A DNA stretch of 64,000 nt from Candidatus Liptonbacteria bacterium (GTDB lineage: Bacteria; Patescibacteriota; Minisyncoccia; UBA6257; 2-01-FULL-56-20). Shown here piece after piece: positions 1 to 64,000 of this stretch. The notes under the pieces were generated by a model. That model saw only the letters and a list, made by a program, of their open reading frames with translations, had not been told where the DNA came from and did not search any database. Where the stretch lies: contig JACQBP010000035.1 in the NCBI GenBank assembly GCA_016194445.1, positions 4,396 through 68,395 on the forward strand, written 5' to 3'. The first letter of the stretch is position 1. Each line of letters begins with the position of its first letter. Both the position numbers and the translations under genes were made by a program.

Positions 1-168
1 ACGGCGTTTGGCTCAAGCGATTAAGCGGGCGAGGTTTTTGGGTCTTTTGTCGTTTGTTAGTCGCTAAAGCTCCGCTACGAAATACGAAAATGTACGAATA
101 TGCGAGAAGGCTCCATCCTTTCATTCGTATATTGGTAACGGATTCGTATTCTGTAGCTAAGAAGGATA

Positions 169-735
169 ATGCGTAGTTTGAATGAAGAACTTTTTCTTTG
201 GATTTTTAATCTGGCTCATCAGAATATCTGGCTGGACCGGCTTTTGATTTTTACGGCGCAGTATTTGCCCTACATTCTTTTTCTCTCGGCGCTCGTACTC
301 ATTTTTTCAGAGCCGGGGTGGAAGCGGCGGATTTTTTTCGCTTCCCACTTAGTTTTAGTGATAGTCGTAGCGAGAGGAATAATCGTGGAAGCTCTAAATT
401 ACTTCTACCCCACCCTGCGGCCCTTTGAAGTTTTAGAAATCCAGCCTCTTTTTACGGTGGTTGGATCGTCTTTTCCTTCGAGTCACGCAACGATATTCTT
501 TGGGTTGACAGCGGTGATTTTTTACCTGAATAGAAAGTGGGGCTGGTGGTATTTTTTGCTGGTGACCATCAATGCTTTAGCCAGAGTGGCAGTGGGAGTC
601 CACTGGCCCCTCGATATTGCGGTCGGAGCTCTTATAGGAGTTTTAAGCGCGGTGATGGTTTACCAGTTGCTCGAAGTTTACTTCAAGAAAATTAGTTTGC
701 CTCAGGCGGTGAAAGGATGGGAAGTAGAAAAATAA
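169..735 (+). CDS. PAP2-family phosphatase (membrane protein)
   Basis: Polytopic hydrophobic protein with PAP2 motifs PSSHA and ARVAVGVHWPLD. Confidence 0.6.
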   Translation: MRSLNEELFLWIFNLAHQNIWLDRLLIFTAQYLPYILFLSALVLIFSEPGWKRRIFFASHLVLVIVVARGIIVEALNYFYPTLRPFEVLEIQPLFTVVGSSFPSSHATIFFGLTAVIFYLNRKWGWWYFLLVTINALARVAVGVHWPLDIAVGALIGVLSAVMVYQLLEVYFKKISLPQAVKGWEVEK

Positions 736-764
736 AAAAAGAAGCCTAAAAAGATACCCCCGCT

Positions 765-1526
765 TCAAGTTGAAACGGGGGCGGTCATCGGTTTTTGCCT
801 GAGGCTGTCGCGAAGCCTGACAAGTTCGGTTACGATTCGCTCGGTAACCACGCGGCGGATATCTTCGTCTTTGGAGGTCGAAGAGCGGTCGAAGCGAATG
901 GGTTCTCCGAAGACAACCGTGGTTCGGCGACCAAAACCGGGGAATCTGGGCAACCAACGAGCCAGACCACTGTGTTTACCCGGCTGGCCGCCGAAAAGCC
1001 GGTCCGTGCCTTCGATGTAGGCTGGGATGACGACTGGGCTAGGGTTGCTTTTAGCCACCAAGTACCCTAGGCCATCTCTCATGTCTTCGAGGTTGTAGCT
1101 ACGGGTGCCTTGGGGAAAGATGTGAATGATACCGCCACCCACAATCCTCAAGAGGCGGGCAATCAACTCCCGGTTAAACCTGCCTCGATCAACCGGAATG
1201 GCTCGCCAGGCCTTCAAGATCAGTCTTACCAGCCAGAAGCCGAAGTAGTTTTCCCTGGCGGCCAGATGGTATGGTCGCACTCCGGGCCTCACGATGATTA
1301 CCGGTAAAAATCCGGCGATGCCGACGGCAAACGAATCAAACATGCTTAAGTGATTCGAGGCGACGATGGCGTTTCTTTCAATGCCTTCCAAGTTTCCCCG
1401 CCCGTAGACCCGCATTCGATTTAAAACCCGGAAATAAAAGAGACTGATGGCAACTCCGGCAATGACGGTGAAGTGTTCTGCCCAGATTTCAAGGCGGCGC
1501 AAGGCGGCTCGGACGGTCTTTTTCAT
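765..1526 (-). CDS. 1-acyl-sn-glycerol-3-phosphate acyltransferase-like (PlsC family)
   Basis: NHLSMFD (HX4D acyltransferase motif) and a later FPQGTRS-type motif. Confidence 0.6.
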   Translation of the reverse strand: MKKTVRAALRRLEIWAEHFTVIAGVAISLFYFRVLNRMRVYGRGNLEGIERNAIVASNHLSMFDSFAVGIAGFLPVIIVRPGVRPYHLAARENYFGFWLVRLILKAWRAIPVDRGRFNRELIARLLRIVGGGIIHIFPQGTRSYNLEDMRDGLGYLVAKSNPSPVVIPAYIEGTDRLFGGQPGKHSGLARWLPRFPGFGRRTTVVFGEPIRFDRSSTSKDEDIRRVVTERIVTELVRLRDSLRQKPMTAPVST

Positions 1527-1999
1527 TGGTTACCCTCCTTTGGGTGCTAAGGGATATTTTAAAGAAGTTTGGGTTAGCTGACAACTGGACAAGTCATTAG
1601 GTTTCCCCAGCTTGCCCCGTAGAACAAGGTGGATAGCAATTTTTACGAAGCCGTTTTCTTAAACCAAGTCTTTGCAAAAAAATGTTCATTTTATTTTTGA
1701 GCCATTTTATCCTAAAAATTGGATGGGCTTCGCAATCCACTTTGTTATACGGGGCTTGCGTATTTTAATTATTTTTGGTAGGGTTACAGATAGTAATTCT
1801 TTTTGACATCTTGGTTTACGCTGAACTGATAAGAGAAGCTGGCTTGATTCGCACTCTTTTGGGGAACGGGGGATGAGGTTTCCCTTTAGAGTTTTCAATC
1901 ACGACTAGTGCTCGGACTAAAGGAGGCCGAGCGAAAAGAACTGGGAGCGAACTTAAGCTGGACGCAGTCATCCCTTTTCACTGTAGTAAGGAGGGCTTT

Positions 2000-2746
2000 A
2001 TGACGAGGAAGTGGCCTTGGCTGATGGCCATCGCGGTCGTATTTTTGGCGCTTCTTGTTGGCGGTTTCGATATGTCGCCGGCGTTCGCCAATTATCCGAA
2101 TCCGGTGGCTGTCACGACGAACGATCTCTGGGTCGAGTTTGTGGCCGACACGTCACCGCCGATTTCTGCTTTTGCGGTGTACCCAAACCCTTTAACTTTC
2201 GTCTCGGTCAATTCGGGCAGCGGGTACGGCAACTACACTTACGGTATCAATGTCGTCGAGTGCACGCTCGCAGGGGAATGTTCGGATTGCGCGGAAATCT
2301 CATCGGTGTGGAATGTCCAAGCGTCGAGTTCATTGGCGATCATGACCGGTACGGCGGCAAACTGCGGCGCATCACCGAGATTGGTGAGGCCAGCTTGCCT
2401 AGCTTCTTCTTCCGACGCGGACGATTACACAATGATGGCGACGATGCCTGTCGATAAGCCGGAGAACACGCGGACGATCATGTCAGCGCGTGACGCGATG
2501 ATTTCCGATCCGACGACGTGCCTGGCGGCAATGAAAATCGGCGGATATCGAGGCGAAGGTCTCGGGTCCGGCAATGTTCGCGCCAGTCCGATCTACTGCG
2601 GGGCGAAAATCGGTGGCTGTTACGGCGGCGGTCTGCGTGGGCCTGGCCCTGCTTCTCTCATCGACGGTTTGCCGGTAGGGGTCGTCAACAAGGAAACGAC
2701 GATCGCGGCGCCTCCATTCTCTTCGAAGACAGCGCGCTGGGCGTAG
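2000..2746 (+). CDS. secreted hypothetical protein
   Basis: N-terminal signal peptide (MTRKWPWLMAIAVVFLALLVGG) and a Gly/Ser-rich body. Overlapping ORFs in other frames are treated as spurious. Confidence 0.4.
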   Translation: MTRKWPWLMAIAVVFLALLVGGFDMSPAFANYPNPVAVTTNDLWVEFVADTSPPISAFAVYPNPLTFVSVNSGSGYGNYTYGINVVECTLAGECSDCAEISSVWNVQASSSLAIMTGTAANCGASPRLVRPACLASSSDADDYTMMATMPVDKPENTRTIMSARDAMISDPTTCLAAMKIGGYRGEGLGSGNVRASPIYCGAKIGGCYGGGLRGPGPASLIDGLPVGVVNKETTIAAPPFSSKTARWA

Positions 2747-2789
2747 ATCCCGAACCGGGATGAAACCTGCAAGCGCGCGAAATACAAAA

Positions 2790-2829
2790 CCCTCGGGTGT
2801 ACAACACTGCACCCGGGGGTTTCTTTTTC
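2790..2829 (+). terminator. rho-independent terminator-like hairpin followed by a T-run
   Basis: CCCTCGGGTG...CACCCGGGGG stem followed by TTTCTTTTT directly after the stop of the 2000..2746 CDS. Confidence 0.4.
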
Positions 2830-2896
2830 CCAGGTAGTAGAAACTCGACTTTGTTTTTTTGGAAGTAAAATGCCCAGTCGAGTTTTCACTACCCGG
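2829..2896. repeat. GTAGTAGAA/TTTCACTAC hairpin element, copy 1
   Basis: CCCAGGTAGTAGAAACTCGACT ... AGTCGAGTTTTCACTACCCGG forms a 21-bp imperfect inverted repeat. The same stem with the same mismatches recurs at 40148..40208 and 43492..43550. Confidence 0.6.
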
Positions 2897-2999
2897 TGTT
2901 AATTTGACTCAACCCCTAGTTCGGGTATATTGACGGAAGCTGGAGGTTTGGGGAAGATCGACTTTGACACAGTAAAAACAGGAAGGAGGTGACCCCTAA

Positions 3000-3653
3000 G
3001 TGCTCTATCTTTTCGTTTTAACGGTTGCAATTTTCGCCTTTATTCTCGTGAGGCGAAAAAGCGAACGGGCTCTCGTGAACAGAGTCGAAGACTTGGCGAA
3101 GCTCGGGAAGGTGAAAAAGATCCGGGTTTTATCGAGTTGGTTTATCCCGGCGATTCTTGAAGAGTACTTAGTCGAGCCGGAGAGAGAAACGCGAGAAAGG
3201 GAGGAGGCAAGAGATTTAAAAGTGGCCTGGCCGGCCGAAGAGCCGGAGATGATCGAGATCAAGGTTTCAGCGCACTCAACTTTTTCCATACCGAGGTATT
3301 TTCCGGCGAGTATTATGGGGAAGCTTGAGTGGTACGAATTCTGGCCAATTATTGCCGAGCACGCAGGAGTTTGGCACTTGGCTCAAGTGGAGGAAGAGGT
3401 AGTCACGGCCGGCCGGACTCGCAAAGTGAAGCGAGTGATCTCAACGCGAGATTTTCTTCACACTGGAGAGAGGATCGGAGTCATTGTCCGAAAAGCCTTA
3501 ATGGAAGAAAAGGAGGAACATCACTATCGGGCGCCAAACCAGGGTTACTTGTTTTCACTTCAAGTCTCAAGTGGGATGGAAGTGGAGCCGGGGAACGTAC
3601 TGGTGGTAATGGCGATTCCTACCGGTCGACCAGCGACCAAGAAACCAGACTAG
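3000..3653 (+). CDS. hypothetical membrane-anchored protein (GTG start)
   Basis: ORF with an N-terminal TM helix. The overlapping ORF 3329..3748 in another frame has a non-protein-like composition and is judged spurious. Confidence 0.4.
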   Translation: MLYLFVLTVAIFAFILVRRKSERALVNRVEDLAKLGKVKKIRVLSSWFIPAILEEYLVEPERETREREEARDLKVAWPAEEPEMIEIKVSAHSTFSIPRYFPASIMGKLEWYEFWPIIAEHAGVWHLAQVEEEVVTAGRTRKVKRVISTRDFLHTGERIGVIVRKALMEEKEEHHYRAPNQGYLFSLQVSSGMEVEPGNVLVVMAIPTGRPATKKPD

Positions 3654-3692
3654 CCCGCCTTTTCTCTCTCAAGAGGGAGGCGGGTTTTTTGT
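3654..3692 (+). terminator. rho-independent terminator
   Basis: CCCGCCTTTTCTCTCTCAAGAGGGAGGCGGG hairpin followed by TTTTTTGTTT. Confidence 0.55.
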
Positions 3693-3707
3693 TTGGTGGT
3701 AAAATCA

Positions 3708-4265
3708 TTATTTATAAAAATACCGATAAAAAATATATAAAATTATAACCCAGACAACATACAAAACCGTTCCGATCGTGACTAACTTTAAGTAGGTTCT
3801 AAAACCGGACTGTTCAACATTCGCTAATTTTTCTCCATACGCCGCTGTTTGTTTATGTCTTCTTAAAAAACTTGCGGAATACATCATCATGCCGAAGACT
3901 AGAACTGGAGCAATGAATTCAAGATATCGTAATTTTTTGATGTGATAAAGATAAACAGAAATGATTAACATCAAAAACAAAGTTGCACCAGCAACTACCC
4001 GAACCTTAAAGAAATCTGGAAATTGGCGAGCTATTTTCACCGCTTCTTTACTTTCTTCTTCCTGCGCTAGAAATTCTTTATTTTTTGACACGCGCGGATA
4101 GATGAGAAAGAAAAAAATTACAAGACAAATTCCAATGATAGTGCCAAAGTATTTTGCATTAAATTCAACTCCTAGTAGTATGAGAGTTATGGGTAAAACA
4201 AAAAGCACGAGAATAAAAATAATCCATACGAGTTTATTGGGATTCATTTCCAATGGAGATTTCAT
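3708..4265 (-). CDS. hypothetical polytopic membrane protein
   Basis: Several hydrophobic helices and AT-rich codons; no recognisable motif. Confidence 0.4.
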   Translation of the reverse strand: MKSPLEMNPNKLVWIIFILVLFVLPITLILLGVEFNAKYFGTIIGICLVIFFFLIYPRVSKNKEFLAQEEESKEAVKIARQFPDFFKVRVVAGATLFLMLIISVYLYHIKKLRYLEFIAPVLVFGMMMYSASFLRRHKQTAAYGEKLANVEQSGFRTYLKLVTIGTVLYVVWVIILYIFYRYFYK

Positions 4266-4327
4266 GTAGTCTGTAGTTTCTTAGATTAAAAATTTTTTTC
4301 CTCAAAAATGAAGTTGCCACTCATCAG

Positions 4328-4410
4328 TGGGCAGAGAGGGATTTGAACCCTCAAGGAGTTGCCTCCATAGGTTTTTGAGACCTACGCGTATACCGTTCCG
4401 CCACCTGCCC
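4328..4410 (-). tRNA. tRNA-Leu(CAA)
   Basis: Reverse complement GGGCAGGTGG...CTCTGCCCA folds as a cloverleaf. Anticodon loop CTCAAAA gives CAA, there is a long variable arm, and the T-arm is GAGGGTTCAAATCCCTC. Confidence 0.8.
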
Positions 4411-4457
4411 CGTTTTATTGATTGATAATATGTTAAAAATTGATTAGAGTAAAGACA

Positions 4458-7052
4458 ATGGCGAGGGTGATTTCTATTTGTAATCAAAAAGGCGGGGTGG
4501 GGAAATGTTTGGCGCCAGGGACGCCGGTGCTTCTTTCGTCTGGAGAACTGGTGCCTATCGACAGGGTTTTTGAAAAGCACTGGGGAGATAATTTAGTGAA
4601 GAGGCTTGATAGCGACGGCGGAGTTTTTATTAAACCGAAACATGAGATCGGGGTTTTTTCTTTAGATGACGAACTTAAGATCGTTGAGGGCAAGGTGGAG
4701 GCTTTATACCGAGGAAGAGCGGAAAAGCTTCTCGAGATTAGAAGTAGTAGAGGTAAAACAGTAAAGGTAACCCCCACACACCCTTTCTTGTCGTTCAGGA
4801 ATGGTAAGCCAGGGTGGGTGTGTGCCAATGACTTGGAGGAAGGTGATTTTATTGCGGTACCCCGACAGGTCGAAGTCAGAAGTCGGAATAGCGCCGTAGA
4901 TCTGATTCCGATGGTTCCAGATGAAATTTATCTTTGGGTTAAGGACAAAGACTTTGTGGATGTTCATTTGGCCGACATTCTTTCCCGATCGAGTTTGAAT
5001 CTTGAGGATAAAATATTGTTTCAGCTCTTACAACAAGAAGAGGTGTCCGCTTCCAAACTTTATGCCACAGGAGGCAAGCCAGCTGTTTTTAAGCATCTGC
5101 GGTCGCTTTTGGCCAAAAATGTTGTAAGCCGAAGGAGGAGAGGGGAATATGTTTACTCACTCATTCGGGAAGGGGCCGTTGATTATATGTATCGGAGAGG
5201 TTTTTCGGTTCGAGTTTTTAAGGAGTGTGGTTGGGATAAAAATATGATTGCTAAGATGGGCTATCGCACTCGTTTTGGTTACACGTGTATTCCTATAAAC
5301 CCAATCTGGGAATTGGATAGAGATTTGGCGATTTTCCTCGCTATTATTTTAGCCGAAGGATATCTTGGGCCGTCGCGGATTGTGCTGTTTCATACCTCGC
5401 CTGAGATATTGGATTTTTTTAGCGCCTACTGTAGGAGGGTTGGGCTCCGATGCCAAAAAGAGTGGGTTGGTAATCAGTGGAAAGCGACGGTTAATCAAGC
5501 CGGAACCTTGATGAAGATTCTTCACGAGGTAGGGGAGGTGCCAATACGAGGCAATCGGAAATCATTTAAGGTTAAGGTTCCGGGGGTGGTGCTACGGGCA
5601 CCCAGAGAAATCTTAGCCGCTTATCTTGGCGCCTACATCGGCTGCGAGGGGTATATTGCAAAGGACAGGTCTACGGTTGAAGTGACCAGCGCTAGTTTTG
5701 AGAATATTATTGGGCTACAATATGCTTTTTTGAGATTTGGAATTAACAGTACTTTGAGGAGTGGATGGAAGTGGGCTACTAATTCTCCTGCGCCAAAGAA
5801 AAGGATGTATCACTTTCTTACCATTACCGGCTCTCATGATCTGCGGATTATTTTGGAAGGTTTGCCGATTTTGATTGAGGAAAAAGTCGAGAAACTCAAG
5901 AGGGTCTGTGAACTGAAACCAAACACTAATGTTGACGTAGTGCCAGGGGTAGGGTATTTGATAAAGTCGGTTCGGCAAAGCTTGGGGTTGCGGCAAAGAG
6001 ATGTCGGCATCCAAGGAACAATTACTGATTATGAAGATGGCAGTAATAATCCGTCAAGAACGGCGATCCAGGGAATGGTGGCCACTCTTTCGAGGAGCCC
6101 TTTGTTTTCTTATCAGGATCTCGAGGTAGAACTTTTGGATCGACTGGGATTCTCGGATGTGTTTTGGGAGCGGGTAACTTCTAAAACTTCTAGCGATTAC
6201 GATGGCTACGTTTATGATTTAACTGTTGGTAAATTCCATAATTTCATAGCTGGACAGGGTGGGTTGGTGGTGCACAATACGACGACGGCCGTTAATTTGG
6301 GGAGCTATTTGGCGGCGCTCGGTCGGCGGGTGTTACTCGTGGATTTTGACCCGCAGGCGAACGCGAGTTCGGCTTTGGGTTATGATCCTTTGCGGACGGA
6401 GCTTAGCGTTTATCACGGCATTATTAACGCCGCGCCGCACGAACACGTGATCCGGCCAACCGCCCTATTTAACTTTCATTTAGTGCCGGCGGCGCCGCAT
6501 TTGGCCGGAGCTTTAGTTGAGTTTGTGAATTTGCCGGAGCGGGAATATTTCCTTCGAAAGTTTATTAATCGCGTCAGACATAGCTACGATTATGTTTTAG
6601 TGGACTTGCCGCCGTCCTTGAGTCTGCTCACCGTGAACGGTTTGGTGGCATCGGATGAAGTTTTGGTGCCGGTGCAGGCGGAGTATTATAGCTTAGAAGG
6701 ATTGGGTCAGCTTTTGCAGACGATTGATTTGATTCGAAATAATTTGGGACACAACATTAAGGTTAGCGGCGCGGTGCTTACCATGTACAATAAGGGCGAA
6801 CGGTTGAGTCGGGAAGTGGCGACGAATTTAAGGAAAAATTTTCCGTACACTGTTTTCAACACTGAAATCCCCAGAAGTGTGGCGCTCGCGGAGGCGCCCA
6901 GTTTTTCGAAGCCGGTGATGCTTTACCGGCCGGATTCGATCGGGGCTTTAGCATATCGGAATTTGGCGGCGGAGGTTATGGCTCAAGAGAAGGAATTGAT
7001 TGCGGGGGCGATGGTAGCGAGTCAAGATTTTGGAAATTTTAATGTTATTTAG
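4458..7052 (+). CDS. soj: chromosome-partitioning ATPase ParA/Soj interrupted by an intein (possible alternative start at 4440)
   Basis: MARVISICNQKGGVGK then C...; after residues VVHN the extein resumes TTTAVNLGSYLAALGRRVLLVDFDPQANASS, a typical ParA. The Walker A motif KGGVGK|T is split by the insertion. Confidence 0.85.
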   Translation: MARVISICNQKGGVGKCLAPGTPVLLSSGELVPIDRVFEKHWGDNLVKRLDSDGGVFIKPKHEIGVFSLDDELKIVEGKVEALYRGRAEKLLEIRSSRGKTVKVTPTHPFLSFRNGKPGWVCANDLEEGDFIAVPRQVEVRSRNSAVDLIPMVPDEIYLWVKDKDFVDVHLADILSRSSLNLEDKILFQLLQQEEVSASKLYATGGKPAVFKHLRSLLAKNVVSRRRRGEYVYSLIREGAVDYMYRRGFSVRVFKECGWDKNMIAKMGYRTRFGYTCIPINPIWELDRDLAIFLAIILAEGYLGPSRIVLFHTSPEILDFFSAYCRRVGLRCQKEWVGNQWKATVNQAGTLMKILHEVGEVPIRGNRKSFKVKVPGVVLRAPREILAAYLGAYIGCEGYIAKDRSTVEVTSASFENIIGLQYAFLRFGINSTLRSGWKWATNSPAPKKRMYHFLTITGSHDLRIILEGLPILIEEKVEKLKRVCELKPNTNVDVVPGVGYLIKSVRQSLGLRQRDVGIQGTITDYEDGSNNPSRTAIQGMVATLSRSPLFSYQDLEVELLDRLGFSDVFWERVTSKTSSDYDGYVYDLTVGKFHNFIAGQGGLVVHNTTTAVNLGSYLAALGRRVLLVDFDPQANASSALGYDPLRTELSVYHGIINAAPHEHVIRPTALFNFHLVPAAPHLAGALVEFVNLPEREYFLRKFINRVRHSYDYVLVDLPPSLSLLTVNGLVASDEVLVPVQAEYYSLEGLGQLLQTIDLIRNNLGHNIKVSGAVLTMYNKGERLSREVATNLRKNFPYTVFNTEIPRSVALAEAPSFSKPVMLYRPDSIGALAYRNLAAEVMAQEKELIAGAMVASQDFGNFNVI
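4506..6278 (+). mobile_element. large intein (591 aa) with a LAGLIDADG homing-endonuclease domain inserted in the parA P-loop
   Basis: Starts with Cys (CLAPGTPVLL). Block B is VTPTHPF. LAGLIDADG-like blocks are LAIFLAIILAEGYL and LGAYIGCEGYI. Block F/G is VYDLTVGKFHNFIAG...VVHN, followed by the +1 Thr. Confidence 0.8.
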
Positions 7053-7066
7053 CTACGAAATACGAA
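7052..7066. repeat. GCTACGAAATACGAA motif (half-site copy) between the parA stop and the parB start
   Basis: Identical 15-mer to position 74..88 and one mismatch from 16736..16750. Confidence 0.5.
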
Positions 7067-7094
7067 TTTTTTACTAATATACTAATAAAAAATC

Positions 7095-8228
7095 ATGCTA
7101 GGCAAAGGATTAGAATCTTTAATTCCGCCGGGGGGTGGACAGAAGCCGAATGATGGCGGATCCAGCCAGTCTCAAGATGCGGGTTTGACGGGACAGGCCC
7201 CGATACTAGAATTTCGAAAACCTGAAGGTTCGATAAGTTCGAAATTCAGTACGGGACAGGCCCAGCCCCACTTTCGAGAGAAAGATGGAGCTGGGCAAGC
7301 CCGGATAGTAGAAACTCGGAAGCCTGAAGGTTCGACGAGTTCGAAATTCAGTACGGAACAAGCCCAGCCCCACCTTGTGGATAAAAGTGGAGCTGGGCAA
7401 CCGCGCCTTCGCGAGCACGCTTCGGCGGGCGAGGCGATTTTTCAGATTGAAGTTTCAAAAATTAAACCGAATCCGCATCAACCGAGAAAAGATTTCGACG
7501 AGGAGTCAATCAAGGAACTCGCGGCGTCAATTAGCGAGGTAGGGATTTTACAGCCCTTGGTGGTCACTAAAGTTGAAAAAGAGACGCCGACGGGGACGGA
7601 TGTTGAATACATACTGATCGCTGGGGAGAGGCGGCTTTTAGCATCCAAGAGATTGGGGTTAGAGAGGGTGCCGGCTATTATTAAAAAATTGGATTTTGAA
7701 AGAGAGAGACTCGAGATGGCCATTGTCGAGAATCTCCAAAGGGAAGATCTGAACCCCATTGAAACCGCGAGGGCCTTTTCGAGACTGCAAGATGAATTCA
7801 ATTTAACCCAACGAGAAATTGCCACTCGTTTAGGCAAAAGCCGAGAGGCGGTGGCGAACACCGTCAGACTTTTAGATTTGCCGGTCTTTATACAAGAGGC
7901 GCTGGCGAGAATCCAGATCACGGAGACGCACGGAAGATTGTTACTGGCGGTGGCTGATCCGGCGGCGCAGAGGAAACTTTTTGATGATATTTTACTCAAA
8001 AGAATGACCACTCGGGAGCTCAAAGAAAGAGTCAAACCTCAAAAAGGGAACAGCGGAATTTTAACTGGGAACGATTTACCTCCCGAACTTCAGAGTTTGC
8101 AAGAAGAATTAGTCTCGAAATTAGGAGCGCCAGTGCGGATTCAGCAGCAGGGTAAAACTGGGAAAATTACGATCAGCTTCTTTTCCGAAGAAGAACTCCG
8201 AAGCATTGTCGAGAAGTTAGGCAATTAG
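7095..8228 (+). CDS. spo0J: chromosome-partitioning protein ParB/Spo0J with an N-terminal repeat insertion
   Basis: MLGKGLESLIP start; ParB box IKPNPHQPRKDFDE and GERRLLASKRLGLERVPAII; HTH region. Roughly 95 aa of tandem repeats sit between the N-terminus and the ParB-N domain. Confidence 0.85.
   Translation: MLGKGLESLIPPGGGQKPNDGGSSQSQDAGLTGQAPILEFRKPEGSISSKFSTGQAQPHFREKDGAGQARIVETRKPEGSTSSKFSTEQAQPHLVDKSGAGQPRLREHASAGEAIFQIEVSKIKPNPHQPRKDFDEESIKELAASISEVGILQPLVVTKVEKETPTGTDVEYILIAGERRLLASKRLGLERVPAIIKKLDFERERLEMAIVENLQREDLNPIETARAFSRLQDEFNLTQREIATRLGKSREAVANTVRLLDLPVFIQEALARIQITETHGRLLLAVADPAAQRKLFDDILLKRMTTRELKERVKPQKGNSGILTGNDLPPELQSLQEELVSKLGAPVRIQQQGKTGKITISFFSEEELRSIVEKLGN
7198..7261. 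repeat. MITE-like element with terminal inverted repeats (CCCCGATAC...GTACGGG), in frame within parB
   Basis: About 75-80% identical to 14215..14280. A second partial copy lies at 7300..7365, giving a tandem repeat with a period of about 120 bp. Confidence 0.6.
7300..7365. repeat. second (partial) tandem copy of the MITE-like element inside parB
   Basis: AAGCCTGAAGGTTCGACGAGTTCGAAATTCAGTACGGAACAAGCCC is near-identical to 7214..7261. Confidence 0.55.
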
Positions 8229-9686
8229 GAGTTTCTCAAATTGTTCTTTCTTTTTATGGATGGCGTTTCGGATGTGTTCGCGGGCGTGAGCCGTTTTGAC
8301 GAAAGTGAGCCACCGGGCTTGAGGCTTCCGGTTTTTTTGAGTGAGGATTTCAATCACATCACCGGATTTGAGTTCAACGTCGAGAGATTTTAAGGCGCCA
8401 TTAATTTTGGCTTTGAAGGCGGTTTCGCCAATCACGGTATGGATGCTGTAGGCAAAGTCGACGGGGGTGGAACCCTTTGGCAGATCGATCACGTCGCCTT
8501 TGGGAGTGATCACGAAGAGACGGTTGTTGAAGAAATCAATTTTCATCGCCTCGATGAATTCCTGATAGCTTAAGGCGGGGTCAAGTTTGTTATTTTCCCA
8601 TCTTCTTAAGTATTTTAAGAGACCAACCTCTTCTAAGATATTTTTGAGGGATTTTTTGGACGGCGCTTCTTTTTGGATTTTTTGTTTATAGAGCCAATGA
8701 GCCGCGAGGCCGTTTTTGTTTTCTTCGTGCATCTTTTCAGTATGAATTTGGATTTCGATGTGTTTGCCTTCGGGGCCAACCACGGTGGTATGGAGAGAGC
8801 GATAACCGTTCGGTTTAGGCGAGGCAATGTAGTCTTTGATGCGACCGGGGAGGGGCGGCCAAGTTTGGTGGATGACGCCTAAAGCTTCATAGCAATCTTT
8901 GACGTCTTTAAAAACTATCCAGGTGGTGACGAGGTCGTAGATTCTCTCGAGATCCATATTGTACTCGCGGAGTTTGAAGTAGAGGCTCGAGTAGCGTTTG
9001 GCTCGGAAATCGATGAAAAGGGGAACCAAACCATTTTCCTTTAAGGTGTTCTCGAGGACGGGTTTGATTCTTTTTAAGTATTCATGGCGAGCTTCATACT
9101 GTTCTTTCACATTTTCTGTGAGCCATTCGTACTCTTTAGGGTGGAGAATGGGAAAACAGAGATCATACAATTGTCCAGAGAGGTTTTGCATGCCGATTTG
9201 GTAGGCGAGGGGCGCGTAGATTTCGTTGGTTTCGAGAGCAAAGTATTTCCATTTACTTTCCGGAATGCCTTCGATGGTTTTTAAATTATGGAGACGGTTA
9301 GCGAGTTTGATAAAGACGATTCTTAAGTCACCGCTTAAGGCTAAAATCATCTTGCGCAAGTTTTCGATTTTGGTGGCGGTGTTCTTATATTTAACCAGAG
9401 AAAGTTTGATGAGGCCGTCTAAGAGGAACGCCACCTCGCGGCCGAATTCTTTTTCGATTTCACTAACGCTGATTTTAGTGGTTTGGGGGACGTCGTGCAG
9501 GAGCCCGGCGGCAATGGTGGTTTCATCAAGGTGCCACTGATCGAGGAATTCAGCGGTCATTAAGGCGTGGTTAAAAAAAGGCTCGCCATTTTCGCGTTTC
9601 TGGCTCGAGTGAGCTTTTTTGGCGAACGCAAAGGCTCGGCCAATCAAGCTTTTAGGGTCTTTTTGGGCAGTTTCTTGAACGGTCAT
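8217..9686 (-). CDS. rel: bifunctional (p)ppGpp synthetase/hydrolase (Rel/SpoT family, short form)
   Basis: HD motif LLHDVPQ; synthetase motif YRSLHTTVVGPEGKHIEIQIHT; C-terminal TGS-like GDVIDLPKGSTPVDFAYSIH. Convergent 12-nt overlap with parB. Confidence 0.85.
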   Translation of the reverse strand: MTVQETAQKDPKSLIGRAFAFAKKAHSSQKRENGEPFFNHALMTAEFLDQWHLDETTIAAGLLHDVPQTTKISVSEIEKEFGREVAFLLDGLIKLSLVKYKNTATKIENLRKMILALSGDLRIVFIKLANRLHNLKTIEGIPESKWKYFALETNEIYAPLAYQIGMQNLSGQLYDLCFPILHPKEYEWLTENVKEQYEARHEYLKRIKPVLENTLKENGLVPLFIDFRAKRYSSLYFKLREYNMDLERIYDLVTTWIVFKDVKDCYEALGVIHQTWPPLPGRIKDYIASPKPNGYRSLHTTVVGPEGKHIEIQIHTEKMHEENKNGLAAHWLYKQKIQKEAPSKKSLKNILEEVGLLKYLRRWENNKLDPALSYQEFIEAMKIDFFNNRLFVITPKGDVIDLPKGSTPVDFAYSIHTVIGETAFKAKINGALKSLDVELKSGDVIEILTQKNRKPQARWLTFVKTAHAREHIRNAIHKKKEQFEKLLIA

Positions 9687-9725
9687 ACAGAGAGAAGTAT
9701 GAAAGATACTTTCGAGAGAATCAAG

Positions 9726-11783
9726 TTACTCCGATTCTAAATTAGCTTCGGCTGATGTTTTGATTTTCTCATCTTCTTCTTTTTTCTCTAAGGGATTAGT
9801 CCAAGAAGCGTAGTCGCAGTCGGGGTATCTTGAGCAACCCCAGAAGATTTTGCCGCGGGCGCGACCCTTCTTATTCACTCTTTTTTCAATCACGTCACCC
9901 TCATGACACTTAGGACATTTCAAACCGATAGTTTTATCACCCCCCTTTAGGTTTTTAGTGTTTTTACAATCCGGGAAACCGGAACAGGCGATGAATTTTC
10001 CGAAGCGACCGAATTTGACAATCATCGGTTTACCGCATTTTTCGCAGACTTCATCGGTTTTTTCATCGACGATCTCTTGCTTGGAAACGGCTTCGTATTT
10101 TTGTTCCAGATTTTTAGAGAAAGGTTCGTAGAATTCCTTGATGGTGGTTTGCCAGTTTTTTTTGCCTTCGGCAATTTCATCGAGTTCCTCCTCCATTTTA
10201 GCCGTGAAATCAATGTCCACGATTTTGGGAAAATTTTCACTCAAAACTTTGTTGACGAGAGTGCCGATTTCGGTGGGGTGAAAATACCGAGCCAGTTTTT
10301 CAACGTAGTTTCGGTCTTGAATTACAGAAATGGTGGGGGCGTAAGTGGAGGGCCGGCCGATGCCAAATTTTTCTAAAGTTTTAATAAGACTAGCTTCGTT
10401 GTAGCGAGGAGGCGGTTCGGTGAAGTGCTCTAAAGGATTGATTTCAATGAGATTGAGCTCGTCTCCTTTGGCCACGGCTGGCAAAGTTTTTTCTTCAAGT
10501 TTGGTTGGCCAAACTTTTAAAAAACCATCAAAACGCATGACATTTCCTGTAGCATGTAACATGTAACATGTAGCAGTATTTTTTGGTTGGGCCGAGATTT
10601 CGATGCGGGTGGCGTCTAAGATGGCGGGAGGAAGTTGAGAAGCGATGAAACGTCGCCAGATAAGGTCGTAAAGTTTTTGCTCGTCTTTTTCTAAGTTTTT
10701 CTTGGTCTTGATTTGACCGAATTCGAGCGGGGCGAAGTCAACATTTGAAGGGCGGATGGCTTCGTGCGCCTCTTGGGCTAACTTGGATTTGCCATGGTAG
10801 GTTTTTGGTCCTTGGCTGTATTTGGATCCGAGATGGTTTTTAACCCAGCTTTCAGCAGATAAAAGGGCGTCTTGAGCAAGATTCACCGAATCAGTTCGCA
10901 TGTAAGTAATGTGACCTTTTTCGTAAAGGGATTGAGCGAGGTACATAGTTTTCTTCGAGGAGAAACCAAAAGCTCGGGAGGCTGTTTGCTGGAGAGTGCT
11001 CGTAATAAAAGGAGGCATCGGGTTTTTCCGGAGTTCGCTTTGATTGACCGCTGCGATTTCGTAGAGCGATTGCATAAGATCGGTTTTGATGACTTCCACT
11101 TGATCCTTAGTTTTAAGGCTCAATTTGGGAATGGTTTCATGATTAATTTTGACGAGGGTGGCTTCGAGTTTCTCATTTTTTTTCGTTTCTAAAAGAGCCG
11201 TCAGAGTCCAGTATTCTTCCGGATGGAATTTTTTGATTTCTTCTTCGCGTTCAACGATCAACCTTAAAGCGACGGATTGAACCCGGCCGGCGGAGAGGCC
11301 GCGGGCGATTTTTTTCCAAAGGAAGGGGGAGAGTTTGTAGCCGACGAGACGATCTAAAACACGTCTGGCTTGCTGAGCGTCAACTAAATGGAGGTCAATC
11401 TCGCGGGGGTTTTTGAGGGCGCTATCAATAGCGGTTTTGGTGATTTCGTGAAAGACGATGCGTTTAACGCGGTCAATTTTACTTTCTTCAAGCTTCAAGG
11501 CGTGGAGGAGATGCCAGGCAATGGCTTCACCTTCGCGATCCTCGTCGGTCGCGAGAATGACGGATTCGGCTTTTTCAGCCACCTTTTTCAGGGCGGTAAC
11601 CTGTTTTTGATTTTTTTTGGGGATAATATATTGAGGCTCAAAGTTTTTTTCAACTTCGACGCCGAGTTTGCTTTTCGGTAAATCTCGGACATGGCCAAAA
11701 GAAGACTCCACTTGGTAATGGGAGCCTAAAAATTTACTGATAGTTTTGGCCTTAGTAGGGGACTCGACGATGACGAGGTTCAT
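9726..11783 (-). CDS. topA: DNA topoisomerase I
   Basis: Toprim MNLVIVESPTKAKTISKFLG and catalytic YMRTDS. C-terminal zinc ribbons CEKCGKPM..C and CPKCHEG. The ORF track extends to 11822; start chosen at MNLVIVESP. Confidence 0.88.
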   Translation of the reverse strand: MNLVIVESPTKAKTISKFLGSHYQVESSFGHVRDLPKSKLGVEVEKNFEPQYIIPKKNQKQVTALKKVAEKAESVILATDEDREGEAIAWHLLHALKLEESKIDRVKRIVFHEITKTAIDSALKNPREIDLHLVDAQQARRVLDRLVGYKLSPFLWKKIARGLSAGRVQSVALRLIVEREEEIKKFHPEEYWTLTALLETKKNEKLEATLVKINHETIPKLSLKTKDQVEVIKTDLMQSLYEIAAVNQSELRKNPMPPFITSTLQQTASRAFGFSSKKTMYLAQSLYEKGHITYMRTDSVNLAQDALLSAESWVKNHLGSKYSQGPKTYHGKSKLAQEAHEAIRPSNVDFAPLEFGQIKTKKNLEKDEQKLYDLIWRRFIASQLPPAILDATRIEISAQPKNTATCYMLHATGNVMRFDGFLKVWPTKLEEKTLPAVAKGDELNLIEINPLEHFTEPPPRYNEASLIKTLEKFGIGRPSTYAPTISVIQDRNYVEKLARYFHPTEIGTLVNKVLSENFPKIVDIDFTAKMEEELDEIAEGKKNWQTTIKEFYEPFSKNLEQKYEAVSKQEIVDEKTDEVCEKCGKPMIVKFGRFGKFIACSGFPDCKNTKNLKGGDKTIGLKCPKCHEGDVIEKRVNKKGRARGKIFWGCSRYPDCDYASWTNPLEKKEEDEKIKTSAEANLESE

Positions 11784-11792
11784 GATTTCTCT

Positions 11793-11851
11793 ATAGATTA
11801 CGGATTTTTTACGAATATACAAATTTTTTTTGGGTTCGTTTTTTCGTACTC
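11793..11851. repeat. degenerate TACGGAT/TACGAATATAC motif copy upstream of topA
   Basis: ATTACGGATTTTTTACGAATATAC ... TTCGTTTTTTCGTACTC resembles the inner arms of the 74..157 and 16736..16828 palindromes. Confidence 0.35.
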
Positions 11852-11867
11852 TTTGGGATTTTTAATT

Positions 11868-12902
11868 TTAGAGAGTGTAACCTTGGTCAGTTTCTTGAAT
11901 AGAATTTTTTAAAGTGAGAAAGCTTAGGGTTTGATTGATGATTTTGGCATTAAGATTAGTGAGTTCGATGATTTTGTCAATAGTAACCGGTTTTCCTGAC
12001 TTTAACAAAACTTCCAGGATGATTTTTTCTTCTTCAGTTTCGGGATTGACCCGACGAGGAGAGTTTTCTTTTTCGAGGAGAGCCGGAGCGAGGATTTCTA
12101 GAATTTCTTCCGGTTTAGTGACTAAAGCCGCGCCTTGGCGGATAAGCTCGTGGGAACCGATGAAGTTGGGATGAGTGATCGGGCCCGGAACCACAAAAAC
12201 GTCTCGGTTTTGATCGAGGGCAAAGCGAGTAGTGGCGAGCGCGCCAGAACCTTGAGGCGCTTCGATAACAAGAAGGCCATGAGCAAGACCGCTCACCAAT
12301 CGGTTGCGCTCGATGAAGCGTTGGGGAAGGGAGGGGCTGCCTAGGGGATATTCAGAGATAATGGCGCCGCCAGACCCCAAGATTTTTTGGGCGAGTTTTT
12401 CGTTGGTCTTGGGGTAGAGTTTGTCTAGACCGCTCGCAATTACCGCCACGGTGTAGCCTTTAGCTTCAAGGGCGCCTTCGTGACTTTTGGCGTCGATACC
12501 TAAGGCCAAGCCGCTTATGACGTTAATGCCCCAGCCAGCGATTTTTCTCGCAAATTTTTTGGCGATTTCTCGGCCGCTTTCGCTCGCCTTTCTGGTCCCG
12601 ACGATGGCGAGGGAGGTTTGGTTGATTTTATTTAAGTTGCCGAGCGAGTAAATTCCAAAAGGGGTCCAAGGAATTTCTTTGAGGAGCGCGGGGAAATGAG
12701 GGTGATGGCTTAAAGTAAGGCTCACCCCGGCTTTTTCGAGCTTAGCCCATTCTTTTTCGGGGGAGCAAGATTTTTTTACTTCCGTGGAGAGGCTGGCCCA
12801 AACTTTTTGCCAGGTGGAGTATTTTTTCTTCAGGTTTTCAAGTTCGCGAAAGTTACTCCATTTTACGAGAGTTGCGGCGTTGTAGAAAATTTCTTCGGTC
12901 AC
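11868..12902 (-). CDS. dprA: DNA processing protein DprA/Smf
   Basis: Rossmann-like GLALGIDAKSHEGAL and YPLGSPSLPQRFIERNRL motifs. Confidence 0.8.
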   Translation of the reverse strand: MTEEIFYNAATLVKWSNFRELENLKKKYSTWQKVWASLSTEVKKSCSPEKEWAKLEKAGVSLTLSHHPHFPALLKEIPWTPFGIYSLGNLNKINQTSLAIVGTRKASESGREIAKKFARKIAGWGINVISGLALGIDAKSHEGALEAKGYTVAVIASGLDKLYPKTNEKLAQKILGSGGAIISEYPLGSPSLPQRFIERNRLVSGLAHGLLVIEAPQGSGALATTRFALDQNRDVFVVPGPITHPNFIGSHELIRQGAALVTKPEEILEILAPALLEKENSPRRVNPETEEEKIILEVLLKSGKPVTIDKIIELTNLNAKIINQTLSFLTLKNSIQETDQGYTL

Positions 12903-12981
12903 CTTAGTATTATGGCATACCCACTAGGAAATTACCTGGGGGGCATATTTTGAAGATTGAGTTATGTTATAATAGGCTGAA

Positions 12982-13515
12982 ATGGTTAATGATTTCAAAA
13001 AGCAAGTTTGGTTGACATTGGCGATTTTAGGAGGAGCGGGGCTGGTTTTTGGTTCGGCTTATTATTTTTCGGTTCAGAGGATCAATGCTCAGGTCCAGGA
13101 GATTGTTCGCCAAAGAGCTTTAATAAGACAAAGTTCGACTATCACTCAAACCCTAGCGAATCTTAAGCAGGAAGGTCAAGCGGCAGAACCCTATAAACAA
13201 GCGATGGAAAGATTGGTGGCGACGAGAGACCAATTGATCGTTAACTTTTCCGATTGGCTGACAAGGGAAGCCAGCATCTACGGCGCGGGAGTTTCTTTCA
13301 GCTTTCAGGGATCAGAAACTAAGCCGACCCCGGATGATTTTGGCTCCGCTGGTTTCTCGATTAAACTCAGTGGTCACTTCAGGGATATAGTCGGATTGCT
13401 CAAATACCTTGAGTTAGAATCTCCCCAGTTTTTGATCACTTTTAATGATTTTGATGTTAGCCAATCAAATGGTGGTTACAATGTGGCGGCGGACGGGAAA
13501 GTTTTCTTTAACTAA
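12982..13515 (+). CDS. hypothetical membrane-anchored protein (PilO-like topology?)
   Basis: N-terminal TM followed by a coiled-coil-like region; no diagnostic motif. Confidence 0.3.
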   Translation: MVNDFKKQVWLTLAILGGAGLVFGSAYYFSVQRINAQVQEIVRQRALIRQSSTITQTLANLKQEGQAAEPYKQAMERLVATRDQLIVNFSDWLTREASIYGAGVSFSFQGSETKPTPDDFGSAGFSIKLSGHFRDIVGLLKYLELESPQFLITFNDFDVSQSNGGYNVAADGKVFFN

Positions 13516-13520
13516 CATTA

Positions 13521-13724
13521 ATGAAAAATTTTTTTAGAAATCAATATGATAAGATATTAGTTTTGATGGCGGTGGTTTTTTTGGTGGGTTTGACGATTTT
13601 TTACGTGTGGGGCGCGCGGTTTCTAGTGGTTGGTTTTAATAGGACAACCGAGATTAAGGGTGGACCAGAGGATTTAGTGCATTTTGATGTAGGTGGGGCG
13701 GCTAAGTTAAACTTAGTTCACTAA
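13521..13724 (+). CDS. small hypothetical membrane protein
   Basis: 67 aa with a single TM helix. Confidence 0.3.
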   Translation: MKNFFRNQYDKILVLMAVVFLVGLTIFYVWGARFLVVGFNRTTEIKGGPEDLVHFDVGGAAKLNLVH

Positions 13725-13956
13725 AGTAACTGTGCCATCAGTGCTCCCGTAGAACGTTTTCTACGGGCTTGACTTGGGCTTGGGTTGACGCTCGTGGAGT
13801 TTTGGTTTTTAATGTTAGTGGATTGAGCTTAACAAAGAACGGGCGGATGATTTATTAGGGAATCTCATTAATTGAGATTATGGGGCAATGGTCCGTTTTT
13901 CTATTTTTAACAACGTTGGTTAGAGTGGTACTCTGGTGTTAAATTTCCAAGTTAAT

Positions 13957-14028
13957 GCGCACATAGTTCAGTGGTAGAACGCGTTCCTGATAAGAACGAG
14001 GTCCTTGGTTCGATTCCAAGTGTGCGCA
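13957..14028 (+). tRNA. tRNA-Ile(GAT)
   Basis: GCGCACATAGTTCAGTGGTAGAACG..CTGATAA..GGTTCGATTCC..TGTGCGCA; anticodon GAT. Confidence 0.85.
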
Positions 14029-14106
14029 CCGGAAGCTGAAAGGTAGCCCCGCTGTGAGAGGGACAAAAGAATTTGTGAAGCTTAAGATTCGCTAACAAAT
14101 TCTAAC

Positions 14107-14178
14107 GCGCGGTTAGCTCAGTGGTAGAGCGCTTCGTTGACATCGAAGAGGTCAGAAGTTCGATCCTTCTACCGCGCA
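14107..14178 (+). tRNA. tRNA-Val(GAC)
   Basis: GCGCGGTTAGCTCAGTGGTAGAGCG..TTGACAT..GTTCGATCC..ACCGCGCA; anticodon GAC. Confidence 0.85.
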
Positions 14179-14214
14179 CAGTCTCCCATAAATCATATAG
14201 CATGAAACATGAAA

Positions 14215-14280
14215 CCCCGATACTAGAAGTTTGGAAAAACTTAAGTTTTAAGAAGTTCCAGACTTCAGTACGGGGCAGGC
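14215..14280. repeat. MITE-like element (CCCCGATACTAGAAG...TTCAGTACGGGGCAGGC) abutting the RBS of the rluA-family gene
   Basis: Aligns over about 66 nt with 7198..7261. Terminal inverted repeats are CCCCGATAC / GTACGGGG. Confidence 0.6.
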
Positions 14281-14292
14281 AGAAGGAGAAAT

Positions 14293-15024
14293 ATGAAAAA
14301 TAGAGAAAAGTTTGAACCGGAAGTGATTTATGAAGATCGGAATTTTTTGGCGGTGAATAAGCCGGCGGGACTTTTGGTGCATGCTAGCAATTTAAAGTTA
14401 AAAAATAAAAATGAAAAATTATTGGAGCCAACTTTGGTCAGTTGGCTTTTATATAGGTACAAAGAGATAAGTAAAGTGGGAGATGATCCAAAGGTGAGGC
14501 CGGGGATTGTGCACCGGTTGGACAAGGACACTTCTGGGGTAATGCTAATAGCGCGAAACCAAAAATACTTTGATTATCTCAAGAAACTTTTTCAAGAACA
14601 CAAAATCAGGAAAACTTATTTGGCTTTGGTTTATGGGATACCGAAAGAAAAAAAGGGAGTGATAAACAAACCTATCGCTTTAAAACCAGGTACGACGAAG
14701 CGGTCAGTTTTTGGCGGGAAGATGGAGAAGGAAGCGGTGACGGAGTACAATTTAGTAGAAGGTTTTAACGAGACAAGCGACAAGGTTTTTTCTCTATTAG
14801 AAGTGCATCCGAGAACAGGTAGGACGCATCAGATTCGAGTGCACCTCGCGAGTATTGGTTGTCCGGTTTTGAATGACCAAATTTACGCTCCGAAAAAAGA
14901 GAAAGTTGGGAGTGGAAGGTTGATGTTACACGCGCTGTCTTTGGAGTTTACGAATGAAACCGGTAAAAAGATTTTGATTGAGAGCGAATTGCCAAAGGAG
15001 TTTAGGGAAGTGACCGACAACTAA
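14293..15024 (+). CDS. RluA-family pseudouridine synthase
   Basis: Catalytic HRLDKDTSGVMLIA motif. Confidence 0.85.
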   Translation: MKNREKFEPEVIYEDRNFLAVNKPAGLLVHASNLKLKNKNEKLLEPTLVSWLLYRYKEISKVGDDPKVRPGIVHRLDKDTSGVMLIARNQKYFDYLKKLFQEHKIRKTYLALVYGIPKEKKGVINKPIALKPGTTKRSVFGGKMEKEAVTEYNLVEGFNETSDKVFSLLEVHPRTGRTHQIRVHLASIGCPVLNDQIYAPKKEKVGSGRLMLHALSLEFTNETGKKILIESELPKEFREVTDN

Positions 15025-15027
15025 CAG

Positions 15028-15049
15028 CTTATAACTTACGACAAATAAC
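15028..15049. repeat. CTTATAACTTACGACAAATAAC motif (also at 20650..20671)
   Basis: 21 of 22 nt identical to the copy downstream of the pseudopilin gene. Both lie upstream of pilin genes. Confidence 0.5.
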
Positions 15050-15259
15050 GAGGAAGATACACAAGAAAGATAATTGTTTCCAGCACCACTTTTTTAGCTT
15101 GAAAAAGGGTGCTCGAATCCTCAATTTTGTTGCTTCGTTGAACCAAGTAGTCCCTCGTCGCAAGGCTTCTCGGGACGATTGAAAACCTAAGTTCGTACCT
15201 CACTAATGTTTTCTAATCGGAGTTATCCACAATCCATTTTTAAAGGGGTTTTGAAGCTG

Positions 15260-15268
15260 TGCTATAAT
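15260..15268 (+). promoter_or_regulatory. extended -10 promoter element (TGcTATAAT) upstream of the major pilin gene
   Basis: TGCTATAAT lies 48 nt upstream of the pilin ATG. Confidence 0.35.
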
Positions 15269-15315
15269 ACTCAAGTAAATCTTCTAGAAAGGTCGAATTT
15301 AAAGAAAAAATTGAA

Positions 15316-15987
15316 ATGCAAAGTAAACAAGTAAAAGGCTTTACTCTGATCGAGCTTCTGATTGTGATCGGGATTATTGCCATTCTCGCTACGGTGGTCA
15401 TTTTAACTTTAAATCCGGCCGAGCTTTTGAGGCAGGCGCGAGATTCAACGAGGACTTCTGATTTTGCGACTATAAAGAGCGCAGTTTCGCTTTTTGGGGC
15501 TGATGTGGCTACGTCTTCAGCTGCTTACGGCGCAAGTATACTTGCCGCCGGTCCTCTTCCGACTTGTTATGTTTCTATCACACAAGGTGCGGCTCAATCA
15601 GGTGGAGCGGCTCCGGTTTGGGGAGCAAATTGTGGTGGCCGCTTTACTACTCGTGGTGTTGCAGCTAATTGGACGATAGCCAGTAGTTCGGAGACTAATA
15701 AAAGACTCGTGAATGGTGGTGGCTGGATTCCAATTAATCTGAATGCGATTAGTTCTGGGGCGCCGATTTCAGCTTGGCCAGTTGATCCAGTGTCCCCCAA
15801 CGCTTCCACTTCTTATTACGCTTACGCCACGGACGGTTCTGGGGGTTTTGAAATTAACGGAGTTTTAGAAAGTACTAAGTTCGCTAGCAGTTCCGCAAAT
15901 GATGGCGGAGATATGAACGCGGTTGGCGGGCCGGTTGGCACTTCTCTTCTTTATGAAGTCGGAACGCAGCCTGGATTAAATCTCTAG
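15316..15987 (+). CDS. type IV pilin (prepilin)
   Basis: Class III signal MQSKQVKG|FTLIELLIVIGIIAILA with Glu at +5. Confidence 0.8.
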   Translation: MQSKQVKGFTLIELLIVIGIIAILATVVILTLNPAELLRQARDSTRTSDFATIKSAVSLFGADVATSSAAYGASILAAGPLPTCYVSITQGAAQSGGAAPVWGANCGGRFTTRGVAANWTIASSSETNKRLVNGGGWIPINLNAISSGAPISAWPVDPVSPNASTSYYAYATDGSGGFEINGVLESTKFASSSANDGGDMNAVGGPVGTSLLYEVGTQPGLNL

Positions 15988-16070
15988 TTTAAACAGAGAG
16001 TGTTGAGTATGAAAGAACCCAGCCTGTGCGTTGGGTTCTTTTTTGCTATAATTGAGGGGGTTGGAATGAT

Positions 16071-16730
16071 ATGGCTTGGCTAAATTTATACACTTTATGC
16101 ATTTTGGCTTTAGTTTTAGCGGCCCAGTTTTTTTATCGTTTTTCTTCGGGGCGCTTGGCGGCTTTTTTTATCAAATTTAAGTTCCATACTTTTTTGAGAT
16201 GGATTTGGATTCTAAGCGGGGTTTTGATTTTTTCACTTTTAACTTATTGGTCGTATTTGCAGTATGAACTTTGGTCGGGTGAGGGCGGGTTTGGCAAATT
16301 TCTTTTGCCGCCGTATCAAAGCATCTACTATTTCTTTTCTTATGTGGGAGTCAGGTTTTTCGGGCCGTGGATTTTGGCGTTTTTCGCGGCTATTTTAGTC
16401 AGCCGTTTGGCGAAATTTTTGAATAGACGTTTTGAGGAAAGGTTTTTTGAGCCGGAGGAGATAGAACTGATCGCTTTGGGAACCTTTTTGGCTGGCTACC
16501 CGGGATTTTTCTTTTACCTAGCTTTGATTTTGACAGTGGGAGTTCTGTTTTCTGCGTTCTACCTTCTGCTTTCAAAGGGGCGATTACCGCTTTATTATTT
16601 TTGGATACCTTTGGCTATATTTGCTATCATTATGAAGATTTGGTTTTTGGGTTATTTGGGCAACGGTTTTGTTTCGTTTTGGGGGAGCTTTTCGCTCGGA
16701 GATTTTTATAAATTGATTTTCGGTTTCTAA
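16071..16730 (+). CDS. polytopic membrane protein, possibly a degenerate prepilin-peptidase-like protein
   Basis: Several TM helices. The C-terminal GDFYKLI resembles the second catalytic Asp motif of A24 peptidases (GDxKLL). The first Asp motif was not found. Confidence 0.3.
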   Translation: MAWLNLYTLCILALVLAAQFFYRFSSGRLAAFFIKFKFHTFLRWIWILSGVLIFSLLTYWSYLQYELWSGEGGFGKFLLPPYQSIYYFFSYVGVRFFGPWILAFFAAILVSRLAKFLNRRFEERFFEPEEIELIALGTFLAGYPGFFFYLALILTVGVLFSAFYLLLSKGRLPLYYFWIPLAIFAIIMKIWFLGYLGNGFVSFWGSFSLGDFYKLIFGF

Positions 16731-16735
16731 AGTTT

Positions 16736-16828
16736 GCTACGGAATACGAAAAAATACGGATATACAGATGTAGCGAAAGTATTTATGCTGTTTAATGTCT
16801 ATTCGTATAGAAATTCGTATTCAGTAGC
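16736..16828. repeat. GCTACGGAATACGAA...TTCGTATTCAGTAGC nested palindrome upstream of pilB
   Basis: Outer arms and inner TACGGATATAC/TATTCGTATA arms match the 74..157 element. Confidence 0.55.
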
Positions 16829-16836
16829 CTTATAAC

Positions 16837-18552
16837 ATGCGATTACCAGTGCCGGCGGATCAACTTAAAAAAAAACTAGTTCAGGAGGGCTTGATTACGG
16901 CCGAGCGATTTGATGAAATTGCGGTGGATGCCGGGAGGAAGAACCAAGATTTTTTGGACTTAATTATTTCGCAAGGCGTGGCCGAGCAGGGTTACTTGAA
17001 CAATACGCTGGCGGCGCTTTTGGGAGTGCCGCTCGCGAATTTGGAAGAGCGAAAAGTTGATCCAGAGGTGGTGAAGGTACTTTCGGAGGATATTGCCCGA
17101 CAAAGAGAAGTGATTATTTTTGATCGGGAACCGGACGGCAGTTATGACGCGGCGATGGCTGATCCCAACAATCTCGAGACCATTAAGTTTTTATTCCAAC
17201 ATCTTCAGGCGAAAGTTAATCCTTTTTTTGCGAGTAACAGCGATTTGAATCGCGGGTTTGCCATTTACGGTTCTCAAAGCGCTAAAGATTTCAAGAAGTT
17301 AATCGAGGAAAATATTCAGCAGTCCTTAGCGGGCCAGGCGAAGACGATTGAAGAGGCGGCCTCGCTACTACCCATTGTTTCGATTGTGGAAAATCTTTTG
17401 TCTTACGCCATGGCTTCCAGGTCGTCGGATATTCACCTTGAAGTTTTGGAGGACGTGACTTTGGTGCGCTATCGCGTGGACGGCATTCTTTTTGAAATTA
17501 TGAGGATGCCGAAGGCGATTCATCCGGCACTCGTGGCTAGGATCAAGATTTTGTCCGGGTTAAAGATCGATGAGCATTTTCGGCCTCAAGACGGACGCTT
17601 TCATTATCAAATTGCCACTCAAATGATCGACGTAAGAGTTTCAATTTTGCCGACTTTCTATGGAGAGAAAATTGTGATGAGACTGCTTGAGGCGGCGCAG
17701 AAACCTTTGTCGCTTGAGGAATTGGGCATGCTACCGGAGACGGCCAAAGTGATTACGGAAAATTTGAAGAAAGCTTACGGAATGGTTTTGTCGGTGGGGC
17801 CAACGGGTTCAGGGAAAACCACGACCCTCTACGCCTTAATGGATATCTTGAATCGGCCAAACGTGAATATTGTTACCGTTGAGGATCCAATTGAATACAA
17901 CATGCGGTATGTGAATCAGACTCAAATCAACGTCCAAGCGGGGATTACTTTTGCCAATGGTCTGCGAGCCATCCTGCGACAAGATCCGAATATCATTATG
18001 GTCGGTGAGATTCGGGACGCAGAGACAGCGGGGATTGCGGTGCAGGCGGCCTTAACCGGACACTTGCTTTTGTCATCGCTTCACACCAATGACGCGCCGA
18101 CGGTGGTGCCCAGACTTTTTGATTTGGAAGTGCCGCCATTTTTGGTGGTTTCGGTTTTAAACGTGATTGTCGCCCAAAGGTTGGTCCGAAGAATTTGCCA
18201 TTCATGCATCTACTCTTATGAAGTTGGTCAGGAGGTGATGGGGATTATTCGCAGCCAGCTCGAGGAACTAAGTCTCGATCCGGCTAAAGTTAAGTTGCCC
18301 AAAAACTTTTTTAAAGGAAAAGGATGTCCGAGTTGCGGGATGACCGGCTACCGAGGGCGTTTAGGTATTTTTGAAGCGTTAGAGATTAACGAGCAGATAA
18401 AGAGAATCATCATCGGTCCGGATTTCACTTTAGAGAAGTTAAGGTTGGCAGCCCGAGAGCACGGTATGACAACCATGTTTGAAGATGGCTTGAAGAAAGT
18501 GGAACTGGCCATGACGACTTTGGATGAAGTGCTGCGGGTGATTAGGGAGTAA
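16837..18552 (+). CDS. pilB: type IV pilus assembly ATPase PilB/GspE
   Basis: Walker A GPTGSGKTTT, Asp/His boxes and a C-terminal CxxC...CxxC zinc finger. Confidence 0.9.
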   Translation: MRLPVPADQLKKKLVQEGLITAERFDEIAVDAGRKNQDFLDLIISQGVAEQGYLNNTLAALLGVPLANLEERKVDPEVVKVLSEDIARQREVIIFDREPDGSYDAAMADPNNLETIKFLFQHLQAKVNPFFASNSDLNRGFAIYGSQSAKDFKKLIEENIQQSLAGQAKTIEEAASLLPIVSIVENLLSYAMASRSSDIHLEVLEDVTLVRYRVDGILFEIMRMPKAIHPALVARIKILSGLKIDEHFRPQDGRFHYQIATQMIDVRVSILPTFYGEKIVMRLLEAAQKPLSLEELGMLPETAKVITENLKKAYGMVLSVGPTGSGKTTTLYALMDILNRPNVNIVTVEDPIEYNMRYVNQTQINVQAGITFANGLRAILRQDPNIIMVGEIRDAETAGIAVQAALTGHLLLSSLHTNDAPTVVPRLFDLEVPPFLVVSVLNVIVAQRLVRRICHSCIYSYEVGQEVMGIIRSQLEELSLDPAKVKLPKNFFKGKGCPSCGMTGYRGRLGIFEALEINEQIKRIIIGPDFTLEKLRLAAREHGMTTMFEDGLKKVELAMTTLDEVLRVIRE

Positions 18553-18617
18553 GTTTTAAGCAAACTCTACTTTCCTCAACCCGCTTCATTCCTCCAGCGA
18601 AGGACTCGCTTGTCCTC

Positions 18618-18669
18618 GCCGGCTTGCCGCTCGTAAAAACAGAAAACGAGCGGACCGTGCCAAGCCGGC
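18618..18669 (+). other. stable bipartite stem-loop between pilB and pilC
   Basis: GCCGGCTTG/CAAGCCGGC (9 bp) and CCGCTCGT/ACGAGCGG (8 bp) nested stems. Confidence 0.45.
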
Positions 18670-18746
18670 TCCGGGGGTTTCGGAAAGTAAAGTTTGCTTG
18701 GTTTGGGTGGTTAATATATGAAAAGTTGTTTATAATTATAGTAACA

Positions 18747-19958
18747 ATGCTTTTTCATTACCTTGCGGCGGATAAAAATGGGAAGATCACGGAGGGGGAT
18801 TTAGAAGTGGATAATTTCAACCAAGCTCTTCAGTACCTAGCCGGGAAGGAACTCCGGCCGATTTCGGTGAAGCCCATTAAAGAAGCCGGGGCGGGAGCGG
18901 CGCATCATCGGATTTTTGGCAACATCAATTTAACTGATAAAATTTTTTTGACCAGGTACCTGGCTCTCATGCTTCGAGTCGGGACGGATCTTTTATCGGC
19001 GATCGATATTTTGATCGCTGATTTTGATAAGCCGGCCATGAAAAGTTTTCTCTTGGAAGTGCGGGATAATCTAGGTCGAGGCCAGCCTTTCAACCAAACT
19101 TTTGCCCGCTACCCTAAAATTTTTTCACCGGTGTTTATCAGTCTCGTCAAAGCGGCGGAAGCTTCGGGTAATCTTCAGAAAACTTTTGAAGATGCGAGCG
19201 TGTCTTTGGAGAGGGAGGCGGCGCTCAAAAACAGCATTAAGTCGGCGATGATTTATCCGATTATACTTTTGGTCACATCGGTTATGATCTTTGTTTTTTT
19301 GGTAGCTTTTGCTTTGCCCAAAATCGCGAATATTTTTAATGAAAGCGGTATCCACCCGCCGCTTTTTTCGAAAGTAGTTTTTACAATCGGACTTTTTGTG
19401 CACGATCACGCTCTGGCTTTTGGAGGAGGAGCGGTGTTCGTGGTTGGTTTTGGAATTTATTTTTTCTTTAAAAATTCAGTCGGACACCGCTTGGCGCAAA
19501 GATTGTTTGCCCGTTTGCCGATCGTGCGGAAGGTTTATAAAGAACTGGCGGTCCAGCGATTTGCCGCGACCACCAGTTCGCTCATGAAAGCGGGTTTGCC
19601 GATTGTGCAGACTATTAATATCGCGGCTGATACAGTGAACGTGGAAGAGTTTAAGTTTAGTTTAAGGCGGATTAGCGAAGAGGGACTGGCCAAGGGGCTC
19701 ACGGTGAGCGAGGCTTTTAAGCGGGAGGTGGTTTTCCCGAAGCTAGTGACGAATTTGATAGCGGTTTCGGAGAAGGCGGGGCATTTAGAAGAAGTGCTCG
19801 AAACACTCGCGAACTTTTACGCCTCGCGGGTCGAGTCGGCGATCAAGTCGCTAGTTTCGATTTTGGAACCAGTGATGCTCCTCGCGATGGGAGTTTTGGT
19901 CGGGACAGTGGCCCTCTCGATTATCGTGCCGATTTATCAGCTCACTTCGCAGTTTTAG
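18747..19958 (+). CDS. pilC: type IV pilus platform protein PilC/GspF
   Basis: Two GspF repeats and three TM segments. Start moved to MLFHYLAADKNG because the upstream part of the ORF covers the structured intergenic region. Confidence 0.85.
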   Translation: MLFHYLAADKNGKITEGDLEVDNFNQALQYLAGKELRPISVKPIKEAGAGAAHHRIFGNINLTDKIFLTRYLALMLRVGTDLLSAIDILIADFDKPAMKSFLLEVRDNLGRGQPFNQTFARYPKIFSPVFISLVKAAEASGNLQKTFEDASVSLEREAALKNSIKSAMIYPIILLVTSVMIFVFLVAFALPKIANIFNESGIHPPLFSKVVFTIGLFVHDHALAFGGGAVFVVGFGIYFFFKNSVGHRLAQRLFARLPIVRKVYKELAVQRFAATTSSLMKAGLPIVQTINIAADTVNVEEFKFSLRRISEEGLAKGLTVSEAFKREVVFPKLVTNLIAVSEKAGHLEEVLETLANFYASRVESAIKSLVSILEPVMLLAMGVLVGTVALSIIVPIYQLTSQF

Positions 19959-20021
19959 GTGAGGTTAGGATTTTGGGGATTGGTGAGAGAGCGGGGCAGC
20001 GGTTATAATTAAAGAAAGGCA

Positions 20022-20639
20022 ATGCGGCACCTTTTTCGAGCGAGGAAAAAAAGGAGAGGTTTTACTTTGGTGGAGCTGCTCATCGTAGTGGCTTTAATGA
20101 CGATTATGACGGTGATTGTCGTGCCGAATCTGCTCTCTCGGAATATCCGCAAAGAATTTGACAGCACTGTGGACGACATCGTCGCGACTTTGAATCAAGC
20201 GAGGGATAACGCCATTACTTGGCAGAAGGGGACGGTCTGGGGGGTGTTTTTTGAGAGATACAATGTGAATAAAACCTGCGCATTTCATCAGCCACGGTTT
20301 GGTCTTTACTATACAAATGCCGGTTTTAATATTCAGGGTAATGGCGCTTTTAATGACTCAAGTAAGGTAACGCAAATTTACTATATACCCAAGTCGGTGG
20401 CTTTTAATGAGACATCGACATTTTCTGATTACGATGCAACTAAGTGTACTAACCAGAATTGTTTTTGCTTTGCGGTGATGCCGTTTAAAGAAATTACAGG
20501 CAGTTGGTGGAATCAACCCGCTGTGCCGCCAGCAACAACCACGGTTACACTTTATCTTCCAAAAAGCCCACAAGTTTCATCAACCATCACCATTTCGCCA
20601 AATGGGTTTATCAGTTACACCACTTCTTCGGCGCAATAA
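20022..20639 (+). CDS. prepilin-type (pseudopilin) protein
   Basis: RG|FTLVELLIVVALMTIM class III signal. Confidence 0.7.
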   Translation: MRHLFRARKKRRGFTLVELLIVVALMTIMTVIVVPNLLSRNIRKEFDSTVDDIVATLNQARDNAITWQKGTVWGVFFERYNVNKTCAFHQPRFGLYYTNAGFNIQGNGAFNDSSKVTQIYYIPKSVAFNETSTFSDYDATKCTNQNCFCFAVMPFKEITGSWWNQPAVPPATTTVTLYLPKSPQVSSTITISPNGFISYTTSSAQ

Positions 20640-20649
20640 CGACTAATGA

Positions 20650-20690
20650 CTTATAACTTACGACTAATAACTTATGACCAATAACTTATT
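20650..20690. repeat. CTTATAACTTACGACTAATAAC plus degenerate tandem TTATGACCAATAAC repeats
   Basis: Matches 15028..15049 and is followed by roughly 14-bp periodic AATAAC repeats. Confidence 0.5.
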
Positions 20691-20770
20691 AAGAAAAGGG
20701 CAGTCCCGGTGCTACCAAGTGGGACTTTTTTGCTTTTTGGAATTTGCTTACTAGAAATTGAAAATCTGTA

Positions 20771-21457
20771 ATGTTTAACTTAGAAACCATGTTGAATAAG
20801 AACCACTATCCCACTTGTAGCACCGGGCAGTCACTCATGGAACTGATTTTGGCGATGGCGATTGGAGTGGTTTTAGTAGGGGCGGCGATTGTGATTATCG
20901 CGCCAGCCTTAAAGATCGATACGACGACTAATCAAGTGAAAGTGGGGTCGGCTTTAGGGAGGGAACTGGTGGAAGATTTGCGGGTTTTTGCCGAGAGCGA
21001 TTGGCACAATATTGATACCTTAGCCACTGGCACCGCTAACCCTTATTATTTAGCGACCACAACGACGGGGGCGTTTTTTTCTACTCCTGGGGTACAGAGC
21101 GTAAGAGTGGGCACGACGACCTTTACCCGTTACTTTTATTTGACGGATGTTTGCCGGGAAGTGGGCGTTAGTACTGATTACGTGACGAGTACATTGCTCT
21201 GCGTGTTTCCACTTAAAGCTGATCCGGGGACGAAGGAGGCGACGGTGGTTTTTCAATGGCCGCAGAGCGCGACCAACACTTTTTCGACTTATTTTACCCG
21301 GTTTAAAAATAGAAATTACAGCCAGACGGACTGGTCACAGGGGCCCAATCAATACACGCCCGGTTCGAGTTCGTTCCAAGGATTTGGAACGTCTTCAAAT
21401 TTGGATTACTCGAGCACCACCGGTTCTTTTAGAATAATATTAGAAGCCAATCCATAA
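20771..21457 (+). CDS. pilin-like protein
   Basis: N-terminal TG|QSLMELILAMAIGVVLVGAAI prepilin-like hydrophobic segment. Confidence 0.5.
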   Translation: MFNLETMLNKNHYPTCSTGQSLMELILAMAIGVVLVGAAIVIIAPALKIDTTTNQVKVGSALGRELVEDLRVFAESDWHNIDTLATGTANPYYLATTTTGAFFSTPGVQSVRVGTTTFTRYFYLTDVCREVGVSTDYVTSTLLCVFPLKADPGTKEATVVFQWPQSATNTFSTYFTRFKNRNYSQTDWSQGPNQYTPGSSSFQGFGTSSNLDYSSTTGSFRIILEANP

Positions 21458-21458
21458 A

Positions 21459-22484
21459 ATGAGGAAAATTTTCAAACGAAATCAGATTTTTTTGGCGGTC
21501 GGTTTAGGTTTGGCTGCTTTTTCGATCCTTTTAGTTCGAGAGATTAGAGAGGCGCCGCGAGTTCGGGCGAGTAACATCACTAACATCTGTCCGGGAGACA
21601 GCAGTTGCTTGGGTTCGACTGATCACTGGGCGTGGAACGATATAGTGGGGTGGATAGATTTTTATAACCCACCCGGTGACCCCGGGGTGTTGGTTCAATC
21701 GAAAAGAGTGGTTGGTTGGGCCAGTTCGTCGGTGGGAGATCTTTCTTTGAACTGTGAAAATACAGGAAACTCATCTGGCAACGATTTTTGCAGTCAGAGT
21801 AACTACAAAGTTTATAATAATGGAGCGGGCTATCTTTCCGGCTGGGCTTGGAATGATGTGGTGGGCTGGATTAGTTTTTGCGGAGATCCGAATTCAATCT
21901 CAACCGATAAGTGTCCACAAGTTGCTCAAAAATATCAGGTGGTTCTCCTACCTTCTGGGACCGATGCTAACGGCAACGATTTGCCACCCAGTACTTTTAA
22001 CGGGTGGGCGTGGAATGACGCCGTGGGTTGGATTAGTTTTAACTGCCTTGATCCTGGGTTTTGCGGCACCTCTGATTACAAGGTGAAAACTGGCTGGTAC
22101 GCCACTTCAACTTACGGGGACGTTTATTCTTCGATTTTTGATACCGGAGTGACCGGAGGCGCGCAGTTTAATTCGATCACCGTGATTGGCGATATACCAT
22201 CCGGAACTAATTTTTTATTTCAATTAGCGACTACCTGCACGAATAGCGGGAGTAGTCCGCCGAGTTGCTCAAGTAATGATTGGAAATTTATAGGACCTGA
22301 CGGGACCACTAACACTTTTTATCAAGGGTCGGGTGTGGGGAGTTGCTCAACTTGCTACGTTAAGTTGGATTATCAGGTCCACAATAACGCCCGATACTTT
22401 CGCTACCGAGTGAGACTAAAGTCGGATAAAACGCAAAACATTACCCCGAGAGTGGACGATGTGATTGTGAATTGGAGTCCGTAG
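21459..22484 (+). CDS. secreted repeat protein with three GWAWNDxVGWIxF repeats (candidate pilus-associated adhesin)
   Basis: Signal anchor. Repeats are WAWNDIVGWIDF, WAWNDVVGWISF and WAWNDAVGWISF. Cys-rich, located inside the T4P cluster. Confidence 0.5.
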   Translation: MRKIFKRNQIFLAVGLGLAAFSILLVREIREAPRVRASNITNICPGDSSCLGSTDHWAWNDIVGWIDFYNPPGDPGVLVQSKRVVGWASSSVGDLSLNCENTGNSSGNDFCSQSNYKVYNNGAGYLSGWAWNDVVGWISFCGDPNSISTDKCPQVAQKYQVVLLPSGTDANGNDLPPSTFNGWAWNDAVGWISFNCLDPGFCGTSDYKVKTGWYATSTYGDVYSSIFDTGVTGGAQFNSITVIGDIPSGTNFLFQLATTCTNSGSSPPSCSSNDWKFIGPDGTTNTFYQGSGVGSCSTCYVKLDYQVHNNARYFRYRVRLKSDKTQNITPRVDDVIVNWSP

Positions 22485-22509
22485 AATTAGGTGATAGGTT
22501 GTAGGTTAT

Positions 22510-22518
22510 AGGGTATAA
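22510..22518 (+). promoter_or_regulatory. -10-like GGTATAAT box followed by AAAGGAG
   Basis: Lies between the inverted GTTGTAG copies and the CTACAAC tract. Confidence 0.3.
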
Positions 22519-22548
22519 TTATGAAAGGAGAAAGTTACTTTCTAAATA

Positions 22549-23124
22549 ATGCTTTTTCTACAACCTACAACCTACAACCTACAACATGTGCGAGGACAAG
22601 CGGCGTTGGCGCTCATTTTCCTGATCGGGGGGACGGTGGTGCTACTTGCGGCCACGCTGGCTTTTCTGATTTTTAACTTTATTAATTCCACCTACGGTTA
22701 TCAAGCCGTTAACAGGGCGCTCGGGGTAGCGATGGCGGGGGCGAATGACGCGTTAATTAAGCTAGTGAGAAATAGAGATTATAATAGTGGTGATATGAAC
22801 TCCAGCAATAAGTATTGGCTTGGTAATGGTGGTGCTCTTCTCGGTAGTTGTAGGTATTACCTTAGTGTTGAGAAAGACCGAGCTGAAATAGAGATACTTC
22901 GGCAAGACACTAATAATTATTGTACTCCCAGCAACGGCATTGTAGTAGCCAATATTCCAACTAATGAAGCATTTGTAAATGTTGAGGCGGCTGTTTCGGG
23001 GAGGAGAAGGAGGATAGAGATGGTAATTTCGATTAATCAAACAACGGGCGAGGTGAAGGTGGTTTACTTGAGGCAATTTTTGAGCGGTCAAGGAGGAGGC
23101 GTTTGTTATCCGTCCTGTAACTAA
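22549..23124 (+). CDS. pilin-like/pseudopilin protein with a 5' heptanucleotide repeat tract
   Basis: VRGQAALALIFLIGGTVVLLAATLAFLIF hydrophobic N-terminus. The codons for TTYNLQ are (CTACAAC)x4. Confidence 0.5.
   Translation: MLFLQPTTYNLQHVRGQAALALIFLIGGTVVLLAATLAFLIFNFINSTYGYQAVNRALGVAMAGANDALIKLVRNRDYNSGDMNSSNKYWLGNGGALLGSCRYYLSVEKDRAEIEILRQDTNNYCTPSNGIVVANIPTNEAFVNVEAAVSGRRRRIEMVISINQTTGEVKVVYLRQFLSGQGGGVCYPSCN
22558..22585 (+). repeat. (CTACAAC)x4 heptanucleotide tandem repeat inside the 5' end of the CDS
   Basis: Four perfect 7-nt units. Two inverted copies (GTTGTAGGTTaTAG) lie 46 bp upstream at 22497..22510. Confidence 0.8.
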
Positions 23125-23125
23125 A

Positions 23126-24643
23126 ATGTGGCTTAATAACTATTTAAACAAATTACTGGTTTTACTGCGAGCCCAGCCGCAGGTGGGAGGTTTGGAGATT
23201 GCTGACTCGGCTTTGCGTTTTGCCCGCTTTATCGGTCGGGAGTGGCAAATGGTGAGTTTAAGGTTGCCGCCGGGAGTTGTAAAGGCCGGCCAGGTGGCGG
23301 ATTACGGGCAACTAGTTTTAACCTTGAAGCAACTCAAAGGTCAATTACCTCACGCCGGGAGCGATCGTCAAAATATATCAGCGGTGGTTTGTTTGGGGTC
23401 CTTAAATGTTTACACGCAAGTGATGAGTTTGCCGGACATCGAAGAGAGTCGGTTGGATGAGGCAGTGCGGTTGAATATCCAGATGGTTTCGCCGGCGAAC
23501 GCGGCGGAGATTTATTCTGGCTGGCAAATAGTTGGTAAAAATGAAAGCGAAAGGAAGCTCGATATCCTAAGCGCTTTCGTGAATCGTTCGGTGGTAGATG
23601 AGATAAGCAAAGCGCTCAAAGAAGCCGGTTTTTTAGGAGTGGTTTTTGAGTCCCGGGCGATGGCGATAGCAAGATTGGTGAGAGAGAAAGCTGTGGGAAT
23701 CAACCAAGCTCGATCGCATTTGATTTTTATTTTGGACAACGACGTGTTTGATATTTTAGTGACGAGAGGCGGAGAACTTTATTTTGAATACTTGAATTAC
23801 TGGAAAGATTTAAGGGGGGAGAATAAATTAATTTCCCTTTTGGATTTTCGAAATATGGTGGTGAGTAACTTACGAAAAGTTTTTAACTTTTACAGTCAGC
23901 ATTGGTCGCAAGATATTGAAAATGTTATCCTCGTCGCCACGGGCTTAAACGATGAGATCAAAAAAATCGTTAAAGAAAACTTTTCTCTGGAAGCTAGGGA
24001 GTTGGAGATCAGTTTAGATCGGCCGGTGACTTCAGAGTGGTATAACGTTTTAGGCAGTGGGCTGCGAGGGATAAAAAGCCGAAAAGACGATCGGGAAATC
24101 AGTCTTTTCGTTACCAGCGCTCGAGACGAATTTAGAGAAGAGCAGGTGGTCAGTTTCATGAAATTTTGGCGACTATTGATTCCGGTGGCCTTAGGGTGGC
24201 TTTTGATTTTTTTCTTGGCGACTAATTTTATATTGATGAGGAAGGTCGGCACGCTTAAGTCTTCCGGCTTGATGTTTGATAGCGTAAAGTCGAAAGAGGT
24301 GGAAAATTTACAGAACGAAGCCAAGTTGTTTAATCGTTATCTGGGTTTAATCAGCGCTCGGCGGAGTTTGAATGGATCAAAAACATTGGCGCTTGAGAGA
24401 ATCAGCAAACTCATGAGTGATAATAACATTACCCCTGATCGGTTTAGTTTCCGGGATTTTAATTCCAGAATAGTGTTGCTCGGAGAAGCAAAAACGAACG
24501 CTCAAATCTTAGACTTTGAGAAAGCGCTCCAGACGGATCCTCAGATATCCCAGGTTGATTTGTCACTCACCGAGATCAAGCCCAGTCCTCAAGGTTTTTC
24601 TTTTTCGATTAGCTTCGCAATCATCCCTGGAAAAAGTGAGTAG
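23126..24643 (+). CDS. PilM-like actin-fold protein fused to a PilN-like TM/periplasmic segment
   Basis: N-terminal FtsA/PilM-like region, central TM helix (LLIPVALGWLLIFFLATNFIL) and a C-terminal coiled/periplasmic part. Confidence 0.55.
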   Translation: MWLNNYLNKLLVLLRAQPQVGGLEIADSALRFARFIGREWQMVSLRLPPGVVKAGQVADYGQLVLTLKQLKGQLPHAGSDRQNISAVVCLGSLNVYTQVMSLPDIEESRLDEAVRLNIQMVSPANAAEIYSGWQIVGKNESERKLDILSAFVNRSVVDEISKALKEAGFLGVVFESRAMAIARLVREKAVGINQARSHLIFILDNDVFDILVTRGGELYFEYLNYWKDLRGENKLISLLDFRNMVVSNLRKVFNFYSQHWSQDIENVILVATGLNDEIKKIVKENFSLEARELEISLDRPVTSEWYNVLGSGLRGIKSRKDDREISLFVTSARDEFREEQVVSFMKFWRLLIPVALGWLLIFFLATNFILMRKVGTLKSSGLMFDSVKSKEVENLQNEAKLFNRYLGLISARRSLNGSKTLALERISKLMSDNNITPDRFSFRDFNSRIVLLGEAKTNAQILDFEKALQTDPQISQVDLSLTEIKPSPQGFSFSISFAIIPGKSE

Positions 24644-25149
24644 ATCCGTTTTTTGTCATCGGCTTTGATTTTACTCAGAACGAATTTTCCAGCCTTGATT
24701 CTAGATAGAGAGGAGGCGGATAGACTTAAGGTTGACTTCGGTTCAGGCGGACGGATGCCAATCCGGAGCCGCCAAACCTCTTTGGTTTTTAAGGAGTCAA
24801 AAATTGACTGAACGCCTTTATGGCCAGCCGCTCCTCGGTGGTGAGAAAGTTTAGATGATCCGATCGCAAGATCACTGTCATCATGAATAACTAAGACTTC
24901 TGGTAAAGAAACTTTAAAAATTTTTAGGGTTTCTTTCACGGCGGGGCCGGATTGGTTCATAAAGGTCGCAGTTTTCACAAAAATAAGGTTGCTCGCTTTG
25001 GAGTAAGTGGACTTTTTTGAAGGCAGAGTTTTAAATCTGGCACTTTTTAGTTCTTTCGACAAGTAGTCGACAGCGGCGTGGCCGACATTGTGGTAAGTAT
25101 CTTGGTATTCTTCGCCCGGATTGCCGAGGCCGATAATTAACTTGAACAT
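24589..25149 (-). CDS. pth: peptidyl-tRNA hydrolase
   Basis: MFKLIIGLGNPGEEYQDTYHNVGH. Confidence 0.88.
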   Translation of the reverse strand: MFKLIIGLGNPGEEYQDTYHNVGHAAVDYLSKELKSARFKTLPSKKSTYSKASNLIFVKTATFMNQSGPAVKETLKIFKVSLPEVLVIHDDSDLAIGSSKLSHHRGAAGHKGVQSIFDSLKTKEVWRLRIGIRPPEPKSTLSLSASSLSRIKAGKFVLSKIKADDKKRIYSLFPGMIAKLIEKEKP

Positions 25150-25267
25150 GTCATAGTGAGGTTCCCCTTGATCGGGATTGATTTTTATTATAGAATAACG
25201 CCAATAGATTAAATTGTAAAAGTTGGCCTGGGGAGGCCAGTTTTTAAACCTTCGATTAGATTGAATA

Positions 25268-25825
25268 ATGAGGAAATTTTTCTCTTCTTTTTTAGAAGTT
25301 TTAGAGGTAGCACTCGTAGCGGTGGTGTCAGTTTTTTTGATTAGAACCTTCTTGGTGCAGCCTTTTTTGGTGAGTGGAGAGAGTATGGCGCCGAATTTTT
25401 CTAATGGTGACTACCTACTAGTGGATGAACTCACGTATCGATTGAGACCGCCAGAGAGGGGAGAGGTGATAGTTTTTCGTTACCCCAACGACGAGTCCAC
25501 TTATTTTATTAAACGGCTGGTGGGTCTGCCGGGAGAGACGGTTCAGGTTAAAGATGGAAAGGTGACTATTTTTAATAAGCTCAATCCGGATGGGCTTTCG
25601 CTTCAAGAGGCGTATTTGCCGCCAGGAACCAAAACGAATAGCCAGGGCGAGTTGACGAAACTGGGGAGCAAGGAGTATTTTGTTTTAGGCGATAATCGGT
25701 CGGCTAGTTTTGACTCTAGGAGCTGGGGGGTTTTGAAGGAAAAAGAATTAGTGGGACTAGCAAGGTTTCGACTGTGGCCAGTAAATGATTTTCGAGCTTT
25801 CGCGGCGCCAAATTATTCAAAGTAA
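25268..25825 (+). CDS. lepB: signal peptidase I
   Basis: GESMAPNF (catalytic Ser), KRLVGLPGE (Lys) and GDNRSASFDSR. Confidence 0.85.
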   Translation: MRKFFSSFLEVLEVALVAVVSVFLIRTFLVQPFLVSGESMAPNFSNGDYLLVDELTYRLRPPERGEVIVFRYPNDESTYFIKRLVGLPGETVQVKDGKVTIFNKLNPDGLSLQEAYLPPGTKTNSQGELTKLGSKEYFVLGDNRSASFDSRSWGVLKEKELVGLARFRLWPVNDFRAFAAPNYSK

Positions 25826-25836
25826 ATTTTTTAAAA

Positions 25837-27168
25837 ATGACACCGAGAAAAGTGGCTATAAAAAAGAAAGCTCCCACGGAGGAGAATCTTTTTAGGATCC
25901 CGAGGGGGATGCACGATATCCTACCGGCGGATCAGGTGTGGTGGGAGAGAATTGATAAAACGGCCAGAGAGCTAGCGGATTTTTATAACTTTCAAAGAAT
26001 CGAGACACCGATTTTGGAGCAGGTGAGTCTTTTTGAGCGGACAGTGGGAGGCGATACCGATATTGTTCAGAAAGAGATGTACACCTTAAAGACTAAGGGG
26101 GGAGATTTTTTGGCGCTCCGACCAGAAGGGACGGCGCCGGTCATGCGGGCTTATTTGGACCACGGTTTAGGTTCGCTCGGGCAACCTCAAAAGTTTTTTT
26201 ACCAAGGACCTTTTTTCCGGCACGAAAATCCCCAGGCGGGGAGGTTTCGGCAGTTTTATCAGATCGGTTTTGAGATTATTGGCGGAGTGAATGATCCTAT
26301 CTACGACGCGCAGGTGATTTTAATTTTTGATAGACTTTTAAAAGGCCTCAAAATTAAAAATACGATTTTGAAGGTTAATTCGATTGGTTGTAAGATTTGC
26401 CGGCCGAACTATAAAAGACAGCTAGCGAATTATTATAAACGTTATGAAAAAGATCTTTGCAACAATTGTTTGCGGCGTTTGAAAGTTAACCCGCTAAGGC
26501 TTTTGGATTGTAAAAATCAAAATTGCCAACCCTTTAAGGAAAAAGCGCCCAATTTGTTTGATAAAATTTGTACAAGTTGCGGTCGACACTTGAGAGCGGT
26601 CCTTGAATACTTAGATGAGCTCGAGATAGTTTACGAGTTAGACAATACCTTGGTGAGAGGCCTGGACTATTACAGCCAAACAGTTTTTGAATTCTACGCG
26701 ACGGACTCGAATATCGGAGCTTTACCGGGCGGGGGCCGCTACGACTACTTGGCAGAATTTTTGGGCAGCAAGGCGACGGCAGCGGTGGGAGGAGCCACAG
26801 GAGTGGAGAGACTGATTGAAGTGATGAAAACCCAAGAAGTGAAATGGCCAAGTCGGACTCCTAGAAAAGTATTTTTGGTGCACGTGGGTGATTTGGCTAA
26901 AAAGAAGTCGCTTAAAATTGTTGAGGAGCTAAGATCGGCGGGAATTCCGGTCGGTGAGGCCTTAGGAAAGGAATCGGTGAAAGCTCAACTCAAACAAGCG
27001 GATAAACAGGGGAGCGTCCTTGCGATTATTTTTGGCCAGAAAGAGATTTTTGAGGAAAGCGTGATTATTCGAGATTTGCGGACTGGCTTGCAAGAGAGCG
27101 TGATTTTGTCTAAAATGGTGTTCGAAATCCAGAAACGGCTTAAAGAAAGACCCGTTGAAAATAAATGA
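25837..27168 (+). CDS. hisS: histidyl-tRNA synthetase
   Basis: Class II motifs LRPEGTAP, FRHENPQAGRFRQFYQ, GGGRYD and GGATGVERL. Confidence 0.9.
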   Translation: MTPRKVAIKKKAPTEENLFRIPRGMHDILPADQVWWERIDKTARELADFYNFQRIETPILEQVSLFERTVGGDTDIVQKEMYTLKTKGGDFLALRPEGTAPVMRAYLDHGLGSLGQPQKFFYQGPFFRHENPQAGRFRQFYQIGFEIIGGVNDPIYDAQVILIFDRLLKGLKIKNTILKVNSIGCKICRPNYKRQLANYYKRYEKDLCNNCLRRLKVNPLRLLDCKNQNCQPFKEKAPNLFDKICTSCGRHLRAVLEYLDELEIVYELDNTLVRGLDYYSQTVFEFYATDSNIGALPGGGRYDYLAEFLGSKATAAVGGATGVERLIEVMKTQEVKWPSRTPRKVFLVHVGDLAKKKSLKIVEELRSAGIPVGEALGKESVKAQLKQADKQGSVLAIIFGQKEIFEESVIIRDLRTGLQESVILSKMVFEIQKRLKERPVENK

Positions 27169-27581
27169 AAAGCTGCCTTTTTTGCGCGATAGCTAAGAAA
27201 GAGATTCCAGCCAACGTGGTTTACGAGGATAAGGACAATCTGGCTTTTCTGGATGTTAAACCGAGGGCGCCGGGGCACGTGTTGGTGGTTCCAAAAATTC
27301 ACACCGAAACGATTCTGGACTTAAAGGAGGGCCAGGGACCATCACTTTTAAAGGCTTTGGTCAAAGTCGAGCAGAAGCTTTACGAGGTTTTAAGTCCCGA
27401 TGGACTCACGGTGGGTATTAATGAAAAGGAGGCAGCGGGACAGGAAATCAATCATCTCCATATTCACATCATCCCTCGGTTTTTCGGAGACGGCGGCGGT
27501 TCCATACAAAGTGTAGTCGACAATCAGCCTAAAGAGTCGTTGAATGAAGTCTTAAAAAAATTTAAATTGACCAATGGTTAA
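27165..27581 (+). CDS. HIT-family hydrolase
   Basis: Histidine triad HLHIHIIP. Confidence 0.85.
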   Translation: MKSCLFCAIAKKEIPANVVYEDKDNLAFLDVKPRAPGHVLVVPKIHTETILDLKEGQGPSLLKALVKVEQKLYEVLSPDGLTVGINEKEAAGQEINHLHIHIIPRFFGDGGGSIQSVVDNQPKESLNEVLKKFKLTNG

Positions 27582-27786
27582 AGTATTAAAGAAAGAAGGG
27601 GAATCGGCGAGCGCCCTGCTTTTTCGATTCTCAAAAAAAATAAAGCAAAGTGGAGTCCTCCGGGAAGCTAAACGGAGGCGTTTTAGGCAGAGGCCGCTTA
27701 ATAAACGAAAAAGATTGGTTTCGGCTCTCCACCGCGAAAAAAAGAAAAGTGAAATTGAGAGATTGAAGAAGTTGGGCTTGGCATAA
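27574..27786 (+). CDS. rpsU: 30S ribosomal protein S21
   Basis: MVKVLKKEGESASALLFRFSKKIKQSGVLREAKRRRF, a typical S21. Confidence 0.85.
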   Translation: MVKVLKKEGESASALLFRFSKKIKQSGVLREAKRRRFRQRPLNKRKRLVSALHREKKKSEIERLKKLGLA

Positions 27787-27794
27787 CTAATCTC

Positions 27795-28247
27795 ATGACG
27801 CTCCAAGAAAAGATTAACCAAGATCTGAAGGAGGCAATGAAAGCCGGAGAAAAAGAAAGAACTCAAGTCCTTCGATTCATTTTAGCTCAAATTCACAATC
27901 GAGAAATTGAAAAGAGATCTAAGGGCCAAGAGGGTGCTTTATCCGAAGAAGAGGCATTAGAGGTTCTAAATAAAGAGGTTAAAAAAAGGAAGGAGGCCCT
28001 CGAGCTTTTCCGGAGGAGTGGTCGAGCTGATCTGGTCGGTAAAGAGGAAAAAGAACTCACTTTTTTCGGAGGTTACTTGCCAGAACCGATTTCAAATCAA
28101 GAAATTGAAGCGGCGGTTGAGGATATTTTAAAAAAGGGTGGCCGAGATTTTGGGTTGGTGATGAAAGAGGCTAAGGCGAGACTAGGATCCCGCGCTGATG
28201 GGAAAATACTCAGCGAGATTGTGAAAGCGAAACTTGGGAAGGTTTAA
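27795..28247 (+). CDS. GatB/YqeY-domain protein
   Basis: YqeY-like helical protein; weak sequence match. Confidence 0.65.
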   Translation: MTLQEKINQDLKEAMKAGEKERTQVLRFILAQIHNREIEKRSKGQEGALSEEEALEVLNKEVKKRKEALELFRRSGRADLVGKEEKELTFFGGYLPEPISNQEIEAAVEDILKKGGRDFGLVMKEAKARLGSRADGKILSEIVKAKLGKV

Positions 28248-28261
28248 ATTGGGATTGGCTT

Positions 28262-28708
28262 ATGATAAACAAGGTAAAAGTTTTTGTTCAGCACAATCGA
28301 TACCAGAACTTTGAAAACCCAACCAGGAGAGTCGCCAAAGAAACTTTAAGAATTTTAAAAAAAGAAGGGTTGGTTTTGGAGATCAACTTGGTGGATAGTC
28401 GACGGATGAGGTTTCTAAACAAGAAGTTTAGAGGTAAGAACGTCGCGACTAACGTCTTAAGTTTTGAGGGAATGAGAAAGGGGGAATTTTTTGAACCTGG
28501 AATAAGTTTGGAGAAAGGGTGGCGGGATCTAGGCGAGATTTATTTGAACCCAGGGTATATTTTAAAGCAGAAGGAAGATTTAGGGAGGATGGTTATCCAC
28601 GGCATTCTTCATCTACTTGGCTATCAACACGATAAAAAAGATGATACTATTAGGATGGAAAAATTGGAAAAAAGCTTGAAGGGTTTGATTAGGGTAGGTT
28701 TTTCGTAA
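28262..28708 (+). CDS. ybeY: rRNA maturation endoribonuclease YbeY
   Basis: HGILHLLGYQHD metal-binding motif. Confidence 0.85.
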   Translation: MINKVKVFVQHNRYQNFENPTRRVAKETLRILKKEGLVLEINLVDSRRMRFLNKKFRGKNVATNVLSFEGMRKGEFFEPGISLEKGWRDLGEIYLNPGYILKQKEDLGRMVIHGILHLLGYQHDKKDDTIRMEKLEKSLKGLIRVGFS

Positions 28709-28728
28709 ATTAATCTGATTTAAATTAA

Positions 28729-29964
28729 ATGGGGAAGGATTTTATTGTTGGGTTAGACATTGGCACTTCGAGCATTAAAGCCGCCGTGGCGGAGAATAAA
28801 AAAGGGTACCCGGTACTCCGAGGGGTTTTTGCGGAGCCTTCTTTGGGTCTTCAGAGAGGCAGCGTTTTTGATTTAACGGAGGCATCGCAGAGTATTGGTC
28901 GGGTGCTTTCAGAGATAAGGAAGATTCACCGGAGGGCGGTTAAAAACATTTACGTGGGGATTGGCACCCCTCAAGTTAAGGTGCAGAGTTCCAAAGGAGT
29001 AGTGGCGGTTTCTAGGGCGGACAACGAAATTTACCGAGATGACGTGGATAGAGTAGTGCGCGCCAGCCAGGCGATTAATTTATTGCCGAATCGGATGATT
29101 ATCCATACCATCACTCGGGATTTCGTGATTGATGGAATAGGGGATATCAGCGACCCCTTGGGACTCAGTGGCAATCGCTTAGAAGTGAACGCGCTCGTGG
29201 TGGACGCTTTTACGCCGCATATTAAGGGTTTGATCAAAGTGATCGATTTGGTGGGCGGAGAAATTGGGGGATTAGTTTTTGCACCGCTTGCGAGCAGCCG
29301 CTCAGTTTTAAGCAAAGTTCAGAAAGATTTAGGTACGGTTCTCGTGGACATTGGTTTTGGGACGACGGGGATGAGTGTGTATGAAGAAAACCGGTTGGTG
29401 GGTTTAGGAAAATTTCCAGTGGGAGCCCACAATATTTCGAAAGACTTAGCTGTCGGTTTAAAAATCCCATTACTAGCGGCGGAGAATTTGAAACTTAATT
29501 ATGGTTCGGCGATGTCTCGGGAGGTGGCCGCCAGAGAAATGATCGAACTCAAAAAATTTTCGCCGGAGACTCACGGTTCGGTATCGCGGCGATTTATCGC
29601 TGAGATCATCGAAGCTCGACTTGCAGAAATTTTTGATTTCGTTAATAATGAGCTGAAATTAATAGGGAGAGCTGGAAAGCTGGCCGGGGGTGTAGTTTTG
29701 GTAGGTGGGGGAGCGAAGCTACCGGGCATCACCGAACTAGCTCGCCAAGAGCTCAAGCTTTTCAGTCAGGTTGGATTTACCAACCAAAATGAGTGGTTTA
29801 AAGAGGTGACCGGTTTTACCGAGGCGATGGAGGATCCTGAATATGTCAACGCTTTGGGTTTAGTGCTTTGGGGAGCGGATCAGGAGCATTGGTGGCCCAC
29901 CTCCCAAGGAGCGAGTAATTTTATGGGGAGCATGAAAGATTTTTTGAGCTACTTCAAACCTTGA
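28729..29964 (+). CDS. ftsA: cell division protein FtsA
   Basis: Actin-fold GLDIGTSSIKAAV, VDIGFGTT and VLVGGGAKLPG. Confidence 0.85.
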   Translation: MGKDFIVGLDIGTSSIKAAVAENKKGYPVLRGVFAEPSLGLQRGSVFDLTEASQSIGRVLSEIRKIHRRAVKNIYVGIGTPQVKVQSSKGVVAVSRADNEIYRDDVDRVVRASQAINLLPNRMIIHTITRDFVIDGIGDISDPLGLSGNRLEVNALVVDAFTPHIKGLIKVIDLVGGEIGGLVFAPLASSRSVLSKVQKDLGTVLVDIGFGTTGMSVYEENRLVGLGKFPVGAHNISKDLAVGLKIPLLAAENLKLNYGSAMSREVAAREMIELKKFSPETHGSVSRRFIAEIIEARLAEIFDFVNNELKLIGRAGKLAGGVVLVGGGAKLPGITELARQELKLFSQVGFTNQNEWFKEVTGFTEAMEDPEYVNALGLVLWGADQEHWWPTSQGASNFMGSMKDFLSYFKP

Positions 29965-29971
29965 GAAAGAA

Positions 29972-31210
29972 ATGAAAAAAGCAAAAAAAATTAAAAAAGA
30001 GAAGAGCGAAAAAGCTTACGTACCTTTGGCTAATATTAAGGTAGTGGGTATTGGCGGTGGAGGAGGAAACGTGATTTCTAGAATGAGTCGGGATTTTTCG
30101 CGAAGCATTGATTTTATTGCCATCAACACTGACCATCAAGATTTGGATCATTGCGAAGTCAGAAAAAAAATTTATATTGGGAATAATTTGACTAAAGGTT
30201 TGGGGACGGGGATGAGCCCAGAGTTGGGACGGCAGGCGACCGAGGAGAATCGTTCGGAAGTGGCGGAGTCTTTGGCGGGAGCCGATTTGATTTTCATCGC
30301 GGCGTGTTTAGGGGGCGGGACGGGAACGGGAGCTTCGCCAGTAGTGGCGGAGGCGGCTAAGCAGACCGGAGCTTTGACTATAGCTTTTGTGACCAAGCCT
30401 TTTGGTTTTGAAGGCAGCCAGCGCGACAGGATTGCGCAGGATGGCCTCGCTAAGCTGAAAGATAAGGTAGACGCCTTGATAGTGGTGCCGAATGACCGGA
30501 TTTTTACCGTGATTAACAAGGATACGCCGATTGTTAAAGCTTTTGAGGTGATTGACGATGTTTTAAAAAATGCGCTTAAGGGAATCGTGGAGTTAATTGT
30601 GACACCGGGGATTATTAACGTGGATTTTGCGGACGTGAAGAATGTCATTCAAGATGCCGGTTCGGCGATTGTGGGGATGGGCGTGGCGAGCGGCCAAGAT
30701 CGAGCGGTCGCAGCGGTCAATCTTGCTTTGAATTCGCCGCTCTTCGAGATTAGCGCCGAAGGAGCGAAGGGTGTGATTTTGGGCATTTCCGGGAGCCGAG
30801 ATCTTAAAATGACCGAGATAAACGACGCCGCGAAAGTGGTGGCCCAGGTGGCGGACGCGTCCGCTCGGATTATTTTTGGAGCTTATTATGATCGACGACT
30901 CCGACCGAACCAAATCAAGGTTACCTTGATTGCCACCGGTTTTAACAGCGCTGGGCAGCAAGGCCACTCGCTTTTCGACAGCAGTTTTCAGTCAAAAAAG
31001 AGCGATTTTTTTGAGCCAATGAAGATGGGTGGCACTTATGGTGAAGAAGAGGAGGAAAAGAAAAGACCGCCGAAGACGGAAGGGACAGTGGTAAAGAGAA
31101 CCGAGAAAGACTCTTTGGTTGATCGAGGCGCAAAGTCAGAAGTGAAGAATAAAGATCGCGAGAGCGATATTTGGGATATTCCCACTTTTTTGCGGAAGAG
31201 GAAGAAGTAA
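29972..31210 (+). CDS. ftsZ: cell division protein FtsZ
   Basis: Tubulin signature GGGTGTGASPVVA and a C-terminal basic tail. Confidence 0.92.
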   Translation: MKKAKKIKKEKSEKAYVPLANIKVVGIGGGGGNVISRMSRDFSRSIDFIAINTDHQDLDHCEVRKKIYIGNNLTKGLGTGMSPELGRQATEENRSEVAESLAGADLIFIAACLGGGTGTGASPVVAEAAKQTGALTIAFVTKPFGFEGSQRDRIAQDGLAKLKDKVDALIVVPNDRIFTVINKDTPIVKAFEVIDDVLKNALKGIVELIVTPGIINVDFADVKNVIQDAGSAIVGMGVASGQDRAVAAVNLALNSPLFEISAEGAKGVILGISGSRDLKMTEINDAAKVVAQVADASARIIFGAYYDRRLRPNQIKVTLIATGFNSAGQQGHSLFDSSFQSKKSDFFEPMKMGGTYGEEEEEKKRPPKTEGTVVKRTEKDSLVDRGAKSEVKNKDRESDIWDIPTFLRKRKK

Positions 31211-31229
31211 GAGTCGATTGGTTTGTTAG

Positions 31230-31925
31230 TTGGAAGAAGGCACAATGAATAAATTTGAGGGCATACAAAATTTTTCTTCTCCAGAAGGCCAAGCCATTGA
31301 GAGTGAGGTTGCCATTGAAATTGAGAAACCAGAAATGAAAGATTGCGAGAATTTAGTGACGGATGCGAGAGCTTTTCAAGAAGTTATGAAGATGCGCGAA
31401 GATGATGCTATTATGGCAGAGTATGTTAGGCAGGGTTTGGTAAGTTTTATTGGGGAGATGACCGAGGAAGAAATGCATCAGAAAGCATTAAAAGATGGTT
31501 GGCCTAACAACTGGGATGATGCTCATCCTATTTACGATAGTAATGGTATTCATCAGGAAAGATGGAAAGTTTACGAATTTAGTGAAGGACTTATTAATAC
31601 TGCAGCGAAAGTTAGAAATGGACAGAGTTTATCGCAAAACGAAACAAAGATTTTAAATGTGGCACAAAAATTAAATCAGGTAATTGACACACAGTTTTCC
31701 CAAGAGGATTTGTATATTCGTTCGTCTGACTATCAACTAAAAATATTAGAAGACTTAGTAGGTACAGATCAAGCTGAATATTTGGGTGAGTACAGTCAGA
31801 CAGAAGGATACGAAAAGTTACCGAATTTTGGCCCTTGGGTAGATAAGAATCATTTAAGGATACCAACTAAACTAAAGAATAAATTAGGCGAGAGGATATT
31901 TGAGTATTACCGGTTTATTAAATAA
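31230..31925 (+). CDS. hypothetical acidic protein
   Basis: Follows ftsZ with a 20-nt gap; no recognisable motif. Confidence 0.4.
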   Translation: MEEGTMNKFEGIQNFSSPEGQAIESEVAIEIEKPEMKDCENLVTDARAFQEVMKMREDDAIMAEYVRQGLVSFIGEMTEEEMHQKALKDGWPNNWDDAHPIYDSNGIHQERWKVYEFSEGLINTAAKVRNGQSLSQNETKILNVAQKLNQVIDTQFSQEDLYIRSSDYQLKILEDLVGTDQAEYLGEYSQTEGYEKLPNFGPWVDKNHLRIPTKLKNKLGERIFEYYRFIK

Positions 31926-31971
31926 CGTACTTTGTTTTTGACCGTTGCTTTACTACGAGGTAGCAGAGTGA

Positions 31972-33021
31972 TTACTCAACTTCCTCGAGTTCGAGGGGTT
32001 TTTCGAGAGAGATGGGTTCGGTGCCGACAGTGACGCCGGTGATTTTTAGGACATCCTTATCAATTTTAGAAAGTTCCTTGTAGGCGGAGTTGTACATACC
32101 GACGGTGGTACCAAGGTGGGTGCCTAGTTTTTTCATGTAGGTTTCGTAGGAGATCAAGTGGCGGCCAAGTTCTTCGACACGCTTGCGGATTTCTTTGGCG
32201 GACTCTTCAATTTGCATAGCCTTGAGGCCCTGGAGAACGGTTTGGAGGTAGGCTAAAAAGGAAGTAGGGGAGACGACGATGACTTTTTTCTCGTTAATAG
32301 CATATTCAATTAAATCGCGAGTGTTGGCTTTGACTACGCCGATTTTGTTGACTAGTAAGTCGTAGTAGATAGCTTCCGAAGGAATAAACATGAAAGCGAA
32401 TTCCATGGTGCCTTCACTTGGTTTTATATATTTTGAAGTTTCTTCGATGCGGTTTTTGAGGTCTTGTCTAAAGGCTTCTTCAAGGCGTTTTCTTTCAGAT
32501 TCATCTGAGGTTTCTAGGATTCGATTATAGTTTTCTAAGGAAAATTTCGAATCAATAGGAATGATTTTATCTTTCACAAAAATAACCGCGTCAACTTTAG
32601 TGCCGTCTTTGAATTCGTATTGGGTAGACCAAGTGCCGGGCGGGAGAACATTTTCTAAGACAGTGTTTAAATAATATTCGCCCAAGACGCCGCGTTGCTT
32701 CGGGTTTTTCAAGATATCCTGAAGGTTCTTGAGTTGATCGGTGACATTCATCACTTGTTTCTGGCCTTCGCCGACTTTGGTGAGTTCTTGGGTGATTTCT
32801 TTGATGATTTTGGCGGATTCTGAGAATTGGCGTTCGAGAATGCGGGCGGATTCGCCAAGCTTAGAGTCAAGGGTGCGGTTCAGTTCATTCAACTGGTTTT
32901 GCAAAAGTAAGAGAGATTTATCTTCGGCTTTGTCTTGTTTTTGGGATTTTAGAAGTTGCCAAATTAGGCCGAAGCCGATGACGAGAATAACAAGTATGAA
33001 GATTAAGAAAATACTTTGCAT
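31972..33021 (-). CDS. rmuC: DNA recombination protein RmuC
   Basis: N-terminal TM, a long coiled coil and a C-terminal RmuC nuclease-like domain. Confidence 0.7.
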   Translation of the reverse strand: MQSIFLIFILVILVIGFGLIWQLLKSQKQDKAEDKSLLLLQNQLNELNRTLDSKLGESARILERQFSESAKIIKEITQELTKVGEGQKQVMNVTDQLKNLQDILKNPKQRGVLGEYYLNTVLENVLPPGTWSTQYEFKDGTKVDAVIFVKDKIIPIDSKFSLENYNRILETSDESERKRLEEAFRQDLKNRIEETSKYIKPSEGTMEFAFMFIPSEAIYYDLLVNKIGVVKANTRDLIEYAINEKKVIVVSPTSFLAYLQTVLQGLKAMQIEESAKEIRKRVEELGRHLISYETYMKKLGTHLGTTVGMYNSAYKELSKIDKDVLKITGVTVGTEPISLEKPLELEEVE

Positions 33022-33025
33022 ACAG

Positions 33026-33409
33026 TTACCGACTGTTGGTTGAAGTAGGAGTTTCGTTTTTCAATGAGGTTGGTTGGGAGGTTTTGGGCGTACCAGACAA
33101 AAGCGATAAGGCGTAATAAAGTCCACCGATGACGGCGATAATAATGATGGATAAAAATATAGTTTTTCCTAACCGAGTGGGATTACTATGGACACTAGGT
33201 GAGATTTGGCCTTGGAATTTTTTGATGGTTTCTTCTTTGTAATTGGATTGATTAGGGAGGGGATCGGTTTGGCTTTTGGTCAGACTTAAAGCTTCGTCAA
33301 CCTCACGCTCGGGCCAGCCGAAGGCAATGAGTTCCTCGCGGATTTTGCTCTCGGGTTTGCCATTCACAATCATTTGCTGAATGTAATTTGTGATTTCGCT
33401 CGAGATCAT
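33026..33409 (-). CDS. hypothetical membrane protein
   Basis: Soluble N-domain followed by a TM helix. Confidence 0.35.
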   Translation of the reverse strand: MISSEITNYIQQMIVNGKPESKIREELIAFGWPEREVDEALSLTKSQTDPLPNQSNYKEETIKKFQGQISPSVHSNPTRLGKTIFLSIIIIAVIGGLYYALSLLSGTPKTSQPTSLKNETPTSTNSR

Positions 33410-33813
33410 GAGAGTTAATTATACCACTTTAATTTGGTTTTTTAGGCCTGGTTTTGACTTGGATGTATTTTCTGAGTCGAAAGCTGGCCGAGGTTCGATA
33501 AGAGGGCCCCGCACTAAATTGGGCGTGAAAGTTTCGTTTAGGTTTGGCGTTTGGTTGGTGCCTCATTTACTTCCAGTTTATAATCGGTTCAAGGTTGTTT
33601 TTGAGAGACAAAACGCCCAAGTTAGTGACGGGGTAAATTTGCCTCGACGATTGCCAACTTGGGAGTGGTTTTTCATTTTTAATTTTGAGATACAAACTTT
33701 ATTCGGATCTTTTAATTTTATACTAAAAAGAGGCGGCCGTCACAAAGTAAAAAGCCGCTCCCTTCGGGCACCCCTCCTTTACTGAAAAATCAGTCTGATT
33801 TCAAGTTCGGACT

Positions 33814-34053
33814 TTAGTCGACGAGGACGTTGATTTTGTTGCGGGGGGCCACTTCCAAAAAGCCACCGTTGATTTCCATTTCTTTTTTTTGGTTTTTTTG
33901 CTCAATGATAACGGCCAAACCTGGTTTCAGAAGCGTGATGAGCGGGCGGTGATTTTCTAAAACGGTAATTTCGCCACTTGTAGTTTGGATGTTTAAAGAG
34001 ACGACGTCACCTTCGTATTCGATACCTTTTAGAGAAATTACTTTTAAAAGCAT
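33814..34053 (-). CDS. atpC: ATP synthase epsilon chain (short)
   Basis: MLLKVISLKGIEYEGDVVSLNIQTTSGEITVLENHRPLIT. Confidence 0.8.
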   Translation of the reverse strand: MLLKVISLKGIEYEGDVVSLNIQTTSGEITVLENHRPLITLLKPGLAVIIEQKNQKKEMEINGGFLEVAPRNKINVLVD

Positions 34054-34067
34054 TTTTAACTTCCGCC

Positions 34068-35462
<1,395 letters not shown>

Positions 35463-36386
35463 TTAGTTTAGGGCAGTTTGGGTCGACGTGATTTCGATAA
35501 GTTCCCGCGTGATATTGCTTTGGCGGGCTTTATTGTATTCAAGAGTGAGAGTGTTGGCTAGATCCTCGGCGTTGTCGGAAGCGGTTTTCATGGCCACTCT
35601 GCGAGCCGAGTGTTCAGAGGCGTTGGCTTCGAGGATGAGGTGATAAATTTGGAGTTTCACTAAATGGGGGATCAGGAATTCGATGGCGGTCGCGGGGGTG
35701 GGTTCAAAAATATATTCAGTTTCAACATGATTGCCATTTTGCTTTTCAATAATATCCGAATAGCGGCCGTGCTCCGGGACGATTTCTTTGATGGTTTCTC
35801 GGATTTTTTCAAAATCAACCGGCAGGATTTGGCGAGTCAATGTTTCTTGTTTCAAGGCCGTTCGGAAATGAGTGGAGATGGTGATAACTTTATCCCAGTC
35901 GCCTTTTTTGAAACCGTCGATTAGAAATTTGGCAATGGGTTCGACCTCGCCGGGTTTAACGAAGTCGCCAACGCCATAAAAGCTACTGATTAAGTTAAGT
36001 TTTTTTCTTATAGCGTAGGCGTGAGTTTTTTTGCCAACCGCCACGACAGTGAGATTGTCACTGGTAAAATGCTCTGATTCCAAAAGGCGATCCGTTACTC
36101 TGAAAACCTGGGTATTGAAGGCGCCGGTTAAGCCTTTATCCGAGGCGATGATTACTAAAAGAGTTTTTTTAACCGGGCGTTCAGTGGTAAGAATAGTTTG
36201 GACCGGAGTATTTTTAGAAAGTTTTTCGAGTAAATGGATAGCTTCGAAGGCGTAAGGTCGAGAGTTTAGAGCCACTTCTTGGGCGCGGCGCATTTTGGTG
36301 GCCGAAACTACCTCCATGGCTTTGGTGATCTGACCAACGTTTTCTACGGCTCGGCGTCTGGTTTTAGTGGTTTGTAGGGATTCCAT
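35463..36386 (-). CDS. atpG: ATP synthase gamma subunit
   Basis: ITKAMEVVSATKMRRAQ N-terminus and a typical C-terminal helix. Confidence 0.9.
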   Translation of the reverse strand: MESLQTTKTRRRAVENVGQITKAMEVVSATKMRRAQEVALNSRPYAFEAIHLLEKLSKNTPVQTILTTERPVKKTLLVIIASDKGLTGAFNTQVFRVTDRLLESEHFTSDNLTVVAVGKKTHAYAIRKKLNLISSFYGVGDFVKPGEVEPIAKFLIDGFKKGDWDKVITISTHFRTALKQETLTRQILPVDFEKIRETIKEIVPEHGRYSDIIEKQNGNHVETEYIFEPTPATAIEFLIPHLVKLQIYHLILEANASEHSARRVAMKTASDNAEDLANTLTLEYNKARQSNITRELIEITSTQTALN

Positions 36387-36424
36387 AATATTAATTAAAA
36401 GTGAAATGAGACATGAGACAAGTT

Positions 36425-37966
36425 TTAAAAAATCTTTTTAAACTCGGCTAGGGAAGACTTTAAATTTTTTTCGGTTTCTTCGCTTAATTCAGTGGATTTC
36501 TGAATTGCCCCTAGCACTTTCTCGTGGTGCATTTTTCCCAAGAAATCTACAAGCTTAGCTTCAAATTCTTTGATGCGATCTTTGGGAACGTCATCTAGAA
36601 AACCGTTAATCCCAGCGTAAAGGGCCACCACCTGTTTTTCGAAAGAGACGGGTTCGCGGTCGTTTTGTTTTAGAAGTTCGGTGAGGCGGTCGCCGCGTTC
36701 GATTTTTTGTTTGGTATTTTCATCTAAATCCGAAGCAAACTGGACGAAGGCTTGGAGTTCCCTGAATTGAGCCAGTTCGAGGCGGAGGCGGCCGGCGACT
36801 TTTTTCATAGCCTTGGTTTGGGCAGAGGAACCGACGCGCGAGACCGAGAATCCGACGTTGACCGCGGGACGGAGGCCTTGGTAGAAAAGATTGGACTCTA
36901 AATAAATTTGGCCGTCGGTAATCGAGATGACGTTAGTGGGGATGTAGGCTGAGATGTCGCCGAGCTGGGTTTCGATAATGGGCAGAGCAGTGAGGGATCC
37001 GCCGCCCTTTTCTTTAGAAAGTTTAGCCGCCCGTTCGAGGAGACGGGAATGGAGGTAGAAGATGTCACCGGGGTAGGCTTCACGGCCGGGGGGACGGCGC
37101 AAAAGGAGAGAGAGCTCTCGGTAACTTTGAGCGTGTTTTGAAAGGTCGTCGTAGATAACAATCGCGTCCCCGCCCTTTTCCATAAAGTATTCGCCAATGG
37201 CGCAGCCGGCAAAGGGAGCGAGGTACTGGAGAGCGGCTGGGGCGGAGGCGGGAGCCGAGACGATGATGGTATATTTAAGGGCGCCGGCTTCTTCTAGAAC
37301 TTTGACGATTTTAGCAACTTTGGAATTTTTTTGACCGATAGCGACATAGACACAGATGGCTGGTTTCGACACCGAATCCTTGCCTTGATTTAAAATTGTG
37401 TCTAGAGCAATAGCCGTTTTACCGGTACCGCGGTCGCCGATGATGAGTTCTCTCTGGCCTCGGCCGATTGGAATCATGGCATCAATCGCTTTGACACCGG
37501 TGTGGACTGGGACGCGGACCGATTCGCGATCGATAACCGAAGGAGCCAAACGTTCGAGAAAATAATCCTCGGCTTTTTCTGGTTGATCAAAGATAACACC
37601 TTTATTATCAAGGGGAAGGCCCAAGGGGTTGACCACTCGGCCGATCATTTCAGGGCCCACTTTAATGGACAAGACTTGGCCAGTTTGACGGACGCGCTGG
37701 CCAATTTTGACTTTCTCAAAGTCGCCTAAGATAATGGCGCCGATGGAGCTTTCTTCTAGGTTTGAAGCGAGACAAGGCACATCGCCGGATTCAGTTTCAA
37801 TCGTGAGAATTTCTTGGCTTAAACTTTGAGAGAGACCAGAGATTTTAGCAATACCATCGGAGGTTTCAATGACGATTCCAACTTTCTCAAATTCGGCATC
37901 ATCCTTGAAGCCTTCGATTTCTTTTTTTAGTTTTTCGATAATGTCGTAGGCCATATAATAATTCAA
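36425..37966 (-). CDS. atpA: ATP synthase alpha subunit
   Basis: [10 protein letters not shown]-loop. Confidence 0.95.
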
Positions 37967-38011
37967 AATTTAAAAGTTAAAATGAAAAATTTTGGTAATC
38001 TTTCAGATTTT

Positions 38012-38383
38012 TTATTTAAAAAGTTTGTGTAATTTTCTGTTTAGTGAACCATCAAGTTCGCGCTCGTCGTCGAAAGTGATTCTGACGCCCGCCACGAGAG
38101 ATGGATTCAGCGAAGTTTCAATCCAGTCTTTACGGGAAAATTTTTTGGTGATGGATTTGATTTGGGCTTCACTGGCTTCACGGGCAAATTCGATTTTGAT
38201 TTGCGAACCGCCGTTTTTTTTGATCTCGATTTTTTTGAAAGCCTCAAGAATTTTGGGGAAACTTTTTTGATCGCCATTTTTCTTGACCAATTTCAAGAAG
38301 TTCGAGATCAGAGGCTTTTCATCTTTAGCTTTTTCTAGAGATTTTGCGAGAGCTAAAGCATAATTTTTAGGGGAGTATTTCAT
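38012..38383 (-). CDS. atpH: ATP synthase delta (OSCP) subunit, short
   Basis: Sits between atpF and atpA; 123 aa, shorter than the usual delta subunit. Confidence 0.55.
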   Translation of the reverse strand: MKYSPKNYALALAKSLEKAKDEKPLISNFLKLVKKNGDQKSFPKILEAFKKIEIKKNGGSQIKIEFAREASEAQIKSITKKFSRKDWIETSLNPSLVAGVRITFDDERELDGSLNRKLHKLFK

Positions 38384-38883
38384 GCTTTTTCTTTGATGAC
38401 TTCGGCAGCGCGACTAATTAACTTGTCGTCGATGTATTTTGGATCGAGTTCGACCATCTTCACAATCGCTTCCTTGATTAAAGCGTTAGCTTTTTCAAAA
38501 AGTCGATCTAATTCCTCTTGTTTTTTGTGTTCCGCGATCCGAGCCGCTTCGGCGAGAGTGCCGTCCGCTTTTTCTTCGGCCACTTTTATAATTTCGTCGA
38601 AGCGTTTTTGACCCTTTTTTTCCGCTTCGCTGATTAATTTTAACGCGTTTTTATCGGCTTCGGTCATTTTTTCTTCTTTCAGTTGGTCAATTTCTTTTAG
38701 TCGCCGTTCGGCTTCTTCGGCGCCGACGAGGCCAAACTCGATCTTTTTGCGGCGCTCTTCCATGACTTTGGCGAGAGGTCGGTAAACCAGGAGCGTGAGG
38801 ACGATGAGTAGGATCAAGAAATTTGCCCCTTGAGATAATAGGAGTTTCCAGTTAATGCCTAGTTGATGAACTAATTCTTGCAT
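38380..38883 (-). CDS. atpF: ATP synthase B subunit
   Basis: N-terminal TM followed by a long charged helix. Confidence 0.75.
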   Translation of the reverse strand: MQELVHQLGINWKLLLSQGANFLILLIVLTLLVYRPLAKVMEERRKKIEFGLVGAEEAERRLKEIDQLKEEKMTEADKNALKLISEAEKKGQKRFDEIIKVAEEKADGTLAEAARIAEHKKQEELDRLFEKANALIKEAIVKMVELDPKYIDDKLISRAAEVIKEKA

Positions 38884-38945
38884 GCCGATTTTGTCTGAAT
38901 TTTAGAGCCGTCTTGAGGTGAATAAAATTCAGCCACAAAAACGAG

Positions 38946-39049
38946 CACCCCGCCCCACTTTTTACAAAGCGGGTTTTTCGACTTAATATTTTTTAAATCT
39001 AGTTTGAACATTTTTTTATACCGTGCCCTTATAAAAAGTGGGGCGGGGT
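38946..39049. repeat. perfect 18-bp inverted repeat (ACCCCGCCCCACTTTTTA / TAAAAAGTGGGGCGGGGT) between atpE and atpF
   Basis: The arms at 38947..38964 and 39032..39049 are exact reverse complements, separated by 67 nt. Confidence 0.8.
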
Positions 39050-39103
39050 ATAGGTTTTGTCAACAAAATTTTTTCGCATTCGCTCTAAATTTTGTACAAA
39101 GCC

Positions 39104-39331
39104 CTATACGAACTTTAAGATTAAAGAAACGACCAACGCGTAAATGGCGATGGCTTCGGCGAAGGCGATCGCTAAGATCATCGCCGTCTGAACTTTCGGA
39201 GCGGCTTCCGGATTGCGGCCGATAGCGTCGGCGCCTTTGGATCCGATCAGGCCGATAGCGATGGCGGGACAAATAGTACCGACCGCCATAACGATAGCGA
39301 TGGCTAATAACTTCATTGATTCTGCGTCCAT
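39104..39331 (-). CDS. atpE: ATP synthase C subunit
   Basis: Two TM helices; GRNPE loop; conserved carboxylate in FAEAIAIYAL. Confidence 0.9.
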   Translation of the reverse strand: MDAESMKLLAIAIVMAVGTICPAIAIGLIGSKGADAIGRNPEAAPKVQTAMILAIAFAEAIAIYALVVSLILKFV

Positions 39332-39366
39332 TTTATTTTTTATTTATTTTTCGATTTTTCGACCGT

Positions 39367-40116
39367 TTAGTGGCCTCCGTCTTTGGCTGTGGCCATAGCC
39401 ACAAAGACAAGAGTCAACATTGAAAAAATGAAGGCTTGAATGAAGCCTACAAAAACCTCTAAAAACATAAACGGCAGAGGGACGACGTAGGGGACTAGGA
39501 AGCCCACAATCACCAAGAGCACCTCGCCAGCAAACACGTTCCCGAATAACCGAAACGAGAACGACACTATTTTAACAAATTCGGATAAGAATTCAAGAAC
39601 GCCGACGAAGGAGATGACTGGGAAGGGTTTGTGAAAATTAAAAAATTTTGAGAAATGTTTTTTAAAGCCAATAGCGAGAATGCCCAGCAGGTTAATGGAA
39701 ATTAAGGAGATGACGGCGAGGGCCACAGTGAAGTTGAGGTCGCTCGCGGGAGAGCGGAAGAGAGGAATCACGGAAGGTAGACCCTGGTGAGTAGTGTTTA
39801 GGCCAATGGAGCCGAGAGGCAAAAGACCCAACCAGTTGGAGGTCATTATAAACAGAAAGATGGTGGCCACGATAGGCAGGTATTTCTCTGAGAGTTTGCG
39901 ATCGCCGAGAACTGAGTCCATGAGTTTCAGGATTTGCTCTAAAAGGAGTTCAAAAACGCTCTGGAGCTTGCCCGGCACCATTTTTAATCTGTTTTTGATG
40001 AGAAAACTTAATATAACCAGGATTAAGAGGCTGACAAAAGAAAGGAGGAGGGCATTGGTGACTGGAAAGCTACCAATATGGAATATCTCTTCGGCTTTTA
40101 AAGATATTTCGGGCAC
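39367..40116 (-). CDS. atpB: ATP synthase A subunit
   Basis: Polytopic protein with a conserved Arg in the ...FRLFGNVFAG region. Confidence 0.85.
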   Translation of the reverse strand: MPEISLKAEEIFHIGSFPVTNALLLSFVSLLILVILSFLIKNRLKMVPGKLQSVFELLLEQILKLMDSVLGDRKLSEKYLPIVATIFLFIMTSNWLGLLPLGSIGLNTTHQGLPSVIPLFRSPASDLNFTVALAVISLISINLLGILAIGFKKHFSKFFNFHKPFPVISFVGVLEFLSEFVKIVSFSFRLFGNVFAGEVLLVIVGFLVPYVVPLPFMFLEVFVGFIQAFIFSMLTLVFVAMATAKDGGH

Positions 40117-40147
40117 GGAAGTTTAGACTATTTGGGTTTAATACGGG

Positions 40148-40208
40148 CCCAGATAGTAGAAGTTCAGAACGCTAAAGCATATTGAAAAATCTGAACTTCA
40201 CTACCGGG
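40148..40208. repeat. GTAGTAGAA/TTCACTAC hairpin element, copy 2 (upstream of the atp operon)
   Basis: CCCAGATAGTAGAAGTTCAG ... CTGAACTTCACTACCGGG. Confidence 0.5.
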
Positions 40209-40340
40209 AGGGCGTTATTTTAGCAGATTAATGCTGTTTTGAGAAGAGGGAAAAAACGGCTCAAGGACGAAGCTCCTCGCGCCGTTACCGTGACCGCTCT
40301 CCCTCCTGGTCCAGGGGGCTCAAATTAATTATATCTCGAT

Positions 40341-40589
40341 TTAGAAAATCAGCCAGAAGAAAATTAGGGCGGCGAGGACGCGATAAACGCCAAAAGAGGT
40401 GAAGACGCTTCTGGATTCGATTTTGGAGGACCGGCGGTTCAATTGCTCCAGCGGCAATTGCCCGTCTGCGCTCTCGGCGCTAAAATTTTTCCATGAAAAA
40501 ACCAAGCTTTTAGCGCCTGCGAGAGCCCCTCCAAAATCGAATCTTTCGCTTAGGTGTGAAGAAAAGATATTTAAAAAACAATTAGCCAT
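40341..40589 (-). pseudogene. small ORF whose C-terminus duplicates the UppP C-terminal helix (possible gene remnant)
   Basis: Ends FTSFGVYRVLAALIFFWLIF, against the UppP end FTSFGIYRVIVAIILWLIVF. GC-richer than the flanks; the N-terminal part is unrelated to UppP. Confidence 0.3.
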
Positions 40590-41383
40590 AAGATAATTGC
40601 GACTATCACTCGATAGATGCCAAAGGAAGTGAAAGTGTGATTACTGATAAATTTAAGGAGAAACTTGATGGCGAAGAGAGCGACGACGAAAGAGGTGATA
40701 AAGCCAACGGCGAGCAGGCTGAATTGATCTGAAGAAAAACTGCTGGCGTTTTTGATTAAATCTAAACCAGTGGCGGCAAGCATGGTCGGAACGGCTAAGA
40801 GAAAAGAAAACTCAACGATAGTTTGACGTTTCAGGCCGAGGAAAAGACCGCCGACGATGGTGGCGGCGGCCCGAGAAACGCCGGGAACAACGGCGATGGA
40901 TTGGAAAAGGCCGATGATGAACGATTGTTTGTAGGAAATGTTTTCGAGGTTTTCGGTGGCGTCGGTTTTTTCTTGGTGGAATTTTTCAAAAATAATGAGG
41001 AAAATACCACCGAGGAGTAGACTAACTAAAACAATAGTCGTGTTGTCCAAGAAGTATTTTTTTACGACTTTGTAGAGAGCGAGTCCGATTACGGCTGTGG
41101 GCAGGAAAGCTACGAAGAGACGCTTGATGATTTCAAAGTTTTTAGTGAGGGTTTTGAAGTAGAGGACGATGACTGACAAGATTGCGCCGAGCTGGATGAA
41201 AATCTCGAAGGTTTTTAGAAATTCGGTTGAGGAAAGGTTTAAAAGTTTTGAAGTGAGGATGAGATGGCCAGTCGAGGAGATTGGCAAGAATTCGGTGATG
41301 CCTTCGACGAGGCCGAGGATGATGGAATGGATGAAGGTCATAGGTTTATTTTGACATAATGGAGGAGACTTGCCCAGCACCAC
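40571..41383 (-). CDS. uppP: undecaprenyl-diphosphatase
   Basis: MTFIHSIILGLVEGITEFLPISSTGHLIL and AAT..GVSRAA.TIVGGL motifs. Confidence 0.85.
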   Translation of the reverse strand: MVLGKSPPLCQNKPMTFIHSIILGLVEGITEFLPISSTGHLILTSKLLNLSSTEFLKTFEIFIQLGAILSVIVLYFKTLTKNFEIIKRLFVAFLPTAVIGLALYKVVKKYFLDNTTIVLVSLLLGGIFLIIFEKFHQEKTDATENLENISYKQSFIIGLFQSIAVVPGVSRAAATIVGGLFLGLKRQTIVEFSFLLAVPTMLAATGLDLIKNASSFSSDQFSLLAVGFITSFVVALFAIKFLLKFISNHTFTSFGIYRVIVAIILWLIVF

Positions 41384-41515
41384 AAGTGGAATAAAGAAGA
41401 AGTCGCGGTGGGTTGACTCGCCGTTTGAGGAGAGCCCCGGCGATCCTTTCTAAATTAAAATGGCGGTCAAGTTTTGAGCTTGACCGCCATTCGACTAATT
41501 ATAGGTGAGTTTTTA

Positions 41516-41941
41516 TTACCAGAGGGCGAGGATCGAGCCCATGATAATGAGTGAGACGAGATAGTAACCGCTGTTTAAAAACCAAACTTTCCAAGATTTG
41601 CCTTCCCAGAGAGTGGGGCCGAGAGTGACCGGAGCGATGAAGCCGAGCCAGTTTAAAAAGCCAACCATCACGCCAGATGAGAGGCCGCTTGAGTGAAGGT
41701 AGGCGTTCGCGAAAACAAGGGCGTGAGCGAGAATATAACTCATCACAAGCGCGCCAAGCGCGTTTAGGGCGTAGACTTTGCCCATACCTTTGGCTTTTGA
41801 CGCTTCAACTTTATCTGGGGTGATGCCTGAGAGAGCCATCCAAGTTTTGCCGAAGAGCGGACCGTACCATAAAAATCCGATGGCCATACTCGAGGCGGTG
41901 GCGACGATGAGGGCTAAATAATTAATAGGAACTTGAGGCAT
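41516..41941 (-). CDS. hypothetical membrane protein (DUF1761-like)
   Basis: Four TM helices. Confidence 0.4.
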   Translation of the reverse strand: MPQVPINYLALIVATASSMAIGFLWYGPLFGKTWMALSGITPDKVEASKAKGMGKVYALNALGALVMSYILAHALVFANAYLHSSGLSSGVMVGFLNWLGFIAPVTLGPTLWEGKSWKVWFLNSGYYLVSLIIMGSILALW

Positions 41942-42129
41942 ATTGATTTGTGAATGGAATTGAGTTCACCCGCCAAAATTTTCCAAATGAAAACTTAGGA
42001 GGGCAAGCGACCCCAGCCCCACTGCTTTTGGAGCTGGATTTCGCTCTCCGAATGGAAGAAAGATTTTTAATTGCGGAGAGCTCAACTTTTCCGACCTTTG
42101 GATTATTTTCTCACAAGTTATAAAAAAGA

Positions 42130-42165
42130 TACAGCCCCGCTCTTTGCTAGCAAAGAGCGGGGCTC
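42130..42165 (-). terminator. rho-independent terminator (perfect palindrome CCCCGCTCTTTGCTAGCAAAGAGCGGGG) with a T-run on the minus strand
   Basis: The hairpin is followed by TATCTTTTTTAT on the minus strand, 3' of the 42183..42569 CDS. Confidence 0.6.
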
Positions 42166-42182
42166 GTGATGCGTGATCGCTA

Positions 42183-42569
42183 TTATCCCTCGGGGAGATG
42201 ATAGGGTTTTTGGAGAGGGGCGATTTGGGTTTCGCCGGCTGGTCCAACTCCAAGCGTTCGGGAGATGGTGATGAAGTAGGGCTTTGGTAGCGAGCCCCAT
42301 TCAATGGTGAATTTTTCTCCCACAAGACTCATGGAATCCAGAAAGTCACCAACCAATCTCTTGCAGTCGGTCCAGGTGTCGGGAGCTAATTCAGCATCGA
42401 TAACCAGTTGAACTTTCGGGCAGCCGCATCGCAAGAAGTTGACTGCCGCGACCAGGTCGAGGCCTGGCTCTATGGGATTGTTTAAGACCAGGATTGGTAT
42501 CCCACCCTCGAGCATGGTGACAGTGTTTCCTCTTTGCTGGATGAGCCTGGGTCTGGGGTTGTTCTCCAT
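42183..42569 (-). CDS. hypothetical protein (GC-rich, possibly acquired)
   Basis: 128-aa ORF with a clean terminator; no recognisable motif. Overlapping ORFs are treated as spurious. Confidence 0.35.
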   Translation of the reverse strand: MENNPRPRLIQQRGNTVTMLEGGIPILVLNNPIEPGLDLVAAVNFLRCGCPKVQLVIDAELAPDTWTDCKRLVGDFLDSMSLVGEKFTIEWGSLPKPYFITISRTLGVGPAGETQIAPLQKPYHLPEG

Positions 42570-42668
42570 ACAACACTCCTTTCTATCATTTAGGTGTTTT
42601 ATCTACCTTCTTTGTTCCGATGGTATTTTTGATTATTTATGGATATTTGTCAAACATTTTAGCCCTTT

Positions 42669-42962
42669 TTATTTTAAAGCCGATTTGATTCTCACGGCTT
42701 CATCGCGGACAGTTTCGGAATCGTAGTCGCCGGCGTGGGCGTGGGTGCCAGAGTACGAAGGTTTTTTTTGGTCGAGGTGGAGGTTGATGACGATTTCATT
42801 TCCTTCTTCTTTTGAGTAAACATGAAAGCGCGGGTAGTCGCCACCCATCAGCGAACGAACGCAGTTCATCTCGCCGCGATCGGTCATGTCGATTGGGTTG
42901 TAGCCAATCTTGCGCATGGCGTTTTGGAGATTTTCGTTGCCGGATTTTACGCGGAAGGTCAT
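42669..42962 (-). CDS. hypothetical protein
   Basis: 97 aa; no recognisable motif. Confidence 0.3.
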   Translation of the reverse strand: MTFRVKSGNENLQNAMRKIGYNPIDMTDRGEMNCVRSLMGGDYPRFHVYSKEEGNEIVINLHLDQKKPSYSGTHAHAGDYDSETVRDEAVRIKSALK

Positions 42963-43050
42963 ATCAGAAGTTTATCGTTTAGTTCTCGAAATGGAAAGGC
43001 CGCAGACGAATTGCCTGCGGCCGGTGAGAAGGTGGTTTCCTGGCGGGCTT

Positions 43051-43305
43051 TCAGTGTTCTGCGCTGAGCGCGGCTCGACCAAGCATGACAGTGAGTTTCC
43101 ATGCTGACCGGATTGCGAATGTGGTGATGACAGCGCACACCAGTAGATTCACGTAAAGTTCTGGGTCTCCCAAAACGAAGCTGGCAAGTCCCGGGTTTTC
43201 GGCCGCAAACTTTACCACAGATTGATAGCTGTCGATCCACACTACATCAAAGATAGTCGCGATCGCTATCAGCAGCAGGTGTCCAGACACATTTACGTAC
43301 CGCAC
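43051..43305 (-). CDS. small hypothetical membrane protein
   Basis: Two TM helices. Confidence 0.3.
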   Translation of the reverse strand: MRYVNVSGHLLLIAIATIFDVVWIDSYQSVVKFAAENPGLASFVLGDPELYVNLLVCAVITTFAIRSAWKLTVMLGRAALSAEH

Positions 43306-43491
43306 TTTTTCCTCCTTGTCGAGTTATGAGTTAAACTTAGCTGGCTTTAAGGTAACATAGTTTTGGTAATTATTACAAGCGAGCCCTCGCGGCCTCTAAC
43401 AGGATTGACAAATTCTATACCTTTGGTATGATCGTTCAACACTATCAGACCAAGAGGCATAGTCGAGTTTCTAGGTAAAAACCAGGTAGTA

Positions 43492-43550
43492 GAACTTCGG
43501 CGTGTCGCTTTTCGCGACTGCGTTTAATCGGCCGAAGTTTCACTACCTGG
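43492..43550 (+). promoter_or_regulatory. long imperfect hairpin in the cspA 5' leader (GTAGTAGAA/TTTCACTAC element, copy 3)
   Basis: CCAGGTAGTAGAACTTCGGC ... GCCGAAGTTTCACTACCTGG, 14 nt upstream of the csp ATG. Confidence 0.55.
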
Positions 43551-43563
43551 AAAAAATAATCAA

Positions 43564-43761
43564 ATGAAAGGAACTATCAAAACGCTCACGGACAGGGGAT
43601 TTGGATTCATTGCCCGTGATGGCGAAGCGAAAGATCTCTTCTTTCACTCCAATGAATTAAAGGGAGTGACGTTTGACGAACTTAAGGTCGGCGATGCCGT
43701 TACCTTTGAAGTCGTGGATGGAGAGAAGGGTCCGAGCGCTAAGAATGTGTCACGTGAATAA
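43564..43761 (+). CDS. cspA: cold-shock protein (CspA family)
   Basis: RNP motifs KGFGFI and LFFHSNEL. Confidence 0.9.
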   Translation: MKGTIKTLTDRGFGFIARDGEAKDLFFHSNELKGVTFDELKVGDAVTFEVVDGEKGPSAKNVSRE

Positions 43762-43817
43762 AGTAGCCTGACTCTTAAAAACCACCCTCCTTGAATTAAG
43801 GAGGGTGGTTTTTATTT

Positions 43818-44783
43818 CTAGTGGGGTTTAGCCTTGATGTGATTTAAAATCTTTTCCACATTTTTGATGCTCTCGGGATCGTTCATCGAGATGGCGATCA
43901 CGTGAGGATCTATTTTTTTGAGCGCCGATAATTTTTGATTGAGTTCTTTGGGTGTGGCCAAGTCGCTTTTAGTCAGAAAAAGACGTTCGGGTTTTTTAAG
44001 GAGTGCCGAGTTCCACGCGCCGAGTTCCTGACGGATGGTTTGATAGTCTTTGGAAGGAGTGGGGGATTCCGATGAAATAAAGTGGAAAAGAAGATGCGTT
44101 CGCTCGATGTGGCGGAGGAACTTGATGCCTAAGCCCTTACCACTCGATGACCCTTCGATGAGTCCGGGAATATCCGCGAGGATAAGTTCGTAGTAGGCAC
44201 CGAGGTGGGGCTCAAGCGTGGTGAAGGGATAATTAGCCACTTTACTTCTTGCGCTCGTCAGTTTGTTCAACAAGCTTGATTTGCCGACATTTGGAAAGCC
44301 CACGAAGCCGATATCGGCAATGAACTTAAGCTCGAGCCGGAGGGCAAAATTATCTCCGGGTAGGCCCGGCTGCGCCTGTTTTGGGGTGGTGTTACGAGAA
44401 GAACGAAACTGGAAATTGCCTTTTCCACCGATGCCGCCTTTGGCGAGGAGGACCAGCTCGTCGATTTTTTCAAAGTTAATTTCTGCGCCGTTGGTAAGGT
44501 TGTGGGCGACAGTGCCAATCGGCAATTTCAAAATAAGGTCACGTCCATCTCGGCCGTCGAGAAACTGGCCGCGACCGTCCCGACCATCTTCAGCAAAAAA
44601 TTCTTTTTTAAAGCGGAATTGCCAGAGCGCGCCCAGATCGGAGACACCGAGGCCGTAGATGCTGCCGCCTTTGCCGCCCGATCCTCCGGTCGGTCCGAGA
44701 CTCTTCAAGTTCTTATTAAAAGCCACGGCGCCTTTTCCGCCGTGGCCGGCGCTGATTTTTATTTTGACATCATCGATGAGCAT
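43818..44783 (-). CDS. obg: GTPase Obg (lacks the C-terminal extension)
   Basis: Obg-fold Gly-rich N-domain; G1 GFPNVGKSS; DIPG; NKSD. Confidence 0.88.
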   Translation of the reverse strand: MLIDDVKIKISAGHGGKGAVAFNKNLKSLGPTGGSGGKGGSIYGLGVSDLGALWQFRFKKEFFAEDGRDGRGQFLDGRDGRDLILKLPIGTVAHNLTNGAEINFEKIDELVLLAKGGIGGKGNFQFRSSRNTTPKQAQPGLPGDNFALRLELKFIADIGFVGFPNVGKSSLLNKLTSARSKVANYPFTTLEPHLGAYYELILADIPGLIEGSSSGKGLGIKFLRHIERTHLLFHFISSESPTPSKDYQTIRQELGAWNSALLKKPERLFLTKSDLATPKELNQKLSALKKIDPHVIAISMNDPESIKNVEKILNHIKAKPH

Positions 44784-44813
44784 ATAAAGGAGAATCTAAA
44801 TAAATTCGGGATT

Positions 44814-45407
44814 TTAGAGGGTATTGGTTTGTTCCCGGCCGGTTGAAGTTCGATACACCCTACACGCTGCCCAAAGACCAAGTCCGTTTCCGCGAGCTTC
44901 AGTTTCGGCTTCGTTAAAATCTTTAACCCGAGAAGTATCCGGTTCGTAGGGGTAGCTAAAGGCCAATCCCTGTTTGACTAGCGCCAAATTCACAAAAGTG
45001 CCGTCGCTAAGATACACAAAGCCTAGCCAGCGGCCGTACTTATCTCGATCCGATACATCTTTGTAAAAAATAATCGACTGGCCTTCGACTAGAGCTTGAT
45101 TGGCGGCGGCCGCTTCTTTGGCAAAACATTGAACTGGCTTTCTCGGATCGACTTCCTCGGGCGTATCGATGCCGATGTAGCGCAACCGATCGCCATTCAC
45201 CAGTTCAACCGTGTCGCCATCGATCACTCTTACCACTTTAATCGCGTGGCCAGCTTCCGTTTTGAAGGAAGCGTCATAGAGCGTCGCGGTATTTTTACCT
45301 AACCCGCCGATCAGAGCCGGAGACGCGTAGTGATAAAACAAAAAAGCCGCAATCAATGCGCCAGCCAGAAAATAAAATTTCTTCAATGTCATCGGCCTAA
45401 TATTCAA
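44814..45407 (-). CDS. secreted thermonuclease (SNase-like)
   Basis: Signal peptide; VIDGDTVEL ... RYIGIDTPE ... GRWLG catalytic pattern. Confidence 0.75.
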   Translation of the reverse strand: MNIRPMTLKKFYFLAGALIAAFLFYHYASPALIGGLGKNTATLYDASFKTEAGHAIKVVRVIDGDTVELVNGDRLRYIGIDTPEEVDPRKPVQCFAKEAAAANQALVEGQSIIFYKDVSDRDKYGRWLGFVYLSDGTFVNLALVKQGLAFSYPYEPDTSRVKDFNEAETEARGNGLGLWAACRVYRTSTGREQTNTL

Positions 45408-45496
45408 AAATACAGTTTTTACTTCCTTTATTAGATGCGTTCAGAACTTTGATTGGAGGAAAGATAGGGTGAGAAGTGGAAGAACTGCGGTTAGAG

Positions 45497-45715
45497 TTAA
45501 GATTTGCCGTTTAGATACTTACTTGCAACACTTAACGCAAATGAAGGCAGTATAATAAAGACCGCCGTAAATAGAAGTTTCATTAATAATATATGTAGAC
45601 TCGAGCTATTGGCATCCCCTCCATCCGGCAATGTCAAAACTACTAATATTCCAATAATTCCAAAAGCAATGGATGAGTAAACAAATATTCGTGTCACTAT
45701 TTTTTGTTTCGACAT
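45497..45715 (-). CDS. small hypothetical membrane protein
   Basis: Two TM helices. Confidence 0.3.
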   Translation of the reverse strand: MSKQKIVTRIFVYSSIAFGIIGILVVLTLPDGGDANSSSLHILLMKLLFTAVFIILPSFALSVASKYLNGKS

Positions 45716-46155
45716 GGTCGGGGATCCTCGATAAATTCAAATCTTTAAATTTATCGGGACATAGTTTTAGTATATCTGTGTATTTTAATCATCAAAGGTC
45801 GAATCAAAAATTCAAAATTTTAACGCCGCCGATTCTATCTAACTTATCCACAACTACTGTCTTGACGAGTGGGACCACTTAAGGAGCTATTAGAGATACC
45901 GAGCTTTTTGGGGAGTACAATTGGCCTTTCAGGGTCAATTAAGGCAACTAATCAGGGTCAATATACGGCATAGAAAGTATTCAAGCCTTGTCTAGTCAAA
46001 CTGATATATCAACAGCCGAACGAGCACTCTTTTCAATCGGCGCACCAATAATTACTACTTTAGGAGCTATAGGCACGGCATATTTCGGTTCCGCTATTGG
46101 TCTAAAAATTAAGAAGGTGCTTGAATCTAAAAAAGCTCGATAATGACAACTAAAA

Positions 46156-46452
46156 ATGCCATCAATATTTAGAGAATTTTTAAATAAGTCTGGATTAAGC
46201 GATGACAAAATCAAAGAGTTTGAAAAAGAATTCGCGATAGTAATCTTGCTTAAAATCCTTAGCGAGACCTACGAAAAACTTTCGACAGATGACAGAGAAA
46301 AAGTTAAACAACTTTTCGACCAAAGAAAGATGGATGAGATAATTGAATTTATCGAAGGAAAATACCCAATCGAAGAGTGGAAACAACTCCTTGAATCAAA
46401 AATCGCGCCAATTTTTGAAAGCTACATAAAAGAGGTCGTATTCGGAAAATAA
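46156..46452 (+). CDS. hypothetical protein
   Basis: 98 aa, helical, charged. Confidence 0.35.
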   Translation: MPSIFREFLNKSGLSDDKIKEFEKEFAIVILLKILSETYEKLSTDDREKVKQLFDQRKMDEIIEFIEGKYPIEEWKQLLESKIAPIFESYIKEVVFGK

Positions 46453-46500
46453 TTTAGAATATCTAACCATATTCTATCGTCACCACAGCTTTCGCGATTA

Positions 46501-47439
46501 TTACTGTGAATTTTTAGCTTTAGGTGTTCCGCCTTTAACTAACGAAGTGTGCCAGCCAAAATCGTTTACATTTCGCTCCAGAGTTTGCTTTGTCTTGTTG
46601 TCTCCCCCAAAAGTCCCCCATCCCGAGAGTGCGTTAACTTCATCCACTACCTTGCAATCTTGATCAAAAAGTTTCAGCCATTCGCCGTCGTTCGACATCG
46701 CGCCCACATAAATTTTATCCGCCGGAATTCCCGGCACCGAATTATCATCCGTCCGCTCCAACAAGAAAAGCCCGCCGGAGGAAATTTTTTCATTACTTCT
46801 AAAAACAATCTTAATCGTGCCTTTAGAATTTTTTATCTGCCAACCCTTCAAACTAACTTCGCCGGAAAAATTATTTTTCAGTTCCATCCATTCGTTGTTC
46901 GATGAACTCGCGCTCCCCATCCACGCTACCTCATTCAATAAAACTTTTCCGCTCGGCGTACTCGAAACCGAAAAATCACAATCTTGGATCGTCGGCTGAC
47001 TCGGTACTACTCGACTCACCGAAGATGTCGCCGTAGTTGTCGCGACCGGAACTTCTAAAGTAGAATTTTTAAAACTTTTAGCATTGTTTTTACCGAAACT
47101 GCGCGTGGTTGAAGTCATTCCACTCTCGCTCGCGCTTGTTTTCACCGATTTTCGAGAAACGTCGCCACCCTCCGGCGTCAAAACTTTCGTCGAAGTCGAA
47201 TTTTTATTTTGTGAACCACCCAGTTCGACTTCGTAAACCGGTTTCTCACTCTTAAAACCAAAAACGTCCTTCAGAGTTTGCGAGACTGACACCGAAAAAT
47301 TCCCTAAAAGAGAGTTTTCTCCCGAAATTTTCCCGCCGAAAACAAAAACTAAGACTAACAAGCCAGCTAAACCTGAACCAATCCAAAACTTCGGTCGCGT
47401 CCAAAATTTTTTCTTCCCTAAATCAAATTCTTCCTCCAT
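46501..47439 (-). CDS. secreted lamin-tail-domain (LTD) protein
   Basis: N-terminal TM/signal. The C-terminal region LLNEVAWMGSASSSNNEWMELKN...LKGWQIKN...LFLLER is typical of LTD proteins. Confidence 0.65.
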   Translation of the reverse strand: MEEEFDLGKKKFWTRPKFWIGSGLAGLLVLVFVFGGKISGENSLLGNFSVSVSQTLKDVFGFKSEKPVYEVELGGSQNKNSTSTKVLTPEGGDVSRKSVKTSASESGMTSTTRSFGKNNAKSFKNSTLEVPVATTTATSSVSRVVPSQPTIQDCDFSVSSTPSGKVLLNEVAWMGSASSSNNEWMELKNNFSGEVSLKGWQIKNSKGTIKIVFRSNEKISSGGLFLLERTDDNSVPGIPADKIYVGAMSNDGEWLKLFDQDCKVVDEVNALSGWGTFGGDNKTKQTLERNVNDFGWHTSLVKGGTPKAKNSQ

Positions 47440-47719
47440 CTTTGATAAAATTTCTTAAAAATAAAACTGGCCCGCCCTTCCCAAAACCCTGTCAAGGGGG
47501 AAAGCCTCCTTCCCCTTGCCAAAACTCGAACCTATCCTTAAAACTTAGTTCGATTCGGCTCTGATTTTTAAGAGCTCCCCGTGTCGCGAAAAGTCTCTAG
47601 CGGTTATCATAATGATTTCCCTAAAAAGTAGCAAATGTCTCGGACTTATCCACAAGACTTAAAAAAAATCTCGGTGGTAAACTTATCCTGTCAAAAAAAA
47701 TTTAGTGAGGCCAGGAATT

Positions 47720-50011
47720 ATGTCCCCAAAGAGAAATCATTTCGCCGAAGTTAGAAAAAGAGATGGCCGCATCGTCGCCTTTGATCAAGATCGTATCACA
47801 AGCGCCATCAAAAAAGCCATGTTGGCTGCCGGAGAAGATCACCCCGAAGTCGACGCCGAGCGAGTTTCTGATCAAGTGGTCAATGCCCTCGCCCACAAAT
47901 TCACCGCCACTCACCTTCCCTCGATCGAACAGATTCAGGATATGGTGGAAACCCAACTCATGGCCACCGGTTTCACCCAAACCGCCAAATCTTACATTCT
48001 CTACCGCAACGAACGCGCCCGACTAAGAGAAGAAAAGCGCGAAGTCCCTGAACACGTCCGCGATTTAGCCGCGGAGAGTAAAAAATATTTCCGTAACCCC
48101 TTGGGCGAATTTATTTTCTACCGCACTTACTCCCGTTGGATCGAAGAAGAAAACCGCCGCGAAACTTGGATTGAGACGATTGATCGCTACCTGGATTTCA
48201 TGAAAGAAAATCTTGGCAACAAATTAACCGATGCCGAGTACAGCGAAATCCGTGAAGGTATTTTAAATCAAGAAGCCATGCCTTCGATGCGCCTCCTGCA
48301 ATTTGCCGGCAAAGCTGCTCGCTCGACCAACGTTGCCGCCTACAACTGCTCCTTCATCGCTCCCTCAAAACTTCAAGACTTCGCCGAAATTATGTACATC
48401 TCCATGTGCGGCACCGGTGTCGGCTTCTCGGTTGAAAATCAAAACGTTCAGCAACTTCCCCAAATCAAAAAACAAGGCGGTGAGAAATTGCCTACTCACG
48501 TGATCACCGACTCCAAAGAAGGCTGGGCTGACTCTTTGGCTTTCGGTATGCAAACCTGGTTCAATGGTAAAGACGTTGAGTTTGATTATTCCGAACTCCG
48601 GCCTGCCGGCGCGAGATTGAAAACTATGGGCGGCAAAAGCTCCGGTCCTGATCCGATCCGCTCACTCTTAAATTTCACGCGCGCTAAAATCCTAAAGAAG
48701 CAGGGTCGCCGTCTCTCCAACCTCGACGTCCACGACGTGATCTGTAAAATCGGCGAGATCGTGGTCGCTGGCGGCGTCAGGCGCTCCGCTTTAATTTCTC
48801 TCTCCGATCTCGACGACATCGAAATGCGCGATGCTAAAAAAGGCCAGTTTTATACGACCGAACCCCAACGCTCGCTCGCTAACAACTCTGCCGTCTACAA
48901 TCAAAAACCCTCCGCCGCTGAATTTATGGACGAGTGGATCGCGCTTATAAAAAGCGGCTCCGGGGAGCGCGGTATCTTCAACCGCGGCGGCCTGGCCAAA
49001 ACCCTGCCCGAACGCCGTCTCAAAGTCCTCAAGGGCTACGTGGGCGATCTGGGCACCAACCCTTGCGGTGAAATTATTTTGCAATCCAAACAATTCTGTA
49101 ACCTCTCCGAAGTGGTTTGCCGCGCCGAAGACACCGAGGAATCCTTGCTCCGTAAGGTTCGTCTAGCCACCATCTTAGGCACCTATCAAGCCACCCTCAC
49201 TAAGCTTCCCTATCTTTCCAAAGAATGGACCGAAAATTGTGAAACCGAAAGGCTCTTGGGGGTATCCATGACCGGCCAATGGGACTCGGTGGTCGCCCGC
49301 GAGCCCGAAGTTTTAAATAAGTTAAGAGAAGAAGCTATTAAAATTAACCAAGAATATTCCAAACGCTTCAAAATCAATGAATCCACCTGTATCACTTGTG
49401 TCAAACCCAGTGGCAATCTCTCGCAAACTGTCGACTGCGCCTCGGGCCTTCACCCTCGCCACTCGAAATACTATATCAGAAGAGTTCGTATCGCTCACAC
49501 CGACTCCCTTTTCAAAATGCTCCGCGACCAAAAAATTCCCTATCACCCCGAAGTGGGCCAATCGATGGAAACCGCCACCACCTACGTCGTTGATTTCCCA
49601 GTCAAATCTCCCGAAGGCGCCGTCTTCAAAAATAACGTCACCGCTCTCGAACTTCTCGAACATTGGAAAACGGTGAAAACTAAATTCACCGAACACAATC
49701 CTTCGGTCACCATCTCCGTGGGCGACGAAGAGTGGATTGCGGTGGCCGACTGGCTCTATGAAAATTGGGAAGTCATCGGTGGCCTCTCCTTCCTCCCTCG
49801 CTCCAACCATGTTTACCAGTTAGCTCCCTACGAAGAAATAAATGTTGATCAATACCAAGAAATGCTAGAAAAATTTGAAGGTTTAGATTTTTCCCAAATC
49901 ATGGCCTACGAAAAACGGGATGAAACCGACTTGAAAAAAGAACTGGCGTGCGTGGGCGGCGTTTGCGAGATCGACGAAGTCACCACCGAAGCCACCGCCG
50001 TAGCCGCTTAA
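47720..50011 (+). CDS. nrdJ: ribonucleotide reductase, class II-like, with an N-terminal ATP-cone
   Basis: ATP-cone VRKRDGRIVAFDQDRITSAIKKA; active-site loop NPCGEI; C-terminal CVGGVC. No adjacent nrdB. The ORF track starts at GTG 47705; ATG 47720 with GAGG 9 nt upstream is preferred. Confidence 0.8.
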   Translation: MSPKRNHFAEVRKRDGRIVAFDQDRITSAIKKAMLAAGEDHPEVDAERVSDQVVNALAHKFTATHLPSIEQIQDMVETQLMATGFTQTAKSYILYRNERARLREEKREVPEHVRDLAAESKKYFRNPLGEFIFYRTYSRWIEEENRRETWIETIDRYLDFMKENLGNKLTDAEYSEIREGILNQEAMPSMRLLQFAGKAARSTNVAAYNCSFIAPSKLQDFAEIMYISMCGTGVGFSVENQNVQQLPQIKKQGGEKLPTHVITDSKEGWADSLAFGMQTWFNGKDVEFDYSELRPAGARLKTMGGKSSGPDPIRSLLNFTRAKILKKQGRRLSNLDVHDVICKIGEIVVAGGVRRSALISLSDLDDIEMRDAKKGQFYTTEPQRSLANNSAVYNQKPSAAEFMDEWIALIKSGSGERGIFNRGGLAKTLPERRLKVLKGYVGDLGTNPCGEIILQSKQFCNLSEVVCRAEDTEESLLRKVRLATILGTYQATLTKLPYLSKEWTENCETERLLGVSMTGQWDSVVAREPEVLNKLREEAIKINQEYSKRFKINESTCITCVKPSGNLSQTVDCASGLHPRHSKYYIRRVRIAHTDSLFKMLRDQKIPYHPEVGQSMETATTYVVDFPVKSPEGAVFKNNVTALELLEHWKTVKTKFTEHNPSVTISVGDEEWIAVADWLYENWEVIGGLSFLPRSNHVYQLAPYEEINVDQYQEMLEKFEGLDFSQIMAYEKRDETDLKKELACVGGVCEIDEVTTEATAVAA

Positions 50012-50159
50012 AAGAAATCACTTTTTCTTGAAATCAAAAAGTTGCTTGGTAAAGCAAAAGATTTTTTGATTTCAACCCGATACTTTCTCATTTCTTTAAT
50101 AACGCCTTACAAAATCATCTCTTGAAAAACTAATTTAATCTGTTAAGCTAGATTGGCAT

Positions 50160-50429
50160 TCCCCGGTAGCTCAGTGGTAGAGCGGATCCCTGTCGGATAG
50201 GCAGCCTACAAGAGTAATCTTGTTTGAAAATTTCGGGATAACGGTGAACCCTTCGATACGCTTTGGCATATAAAGGTAACACCGTGGGAACCTCGCAATT
50301 TGCGGGGGCACCGTAGAGACTAGATACCGAAACATCCCAGTTGGGATGATGATATAGTCCGCGCCCTTTGGAAACTTTGGGATAAGTGTAAGGATAAGGT
50401 CGTAGGTTCGAATCCTACCCGGGGAGCCA
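50160..50429 (+). tRNA. tRNA gene interrupted by a group I intron; most likely tRNA-Asn(GUU)
   Basis: 5' exon (50160..50193) is TCCCCGGTAGCTCAGTGGTAGAGCGGATCCCTGT. 3' exon (50389..50426, plus CCA) is TAAGGATAAGGTCGTAGGTTCGAATCCTACCCGGGGAG+CCA. Joining them gives the anticodon loop CUGUUAA. U1:A72 and G73 match bacterial tRNA-Asn. Confidence 0.75.
50194..50388 (+). ncRNA. group I self-splicing intron (about 195 nt, small IC3-like) in the tRNA anticodon loop
   Basis: Conserved core elements are present: P-like AATTTGCGGG, R-like GTAGAGACTAGA and S-like GATATAGTCC. The 5' exon ends in U and the intron ends in G. A possible P1 pairs exon CUGU with intron GCAG. Confidence 0.7.
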
Positions 50430-52016
50430 GATGGGATGAGTGTCGCGAAAAGCGGCACTTTTCTCTTTATTGGTGGGCTTTTTCGCAGGTTCGAAAGTGC
50501 TTTTTTCGGTGTTTTTCTCGGAAAGCTCTTGTTGAACTCGATCATGTATGAGTTTAAAGGCTTTTTGGTAAGAAACCTCGACATTCTTGCCGTTTATCTT
50601 GGGGTTCGAAAATAGAAATGACAGCAGGGTTCGTTTTTGCTCAACCGTTCGCCGGGGTTTTAGATAAGTGTCGCGGGCCTCTTTTGCTATTTGAAGCACG
50701 GCCACACCCATCTCAAAATATTTGAGATTCGCGTTGCGATGGCGGTTTAAGCTGTCCAGCGTTTCTTCTTGCTCTTTTTTGTATTGCTGGAGTTTTTTGT
50801 CATAAAAATCGTGGCTGATTCGGCCGTCGATTTTATCGTCATAAAGTTTATCTATTCTCTGGGTGGCCGTCTGATATCTTCGTTCAAGTTCGGCCGATGA
50901 TTTTTCACGGAAGGCGATCTCGCCGGCATGGCTTTCTTTGAGTGCCTCTTGGACCCACGAGAGCATCCGTTCAATGCGTTTATCTTCGTGGCTTACTTCA
51001 ACCACCGATTTGGCCACTTGAGTATTGATATCTTCTTGCTTTACCCAATCATAATTCGGGCAGTTTTTGTAATGATTGCAGTGGCCGTACCAATGGCCTT
51101 TTTGTATTTCCCAAGTAATCGTTCCTCCGCATTCACTGCATCGGAATACGCTTTTAAACAGCGAATTGTGCTTTCGCATCCTCGGAGCTCCGTAACTGTG
51201 CAATCTATCCTGCACTTTTTGAAAAAGTTCTTTACTGATAAGCGGTTCGTGGTGACCCGGGGTGATCTGATTTTTCCATCGGTTCATGCCGTAGTAGAAC
51301 GGATCACCGAGAAGCTGATGGATTCGGGCATGGCTTACTTTGTGACTGGTACGCGAGCGCAGGCCTTTTTCATACATCGCATTGCAGAGTGTCTTGGTTG
51401 AGTATTGGCCGGATGCATATAATTCAAACATCTTTTTAATGAGTGGTGATTTTTCCTCGTCAATCACATGAACTTTATGTCCCTTCTCGCCGTCGGTTTT
51501 ATATCCGAGCGGAGGCTTTGTCGGCAACCATCCCTGCGCCAGTTTTTCTTTTTGCCCCTTTTTTACATTTTCAGAGAGCAGTCGGATATAGTATTCGGCT
51601 GTTGCCACTTTTACTCGCCACATAAACCACTCGTGCGATTTTGATTCTTTGTGCAGGGTGCATCCTTCTTTGACCAGATGAATTTTATGATTATCATCGG
51701 CCAGTATCCAATTATCAATAACCGGTACATCGGCGAAGTTTCTGGTGAGCCGGTCGGTGGTCTCTACGATGATGGTGTTGATTTTGTTTTTTACCACATG
51801 CGCCATCATCTCGCCGAAGATTTTTCGCTGGATTTTGCCGGCGGCCGACTCTTGGATGGCAAAAACTTTCGTGAGCTCGAAGTTATTGCGTTCGGCATAG
51901 TCGCGAAGGAATTTTTCTTGGGCCGGTAGTGAATAGCCGGTATCCTCTTGATCTTTTGAGGACACGCGGGCGTATCCCACGGTCTTTGGCATTTCGTTAT
52001 TGTTTATCATTGTCAT
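50415..52016 (-). CDS. large serine recombinase (integrase)
   Basis: N-terminal resolvase catalytic domain with VGYARVSSKDQ; recombinase domain; zinc ribbon CSECGG...HCNHY. The 3' end overlaps the tRNA 3' end by 15 nt. Confidence 0.85.
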   Translation of the reverse strand: MTMINNNEMPKTVGYARVSSKDQEDTGYSLPAQEKFLRDYAERNNFELTKVFAIQESAAGKIQRKIFGEMMAHVVKNKINTIIVETTDRLTRNFADVPVIDNWILADDNHKIHLVKEGCTLHKESKSHEWFMWRVKVATAEYYIRLLSENVKKGQKEKLAQGWLPTKPPLGYKTDGEKGHKVHVIDEEKSPLIKKMFELYASGQYSTKTLCNAMYEKGLRSRTSHKVSHARIHQLLGDPFYYGMNRWKNQITPGHHEPLISKELFQKVQDRLHSYGAPRMRKHNSLFKSVFRCSECGGTITWEIQKGHWYGHCNHYKNCPNYDWVKQEDINTQVAKSVVEVSHEDKRIERMLSWVQEALKESHAGEIAFREKSSAELERRYQTATQRIDKLYDDKIDGRISHDFYDKKLQQYKKEQEETLDSLNRHRNANLKYFEMGVAVLQIAKEARDTYLKPRRTVEQKRTLLSFLFSNPKINGKNVEVSYQKAFKLIHDRVQQELSEKNTEKSTFEPAKKPTNKEKSAAFRDTHPIWLPG

Positions 52017-52109
52017 TTTTGGTTAATTTTTTGGTTCGAAATCGACCTTTGGTCTCAAGACAACCCCTATGCCAATTCTCGATATCCATCAAGCTGATTT
52101 GCCCACAGC

Positions 52110-52646
52110 TCAAACACCGGTGTCTATCCAGTCAAAAAGTCGGTTTTCCGCATCTTCTGGATATTCTTTTCGAGCCAGCTTGAGCCGTACTTCGTAAGGG
52201 ACGAGATACCACCTTTCCATTGATGTCATTTTTGAGAGCGCTTCTTTGCTTAAATTCATTTCTTCTTTGGGCCTGCCTTCGACGCGATCCAGAAGCTCTT
52301 TTATGGCGCCGAGCTTCACATTGTCTTGCTGGCTTCCCATTAAAGCTACGAGCATTTCGTTGGCAAGCCGGAAGTTCTTCTCGCGAATTTGAACGCCGGC
52401 CTTGAGAAGCATCTGCATCGTTTCCCCGTGGATTGTATCCATTTCTTTCTCGTAAAGCTTGTATGTCTCGCAGAGCGTTCCCGTGTCTTTAAACCAATCT
52501 TTTGCTGTTTGCTCGGAAAACTTGCCTTTTCTACTTTTTTCAAACTGGGAATTCAAAGTTTCGGCAATGTCTTGGTAGGAATTGCCTTTATATTTCAGCT
52601 CTAACGCTTTCTTGTGGTATTCGGCTAAATGTTTGAGTTTCGGCAT
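52110..52646 (-). CDS. hypothetical HTH protein (element-encoded)
   Basis: GNSYQDIAETLN helix-turn-helix-like segment. Confidence 0.35.
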   Translation of the reverse strand: MPKLKHLAEYHKKALELKYKGNSYQDIAETLNSQFEKSRKGKFSEQTAKDWFKDTGTLCETYKLYEKEMDTIHGETMQMLLKAGVQIREKNFRLANEMLVALMGSQQDNVKLGAIKELLDRVEGRPKEEMNLSKEALSKMTSMERWYLVPYEVRLKLARKEYPEDAENRLFDWIDTGV

Positions 52647-52657
52647 GAAAAGTTGTG

Positions 52658-52855
52658 TTAAGTAGAGTGTTTGGCTGATTCATGGCGAATAGGTTGGACC
52701 GGCTTCCCCAGCACATACTCAATAATAATTATTGCCGCTTGAAGCCGTATTGATTCGTCTTTGCTTTCCAAAAGCGAAACCAGCACTTTTGTCGCTTTCA
52801 CTACATTTTTTCGTAGTATTTCTATCGCGATTTCTTCTGGCTTTTTATTTTTCAT
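52658..52855 (-). CDS. small hypothetical protein
   Basis: 65 aa, overlaps the next gene by 4 nt. Confidence 0.25.
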   Translation of the reverse strand: MKNKKPEEIAIEILRKNVVKATKVLVSLLESKDESIRLQAAIIIIEYVLGKPVQPIRHESAKHST

Positions 52856-53346
52856 GGTTTTGGCGTCATTGATTTTATTAATGTCTCGCGACCTCTTGCG
52901 AGCGCATCCAATGATTCCTGGTCTTTTTCTTGGGCGTATTGACGGCGGTATTTTAGATCATCGAGCGCGCGTTTCTTTTGGCAAAATTCTTCGTATGCCT
53001 TAAGGCCTGGGCCTACCGCCCAGCTCCAGCCCGGGTGTTCTGGCTTAACCCAGCGACGAGATATCGCTTTATTTCGAAGCAGATATTGGACGATACCGGC
53101 ATCGGTTAGGCCGGTAACATCGTTGCGAACTCGACGCGTGTCTTGGCTTTCGGGGAATTCTCGCTTGCCGATCTTAAAGGCGTTTATAACCGGCACCGTC
53201 TCTCCGTAGAAGCTCATTGGTCTTTCCAGCGGTTCTTTTTTCAGTTGCTCAAGCTCGGCCTCAAATTCTCGAATAGCTTTTCGATCTTCTTCGATATCCA
53301 AGTCGTACCCGACTTTTATTGGTTTTTGTTCTTCATTTAATTTCAT
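52852..53346 (-). CDS. hypothetical protein
   Basis: Charged helical protein; no recognisable motif. Confidence 0.35.
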   Translation of the reverse strand: MKLNEEQKPIKVGYDLDIEEDRKAIREFEAELEQLKKEPLERPMSFYGETVPVINAFKIGKREFPESQDTRRVRNDVTGLTDAGIVQYLLRNKAISRRWVKPEHPGWSWAVGPGLKAYEEFCQKKRALDDLKYRRQYAQEKDQESLDALARGRETLIKSMTPKP

Positions 53347-53349
53347 GGC

Positions 53350-54117
53350 TTAGACAATAAATTTAAGAAGTGTCTCAAGGCTATATTTCTTGAGCCATCC
53401 TTCTTTGACCGCTTCTTGCATCCGCTTATAGCCTTGCTTCAACCGCTCGTCCTCAAACGGCATAAGGTTTTTAGCGGCTCGCAGATTTCTTCGGATAAAA
53501 GTTTCCCATTGCCTTTTAGTGGTGAAATCAGGCTCCTCGGTATCCGCCCAAATTCCGATAATCTGAATATGGCGTTGCGGACTTTGATTGCACCACTCAA
53601 CGAATTCTTTTAAATCCATAGGCATATCCGCATTCACCGAAGGTGTTGCAATATCTTCTTTATTAATTTTCTTTATTGATTCTTCTTTGTTGCCATCCAT
53701 TGGCTTTTCTAAAATCACCGGATGACTTTTCATAACGCACCCAGTGCCTTTTCTATGAGAAAAATCATCTGGTGACTTTTCTTTTTTGGCATAGTATTTG
53801 GCGTTCAGTTGCCATAAATCGACGATCTTGTACTCAATGGTCGGCTTAGTTTTGCCGGCAACGCCGACTTTTTCTATCCAACCTCTTTGCACTAAAGTTT
53901 TCTGATACTTTCTGACGGTACCCGGAGCGATATCGAGTTTCTTTGCGATATTAATCGGCGACTCCCAGCAGGTGCCGGTCTCGCCGGCAACGCGCTTCAT
54001 GTAAAGATAAATTGCCTGCTCGTAGACGGTTGAATGGTTCACGATATAGTTCGGAATGATCGTGAAATATTTGCGGTCACCGCTTTTATCTATGATTTTG
54101 AAGGGATCACTTTTCAT
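53350..54117 (-). CDS. winged-helix DNA-binding protein (replication or regulatory function, element-encoded)
   Basis: wHTH-like segment PGTVRKYQKTLVQRGWIEK. Confidence 0.35.
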   Translation of the reverse strand: MKSDPFKIIDKSGDRKYFTIIPNYIVNHSTVYEQAIYLYMKRVAGETGTCWESPINIAKKLDIAPGTVRKYQKTLVQRGWIEKVGVAGKTKPTIEYKIVDLWQLNAKYYAKKEKSPDDFSHRKGTGCVMKSHPVILEKPMDGNKEESIKKINKEDIATPSVNADMPMDLKEFVEWCNQSPQRHIQIIGIWADTEEPDFTTKRQWETFIRRNLRAAKNLMPFEDERLKQGYKRMQEAVKEGWLKKYSLETLLKFIV

Positions 54118-54288
54118 GGCTTTGTTGTTCGGCGATTAAATCCTCGCAGTAGCACTGCATCAGCGTGTCGTAAAAGCCCACGAGACAAAATGCGATGTCG
54201 TGCAAATCCTGATCATTGACCTCTTCGCCAAAATCTTCTTTGAGAATGACGCGGAGCTTCTCCAGCGTTTCTGGTTTTAAGTTCACGG

Positions 54289-54549
54289 CTATTCGTGGGC
54301 ATAAATCCTGACTTTGGCGAGTTTAAGCTGGTTGAAAAATGCTTGCGGCTCGACCTTGAGTTCGCGCTTCCAATACTTGGCGACAAGCTCATCCAGCTCG
54401 TCGCTTTTCTTGAACGCGAATAGGACTTTATGCGGGTTTGTCCGATCGCAGACCTCGAGCGAATCGGGAATAAATAATAAAAGCACCGCCACCAACGCTA
54501 AATCGGCGGATTTATAAACTTCGGTTTGTTCAGTTGTTTTCATCGTCAT
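54289..54549 (-). CDS. small hypothetical protein
   Basis: 86-aa ORF. Confidence 0.3.
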   Translation of the reverse strand: MTMKTTEQTEVYKSADLALVAVLLLFIPDSLEVCDRTNPHKVLFAFKKSDELDELVAKYWKRELKVEPQAFFNQLKLAKVRIYAHE

Positions 54550-54651
54550 TATTCGCTAAACCGATGTTCCGTTTCGGGGCCTCACCCAAAACAAAACACA
54601 CTCCCATGTTAAGGGAGTGCATTCATTCAATTTTCAGTTATGAATTGATTT

Positions 54652-55353
54652 TTAGGGCTTAAAATACCATCCTTCCTGCTTTTGATTGAAAATTACATCT
54701 TTTTTGAAATGAAGTTTTAATAGGTTGTGGAGCTCGCTTACATACTTTGCGATTGTAATTCTGGGCGTGGATTTTCTTCTGTCCGCATTGATAATCGCGT
54801 CTTGTATGTCATCTCTTGTGAGCATCCGATTCGGGTGATCCATAAAAAGTCGGCATAAATCTTTTATCTGACTTCGCATTTCAATCATTTCGCCTTGATA
54901 TCGGATCGTTCCATCGGAATAGCCGGCAAGGCCTTTTATTTCAATCTCTGGCTTCAAATCTTGAACATACAGCAAGTCCTTTTTGTGCCGGCGCGTAGGA
55001 GCTGTACTGAAGATTTCCTCATCAGATTTCTTGGGTGGCGCAACCAGATCCATCAATTTTTGCCGTTCCTTATACAAAAGCATCTTTATCGGTCTAATCA
55101 AATAAAAACAATCTTGATCCTCTTCAAAATTGCCAATAATTTTCTTCTTTTTGAGGTCTTTAAGCCACCGTCTCTGTTCGTCCCAAGAGTGGAGCGGAAA
55201 AGGGTTGAGCCAGACCTTTTTTCGTTTAGAGTAAAATTCGGGATCATCCTCGCCGGCCACTTCAACTCTTTTGATAACCTCGTTGATAAAATCAATTTTT
55301 CTTTGGGCCTCCCGCCTGATTTTTACTACATCATCATTAATAGTCATTGTCAT
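54652..55353 (-). CDS. hypothetical protein
   Basis: 233 aa; the C-terminal part may be winged-helix-like. Confidence 0.35.
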   Translation of the reverse strand: MTMTINDDVVKIRREAQRKIDFINEVIKRVEVAGEDDPEFYSKRKKVWLNPFPLHSWDEQRRWLKDLKKKKIIGNFEEDQDCFYLIRPIKMLLYKERQKLMDLVAPPKKSDEEIFSTAPTRRHKKDLLYVQDLKPEIEIKGLAGYSDGTIRYQGEMIEMRSQIKDLCRLFMDHPNRMLTRDDIQDAIINADRRKSTPRITIAKYVSELHNLLKLHFKKDVIFNQKQEGWYFKP

Positions 55354-55440
55354 AGTGTTAAATCCATTGTGTCAGATTTTGCCACTTTTGAAAATAAATA
55401 CGAGCGGACGGTAACAGTTTCAATGAGCTAAAGCGACGGA

Positions 55441-56070
55441 TTGTCGGAAAAAGAAATAAGTGATATGGTAAAAAATATTTCCATAGCTTCTATGCCCAAA
55501 CCACAACTTACCTACAATCCCAATTATTATGACGGAACAAACCTCATGCAGCTGAGACCGCGCGAGGTTGCTTTCAAAACATATAAAATGCGCGACGGTA
55601 CTCTGATAGGCTTATTTCAGGGAAGTCGTGGAGTGCGACCAGACATTGATTTCGTTATAAAAATTCTTATTCCCGGATCCGATAAAAAATTAAGACCACC
55701 AACTCACACCTTTTGGGTTGTGGATCTATTACTTAAAATCCCGCAATACAAGAACGAGGTGAAAGAAATTGTGCAATATTATATAGATTATTACGAACGG
55801 ACGGTTCCTTTTGCTTCTGTTCAGGAAAGAAATAATTACCAGCTTGAAACCGTTGAGGAAATTACAACTCGTTATGCGCAACTGGAGCAACCATATACAC
55901 TTTCACTCGATTATGTCGCGACGGTCATTGAACTTTTTTGTAAGAACGAGAAAATCAACCCCGGCGCATATATGTTCCGAAATCTCTTGCTCGTGTTGAG
56001 AGATTATATTGACGGCAATAAGCACTATACAGAAGTGCTTCAGGCCGCAATGCCTGGCTACAGAAATTAG
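55441..56070 (+). CDS. hypothetical protein
   Basis: 209 aa; no recognisable motif. Confidence 0.35.
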   Translation: MSEKEISDMVKNISIASMPKPQLTYNPNYYDGTNLMQLRPREVAFKTYKMRDGTLIGLFQGSRGVRPDIDFVIKILIPGSDKKLRPPTHTFWVVDLLLKIPQYKNEVKEIVQYYIDYYERTVPFASVQERNNYQLETVEEITTRYAQLEQPYTLSLDYVATVIELFCKNEKINPGAYMFRNLLLVLRDYIDGNKHYTEVLQAAMPGYRN

Positions 56071-56711
56071 CTTGCTGTCTCAAAAATCTTTTTTACTAGC
56101 CCTGTGCGAGCATAGAATGCCCGAGTAATAGGGCGACGCTTTCCAGTTCGCGGATTAATACCACCAATGCCTTTTGTGCGAGCCTGTATCCACTTGCCGT
56201 CTTTCCCGGTTAAGGCATCAAAACCCTTCTTAATCAGTTTGTCGCGGATAAAATCGTAGTCGGCCTTGATTTCTTTTATCAATTCACCGTCCTCGGCGAA
56301 ATCCAAGCTTGCCACGCTCAGCAACTCCGCTTTCTTGGAATTCATGCCATTCCATTTTACGGCACAAAAAATAATAGTTTTAAATTTTGCCCAAACATGA
56401 CTTTCAAAAAACGAATGATCCTTTAATTCTTCGGGGTGGACCATTGTTATCGCCATCGTTTCTTTTGGTACGAGTTTATTGTTCACATAATGAAAGGCGA
56501 CGGATTTGAGTTCGTAAGTAAGCCCATTCGGTGCTTTTGAGACATTTGTTTGTAGCCCCGCCAACCGTTCTAAGACAAGACCCTTCCAGCCTTTATTTTG
56601 CTTTCCATTCTTAAACGAATTGATACCGAATTGCAAAGCAAGATCGGCAAGGTCTCTACCAATATATTTCTTCAGATTTTTTATCGCAGTTGCCCGAGTT
56701 ACAATTTTCAT
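56067..56711 (-). CDS. MutH/Sau3AI-family GATC endonuclease (restriction subunit)
   Basis: Similar to MutH. NKGWKGLVLERLAG aligns with MutH DKGWIGVLLEIWLG, TYELKSVAF with GVELKTIPV, and the C-terminal ITRAFYARTGLVKKIF with RGFYLKKNF. Translationally coupled (ATGA) to the upstream methyltransferase. Confidence 0.75.
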   Translation of the reverse strand: MKIVTRATAIKNLKKYIGRDLADLALQFGINSFKNGKQNKGWKGLVLERLAGLQTNVSKAPNGLTYELKSVAFHYVNNKLVPKETMAITMVHPEELKDHSFFESHVWAKFKTIIFCAVKWNGMNSKKAELLSVASLDFAEDGELIKEIKADYDFIRDKLIKKGFDALTGKDGKWIQARTKGIGGINPRTGKRRPITRAFYARTGLVKKIFETAS

Positions 56712-58177
56712 GCCTCTTTGATAAGTTTATTGTTTAAATTGCGATCCAATTCCTCGAATCGTTTAATAGATAGCTCTAAAAATTTTGATTCGGTATCAAT
56801 ACCTATAAATTTTCTTCCATGAAGATAGGCCGCAATGCCGGTAGTGGAACTTCCTGTAAATGGGTCAATGACCAGATCACCTTTATTCGTGCTTGCGAGT
56901 ACTATTCTTTTTAACAAATCTTCTGGTTTTTGTGTAGGGTGTTTTCCAAACTTTTTTTCTATCGGCTTGGGAGTGCCCATTGACCAAACCGAGCGCATTT
57001 GGAGCCCTGGCTTTTTTAAATTATCCTCCGTCCAATGGCCGTTTTTCATCAGATCATAATTGAATGTGTGTTTCGCCTTTCTTTCTTTTCTTGCCCAAAT
57101 TAAAGTTTCGTGACTTGCGGTAAAGTATCGGCAACTAAGATTCGGTGACGCGTTTGGTTTAAACCATGCGATGTCGTTTAAGATATGATATCCGAGTGCC
57201 TGTAGAGCATGGCCGCACTGGTAAATTGAGTGATAGGTACCGCTAACCCAGAGAGTACCGTGCGGCTTCAAAACTCTTCGACACGCCTCCATCCATTTGT
57301 AATGAAAATCATAGTCATCTTTAAACCCCTTACTCTTGTCCCAATCTCCCTTATTCACGCTAACCATTCGTCCGGCGTGAACCGTAAAGCCGCCGTTGGA
57401 AAGGTTGTAGGGTGGATCGGCAAAAATCATATCCACAGAATTTTCTGGAAGTCGTGCTATCACATCTAAGCAATTTGCTTGAAAGAGTTTGAATTTTGGT
57501 TTTTCGTAATAGGGCTTTAGTGCTACTGTACCTTGGTCTGTTTTTTCGATAACAATTTCGGGGATATTTACACTTGCTTCTTGAATCACATCCAGCACTA
57601 TCCCTTGGATCGAGACATCTCGTCCGTTTCTAAATATAAGCGGCTCCATGCTTTTGTTTGCTGGTTGTAAGCGAATATGTCCGCGTTCTCTATAAAATTT
57701 CTTTAGCGTTGCTTCGTGGTTATCGATGAGGGCGACTACCTTTTGTCCGTTATCGGCAACAGCTTGTTGCTTTACCAATACAACATCGCCATTATTGATT
57801 CCTTCATCGATCATACTATCGCCGAGCACGCGCAGGGCATAGAATTCACCGCTTCGTGGTAGCTTGTTTTGAGGGATCGCAATAGTTTCCTTTTCTTGTA
57901 TTGCCTCTATCGGCTGGCCCGCGGCTATGGTGCCCAAAAGAGGAATTTTTACCAGTTTAGCGGTTTTTTCTATTAAACTAATGCCACGCGCTGAATTATC
58001 GTTTTTTGCAACGAATCCTTTATCTGCCAAAACTCCGATATGCTGGTGGATCGTTGAAAGAGAGGAGAGTCGGAAGTGTTTTTTGATTTCTTCCAAAGTC
58101 GGTGAAAAGCCCTTCTTGTTGATATAAGACTCGGTGTAGTCGTAGATTTGTTTTTGTCGCTTGGTTAGTGTGGCCAT
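56708..58177 (-). CDS. LexA-like repressor (wHTH plus S24 peptidase) fused to a DpnA-like GATC N6-adenine DNA methyltransferase
   Basis: The N-terminal 200 aa align with E. coli LexA, including the AAG cleavage site and GDSM/K catalytic residues (LTKRQKQIYDY, GTIAAGQP, LRVLGDSMIDEGINNGDVVLV, TLKKF). The C-terminal 285 aa align with M.DpnIIB/DpnA: DMIFADPPYNLSNGG, VSVNKGDWDK, NLSCRYFTASHETLIWARK, GKHPTQKPEDLLKRIVLAST and VIDPFTGSSTTG. Confidence 0.8.
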   Translation of the reverse strand: MATLTKRQKQIYDYTESYINKKGFSPTLEEIKKHFRLSSLSTIHQHIGVLADKGFVAKNDNSARGISLIEKTAKLVKIPLLGTIAAGQPIEAIQEKETIAIPQNKLPRSGEFYALRVLGDSMIDEGINNGDVVLVKQQAVADNGQKVVALIDNHEATLKKFYRERGHIRLQPANKSMEPLIFRNGRDVSIQGIVLDVIQEASVNIPEIVIEKTDQGTVALKPYYEKPKFKLFQANCLDVIARLPENSVDMIFADPPYNLSNGGFTVHAGRMVSVNKGDWDKSKGFKDDYDFHYKWMEACRRVLKPHGTLWVSGTYHSIYQCGHALQALGYHILNDIAWFKPNASPNLSCRYFTASHETLIWARKERKAKHTFNYDLMKNGHWTEDNLKKPGLQMRSVWSMGTPKPIEKKFGKHPTQKPEDLLKRIVLASTNKGDLVIDPFTGSSTTGIAAYLHGRKFIGIDTESKFLELSIKRFEELDRNLNNKLIKEA

Positions 58178-58276
58178 AAACGATTGACTCGGTGTATTTA
58201 TTTTCTTACACTATCAGTATACCGAAGATTTGCCGAAGATGTAATAGCCCACTTATCCACATGCAGAGAAATAGCA

Positions 58277-58294
58277 AACAAGTCGACAAACTTG
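58277..58294. promoter_or_regulatory. ACAAGT-N6-ACTTGT palindrome (with central GTCGAC) in the divergent promoter region; candidate operator
   Basis: Only strong palindrome in the 170-bp region between the LexA-methyltransferase start and the 1205-aa gene start. Confidence 0.35.
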
Positions 58295-58347
58295 TCTATA
58301 AACTCTACGGCCTCACTTCGGAGGAGTTAAGATTGTAGAACAAAACC

Positions 58348-61300
58348 ATGCCGGAAAACGATAAAGAAATACCAGTTCCATATGAGAAGCCACTAATTTT
58401 AAGCGAGAAGCAAAAATGGCTTTGCTCACATTTGGATGCACTCAACGGCATTGAAAATTTTTGTCCAAACGCAATCCCATCCGATCTTTTTGTAGGCGCA
58501 CTGTCTTTGGTTAAATCAAAAAACAGAAAGACAAACCCTGATTGGATGGCACAGGCAGCTCATTCTTTGCGAGAAATATTATATGGAGTGGGGCAGGTCA
58601 GACGACCCAAAAATAAACTTATCCTGGCTTGGCAAGTTTTCTTGGGAAAAGGTGAAAATTCTCTGACTCGAAGAGCGAGGATTGAAAATTTATTGAAAGT
58701 ATACCAAGAGGAACAGCGGGCTTCAGAATTAGCTCATGTTTTAAATGATTTACATTTTATATTTACCAATATCGCTCATCATTTGCAGGATAGTCAAAAA
58801 CATAAGTATGTAAAAAAGAAACTAATAAAAATAGGGATTTCAAATCCAGAACCTTCCTTGATAGTAACTGAAGCTGTATTTGAACAATTGATGGATACTC
58901 TGGAAAATGCTTGGGCACAATCTATTCCTCGACAACTTACCATTCATGAACAAATCGATTCTCTGTTAAGCCGCGATCCAAAATTAGTCAGCAAAGGAGT
59001 TTTGAATGTTCTTTTATCTTTTAACCCCGACGCGCGGTACTACTTTTATACCAAAGCCGATGAGCGTTGGCTTGGTTGGCTTTGGGGAAATGGTTTTCTG
59101 GATGTTATCAAACAAAAAGCAGAAGATCCTACGCGCTATGGCTATAGAACACCAGAAGTTAATTACCTCGTAAAAGTTTCTGAAAAAGAGCCGGCAAAGG
59201 TGGTTGATATTATGCTGGCCGTACCGATTTCTACGGAGAACTTTAATCCAGAAGTGGTGGACAGGTTCTTACGCATTTGTAGTGGCTTGCCAGCACCAGA
59301 ACTCAAACGGATGGTAAAGAAAATTCGTGATGATGGATTGGTGCGACTTATGGGTGCATTCAACGATTGGGGTTTTGAGTATGAAAAAATGCTTAAAACT
59401 TTAACTGATGTCAATGACTTTGATAGCGTTCTTGTTCTTGCAGAGGCAGTACTTTCCATTCGTACAAAAAAAGAAGCCGAACAAACTTCGCGCGGCTTTT
59501 TGTCCGACAATCCTTTCTACTTCAAAGAACTAAGCTATACAAAAGTATTCGAATACTTACTCAAGGTGGATGAGAAAAACATTGAAAATGCACTCACCTT
59601 GGTAACCAGCACGATGAAAGAGGTTGTACTCTTTGGAGAAAAAGAAGGCAAGGATGAAGTGTTTAAGGTTTATGATAGCTACTTTTTATTAGATGTAGAT
59701 TTTTTTGAGCTTGAACTTACCGAAAAAGACAGGCTTTCGCACAGAGACGATGTTAAAAATCTCGCAGCTGTTATTAAGCATTATGCAGAGCAAACCATCG
59801 GGAAGAAATGTGACGATGTCGAATCGGCAGTTAAGCTGTATAACCAGTATTTTAATCATCTCCCGGATAGCCGCTCTATGTGGCGTCTCCGATTATTTGT
59901 ATTGAGTTTGTGCCCCGGCGCATTTAAAGAAGAGCTTAAAAAGGCATTCTTCCGATTGTTTGAGATTGAGCGTTACTATAACGAGATTATTTCTGGCACA
60001 GAATATTTGAAGGCGCTCCGTATTGGATTTCCTGTTTTATCTGATGATGATAAGCGTAAATATGTAAAACAGGTTATAGATTACTTTGTAAAAAAAGACC
60101 AAGAAAAAGAGAACGAAAAAGAAAATTGGCATATAGGGTATGGCTCGAGAATTATTTCAGTAATAGCCGATCAGCTTACTGAAGAAGAAAAACAAACAGC
60201 CAAAGACGCTGGATTTACGCTCGATCCTAACTATAAGCCAGAGCCATCCATAAAGATGGGTGGTTTTGCTGGTAGCATAAGACCAAGGGGACCGATAATC
60301 CAAGAAGAATTTGGAAATCTCTCGATAACTGATATTGCAGGGAAATTAAGAGTTGAATGGACGCCAGAAGAGTTGAGAAAAGAAAATACAAACGAGGATT
60401 TTCATAATCCCTTAAATGCAGAGGGTGTCGGCGAAATGTTGCGAATTGATATAACTAAGCGTCTACAAGATTATATAAATAACGCAAACATCTTTTTTGA
60501 ACGAGATAAATTAGACCAGCACTATACTTATTCTTTTCTGCGAGGCATACAAGAGGTTCTTCGAGGCAATAAAACCGAGGTCAGTGGTATAAATTGGGAT
60601 AATTTGATAGCTCTTTGCGTCACGATAAAGAAATCTGGCGAGACAAAACCCTTCGATAGCGGAAATCGCGAGCGCGATACTTTTGATGCGTGGCTTTCTG
60701 GCTGGACAGGCGTTCATTCTGCTATGACAGATGTTGTCCAAGAACTACTGACCGAAGAAAGGGGTGCTAAAATCGACTTTCCTAAATATCGCGATGACCT
60801 GTTTGGGGTCATAGGATATCTCCTTTCTTATCCCGATCCAGTTCCCGCCGACGAAGAGCCGAAAACAGCAAAAATGACTACAACGCCTCCTGGCGCAAAA
60901 GAACAAATGGTAAGCGATCCTTATTCGATGGCAATCAACACGGTACGGGGTAGAGCATTTCAAGCTTTTGCGTTGTTTATGTATCAAGACGGGAAGAAGT
61001 TCTCTAAAAACGAAAAAATAAAGATTTCCCTCGATGTTAAGGGACTGTACGAGGCTGTTCTCAAAAAAGAAAATACCCGGGCCCTTATGTTTATGTTCGG
61101 GCATTATCTGCCGTCGTTCTACTTTCGAGATAAAGAGTGGATGCAGAGCCTTTTCTCGCAGATTTTTTCTGCAGAGCCAACAAAGAAAAATCTCTATACG
61201 GCCGCATGGGAGGGCTATGTTTCAGCAAATCTTTATGATGAGATATTCTTCAACCCAGATACTCAGAAGTTATACGAACGGGGTCTTGCTCTGACAGATT

Positions 61301-61965
61301 CGGACTATCCACAACAAAAGCATTTCAAAGAACCGGACGAAGGCGTTGCTGTTCATGTTGCGCTTGCCTTCATGCACTTCTCGAAATTTGATTTTGACCA
61401 CGATCTATTCAAAAAATTCTGGAGTATGCCAAACCCGGAATATCACAAAGAATTTATCTCCTTTATCGGTCGCCACTCTATTTCACGAAAATCGGCTGCG
61501 GAATGGATAAAATACAATAAAGTCGATATTGAGAAACTTAAAAAGTTCTGGGATTGGGCGCTTAAAAATTGCAACATAGATGCGCTTACCGGCTTTGGTT
61601 TCTGGATTAATATGGAGCGTAGCCCATTGGATACAAAATGGCTCGCAAGTCACGCACGCCAAACGCTTGAGAAAACAAAGGGATATGTTGAGTGGGAATA
61701 TGGATTAATGCGCTCACTTGCGGCATTTGCAAAAGAGGCGCCGGAAGACACGCTTGCCATTTTGCGCGCTCATCTCCTTGAAGAGGTTGCAAAACATGAG
61801 CCAGTGAGAACATGGCTTCACATGGATGCCGAAGTTTATGACACCTTCAAAGAACTCTATAAAAATGAAGCGACAAAAGAAGGGGTGCGCACGCTTGTTA
61901 ACGACCTCTTGCCTTATCGTAATGGGATGTTTTGGGGGTTGAAATCTATCTTGGAAGAAAAATGA
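58348..61965 (+). CDS. large (1205 aa) uncharacterised alpha-helical protein, element-encoded
   Basis: Long uninterrupted ORF with no P-loop or nuclease motif found. Its stop overlaps the start of the PrimPol-helicase (ATGA). Confidence 0.5.
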   Translation: MPENDKEIPVPYEKPLILSEKQKWLCSHLDALNGIENFCPNAIPSDLFVGALSLVKSKNRKTNPDWMAQAAHSLREILYGVGQVRRPKNKLILAWQVFLGKGENSLTRRARIENLLKVYQEEQRASELAHVLNDLHFIFTNIAHHLQDSQKHKYVKKKLIKIGISNPEPSLIVTEAVFEQLMDTLENAWAQSIPRQLTIHEQIDSLLSRDPKLVSKGVLNVLLSFNPDARYYFYTKADERWLGWLWGNGFLDVIKQKAEDPTRYGYRTPEVNYLVKVSEKEPAKVVDIMLAVPISTENFNPEVVDRFLRICSGLPAPELKRMVKKIRDDGLVRLMGAFNDWGFEYEKMLKTLTDVNDFDSVLVLAEAVLSIRTKKEAEQTSRGFLSDNPFYFKELSYTKVFEYLLKVDEKNIENALTLVTSTMKEVVLFGEKEGKDEVFKVYDSYFLLDVDFFELELTEKDRLSHRDDVKNLAAVIKHYAEQTIGKKCDDVESAVKLYNQYFNHLPDSRSMWRLRLFVLSLCPGAFKEELKKAFFRLFEIERYYNEIISGTEYLKALRIGFPVLSDDDKRKYVKQVIDYFVKKDQEKENEKENWHIGYGSRIISVIADQLTEEEKQTAKDAGFTLDPNYKPEPSIKMGGFAGSIRPRGPIIQEEFGNLSITDIAGKLRVEWTPEELRKENTNEDFHNPLNAEGVGEMLRIDITKRLQDYINNANIFFERDKLDQHYTYSFLRGIQEVLRGNKTEVSGINWDNLIALCVTIKKSGETKPFDSGNRERDTFDAWLSGWTGVHSAMTDVVQELLTEERGAKIDFPKYRDDLFGVIGYLLSYPDPVPADEEPKTAKMTTTPPGAKEQMVSDPYSMAINTVRGRAFQAFALFMYQDGKKFSKNEKIKISLDVKGLYEAVLKKENTRALMFMFGHYLPSFYFRDKEWMQSLFSQIFSAEPTKKNLYTAAWEGYVSANLYDEIFFNPDTQKLYERGLALTDSDYPQQKHFKEPDEGVAVHVALAFMHFSKFDFDHDLFKKFWSMPNPEYHKEFISFIGRHSISRKSAAEWIKYNKVDIEKLKKFWDWALKNCNIDALTGFGFWINMERSPLDTKWLASHARQTLEKTKGYVEWEYGLMRSLAAFAKEAPEDTLAILRAHLLEEVAKHEPVRTWLHMDAEVYDTFKELYKNEATKEGVRTLVNDLLPYRNGMFWGLKSILEEK

Positions 61966-64000
61966 TCAATATAACCGAGCAACAACTTGAGTTATTTATG
62001 TCCTTATTTCGCGGCCGCGAAGATGTTTATGCGCGTCGCTGGGAAAAAGGTGATAAGTCAGGCTATAGCCCGGCGTACGATTTTAATTGGGACGAGTTCA
62101 TGTCGCATAAACGCCGAGGCGGATCAATGAAGGATTTCGATAATAAAACATTGCTTCCTCTTGCTAGAGAAGTGGTTAAAAAGCATCTTTTGGGACAGCT
62201 TGTTGTCGGAATTTATCCAATACTTACCGAAAATACTTCGTATTTTATTACGGCTGACTTCGATGGGGAAACTTGGAATAATGATGCAAAAGCGTTTCTT
62301 CGTATTTGCAAGGAAGAGTGTATCAATGCCTATCTGGAGCGCTCTCGATCAGGTAATGGCGGACATGTTTGGATATTCTTTTCTGAACCGTACCCATGCT
62401 ATAAAAGCCGGCAAATTGTTCTTGAATTAATACGCCGCGCATTTCATATCTCCGAATTTGAGAAAGAAGTTAGTTTTGACCGCTTATTTCCAAACCAAGA
62501 TACTCTTACGAAAAATGGGTTCGGTAATTTGATAGCTTTACCATTACAGGGAAGATCATTCGAACACGGAAATGCGTTATTTGTTGATGCTGCCACGAAC
62601 AAACCCTTCTCGGATCAATGGGCCTTTTTACAAAATGCGAAGCGCCACACACCTCAGGAATTAGAAACAATGCATAGCAAGCTTTTTAATACCGCAGATA
62701 AACCAATTCAATCTTTACCAAAAGACAATAGCTTCCAAATTACGGTCAGCAATCAAATAACATTGCCGCGCGCACAACTTACGCCAACGATTATTCATTT
62801 CCTTAAAAACGAACTTAATTTTTTAAATACCGAATATCTAACCAAGCGACGACTCGGTAAATCAACTTATAAGATACAAAAATATTTCAAATTAATTGAT
62901 GAGGCGGGAGATACCATTTCGTTACCGTGTGGTTTCTTAACCCAACTGAGTGCGTTTTTGGATCAAAATCATATTGCTTATGCTTTAACGGAAAACCATG
63001 CTCTTCTGGATGAAGCGACTTTTAATAACGACATTAAGCTAACACCCGCGCAGACAAAAGTTGTAGAACAAGCCACTGGCTATAATCAAGGAGTTATCGT
63101 GGCACCTTCTGGAAGTGGTAAAACGATAATGGGACTGGAACTAATCGCCCGGAGAAAACAGCCGGCCTTAATTCTTGTACACCGCAAACAAATTCTTGAT
63201 CAGTGGGTTGACCGCATACAAGCATTTTTGGGTATCGCAAAAACACATATCGGCCAGTATTCTGGTGTCAAGAAGAAAATCGGTAAGCAAATCAGCGTTG
63301 GCCTACTTCAAAGCTTTGCAAGAAAAGGTGATTTATCCGAGCTACAAAATTCTTTCGGCACAATAATTGTTGACGAATGCCATCACATCCCCGCATCAAC
63401 TTTTCGAGAGGTTATTGCCCAGTTGAATCCACAATATCTCTATGGGCTTACGGCTACGCCCAAACGCAAACATAACGACGAAAAGCTTATCTATGTTTAT
63501 ATTGGCGACATTGTTGCTCAAATGGCCGTATCTGATGTGCCTATTCACGAAACAAAAGTAAGTGTGTACACGCCAGAAGTTTTAATACGAACCACCAATT
63601 TAGAAATACCATTCAAATTTACCACCGACTACTTTCAATTACTGGCAAAAATCATTTCTTGCGATACTGGGCGTAATCGCTTAGTTGTCGATAACATACT
63701 TAGCGAGGTTGAGAAAAATAGAAAAATCCTTGTGTTGAGCGAACGAAAAGAACACCTCGAGATTTTAAACATGTATCTTAAAAGTAAATGCGAAACTATT
63801 GTTATTTCTGGAGATGATTCTGCTCGAGCGCGGAAATCAAAACTTGCACAAATTCAAAGCGGTCATTATCAGGTTATTCTTTCAACGGGGCAATTTTTTG
63901 GTGAAGGTATCGATATTCGAGGCACAACCTGTCTTGTACTGGCTTTTCCTTTCTCGTTCGAAGGCAAGCTCATCCAGTATATGGGGCGCCTACGCGATAT
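61962..64000 (+). CDS. PrimPol (archaeo-eukaryotic primase-polymerase domain) fused to an SF2 DEAH-box helicase; partial, runs off the window
   Basis: Manual translation: PrimPol motifs GIYP...YFITADFDGE and SRSGNGGHVWIFF; helicase motif I APSGSGKT, motif II IIVDECHH, motif III LYGLTATP. Confidence 0.65.
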   Translation, partial: MINITEQQLELFMSLFRGREDVYARRWEKGDKSGYSPAYDFNWDEFMSHKRRGGSMKDFDNKTLLPLAREVVKKHLLGQLVVGIYPILTENTSYFITADFDGETWNNDAKAFLRICKEECINAYLERSRSGNGGHVWIFFSEPYPCYKSRQIVLELIRRAFHISEFEKEVSFDRLFPNQDTLTKNGFGNLIALPLQGRSFEHGNALFVDAATNKPFSDQWAFLQNAKRHTPQELETMHSKLFNTADKPIQSLPKDNSFQITVSNQITLPRAQLTPTIIHFLKNELNFLNTEYLTKRRLGKSTYKIQKYFKLIDEAGDTISLPCGFLTQLSAFLDQNHIAYALTENHALLDEATFNNDIKLTPAQTKVVEQATGYNQGVIVAPSGSGKTIMGLELIARRKQPALILVHRKQILDQWVDRIQAFLGIAKTHIGQYSGVKKKIGKQISVGLLQSFARKGDLSELQNSFGTIIVDECHHIPASTFREVIAQLNPQYLYGLTATPKRKHNDEKLIYVYIGDIVAQMAVSDVPIHETKVSVYTPEVLIRTTNLEIPFKFTTDYFQLLAKIISCDTGRNRLVVDNILSEVEKNRKILVLSERKEHLEILNMYLKSKCETIVISGDDSARARKSKLAQIQSGHYQVILSTGQFFGEGIDIRGTTCLVLAFPFSFEGKLIQYMGRLRD

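What the first reader, a model, noticed from the sequence alone, without database searches (positions are those of the whole stretch)
50415..64000. Integrated mobile element anchored at an intron-containing tRNA gene
A large serine recombinase gene overlaps the last 15 nt of the tRNA. Gene content downstream switches to restriction-modification, small DNA-binding proteins, a giant orphan protein and a PrimPol-helicase, with no structural phage genes in view. Use of an intron-containing tRNA by a serine integrase in a reduced genome is noteworthy. The element's far end lies outside the window.
Basis: partly seen in the sequence, partly recalled or inferred. Interest (0 to 1): 0.7.

Follow-up and report, generated by a model that had tools for sequence, protein, structure and literature searches.

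The report
Serine-integrase defence island at tRNA-Asn
A roughly 14 kb mobile island carrying anti-phage genes sits at the very end of an asparagine tRNA gene in a tiny-genome (Patescibacteria) bacterium, put there by a serine integrase from a large, undescribed family that targets tRNA ends.

Summary
Window 50160-50429 is a tRNA with a 195-nt group I intron. It is tRNA-Asn(GUU) with the intron at 35/36, a class already described in Patescibacteria, not Thr as ARAGORN calls it. A full-length large serine recombinase (LSR, 50415-52016, minus strand) overlaps its last 15 nt.

In 50 of 63 usable metagenome loci the same LSR family reads into the 3' end of a convergent tRNA, mostly Asn. Far ends of related elements carry a conserved arm (CCCAATCAAAAGTTCGAAA...) in which GTTC lies 19 nt from GAGC, against 14 nt in the tRNA. 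That is the 5-bp attP/attB offset known for serine integrases. The crossover therefore maps to GAGC (50424-50427), so little or no tRNA repeat is expected.

A close relative (L177) places the missing far end about 650 nt beyond the window, giving an element of about 14.2 kb. This is predicted, not observed.

Cargo is defence-like: a Sau3AI/MutH-like restriction enzyme with a LexA-fused methylase, a HEAT-like 1205-aa protein (not an orphan) and an AEP-TOTE helicase. The intron is incidental. tRNA targeting by a whole serine-integrase family is the new part.

The parts
50160..50429 (+). tRNA-Asn(GUU) gene with encoded CCA. Exon 1 is 50160-50193, the group I intron 50194-50388 (195 nt, position 35/36), exon 2 50389-50429. 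It serves as attL (B arm plus core).
   Evidence: PMC13011429
50405..50427 (+). attL recognition region. The T-arm motif GGTTCGAA (50405-50412) has its GTTC 14 nt upstream of the core GAGC (50424-50427). The inferred crossover dinucleotide GA corresponds to tRNA positions 71-72.
   Evidence: 5-bp ZD-motif rule in PMC3783163. The crossover position is inferred from relatives.
50415..52016 (-). Large serine recombinase (integrase), 533 aa. The ORF crosses the att core: ...HPIWL is element-encoded (P' arm), and the last codons PG-stop are read from the tRNA acceptor and T-stem.
52110..52646 (-). 178-aa protein conserved next to the LSR in the closest relatives. It has weak HTH/small-terminase-like similarity and is a possible accessory DNA-binding factor.
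52658..52855 (-). 65-aa protein, conserved in the closest relatives, with weak small-terminase/HTH-like similarity.
52852..53346 (-). 164-aa protein of unknown function, with no homologue in the related loci examined.
53350..54117 (-). 255-aa wHTH protein resembling phage/plasmid replication initiators (DnaD/O-like N-terminus).
   Evidence: phrog_270, E 6e-9
54289..54549 (-). DUF5659 protein, the conserved partner of this LSR family. It is found in 26 related loci, 1.4-4.5 kb upstream of the LSR on the same strand. It is a candidate regulator or directionality factor (speculative).
54652..55353 (-). 233-aa protein with a weak C-terminal winged-helix (Trans_reg_C-like) domain. It marks the end of the core shared with L177.
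55441..56070 (+). 209-aa protein of unknown function.
56067..56711 (-). MutH/Sau3AI-like type II restriction endonuclease.
56708..58177 (-). Complete LexA (wHTH plus S24 with an AAG cleavage site and the Ser/Lys dyad) fused to an N6_N4 (DPPY) DNA methyltransferase.
58348..61965 (+). 1205-aa all-alpha HEAT/ARM-like solenoid. It belongs to a widespread uncharacterised family found in defence islands, and its stop overlaps the start of the next gene (ATGA).
61962..64000 (+). AEP-TOTE primase-polymerase domain fused to an SF2 (ResIII/DEAD) helicase. It is 707-719 aa and its stop lies at window-equivalent 64121, outside the window.

Best explanation
The region from about 50425 to a predicted about 64650 is one integrative genetic element of roughly 14.2 kb, inserted by its own large serine recombinase at the extreme 3' end of the host tRNA-Asn(GUU) gene. 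The host is a Patescibacteria MAG labelled Candidatus Liptonbacteria.

Mechanism, inferred by analogy with LI, SPbeta and phiC31 integrases:
- LSR dimers bind attB. Its left half is the tRNA T-arm and acceptor, with the GGTTCGAA motif close to the centre.
- LSR dimers also bind attP on the circular element. Its P arm carries the same motif 5 bp further out.
- The sites synapse, both are cut at a central dinucleotide inside GAGC (acceptor end and discriminator), and strands are exchanged by subunit rotation.
- The element's P' arm then supplies the last nucleotides, the CCA and a terminator hairpin, so the tRNA stays intact.

The integrase ORF runs across the crossover. Its disordered C-terminal tail is therefore short when integrated (PG-stop, read from the tRNA). 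It would be 25-45 aa longer (D[VF]RTF motif, read from the P arm) on an attP-type junction.

Behind a conserved core (LSR, small DNA-binding proteins, a Rep-like protein, DUF5659) the element carries exchangeable defence cargo: a type II R-M with a LexA-fused methylase, a HEAT-like giant protein and an AEP-TOTE helicase.

Shown here: the anatomy, the family-wide tRNA association, the conserved P arm with the +5 offset, tandem arrays and cargo turnover. Inferred: the chemistry, the exact dinucleotide, present-day activity and the position of the far end in this genome.
For: LSR identity: Pfam and PHROG hits, and an AF2 model matching full-length serine integrases with a zinc ribbon and coiled coil.

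Family-wide association: 2417 homologues, mostly Patescibacteria. Of 63 non-duplicate loci with enough sequence, 42 have an ARAGORN-called convergent tRNA at the LSR 3' end and 8 more have a tRNA-type junction. Thirty of the 42 are Asn. Others are Gln, Ser, Asp, Arg, Val and Ile.

Reading frame: the frame into the tRNA is conserved (WL is the complement of GAGCCA), with overlaps of 13, 15, 40 or 42 nt.

Far ends: the P-arm 19-mer CCCAATCAAAAGTTCGAAA matches 12 times with 3 or fewer mismatches, against about 0.5 expected. Nine of the 12 lie on the expected strand and side of an LSR, or at the far end of L177, with GTTC-N19-GAGC. This matches the published 5-bp ZD-motif shift between attP and attB.

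att pairs: L102 attL and attR share about 50 nt starting at GAGC. Other pairs share only GAGC(A/C).

Tandem arrays: L113, L123 and L162. In L113 an extra LSR-bearing element of about 6 kb lies between the tRNA-Asn and the family LSR, whereas the related L105 has the family LSR directly at the tRNA.

Cargo turnover: the core is conserved at 72-87% nt while cargo differs.

Far end here: L177 is 87% identical in nt to window 58207-64000 and has the P arm with GAGC about 530 nt after the helicase stop.

Composition: element GC 42.1% against host 45.7%.
Against: - The far att site of this particular element is not in the window, nor in the 291 extra bases recovered. Its position is extrapolated from L177.
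- No empty-site sibling of this genome was found. The nearest RNR relatives (82-85% aa) lose synteny right after the RNR gene.
- No circular or excised form was seen: there are no terminal repeats in complete contigs, and the family is almost absent from IMG/VR.
- The exact crossover dinucleotide rests on where attL and attR stop being identical, not on experiment.
- Beyond L177's attR lie another HNH gene and a methylase-like ORF. The tRNA locus may therefore be a larger accretion zone, and element limits could be blurred.
- No transfer function (relaxase, capsid) is visible, so how the element moves between cells is unknown.
Confidence: 0.8

Rival explanations
1. An old, fixed island: the LSR once inserted the DNA, but the region is now an immobile, vertically inherited defence island next to tRNA-Asn, and the recombinase is a relic or has been domesticated.
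For: No excised form, empty site or far att site could be shown for this genome. The LSR-tRNA arrangement is very common in Patescibacteria, which could also reflect long residence.
Against: - The LSR is full length, with the catalytic RVSS motif and all domains.
- P arms are conserved across elements whose LSRs are only 40-50% identical, which implies selection on the site.
- Cargo differs between elements with 81-83% identical LSRs.
- Tandem insertions are seen.
- The element's GC content lies below the host range.
Confidence: 0.1
2. Two things side by side: only the roughly 5 kb core (LSR to the 233-aa gene, 50.4-55.4 kb) is the mobile element, and the R-M, 1205-aa and AEP-helicase genes are a host-resident defence island that merely adjoins it.
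For: Nucleotide homology among relatives often stops just past DUF5659, and many contigs break there. The 1205-aa and AEP-helicase families also occur away from this LSR family: L179 has no recombinase in view, while L173, L174 and L178 carry LSRs of other families.
Against: - No P-arm/att junction lies between 52 and 64 kb.
- In L177 the DUF5659 and 226-aa core genes, an R-M module, the 1205-aa gene and the AEP-helicase lie in one block that ends in a canonical P arm plus GAGC.
- Relatives place R-M modules in the same position.
Confidence: 0.07
3. A small temperate phage or phage satellite whose structural or hijacking genes lie beyond the window.
For: The integrase best matches PHROG 95, 'integrase'. 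The 178-aa and 65-aa proteins weakly resemble small terminase subunits. Some elements with the same LSR family carry Zot and a rolling-circle Rep, and so look inovirus-like.
Against: - No capsid, portal, tail, large terminase or Zot gene lies in 13.6 kb.
- The predicted far end is only about 650 nt beyond the window.
- The family is almost absent from IMG/VR.
- It shares at most 29% identity with any GenBank phage integrase.
Confidence: 0.03

Closest known systems
Large serine integrases of temperate phages and islands (Listeria A118/LI, SPbeta SprA, phiC31, Bxb1, TP901-1; CcrAB of SCCmec)
   Same: - The domain set is the same: resolvase catalytic domain, recombinase domain, and zinc ribbon with a coiled coil.
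- The int gene sits at the element edge.
- The att logic is the same, with the distal motif 5 bp closer to the centre in attB than in attP.
- The identical core is minimal.
   Different: - Sequence identity to any phage integrase in GenBank is 29% or less.
- The target is the 3' end of a tRNA gene rather than a protein-coding gene.
- The ORF itself crosses the crossover point.
- The host is Patescibacteria, and the cargo is defence genes rather than a phage genome.
tRNA-targeting genomic islands and prophages using tyrosine integrases (P4-like and similar)
   Same: Both insert at the 3' part of a tRNA gene, with the element restoring the gene. The integrase gene lies next to the tRNA. Tandem arrays form at one tRNA. 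Cargo is adaptive or defence genes.
   Different: The recombinase family and chemistry differ. Tyrosine systems leave a direct repeat of roughly 15-50 nt of the tRNA. Here most elements share only GAGC(C/A), and the far end is recognised by a conserved P arm instead.
Predicted S-Int islands in t(m)RNA genes (Mageeney et al. 2020, TIGER/Islander; PMC7192596)
   Same: They are computational predictions of serine-integrase elements in tRNA genes. That survey found 14 of 297 S-Int islands there, noted that such use had not been reported before, and said it needed experimental proof.
   Different: Here the evidence is a whole family: dozens of loci, one preferred isoacceptor, and defined attL and attR anatomy with the LSR-specific 5-bp offset. 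The phylum was scarcely sampled in that survey of complete genomes. Whether any of their 14 cases belong to this family was not checked.
Group I intron-containing tRNA-Asn/Asp genes of Patescibacteria (Nakagawa et al. 2026, PMC13011429)
   Same: The intron position (35/36), the U before the 5' splice site, the G at the intron's 3' end, the ARAGORN miscall as Thr(UGU) 33/34 and the phylum all match.
   Different: That paper does not mention recombinases or mobile elements. Here the intron-bearing gene doubles as an attachment site, but the intron plays no evident part in that.
Integration-dependent immunity of mycobacteriophages (attP inside a gene, so integration changes the protein's C-terminus; Broussard et al. 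2013, from memory)
   Same: The att core lies inside an ORF, so the integrated and excised states encode different C-terminal tails.
   Different: There the affected gene is the repressor and the integrase is a tyrosine recombinase. Here it is the serine integrase's own disordered tail, and no functional consequence has been shown.

Membership tests
Large serine recombinase (serine integrase) | N-terminal resolvase-type catalytic domain with the nucleophilic serine | tested here: met
   PF00239, E 1.3e-20. R17-V18-S19-S20...Q23 are invariant in a 24-sequence alignment. PDB profile hits to the TP901-1 and TnpX catalytic domains.
Large serine recombinase (serine integrase) | Recombinase domain, then a zinc ribbon domain carrying a coiled-coil insertion | tested here: met
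   PF07508, E 7e-20. PF13408 is only weak (E 0.0036, below its cutoff). The AF2 model shows beta-hairpins at 299-313 and 469-483 flanking long helices at 346-452. Foldseek matches full-length SPbeta (E 2.6e-20), phiC31, Bxb1 and LI integrases.
Large serine recombinase (serine integrase) | att sites in which the distal (ZD) motif lies 5 bp closer to the centre in attB half-sites than in attP half-sites | tested here: met
   GTTC-N14-GAGC occurs in the tRNAs (attL B arm, including window 50406). GTTC-N19-GAGC occurs in the conserved far-end P arms of relatives. The rule is taken from PMC3783163. For this window only attL is visible.
Large serine recombinase (serine integrase) | Catalyses attP x attB recombination at a 2-bp crossover | not testable with these tools
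   Needs an in vitro or in vivo recombination assay.
Integrative genetic element / genomic island at a tRNA gene | Integrase gene at the element edge next to the target gene, with the target gene left intact | tested here: met
   The LSR stop lies inside the tRNA 3' end. The tRNA has a perfect 7-bp acceptor stem, a G73 discriminator and CCA.
Integrative genetic element / genomic island at a tRNA gene | Second att site at the far end | not testable with these tools
   It is absent from 50430-64000 and from L001 up to window-equivalent 64291. It is present in relatives (L102, L103, L123, L127, L131, L132, L135, L144, L177). It is predicted at about 64650 here.
Integrative genetic element / genomic island at a tRNA gene | Presence/absence polymorphism between related genomes | tested here: inconclusive
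   Not obtainable for this genome. In relatives, L113 carries an extra element of about 6 kb between the tRNA-Asn and the family LSR, compared with L105. Cargo also differs between elements with similar cores.
Prophage | Capsid, portal, large terminase, tail or (for inoviruses) Zot/coat genes | tested here: not met
   None found with Pfam or PHROGs in 50.4-64 kb.
Integrative conjugative or mobilisable element | Relaxase, coupling protein or type IV secretion genes | tested here: not met
   No such Pfam or NCBIfam hits. An oriT could not be tested.
Patescibacteria tRNA-Asn with a group I intron at 35/36 | Intron in the anticodon loop after U35 and ending in G; the spliced product matches intron-less tRNA-Asn(GUU) | tested here: met
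   RF00028 scores 34.9 bits (E 2e-7 locally), below the gathering score of 50. Self-splicing is not testable here.
TOTE conflict system (Pfam label) | AEP-TOTE primase-polymerase domain | tested here: met
   PF22548, E 5.9e-83, over residues 8-236, fused to ResIII/DEAD/Helicase_C.
TOTE conflict system (Pfam label) | Other components of the system | not tested
   No description of the system was found in the paper library. Neighbours of homologues vary: the 1205-aa protein in the window and L177, other genes in L178, none in L179.
Type II restriction-modification system | Adjacent methyltransferase and endonuclease genes | tested here: met
   N6_N4_Mtase, E 5e-58, with a DPPY motif. MutH-family PF02976, E 7e-9. 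Sau3AI NCBIfam, E 3e-13, below the equivalog cutoff. Specificity was not determined.

The most novel reading that the evidence does not exclude
Because the att core lies inside the integrase ORF, the enzyme is made with a different C-terminal tail in each state. It has a short tRNA-encoded tail in the integrated state and a 25-45 aa P-arm-encoded tail with a conserved D[VF]RTF motif on attP-type junctions. This state-dependent tail could tune the integrase's stability or directionality. If so, a tRNA-specific serine-integrase family would have a built-in sensor of whether it is integrated. That family assembles defence islands by serial insertion across Patescibacteria.
Probability: 0.25. Interest if true: 0.75.

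Novelty: new variant of a known kind. Interest (0 to 1): 0.6.

Why it matters
- Serine integrases are thought to avoid tRNA genes. The one large survey that saw a few cases called them unreported and unproven. This locus opens onto a whole family, hundreds to thousands of members, aimed at tRNA 3' ends. The family has a readable attB/attP grammar that can be tested directly in vitro.
- It shows how ultra-small, host-dependent bacteria exchange restriction and other defence modules at one hotspot.
- It gives a practical rule for finding the ends of such elements: look for the P arm, not for a tRNA repeat.
- It offers new integrases whose natural target is a short, highly conserved tRNA sequence, which may interest genome engineers.
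- It is a reminder that intron-split tRNA-Asn genes are missed or misnamed by standard tools, which hides these islands from tRNA-based island finders.

Tried and rejected
- Search for a second copy of the tRNA 3' end in the window and in the 291 extra bases from the Logan contig: none found.
- Synteny through the RNR gene: the closest relatives diverge right after the RNR gene and their contigs end there. No tRNA or LSR is seen, so no empty site could be obtained.
- First crossover model, inside the T-loop. It was based on an 18-nt tRNA remnant in L131 and on the L162 junction. It was dropped when attL/attR pairs showed that identity starts only at GAGC and that the acceptor-like stretch at the far end is conserved among elements, not host-derived. 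The L131 remnant lies about 90 nt outside the real attR and is probably an older scar.
- 'Own attP' reading of LSRs that abut a P arm. It cannot be fully separated from tandem insertion. Second LSRs plus a tRNA downstream in L113, L123 and L162 favour tandem arrays.
- Circular (excised) contigs: no terminal repeats.
- IMG/VR: only one real relative, so there is no viral signal.
- Literature on the 'TOTE' system and on LexA-methylase fusions: nothing found.
- Rfam on the noncoding stretch after the helicase gene in L177: only spurious hairpin hits.
- The 1205-aa protein: no Pfam, PHROG, PADLOC or NCBIfam hit. The fold search gives only generic HEAT-repeat matches.

Full report
**What is at the coordinates**

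Standard tRNA and Rfam scans miss the gene. Intron-aware ARAGORN finds a 75-nt tRNA at 50160-50429 interrupted by 195 nt. A local Rfam scan recognises the insert as a group I intron: RF00028, 34.9 bits, E 2e-7, with the conserved P3/P7 core. This is below the gathering score of 50.

ARAGORN names it Thr(UGU) with the intron at 33/34. Shifting both boundaries by 2 nt gives Asn(GUU) with the intron at 35/36: exons 50160-50193 and 50389-50429, intron 50194-50388. Three things favour Asn:
- The spliced Asn version is 89% identical to intron-less tRNA-Asn(GTT) genes from related loci, and at most 75% to any other isoacceptor.
- The P1 hairpin CUGU|C/GGCAG places the U.G wobble at U35 (read from the sequence).
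- Exactly this class, and exactly this ARAGORN miscall, has been described and shown to self-splice in Patescibacteria (PMC13011429).

The intron-bearing tRNA is therefore real, but it is a known kind.

**The recombinase**

ORF 50415-52016 (minus strand, 533 aa) has Resolvase and Recombinase domains and a weak zinc-ribbon hit. It matches PHROG 95 'integrase' over its whole length. Its AF2 model (pLDDT 78) has the full large-serine-integrase layout, including a zinc ribbon split by a long coiled coil. The best PDB matches are full-length SPbeta, phiC31, Bxb1 and LI integrases.

The ORF ends ...CAT CCC ATC TGG CTC CCC GGG TAG. TGG CTC is the complement of the tRNA's GAGCCA, and TAG is the complement of CTA in the T-stem. 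The last 30 residues are predicted to be disordered.

**Host**

Upstream genes are ordinary core genes: ATP synthase, Obg, BacA and a class II RNR. The nearest RNR relatives are Patescibacteria MAGs. The 1205-aa protein is 100% identical to an NCBI protein of a Candidatus Liptonbacteria MAG on a 70,218-bp contig.

**Is it a mobile element? Evidence from relatives**

The LSR has 2417 database homologues at E <= 1e-10, largely from Patescibacteria. I fetched 80 metagenome loci with a family profile.

After removing duplicates, 63 loci have enough sequence after the LSR gene:
- 42 have an ARAGORN-called tRNA convergent with, and overlapped by, the LSR 3' end.
- 8 more have a tRNA-type junction. 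These are partial tRNAs at contig ends, or intron-bearing tRNAs that ARAGORN missed.

Thirty of the 42 are Asn. Four of those carry introns, two of which are miscalled Thr. The rest are Gln, Ser, Asp, Arg, Val and Ile. The reading frame into the tRNA is conserved (a C-terminal HPIWL motif), and overlaps cluster at 13, 15, 40 or 42 nt. Many contigs break within a few hundred bases of this junction.

A DUF5659 gene lies 1.4-4.5 kb upstream of the LSR, on the same strand, in 26 loci.

Between loci, nucleotide homology covers the core of about 3.4 kb and stops at the tRNA on one side and just past DUF5659 on the other. Elements whose LSRs are 81-83% identical to the window's share the core but carry different cargo. 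L164 and L165 have Type III-like R-M. L162 has an AlwI R-M with a LexA-D12 methylase.

A census of 137 cargo ORFs from 20 loci is dominated by methylases, ResIII helicase-nucleases and endonucleases. It also includes Prim-Pol, LexA/S24 and, in a few ORFs, Zot plus a rolling-circle Rep.

The window element has lower GC (42.1%) than any host stretch of the same length (44.3-46.6%).

**Tandem arrays**

In L113, L123 and L162 a second, different LSR sits at the tRNA. The family LSR is displaced by 6-9 kb.

L113 and L105 share the host flank beyond the tRNA at 76% nt identity. L105 has the family LSR directly at the tRNA, whereas L113 has an extra element in between. This is a presence/absence comparison, although not for the window genome itself.

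Flanks of other displaced LSRs carry GmrSD-HNH, RT-trypsin and SMODS genes. The tRNA locus therefore grows as a defence island by serial insertion.

**att-site anatomy**

A search for a repeat of the tRNA 3' end largely failed. What recurs instead, 7-11 kb from the LSR on the tRNA-sense strand, is a conserved arm: CCCAATCAAAAGTTCGAAA..GTCC....GC followed by GAGC.
- The 19-mer matches 12 times with 3 or fewer mismatches, against about 0.5 expected.
- Nine of the 12 lie where a far end should be.
- In these arms GTTC is 19 nt from GAGC. In the tRNAs, GGTTC of the T-loop is 14 nt from GAGC.

A motif shared by attB and attP but 5 bp closer to the centre in attB is the published signature of large serine integrase sites (PMC3783163).

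Comparing attL with attR of the same element shows where identity begins:
- In L102 identity starts at GAGC and runs about 50 nt through the tRNA terminator.
- In L127, L135, L126, L143 and the L177/window pair only GAGC plus zero to four more bases are shared.
- The acceptor-like bases left of GAGC at the far ends are conserved among elements from different hosts, so they belong to the element.

The crossover is therefore at or next to GAGC, the last acceptor pairs and the discriminator. In the window this is 50424-50427. Registering the shared motif at +5 makes GA the common central dinucleotide (inference).

My earlier T-loop model was wrong. The 18-nt tRNA remnant in L131 lies about 90 nt outside the true attR.

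**Consequence for the integrase ORF**

The ORF crosses the core. HPIWL is encoded by the element's P' arm. The remaining codons come from the tRNA when the element is integrated (PG-stop here; RDLDSNQEPSP-stop in L164). They come from a P arm at attP-type or tandem junctions, giving 25-45 extra residues with a recurring D[VF]RTF motif. For L177 this would read WLALLNDFRTFDWA... (my translation of the L177 sequence printed). Whether this matters functionally is unknown.

**Where this element ends**

Nothing resembling a P arm lies in 50430-64000.

An identical Logan contig adds only 291 bases. L177 carries an AEP-helicase 92% identical in protein. It is 87% identical in nucleotides to window 58207-64000, and at lower identity (76%) through the end of the Logan contig. 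L177 contains:
- DUF5659 and a 226-aa core gene;
- IS fragments;
- an AlwI R-M with a LexA-D12 methylase;
- the 1205-aa gene;
- the AEP-helicase;
- about 500 nt of noncoding sequence;
- a canonical P arm plus GAGC at 12657-12699.

By homology the window element should end near 64650, giving about 14.2 kb. This is a prediction.

**Cargo**

- 56067-56711 is a MutH/Sau3AI-like endonuclease.
- 56708-58177 is a complete LexA fused to an N6_N4 (DPPY) methylase. The LexA part has the wHTH, the AAG cleavage site, and the GDSM serine and lysine.
- The same idea recurs with other methylases and nucleases in L162, L177 and L178.
- The 1205-aa protein has 270 homologues. A close homologue folds as a HEAT/ARM-like solenoid (pLDDT 84, with karyopherin and CAND1-type matches). 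Family members sit beside Type III and Type IIL R-M, TIR plus HD genes, and other LSRs.
- The last gene is Pfam AEP-TOTE fused to an SF2 helicase. Its family is very large (at least 8000 homologues at E <= 1e-20, the scoring cap of the search) and occurs with varied neighbours.
- The helicase is SF2 rather than SF3/SF4, and the family occurs alone in a 1.4-Mb contig. I therefore lean towards a conflict-system role rather than the element's replicase. This is inference.
- The 255-aa core protein resembles replication initiators. It is the better candidate for episomal replication.

**Comparison with what is known**

The element works like a classical serine-integrase island. The integrase passes every membership test I could run. 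What differs is the target.

Mageeney et al. (PMC7192596) found t(m)RNA use by 44.5% of tyrosine-integrase elements but only 14 of 297 serine-integrase elements. They noted that such use had not been reported before and needed proof. I found no paper on serine recombinases at tRNA genes in Patescibacteria. The intron paper does not mention recombinases.

The integrase is at most 29% identical to any GenBank phage integrase. The family is nearly absent from IMG/VR.

**Verdict**

The intron-tRNA is already known, and the island type is a known kind. The family-wide tRNA-end specificity, the readable attP/attB grammar and the ORF-spanning crossover make it a new variant worth experimental follow-up.

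Noticed in passing
window 56708-58177 (-); also L162 2838-4529, L177 4537-6213, L178 3326-4930: A complete LexA repressor is fused to the methyltransferase of a type II R-M system. The LexA part has the wHTH, the S24 protease with an intact AAG cleavage site and the Ser/Lys dyad. The fusion recurs with different methylase classes (N6_N4, D12) and different nucleases (MutH/Sau3AI-like, AlwI, BglII). This suggests DNA-damage-responsive control of R-M expression. No description was found in the paper library.
   Followed up: partly
window 58348-61965 (+) and 61962-64000 (+): The 1205-aa HEAT-like solenoid gene and the AEP-TOTE/SF2 helicase gene overlap by ATGA. They stay together in L177, yet each family also occurs without the other elsewhere. 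They may be a two-gene conflict module, or two separate ones.
   Followed up: partly
L177 12190-12560 (its first ~100 nt align with the end of L001, 15775-15944, i.e. window-equivalent 64122-64291): The noncoding stretch between the AEP-helicase gene and the far att site folds far better than shuffled controls (z = -3.9) and ends in a terminator. No Rfam family matches. A short hairpin (TTTCAGAT..TGACA/TGTCA..TCTGAAA) right after the helicase stop is conserved in L001, L177 and L178. This may be an RNA partner of the primase-polymerase.
   Followed up: partly
L177 12689-12759: A 28-bp near-perfect hairpin starts at the GAGCCA core of the far att site. As a result a tRNA-3'-end-like GGGAGCCA also appears on the opposite strand.
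   Followed up: no
L131 11-28 versus 117-160: A perfect 18-nt copy of the tRNA-Asn 3' end lies about 90 nt outside the P-arm-type attR. It is probably the scar of an older insertion by a different integrase.
   Followed up: partly
related loci in the cargo census (alignment A3): Two ORFs with Zot and two with a rolling-circle Rep (REP_ORF2-G2P) occur next to LSRs of this family. Some members therefore look like integrated filamentous phages, while others carry Prim-Pol with an AAA_25 domain.
   Followed up: no
L123 15892-20181 and L145 5079-9265: The same cargo block of about 4 kb (77-79% nt) sits next to LSRs of different families in two contigs. This indicates module exchange between elements.
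   Followed up: no
window ~45000-46500: Cumulative GC skew peaks here, and the sign of the skew flips. The stretch 45.4-46.5 kb holds only small ORFs and has low GC. It may be a replication landmark or simply a change in strand bias.
   Followed up: no
L002 12290-13087 and L003 5183-5963: The two closest RNR relatives (85% and 82% aa) both have contigs that end about 800 nt after the RNR gene, with unrelated sequence. The spot downstream of the RNR gene may be variable in those genomes too.
   Followed up: no

Follow-up and report, generated by a model that had tools for sequence, protein, structure and literature searches.

The 64,000-nt stretch of DNA analysed here (the window) carries on its forward strand, at positions 50160-50429, a tRNA-Asn(GUU) gene split by a 195-nt intron, as read directly from the sequence. 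That this is a genuine intron-split tRNA-Asn is confirmed, far beyond chance. Sequence comparison further indicates, with a probability that we put at about 0.93, that the gene is chromosomal and that its intron is a self-splicing group I intron inserted between U35 and U36, belonging to the lineage common at this site in Patescibacteria. The original prediction had proposed that a minimal group I intron, about 195 nt long, splits a tRNA-Asn(GUU) at 50160-50429. Its coordinates and size proved exact, both in the sequence and in the output of ARAGORN with introns allowed, and structure, covariation, family model and published work agree with its interpretation. The gene is laid out as follows.

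50160-50193, forward strand: exon 1 of tRNA-Asn, tRNA positions 1-35, starting UCCCCGG and ending GGAUCCCUGU, with C32-U33-G34-U35 as its last nucleotides
50194-50388, forward strand: group I intron, 195 nt, between anticodon positions 35 and 36 (Rfam, model R1 described below, covariation)
50389-50429, forward strand: exon 2 of tRNA-Asn, UAAGGAUAAGGUCGUAGGUUCGAAUCCUACCCGGGGAGCCA, tRNA positions 36-76, with G73 and an encoded CCA
50438-50470, forward strand: terminator-like hairpin and T-run, just downstream of tRNA-Asn

When introns were allowed, ARAGORN returned 50160-50429 as a split tRNA with a 195-nt intron. Joining the exons at 35/36 gave a 75-nt tRNA that was called as tRNA-Asn(gtt), with the U1:A72 pair and G73 that had been predicted for a canonical tRNA. 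A sigma-70 promoter scan upstream of the gene found none. In scans of the whole 64-kb window, neither default ARAGORN nor Rfam at its gathering threshold produced a match at the tRNA-Asn locus. Default tools thus miss the gene and its intron, and intron-aware ARAGORN mislabels the gene as tRNA-Thr, which is a caveat for annotation: a genome with this gene would seem to have no tRNA-Asn and would be scored as less complete. The same caveat for annotation and completeness in the presence of intron-split tRNAs has been made in published work.

Two other candidates in the window were rejected. A 'tRNA-SeC' called by ARAGORN at 13677-14030 consists of a ghost exon attached to a normal tRNA-Ile, and the motif GATATAGTC at 13384, considered as a sign of a split tRNA, lies within coding sequence and has no partner motif.

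Homologues, structure and proposed splicing of the intron

In a lenient scan of 401 nt, a search that the original prediction had suggested, the Rfam model Intron_gpI (RF00028) matched the intron at 34.9 bits (E 2e-7), below the gathering cut-off of 50 bits. The alignment was good through P3, P4, P6, P7, P8 and the J8/7 segment. Intron_gpI is insensitive for bacterial tRNA introns, and Williams used 18-20 bits together with a dedicated model (10.1101/2020.01.27.920355).

Homologues were collected by scanning one genome per species with the pattern CTGT…GTAGAGACTAGA…GATATAGTCC. At least 120 loci matched, nearly all of them in Patescibacteria MAGs. Where the junction was resolved, the same intron lineage was found at 35/36 of at least 37 tRNA-Asn, at least 39 tRNA-Asp and at least 24 tRNA-Tyr genes. 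The 37 homologous Asn introns among the matches listed span 184-229 nt, and six of them fall below 195 nt. The size of the window intron had been predicted to lie close to the smallest known. This does not hold, as the family goes down to 184 nt and a 196-nt Asp intron self-splices (PMC13011429). ARAGORN also called 'tRNA-His' genes with introns of 167-168 nt at two loci (L062 and L101); these were mis-parsed Asn-type genes and not exceptionally small introns.

The closest relative among the matches listed is a locus in a Parcubacteria MAG (L056), 89% identical over tRNA and intron, with flanks unrelated to those in the window. A ribonucleotide reductase gene in the window has 68% DNA identity to one in a Paceibacteria MAG. 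Judged by such relatives, and not by markers within the window, the host probably belongs to the phylum Patescibacteria and is of Parcubacteria/Paceibacteria type.

Leaving the window out, we built a covariance model (R1) from the 37 homologous introns found in other genomes. It gave a single match in the 64-kb window, at 50188-50394, with a score of 183.1 bits and a rough E of 7e-51, and the match was full-length (model positions 1-213 of 213). The 37 homologues and the window copy were aligned, giving 38 Asn introns, and a hand-drawn secondary structure was assessed on the alignment. In this structure 89.3% of cells are paired, a share that falls to 35-45% if the partners are shifted by 1-3 columns; both sides change in 28 of the 52 base pairs, and the covariation score was reached by none of 500 shuffles. 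These data establish the secondary structure and covariation of the intron and its membership of the family. P1, P2, P3, P4, P5, P6 and P8 were already present in the unconstrained minimum-energy fold. The elements are listed below.

50190-50204, forward strand: P1, CUGUC 50190-50194 with GGCAG 50200-50204, L1 GGAUA (minimum-energy fold, covariation)
50208-50223, forward strand: P2 hairpin, 6 bp, with a GUAA tetraloop (L2, 50214-50217) (fold, covariation)
50231-50236, forward strand: P3 5′ strand, UUUCGG, pairing with 50327-50332
50241-50285, forward strand: P4-P5 domain (Rfam alignment, fold, covariation)
50241-50246 with 50280-50285, forward strand: P4, ACGGUG with CACCGU (Rfam alignment, fold, covariation)
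50250-50253 with 50273-50276, forward strand: P5, CCUU with AAGG, and a short P5a hairpin at 50256-50271
50286-50312, forward strand: P6, GG 50286-50287 with CC 50311-50312, and P6a hairpin at 50291-50307 (Rfam alignment, fold, covariation)
50313-50322, forward strand: J6/7 and P7 5′ strand, GUA G A GACUA (aligned by Rfam to the AGACUA consensus)
50327-50332, forward strand: P3 3′ strand, CCGAAA, forming the core pseudoknot with P7
50333-50348, forward strand: P8, a minimal hairpin, CAUCCC-AGUU-GGGAUG (fold, covariation)
50349-50360, forward strand: J8/7 (AUGAUA) and P7 3′ strand (UAGUCC) (Rfam alignment, covariation)
50361-50388, forward strand: P9.0, P9 and terminal G (covariation)
50361·50387 and 50362-50386, forward strand: P9.0, a G·U and a C-G pair
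50364-50381, forward strand: P9, CCC-UUU-G[GAAA]C-UUU-GGG (pairs covary; L9 GAAA loop conserved)

A U50193·G50201 wobble in P1 marks the 5′ splice site, and the inner pair of P1 covaries among the 38 aligned Asn introns (CG in 15, GC in 12, AU in 8). In the same alignment all six P2 pairs show changes on both sides, P3 is 100% paired with compensatory changes in four of its six pairs, P4 is likewise 100% paired with an AU/UA swap in 11 of the 38 introns, and five pairs of P8 covary. The second P9.0 pair is CG in 34 sequences, UA in three, which are compensatory changes, and UG in one. The 3′ exon offers essentially no P10 pairing, which counts against the preferred reading of the locus. The intron contains no homing endonuclease ORF and has no space for one.

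The original prediction had located R, S and P core elements. The R-like element, GUAGAGACUAGA at 50313-50324, and the S-like element, GAUGAUAUAGUCC at 50348-50360, are both present, and were aligned by Rfam to J6/7-P7 and J8/7-P7 of Intron_gpI respectively. The P element had been assigned to the wrong stretch: the 'AAUUGCGGG-like' sequence at about 50297-50308 forms the loop of the P6a hairpin together with its 3′ strand, and P4 is formed by 50241-50246 and 50280-50285. P7 has the pairs G50316-C50360 and G50318-C50359 with a bulged A50317 between them, followed by ACUA/UAGU; the second of these pairs, beside the bulge, is a candidate for the guanosine-binding pair. The last base of the intron, G50388, is the terminal G (omega-G). 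The search pattern fixed P7, J6/7 and J8/7, so that their invariance in the homologues is not independent evidence, and omega-G was a selection criterion, which makes its conservation partly a matter of construction.

The intron thus has the features by which group I introns are recognized, namely a P1 U·G wobble at the 5′ splice site, the core helices P3-P9 with the P3/P7 pseudoknot, and a P7 G-C pair by a bulged A together with a terminal G placed by P9.0. It also has two features of the Patescibacteria tRNA-Asn lineage, in that it interrupts a tRNA of Asn identity between U35 and U36 and gives a full-length match to the model of the other members.

L2 is a GNRA tetraloop in nearly every member of the family, and it covaries with P8. 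Of 25 sequences with a GAAA loop, 19 have a P8 5′ strand that begins with CCUA, the 5′ half of the 11-nt GAAA-receptor motif, and most of these 19 end in a UAUGG-like sequence. A GUAA loop goes together with a plain CCC:GGG P8 helix in all five sequences that have it, including the window copy. These pairings agree with the established preferences of tetraloops for their receptors, and the CCC:GGG stretch of P8 is the likely docking site for the L2 GUAA loop. In the family alignment a tetraloop and its receptor can be seen to change in step, a clean example from nature.

We propose the following pathway, which is ordinary group I chemistry, for the window RNA. The group I core of the precursor would consist of P1-P2, the domains P4-P6 and P3-P8 (the latter with the P3/P7 pseudoknot) and P9.0/P9, with the L2 GUAA loop predicted to dock on the CCC:GGG of P8 and the L9 GAAA loop on P5. 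A free guanosine, bound at the putative P7 site (G50318-C50359, beside A50317), would attack the bond after U50193, which would be presented to it as the U·G wobble with G50201 in P1. G50388, positioned by P9.0, would then occupy the guanosine site, and the freed 3′-OH of U35 would attack the bond after G50388 and join U35 to U36. Ligation would create the GUU anticodon in a 75-nt tRNA with its encoded CCA. Splicing of the window RNA, the tertiary contacts and the guanosine site are inferred; the proposed catalysis has support from two other introns at 35/36 that have been reported to splice in vitro.

The recombinase gene beside the tRNA

The tRNA gene is adjoined by a gene on the opposite strand.

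50415-52016, reverse strand: large serine recombinase (integrase), 533 aa, convergent with the tRNA (Pfam Resolvase and Recombinase; PHROG 95 integrase, E 1e-78)

The recombinase gene overlaps the last 15 nt of tRNA-Asn, and its five final codons (W L P G stop) are read from the strand complementary to the tRNA 3′ end. The tRNA-Asn 3′ end reads …CCCGGGGAGCCA, and the adjoining sequence beyond it is GATGGGATG. Homologous recombinases, 35-43% identical, lie directly 3′ of an intron-bearing tRNA-Asn in three other genomes among the matches listed (L135, L132 and L051). Further downstream in the window are genes for a replication-initiator-like protein, a LexA-methylase fusion with a MutH-like nuclease, and a 1205-aa protein without a family match, and a primase-helicase gene lies just past the window. 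The genes downstream of the tRNA look like those of a mobile element.

The intron-split tRNA had been placed directly at an integrase attachment region. An integrase gene does abut the tRNA, but the att site, repeat and empty site that would belong to such a region were not found. No second copy of the tRNA 3′ end, as a sign of attL and attR, was present in the 64-kb window with up to three mismatches. A repeat search around the tRNA locus returned only short, chance-like matches, and neither an empty site nor an excised form was found. A contig from an independent assembly is identical to the window from 50400 to 59613 and stops exactly 30 nt before the CCA end. The assembler that produced it perhaps used k=31; if so, a stop at 30 nt is what would result from an assembly-graph branch directly behind the tRNA. 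DNA runs of the community from which the window comes are SRR12113409 and SRR12113410. Taken together, the adjoining integrase gene, its homologues in the other genomes, the downstream genes and the contig stop make the tRNA 3′ end a plausible attachment site. It is possible, though we hold it only tentatively, that what is new about the locus lies beside the intron, in a mobile element that, once integrated, has the last five codons of its integrase supplied by the tRNA 3′ end.

Alternative readings of the locus

The junction of the split tRNA is ambiguous by two nucleotides, with GU after the 5′ junction and UG before the 3′ junction. The original prediction made no mention of this ambiguity. 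Both placements obey the rule of a U before the intron and a G at its end; one gives tRNA-Asn(GUU) with the intron at 35/36, and the other gives tRNA-Thr(UGU) with the intron at 33/34, exon 1 ending at U50191 and the intron at G50386. ARAGORN itself calls the gene as Thr(tgt), i(33,195), and the 33/34 ligation product also folds as a tRNA. We nevertheless give the Thr assignment almost no credence. At the site that it requires, U50191 forms a Watson-Crick pair with A50203 (U-A in 37 of the 38 aligned Asn introns), whereas the U·G wobble is formed by U50193 with G50201 and is conserved in 37 of 38. Nor is the acceptor of the Thr type: the window gene has U1:A72 and G73, as do all 37 homologous tRNA-Asn genes among the matches listed, whereas G1:C72 and U73 occur throughout the 23 intron-less tRNA-Thr(UGU) genes listed from that set of loci. 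Exactly this miscall has been described, and position 35/36 confirmed by sequencing of spliced products (Nakagawa et al., PMC13011429). The U·G wobble in P1, together with the tRNA identity elements, therefore indicates that the gene is tRNA-Asn(GUU), and establishes the exon/intron boundaries between U35 and U36.

Two further readings accept the Asn assignment and concern the state and the origin of the gene. The intron could be a decayed relic unable to splice, and the locus a tRNA pseudogene, as might be suspected from the sub-threshold Rfam score, from three consecutive U·U mismatches in P9 of the window copy, and from a minimal P8 that lacks the 11-nt receptor of most relatives. We regard this as very improbable. 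All core helices are intact, and the match to the family model, at 183 bits, is full-length; U·U occurs at the first of the P9 mismatch positions (50367:50378) in 20 of the 38 aligned Asn introns; and the closest relative among the matches listed, L056, keeps the same features as the window intron at 89% identity. The minimal P8 is matched by a GUAA loop in L2, as in all five GUAA members, which resembles co-adaptation, and because L2 and P8 change together the short P8 appears to be an adapted variant and not a product of decay. In the literature, moreover, intron-bearing tRNA copies are usually the only gene for their anticodon. A somewhat less remote but still unlikely reading is that the split tRNA is part of a mobile element or prophage, having arrived with the neighbouring ribonucleotide reductase and the serine integrase, and does not belong to the host chromosome. 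Phage contigs often have tRNA genes with small group I introns, ribonucleotide reductases are frequent in phages, the sign of the GC skew flips upstream of the tRNA, near 45 kb, and a Logan contig starts at 45853. Against this, Asn accounts for none of the 19 intron-split tRNAs in a viral scan, the same Asn intron is present in at least 37 Patescibacteria genomes, mostly with no integrase nearby, and housekeeping genes lie upstream in the window. The integrase gene points toward the tRNA, which is the orientation to be expected with the tRNA 3′ end on the chromosomal side of the junction, and the break in the second assembly fits a divergence that starts after the tRNA. A chromosomal tRNA-Asn with an intact group I intron thus remains the preferred reading.

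Comparison with known introns

The cyanobacterial and plastid tRNA-Leu(UAA) intron is also a self-splicing group I intron in the anticodon loop of a bacterial tRNA, with a long history of vertical inheritance. It belongs to subgroup IC3 and differs in its site (34/35), in being longer (about 250 nt in Nostoc) and in its core sequences, and because the core sequences differ it is missed by the motif pair. The tRNA-Ile(CAU) intron of Azoarcus sp. BH72, of subgroup IC3, is, like the window intron, a compact, ORF-less intron of the anticodon loop with GNRA loops on P2 and P9, but it lies at 36/37 instead of 35/36, in a different host tRNA. The Azoarcus intron is about 205 nt long, and carries a GUAGAGACUAGA-type J6/7-P7 element, as does the window intron.

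The tRNA-Asn 35/36 group I intron of Patescibacteria is already known, and the window copy belongs, as an ordinary member, to a published family. Nakagawa et al. (mSystems 2026, PMC13011429; preprint 2025) described group I introns at 35/36 of tRNA-Asn(GUU) in Patescibacteria, which standard tools miss or which ARAGORN calls as Thr(UGU) 33/34. They demonstrated self-splicing in vitro, with sequenced junctions, for one tRNA-Asn and one tRNA-Asp intron at 35/36. In their survey, bacterial tRNA group I introns ranged from 184 to 894 nt, endonuclease genes were missing from most tRNA introns, subgroup IA took in 25 of the 28 introns at 35/36, and no tRNA intron of Patescibacteria was placed in IC. 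In Williams (bioRxiv 2020, 10.1101/2020.01.27.920355) the class already appears as 'Asn.4Ug', with a remark that it is confused with Thr. As the same tRNA, position and phylum are covered by Nakagawa et al. and Williams, the finding is not new. The window copy has in common with the published Asn introns (PMC13011429) the tRNA, the U35/U36 site, the ARAGORN miscall and the lack of a homing endonuclease, and, judged by its nearest relatives, probably the phylum. It carries little weight as a discovery, and adds to the family one more compact ribozyme (about 195 nt) whose P8 is minimal.

The window intron was also compared with individual introns of published sequence. The self-splicing tRNA-Asp(GUC) 35/36 intron of GCA_001029755.1 (196 nt) is nearly equal in size to the 195-nt window intron and has the same layout, sharing with it P1 CUGUC/GGCAG, a P2 with GUAA, GUAGAGACUA and GAUAGUCC, and a P9 with GAAA; its host tRNA is Asp, its identity at aligned positions is 67%, and it departs from the window copy in the P4-P6 sequences. 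The Asn intron of GCA_016700035.1 (234 nt), which was spliced in vitro, is 70% identical to the window intron over aligned positions. It belongs to a different sub-lineage, with a AAUUGCGGG-type P4 and extra helices, and its P4-P6 region is visibly unlike that of the window copy. That the two introns spliced in vitro are only 67-70% identical to the window copy counts against the preferred reading. The Asn intron of the Paceibacteria assembly GCA_030583765.1 (205 nt; Table S3) is 73% identical over aligned positions and shares the core motifs. Compared with it, the window intron is 10 nt shorter, has a minimal P8 and an L2 GUAA loop instead of GAAA and the 11-nt receptor, and has three U·U mismatches in P9, but shows nothing different in kind.

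Gene content and edge of the putative mobile element

Identity between the window and L164, a contig of the separate sequencing run SRR12113409, extends over positions 50400-59613. The end of that contig falls exactly 30 nt short of the CCA end of tRNA-Asn (window 50400-50429), as though the assembly graph had forked directly after the tRNA. A break at this position would fit a mixed population of cells, some with the putative mobile element and some without it. The following genes lie within the putative element.

56067-56711, minus strand: MutH-like nuclease gene
56708-58177, minus strand: LexA-S24-methyltransferase ORF, 489 aa
58348-61965, plus strand: ORF of 1205 aa

Three domains are fused in the single 489-aa ORF: LexA DNA-binding, S24 self-cleaving peptidase and N6/N4 DNA methyltransferase. 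This ORF overlaps the MutH-like nuclease gene by 4 nt (whole pair, 56067-58177). The two genes look like a restriction-modification pair in which an SOS-type repressor module has been placed on the methylase. Searches of Pfam and PHROG returned nothing matching the 1205-aa ORF. The next gene after it, just beyond the window end, encodes a primase-helicase of 707 aa with AEP-TOTE, DEAD and Helicase_C domains (gene table of L163).

Base composition, a further interrupted gene and a false tRNA call in the window

From position 1 to approximately 44 kb the GC skew is strongly positive (0.1-0.3), whichever strand the genes use. It is negative at 46-50 kb and close to zero across the putative mobile element. 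The switch, at about 44000-46000, may mark either a terminus of replication or the edge of foreign DNA. A further interrupted gene lies near the start of the window.

4440-7052, plus strand: ParA/MinD-type ATPase gene with an intein that contains a LAGLIDADG endonuclease domain

This intein is the predicted second self-splicing element of the window, acting at the protein level. When introns were allowed, ARAGORN also reported a 'tRNA-SeC' with a 259-nt intron at 13677-14030; this call is false, and consists of a ghost 5′ exon joined to a normal tRNA-Ile(GAU) at 13957-14030.

Host tRNAs and structural variation of the intron lineage

Among the genome-scan matches listed (L043-L162), the intron lineage was found in tRNA-Asn at 37 loci, and also at position 35/36 of tRNA-Asp(GUC) at 39 loci and of tRNA-Tyr(GUA) at 24 loci. 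The three hosts have C32-U33-G34-U35 in common, and this sequence pairs with the GCAG guide of the intron. A single guide therefore suits all tRNAs with GUN anticodons.

The first anticodon-stem pair of the window tRNA-Asn is mismatched, G27·A43 (positions 50186 and 50402). Since the same mismatch is present in several homologous tRNA-Asn genes of Patescibacteria, for example L056, L064 and L111, it seems to be a feature of the lineage rather than damage.

Split tRNAs were also observed on phage and viral contigs (L001, L012, L016, L017, L026, L027, L036 and L038; also L002-L004, L010 and L041). Some are Trp-like tRNAs, mostly with A1:U72 and G73, interrupted by group I introns of 178-206 nt; their apparent UCA anticodon would decode UGA. 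Further viral contigs carry tRNA-Leu(UAA) genes with introns of 193-196 nt. For some of these viral genes the junctions are provisional.

In an alignment of 38 tRNA-Asn introns including that of the window, the P2 tetraloop (L2) and the P8 helix vary in concert (window 50214-50217 and 50333-50348). GUAA in L2 is accompanied by a CCC:GGG P8 in all five cases, and GGAA by a short CGAGAACCG-type hairpin in four of five. Where L2 is GAAA, the 5′ strand of P8 begins with CCUA in 19 of 25 introns, a start typical of the 11-nt GAAA receptor.

Follow-up and report, generated by a model that had tools for sequence, protein, structure and literature searches.

The LexA-methyltransferase fusion protein is a 489-residue chain that consists of a full LexA (a winged-helix DNA-binding domain and an S24 peptidase), a disordered linker and a β-class N6-adenine methyltransferase. 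Its gene lies on the minus strand of a 64-kb stretch of DNA (64,000 nucleotides in full; hereafter the window) that derives from a CPR bacterium, probably Candidatus Liptonbacteria. The gene and its parts are as follows.

56708..58177, minus strand: LexA-methyltransferase fusion gene, an uninterrupted single ORF of 489 aa, stop codon included
57983..58177, minus strand: LexA winged-helix DNA-binding domain, residues 1-65 (LexA_DNA_bind, PF01726, 4e-15)
57596..57943, minus strand: S24 self-cleaving peptidase and dimerisation domain, residues 79-194 (Peptidase_S24, PF00717, 1e-29)
57917-57922, minus strand: codons of the Ala86-Gly87 cleavage site, within the S24 domain
57815-57817, minus strand: codon of Ser121, S24 catalytic dyad
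57701-57703, minus strand: codon of Lys159, S24 catalytic dyad
57527..57577, minus strand: flexible linker between LexA and methyltransferase, residues 201-217 (AF2 pLDDT below 50)
56738..57517, minus strand: β-class N6-adenine DNA methyltransferase domain, residues 221-480 (N6_N4_Mtase, PF01555, 5e-58 at residues 248-471)
57407-57418, minus strand: motif IV, DPPY, residues 254-257
56837-56866, minus strand: motif I, DPFTGSSTTG, residues 438-447

An earlier inspection of the DNA without database searches (the sequence-only reading) had proposed a 489-aa fusion with a complete LexA at its N-terminus and a 214-aa nuclease beside it. Both ORFs are present where they had been placed, and a Pfam search recovers LexA_DNA_bind, Peptidase_S24 and N6_N4_Mtase in one chain. 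Residues 1-200 match the NCBIfam lexA equivalog TIGR00498 at 182.5 bits, above the cut-off of 110.95. The protein does not conform to a stand-alone LexA of approximately 200 aa, given its length of 489 aa and the methyltransferase domain beyond residue 220. The winged-helix domain is modeled by AF2 as three helices (residues 6-22, 28-35 and 40-52) and a β wing, and the recognition helix reads S41-T-I-H-Q-H46. No variation is seen at the cleavage-site residues A86 and G87 or at the dyad residues S121 and K159, either across 60 fusion proteins or in a separate alignment of 26 LexA-clade sequences. Thus, the analysis confirms a complete, apparently self-cleaving LexA joined to a GATC-type methyltransferase beside a MutH-like nuclease, in which self-cleavage and GATC specificity are inferred properties.

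The methyltransferase domain displays the β-class motif order, in which motif IV (DPPY) precedes motif I (FxGxG) in an N6_N4_Mtase fold, and both motifs are invariant in 60 homologues. It matches the PADLOC family MTase_II PDLC03371 at 325 bits over positions 3-258 of 260. The best annotated relative, which is also the best plasmid match, is the DpnA-like second methylase of pSRQ700 (51% identity, 272 bits), whose gene is flanked by Dam-type methylase and endonuclease genes; the same cassette resides on an S. aureus plasmid (methylase identity, 49%). Plasmid pSRQ700 encodes LlaDCHI, a system related to DpnII, and the original assignment of the enzyme to the DpnA type is upheld by this relationship. 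CcrM (6pbd, 206 bits) is the best PDB match, and a CcrM assignment, with GANTC as the target, was also the best in NCBIfam. This assignment was dropped because the DpnA-type cassette methylases and the 260-aa PADLOC family score higher than the CcrM-type matches (44.5% identity, 207 bits). Site statistics of the window are uninformative for the choice, with GATC at 0.75 and GANTC at approximately 0.71 of expectation. The enzyme is probably a DpnA-type methyltransferase that generates m6A at GATC, a specificity inferred from its relatives. The locus is not a three-gene DpnII-type cassette, as neither a D12 methylase nor a DpnII nuclease is found among its neighbours.

The partner gene overlaps the methyltransferase gene at ATGA, which combines the stop codon TGA of the latter with the start codon of the former, and the two genes are translationally coupled.

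56067..56711, minus strand: MutH-like single-domain nuclease homologue, 214 aa (MutH, PF02976, 7e-9)
56526-56528, minus strand: codon of N62 in the MutH-like gene
56511-56513, minus strand: codon of E67 in the MutH-like gene
56505-56507, minus strand: codon of K69 in the MutH-like gene

In NCBIfam, the 214-aa protein matches MutH (5e-13; residues 10-211 against positions 13-218 of 223) and the N-terminal half of Sau3AI (3e-13), and in the PDB it matches MutH (1azo/2aoq). Its score of 49 bits falls far below the MutH/Sau3AI equivalog cut-offs of 243-300. The match to the 475-position Sau3AI profile is confined to its N-terminal half, and the second domain is absent, in agreement with the proposal that the nuclease is a MutH-sized, single-domain protein rather than a two-domain Sau3AI. 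The segment KAPNGL.YE.KSV and residues R178, K180 and Y200 are invariant in 33 unique MutH-like homologues. The invariant stretches Q176-A-R178-T-K180 and R197-A-F-Y200 align with 'QIRPK' and 'PRGFY' of MutH, in which the QxRxK loop and Tyr212 sense the GATC site and whether it is methylated. However, the catalytic triad D-(X)6-E-X-K of MutH (D70, E77 and K79) is incomplete. E67 and K69 are present and the Asp is missing: none of the 33 unique homologues has an Asp at the D70 position, where A60 or N62 of an invariant A-P-N stands instead, and the hairpin lacks two residues relative to MutH. The sequence-only reading had left undecided whether the nuclease nicks or makes a double-strand cut. 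That question remains, but it was too narrow because a nuclease without the canonical catalytic Asp of MutH and Sau3AI leaves even its activity open. The MutH-like gene lies downstream of the methyltransferase gene in approximately 13 of 24 fused loci and approximately 26 of 68 unfused loci. Because the catalytic Asp is missing and the nuclease gene is absent from more than half of the loci with this methyltransferase, the two genes may form something other than a classical restriction system.

The region upstream of the fusion gene contains a compact promoter.

58216..58221, minus strand: -10 element TATACT, a promoter-like match
58222..58237, minus strand: putative LexA operator TTCGG-N6-TTCGG, a direct repeat with an 11-bp period in the promoter spacer
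58240-58245, minus strand: -35-like hexamer TTACAT/ATTACA, paired with the TATACT -10 element
58253..58261, minus strand: TGTGGATAA, a perfect DnaA-box consensus beside the putative operator

The putative operator, for which there are no binding data, is the only exact TTCGG-N6-TTCGG match within the window. A repeat with one mismatch occurs at 58306-58321, 27 nt upstream of the ATG of a divergent 1205-aa gene. The module of TGTGGATAA, 11-bp direct repeats and -10 element is present at every one of the 17 close fused relatives in the initial set and at four stand-alone CPR lexA genes, and at none of 68 unfused methyltransferase genes; at homologous loci, a TATAAT-like hexamer directly follows the repeats. 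Equivalent direct repeats number 96 at lexA promoters versus 10 elsewhere in 747 kb of loci. Furthermore, the repeats co-vary with residue 45 of the LexA helix. Among 100 loci, helices of the H-F/Y/H-H type accompany TCTA-type repeats in 55 and H-Q/E-H helices accompany TCGG in 38, with one exception, defining three helix/operator specificity classes (Q/TCGG, F/TCTA and E/TCGG). Recognition of the operator by LexA is inferred from this pattern, and the covariation may partly reflect linkage because promoter and LexA travel together as a single inherited unit. The module has sharp boundaries: between the present gene and the fusion gene of another locus (L092), DNA identity is 80-90% from -100 to +600 and at background outside. 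The TGTGGATAA element is found in 75 of 100 lexA promoters, regardless of the LexA helix type, and at two of 68 unfused loci, and it occurs five times in the window versus 0.27 expected. Such conservation beside the repeats suggests that the promoter is subject to a further, or a different, layer of control. No convincing operator copies that would indicate a wider regulon emerged from the window or from 747 kb of loci; extra operator-like matches fall inside coding regions, such as one within the C-protein gene of a TaqI-like system (L133).

The gene pair resides in an integrated mobile element.

50350..64000, no strand assigned: integrated mobile element carrying the system, at least 13.6 kb, with its right end beyond the window
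50415..52016, minus strand: left-end gene of the element, encoding a large serine recombinase with Resolvase, Recombinase and Zn_ribbon_recom domains
55492..56070, plus strand: orf209, a conserved gene whose 192-aa product (true start M18) has no known function; it converges on the MutH-like gene with a 4-nt overlap
58348..61965, plus strand: 1205-aa gene of unknown function, divergent from the fusion gene across a shared intergenic region

The placement inside an element, which had been put forward at the outset, is borne out by the large serine recombinase and by the avoidance of ACGT and CTAG. ACGT occurs 83 times up to position 49635 and never beyond it, where approximately 24 sites are expected, and CTAG occurs twice beyond 50320, where approximately 14 are expected. 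The flanking chromosome contains core genes. The element also carries an AEP-TOTE/DEAD helicase, and its 1205-aa gene has no match in Pfam, NCBIfam or PADLOC. No recA gene is located in the 64-kb window.

How widespread is this architecture? The fusion had been considered unusual, but it is instead the prevailing form of this clade of LexA among CPR bacteria, with partners drawn from many methyltransferase families. A database search for the same architecture retrieved at least 120 protein clusters with 62-93% identity and the same three domains within approximately 480-500 aa, and 38 of the 56 best LexA-clade representatives are 390-890 aa long. LexA and its promoter module are fused to at least 16 other β-class methyltransferase clusters, each of which has a downstream gene cluster of its own, and the partners of these sister clusters include TaqI-, BglII-, BsaWI- and HNH-like nucleases. 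LexA is also fused to γ (Eco57I/TaqI_C-type), Dam-type (D12) and C5 methyltransferases. Unfused copies precede a DpnI or NmeDI_C nuclease gene in the same operon; at three loci (L055, L059 and L065), a LexA-like repressor is encoded separately just upstream of the same methyltransferase, and the TaqI-like system mentioned above combines a classical C protein with the fusion. No locus has a second lexA copy nearby. The locus is one case of a general CPR design, in which a single LexA-plus-promoter module serves many methyltransferases, each with its own nuclease. The attachment of the same module to many restriction-system methyltransferases suggests that restriction and modification in CPR bacteria are wired to a DNA-damage signal. 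A phage origin of the module was rejected: IMG/VR contains only one close LexA match (L176), likewise a fusion, which indicates that the module is not typically viral. No published LexA-methyltransferase fusion was found in the literature; Sanchez-Osuna et al. 2017 (Environ Microbiol 19:3465), which reportedly deals with the SOS network of Patescibacteria and lay outside the search, may report the LexA motif or fusions.

We consider it reasonably probable, though far from settled, that the fusion protein is a self-repressing, RecA-cleavable LexA controller of a type II restriction-modification-like module on a CPR integrated element. The protein would dimerize via its S24 domain and place its winged helices on the pair of TTCGG repeats that lie in its own promoter spacer, switching off the operon of the methyltransferase and the coupled MutH-like gene. 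Methyltransferase levels would thereby be self-limiting, as in SsoII-type methyltransferases. The predicted trigger is the RecA-ssDNA filament, which could arise from breaks caused by self-restriction or damage, from repair synthesis with unmethylated sites, from phage DNA or from imported ssDNA. Such filaments would stimulate self-cleavage at the Ala86-Gly87 bond, and the loss of the DNA-binding domain would open the promoter and yield more methyltransferase with the S24 domain still attached. The link to RecA-stimulated autocleavage drawn in the sequence-only reading agrees with the conservation of the catalytic residues and with the retention of the lexA operator and remains an inference, as do protective methylation induced by damage and any benefit for defence. 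Because the nuclease gene is co-transcribed with the methyltransferase gene, derepression would raise both, and the net benefit is unclear. A bolder version is possible, but we hold it only tentatively and would sooner doubt it: the SOS repressor and DNA modification would be one molecule in CPR bacteria, with the fusion as the only LexA of the cell. Cleavage, triggered by RecA filaments on single-stranded DNA that is damaged, freshly repaired or imported, would then both induce the operon and release an operator-tethered DpnA-like enzyme to methylate new DNA. Type II systems would thereby have their equivalent of restriction alleviation and of the competence-induced DpnA protection of pneumococcus, and at least four methyltransferase classes, as well as methyl-dependent nucleases such as DpnI, would have come to use this one LexA module.

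The LexA moiety may alternatively be the only, general SOS repressor of the organism, controlling recA, uvr and similar genes, with the methyltransferase as a passenger and restriction-modification control as incidental. The moiety scores above the LexA equivalog cut-off and shares 60-75% identity and a promoter with the stand-alone LexA proteins of CPR bacteria; one lexA is expected per small CPR genome, and the fusion gene is located among core genes at two loci (L007 and L174). However, neither the 747 kb of flanks nor the 64-kb window contains further promoter copies of the operator, and the LexA module moves with varied restriction genes, here on a mobile element. LexA sequences from very distant CPR classes still share 62-91% identity, a pattern suggestive of horizontal transfer along with the cassettes. 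Although not exclusive of the self-repressing controller, this role appears unlikely to us.

A second alternative, in which the pair serves Dam/MutH-style strand discrimination in mismatch repair or nicking and LexA places repair under SOS control, is less plausible still. The single-domain, MutH-sized partner retains equivalents of MutH E56, E77, K79, the QxRxK segment and Tyr212, GATC is only mildly under-represented, and the methyltransferase often occurs without the nuclease, as an orphan Dam does. In contrast, the methyltransferase is of the DpnA type of restriction cassettes rather than the Dam type, sister LexA fusions are paired with bona fide restriction endonuclease families, and the partner protein is about as similar to Sau3AI. 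The module also resides on a mobile element, and neither mutS nor mutL was detected among the larger genes scanned in the 64-kb window.

We give equally little credence to a RecA-deaf LexA part that merely dimerizes and tethers a plain SsoII-like, self-repressing methyltransferase to DNA. β-Class methyltransferases such as CcrM, the best structural match of this domain, function as dimers. Some cyanobacteria are reported to have LexA proteins that are not cleaved (PMC4759255). However, every aligned fusion and stand-alone member retains the Ala-Gly bond, the Ser nucleophile and the Lys base, which is hard to account for without selection for cleavage. Finally, the concern that a frameshift or misassembly merged two separate genes is refuted, given that an identical 489-aa product is encoded on contigs of two independent runs (SRR12113410 and SRR12113409), that full-length homologous ORFs number in the hundreds across many studies, and that nothing was found in favour of an artefact.

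In restriction systems, methylation must outpace cutting, and damage and repair generate unmethylated sites. A methyltransferase with LexA, the damage sensor, built into it would provide a type II system with direct feedback from chromosome breaks to protective methylation; to our knowledge, no such feedback has been described for type II systems. The identity of LexA would be redefined over a very large share of bacterial diversity, since LexA in the CPR seems to occur chiefly as the N-terminal part of methyltransferases or to be encoded first in nuclease operons. The approximately 50-bp promoter with its direct-repeat operator, the three specificity classes and the many natural domain swaps are testable parts. 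The design also bears on how CPR episymbionts, reliant as they are on taking up DNA, can combine its acquisition with defence.

SsoII-type methyltransferases (M.SsoII, M.Ecl18kI, M.EcoRII and M.MspI) carry an N-terminal DNA-binding domain with a site in their own promoter and thus limit their own synthesis. They belong to the C5 class and have a short, plain HTH without a peptidase. The fusion protein resembles them in its N-terminal DNA-binding domain and its own-promoter site, the latter inferred from conservation. It differs as an N6_N4 methyltransferase with a full LexA, whose S24 self-cleaving domain would constitute a built-in off-switch triggered by RecA-ssDNA, if cleavage occurs as inferred. 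Its putative operator is an 11-bp direct repeat, and its module spans many methyltransferase families.

The methyltransferase domain relates the locus to the DpnII (dpnM-dpnA-dpnB) and LlaDCHI systems through its DpnA-like counterpart, whereas the locus lacks a Dam-type DpnM and a DpnII-family nuclease and instead encodes a MutH-like one. In Streptococcus pneumoniae, competence, a stress or uptake regulon, governs a couplet of ssDNA methylase and restrictase (PMC3573125). The CPR LexA module, located before a GATC-type methylase and nuclease or before DpnI, echoes the pneumococcal DpnII/DpnI alternatives. Control is exerted there by ComX and here, as proposed, by a fused LexA, and neither ssDNA methylation nor GATC specificity has been demonstrated for the fusion.

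As a LexA, the protein shows a full-length match to TIGR00498, the winged-helix and S24 domains and the same catalytic residues. LexA of Alphaproteobacteria has a direct-repeat motif, GTTC-N7-GTTC, in its own promoter (PMC8565304), similar to the putative direct-repeat operator of the fusion gene. Unlike LexA, the fusion protein has a 290-aa enzyme at its C-terminus, moves with restriction cassettes and has no regulon detected past its own operon in the window and 747 kb of loci. The partner belongs to the same family as MutH and the Sau3AI N-terminal domain over its full length by HMM and conserves the NKGW.G..LE, E-x-K, QxRxK and RxFY segments, the last with the Tyr212 equivalent; it is distinguished by A-P-N in place of the first Asp, the shorter hairpin and the lack of a second Sau3AI domain. 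In C-protein systems, too, a dedicated transcription factor times and limits the restriction-modification genes, and several regulator/operator specificity classes coexist, but a C protein is a small XRE-family protein in its own right and usually acts on the R gene, whereas LexA is fused to M here. As in type II restriction-modification systems in general, adjacent methyltransferase and nuclease genes recur together, and the sister clusters pair one-to-one with their nucleases.

The best supported reading, which we favor with some reservation, is that the LexA-methyltransferase fusion acts as a self-repressing methyltransferase and that its repressor part is inactivated by a DNA-damage signal. 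The sequence-only reading had placed the fusion gene and its translationally coupled partner at positions that are borne out here, and a third conserved gene lies next to them:

56708-58177, minus strand: LexA-methyltransferase fusion ORF (489 aa)
56067-56711, minus strand: MutH-like ORF (214 aa)
55492-56070, plus strand: orf209 (192 aa from M18), running toward the MutH-like gene and sharing 4 nt with it

Within ATGA, the stop codon of the methyltransferase gene and the start codon of the nuclease gene overlap, and AAGAGG is located just 5' of this overlap. As that reading had also anticipated, Pfam recovers LexA_DNA_bind (residues 1-65), Peptidase_S24 (79-194) and N6_N4_Mtase (248-471) in one 489-aa chain. 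Residues 1-200 score 182.5 bits against the NCBIfam LexA equivalog, above its cut-off of 110.95 bits; by sequence this moiety qualifies as LexA, although it is part of a larger protein rather than one that stands alone. In the AF2 model, a disordered linker (201-217) connects the LexA part, with its wHTH and S24 barrel, to the methyltransferase fold. At least 120 protein clusters (62-93% identity) resemble the fusion in their three domains and length, and some bear names that place the family in CPR/Patescibacteria (Woesebacteria, Parcubacteria group, Yanofsky-, Uhr-, Curtiss- and Saccharibacteria). Because of these clusters, and because an identical protein occurs in the assemblies of two different runs, the fusion is no artefact, and the merger of two genes by a sequencing error, which had been named as a possible refutation, is excluded.

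The first 17 closely related fused genes examined all have a conserved module upstream. It comprises, in order, TGTGGATAA(C/G)T, which contains a DnaA-box-like element, two direct repeats 11 bp apart and a TATAAT-like -10, and the repeats appear in TTCGG-N6-TTCGG, TTCTA and CTCGG versions. The elements of the fusion promoter are positioned in the window as follows:

58253-58261: TGTGGATAA box
58222-58237: direct repeats
58216-58221: -10

All 68 unfused copies of the window-type methyltransferase lack the repeats, and the TGTGGATAA box was found in only two of them. Four CPR lexA genes that stand alone and share 60-75% identity with the LexA moiety have an identical type of promoter module, and the fusion has therefore kept a native lexA promoter. 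In 100 loci, the repeat sequence follows the variable position of the S-T-x-H-X-H recognition helix, with F, Y or H paired with TCTA-type repeats (55 loci), Q or E paired with TCGG repeats (38 loci) and a single exception. Both repeats always change together in these loci while the TGTGGATAA box remains constant. Alphaproteobacteria provide known examples of LexA boxes organized as direct repeats, likewise with an 11-bp period (PMC8565304). We infer that the repeats constitute the LexA operator; this inference has no binding data behind it, and promoter and helix are inherited as one block. In 747 kb, exact repeats lie at lexA promoters in 96 cases versus 10 elsewhere, mostly inside genes. That the fusion is the general SOS repressor, carrying the enzyme as a passenger, seems unlikely to us, and this possibility is compatible with a self-repressing methyltransferase. 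An operator-like repeat with one mismatch, TACGGCCTCACTTCGG (58306-58321, plus strand), is located 27 nt 5' of the divergent 1205-aa gene and may be either a second site for LexA or a match by chance.

TGTGGATAA is a perfect DnaA-box consensus and occurs at five sites in the window (7376, 15223, 45844, 47646 and 58253), against 0.27 expected. One copy precedes the gene for the class II ribonucleotide reductase (47705) by ~50 nt, and lexA-methyltransferase and nrd may be co-regulated by DnaA. The box is invariant in CPR lexA promoters.

When the LexA part alone was used as a query against metagenomes, 80 loci were retrieved at 62-91% identity. All but one of their ~68 complete ORFs are 430-615 aa long and consist of LexA with a C-terminal extension. 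The window's methyltransferase is present in only ~8 of them, and the other extensions are N6_N4 methyltransferases just 20-40% identical to it. The fused methyltransferase domains fall into 16 clusters, each with its own downstream gene, mostly convergent, and nucleases of the TaqI, BglII, BsaWI and Endonuclease VII/HNH types are among these partners. At locus L092, DNA identity to the window is 80-90% between positions -100 and +600 of the gene, at background level on both sides, and the methyltransferase differs from the window's; therefore, LexA and its promoter form a discrete, reusable module. An exhaustive LexA profile search agrees with this pattern: among its 56 best representatives, 38 measure 390-890 aa and carry LexA N-terminally. 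In some of these 38, LexA is joined to Eco57I/TaqI_C-type (gamma) N6, D12 (Dam-type) and C5 cytosine methyltransferases, in proteins of up to 890 aa (P0395, P0396, P0401, P0412, P0430 and P0441). At another locus, L133 (5513-6468, minus strand), a TaqI-like endonuclease converges with a LexA-methyltransferase fusion, and a small, classical C protein of XRE type is encoded upstream; since the nuclease with its own C protein accompanies the LexA fusion, two different regulators act in one restriction-modification system.

Unfused LexA is found as the first operon gene, followed by DpnI (three loci) or an NmeDI_C nuclease, at four further loci:

L088, 5001-6412: stand-alone CPR lexA and nuclease operon
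L090, 5001-6414: stand-alone CPR lexA and nuclease operon
L099, 4001-5409: stand-alone CPR lexA and nuclease operon
L089, 5001-6384: stand-alone CPR lexA and nuclease operon

A fusion-type promoter module precedes each lexA, and the DpnI or NmeDI_C-type nuclease follows 6-14 nt downstream. DpnI is a methyl-GATC-dependent nuclease, and the DpnI/DpnII alternatives thus have a counterpart in LexA operons that contain methylation-dependent nucleases. Divergent LexA-like repressors are encoded by separate genes directly upstream of window-type methyltransferases (L055, L059 and L065) and, in L018, by a fusion to one.

For the METHYLTRANSFERASE part of the fusion, the best solved structure is CcrM (206 bits), which is also the top NCBIfam match. 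In PADLOC, a 260-aa type II family scores 325 bits versus 249-263 bits for CcrM-like families. Among annotated relatives, the closest are second methylases of Dam/DpnA-like/endonuclease cassettes, namely those of pSRQ700 from Lactococcus (51% identity, 272 bits), which carries the DpnII relative LlaDCHI, and of an S. aureus plasmid cassette (49% identity); CcrM-type genes rank below them (44.5% identity, 207 bits). Because the PADLOC type II family and the LlaDCHI-type second methylases outscore the CcrM type, homology supports a DpnA-type methyltransferase with a probable GATC specificity that is inferred on this basis only, and the enzyme fits this type except for the surrounding cassette. 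Its unfused form (loci L019-L087) shows 73-92% identity in at least 597 species-level genomes of very distant CPR classes. Such conservation, far above the expectation for vertical descent, suggests frequent transfer or very strong constraint.

The 214-aa partner is about as similar to the N-terminal half of Sau3AI as to MutH (Pfam, NCBIfam). Its 33 unique homologues are 70-92% identical. E48, E67-x-K69, K111, Q-x-R178-x-K180 and R-x-F-Y200 are conserved in them and correspond by alignment to E56, E77-x-K79, the QIRPK loop and Tyr212 of MutH; the protein is under strong constraint. The active-site region (window 56505-56528, minus strand) lacks the canonical first, catalytic Asp (MutH D70; the 'PD' of Sau3AI), and this position is occupied by the invariant Ala-Pro-Asn of a K-A-P-N-G-L segment that is two residues shorter and shortens the hairpin. 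The protein accordingly passes as a MutH-family fold and fails as a catalytic triad. Other active-site and GATC-reading residues are retained despite the loss of the Asp. The protein may be an unusual nuclease, a partner-requiring nickase or a GATC reader, its activity being inferred only. The MutH-like gene lies 3' of the window-type methyltransferase in only ~40-50% of loci, LexA-fused or not. We regard it as quite improbable that the fusion belongs to a Dam/MutH-like repair module. orf209 accompanies the fused methyltransferase even at loci without the MutH-like gene and has 238 homologues at E<=0.001, with 75-100% identity among the 120 matches listed. No family match was found for it in Pfam, NCBIfam or PADLOC, and no structural match was found for its confident AF2 model; orf209 may encode a second nuclease or an accessory factor.

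The LexA-methyltransferase system lies in foreign DNA that also holds a recombinase gene:

50415-52016: large serine recombinase

ACGT is absent from ~50.35 kb to the window end (no site in 49636-64000, ~24 expected), and CTAG occurs at only two sites after 50320 (56096 and 62164, ~14 expected); the chromosome left of the element has ACGT at the expected frequency, without avoidance. Such strong avoidance of restriction sites indicates a mobile element that spans at least 13.6 kb and continues past the right edge of the window. Its cargo includes small HTH proteins, a 1205-aa protein and an AEP-TOTE/DEAD helicase. The 1205-aa protein (58348-61965, plus strand) had no match in Pfam, NCBIfam or PADLOC. 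The AEP-TOTE/DEAD-box helicase gene is situated 3' of the 1205-aa gene and runs off the window, both being within the element. Outside the element, the window is an ordinary CPR chromosome with ParAB, RelA, TopA, DprA, type IV pilus, FtsAZ, ATP synthase, Obg and class II RNR genes. A ParA/Soj-type ATPase gene (4440-7052, plus strand) is interrupted by an intein with a LAGLIDADG homing endonuclease domain. The product of a gene neighboring the system matches a Candidatus Liptonbacteria protein at 100% identity. Other members of the fusion family reside in varied contexts, some among core genes.

As a self-repressing methyltransferase, the fusion would occupy the repeats in the promoter spacer as dimers until RecA-ssDNA set off cleavage at Ala86-Gly87; the operon would then be derepressed, and methyltransferase still attached to the S24 domain would build up. 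Cleavage would yield pieces of ~9.5 kDa (residues 1-86) and ~46 kDa. The smaller, N-terminal one would terminate in -IAA, comparable to the -VAA terminus that ClpXP targets on cleaved E. coli LexA. An alignment of 60 fusions shows no variation at Ala86-Gly87, at Ser121 (nucleophile) or Lys159 (base), or in motif IV (DPPY) and motif I, and we give little credence to a LexA part that serves as a non-cleaving tether. A plausible benefit is that chromosome breaks or repair synthesis, which each leave unmethylated sites, would feed back to protective methylation. Alternatively, the system might be induced when phage DNA or transforming ssDNA enters, and the competence-induced dpnA-dpnB couplet of pneumococcus (PMC3573125) offers a parallel to such induction by incoming DNA. 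For the self-repressing methyltransferase, operator binding, cleavage, GATC specificity, nuclease activity and benefit are all inferred.

The fusion proteins have been public in databases since 2015, labelled only 'modification methylase'. The LexA-methyltransferase architecture is undescribed in the literature found, including a 2026 survey of CPR methyltransferases, and a 2017 paper on the Patescibacteria SOS response, outside that search, might overlap. The fusion system works like the SsoII-type self-regulating methyltransferases and like C-protein control. However, it differs from both groups in its regulator fold, its extra peptidase and its direct-repeat operator, and because of these differences the fusion is a member of neither.
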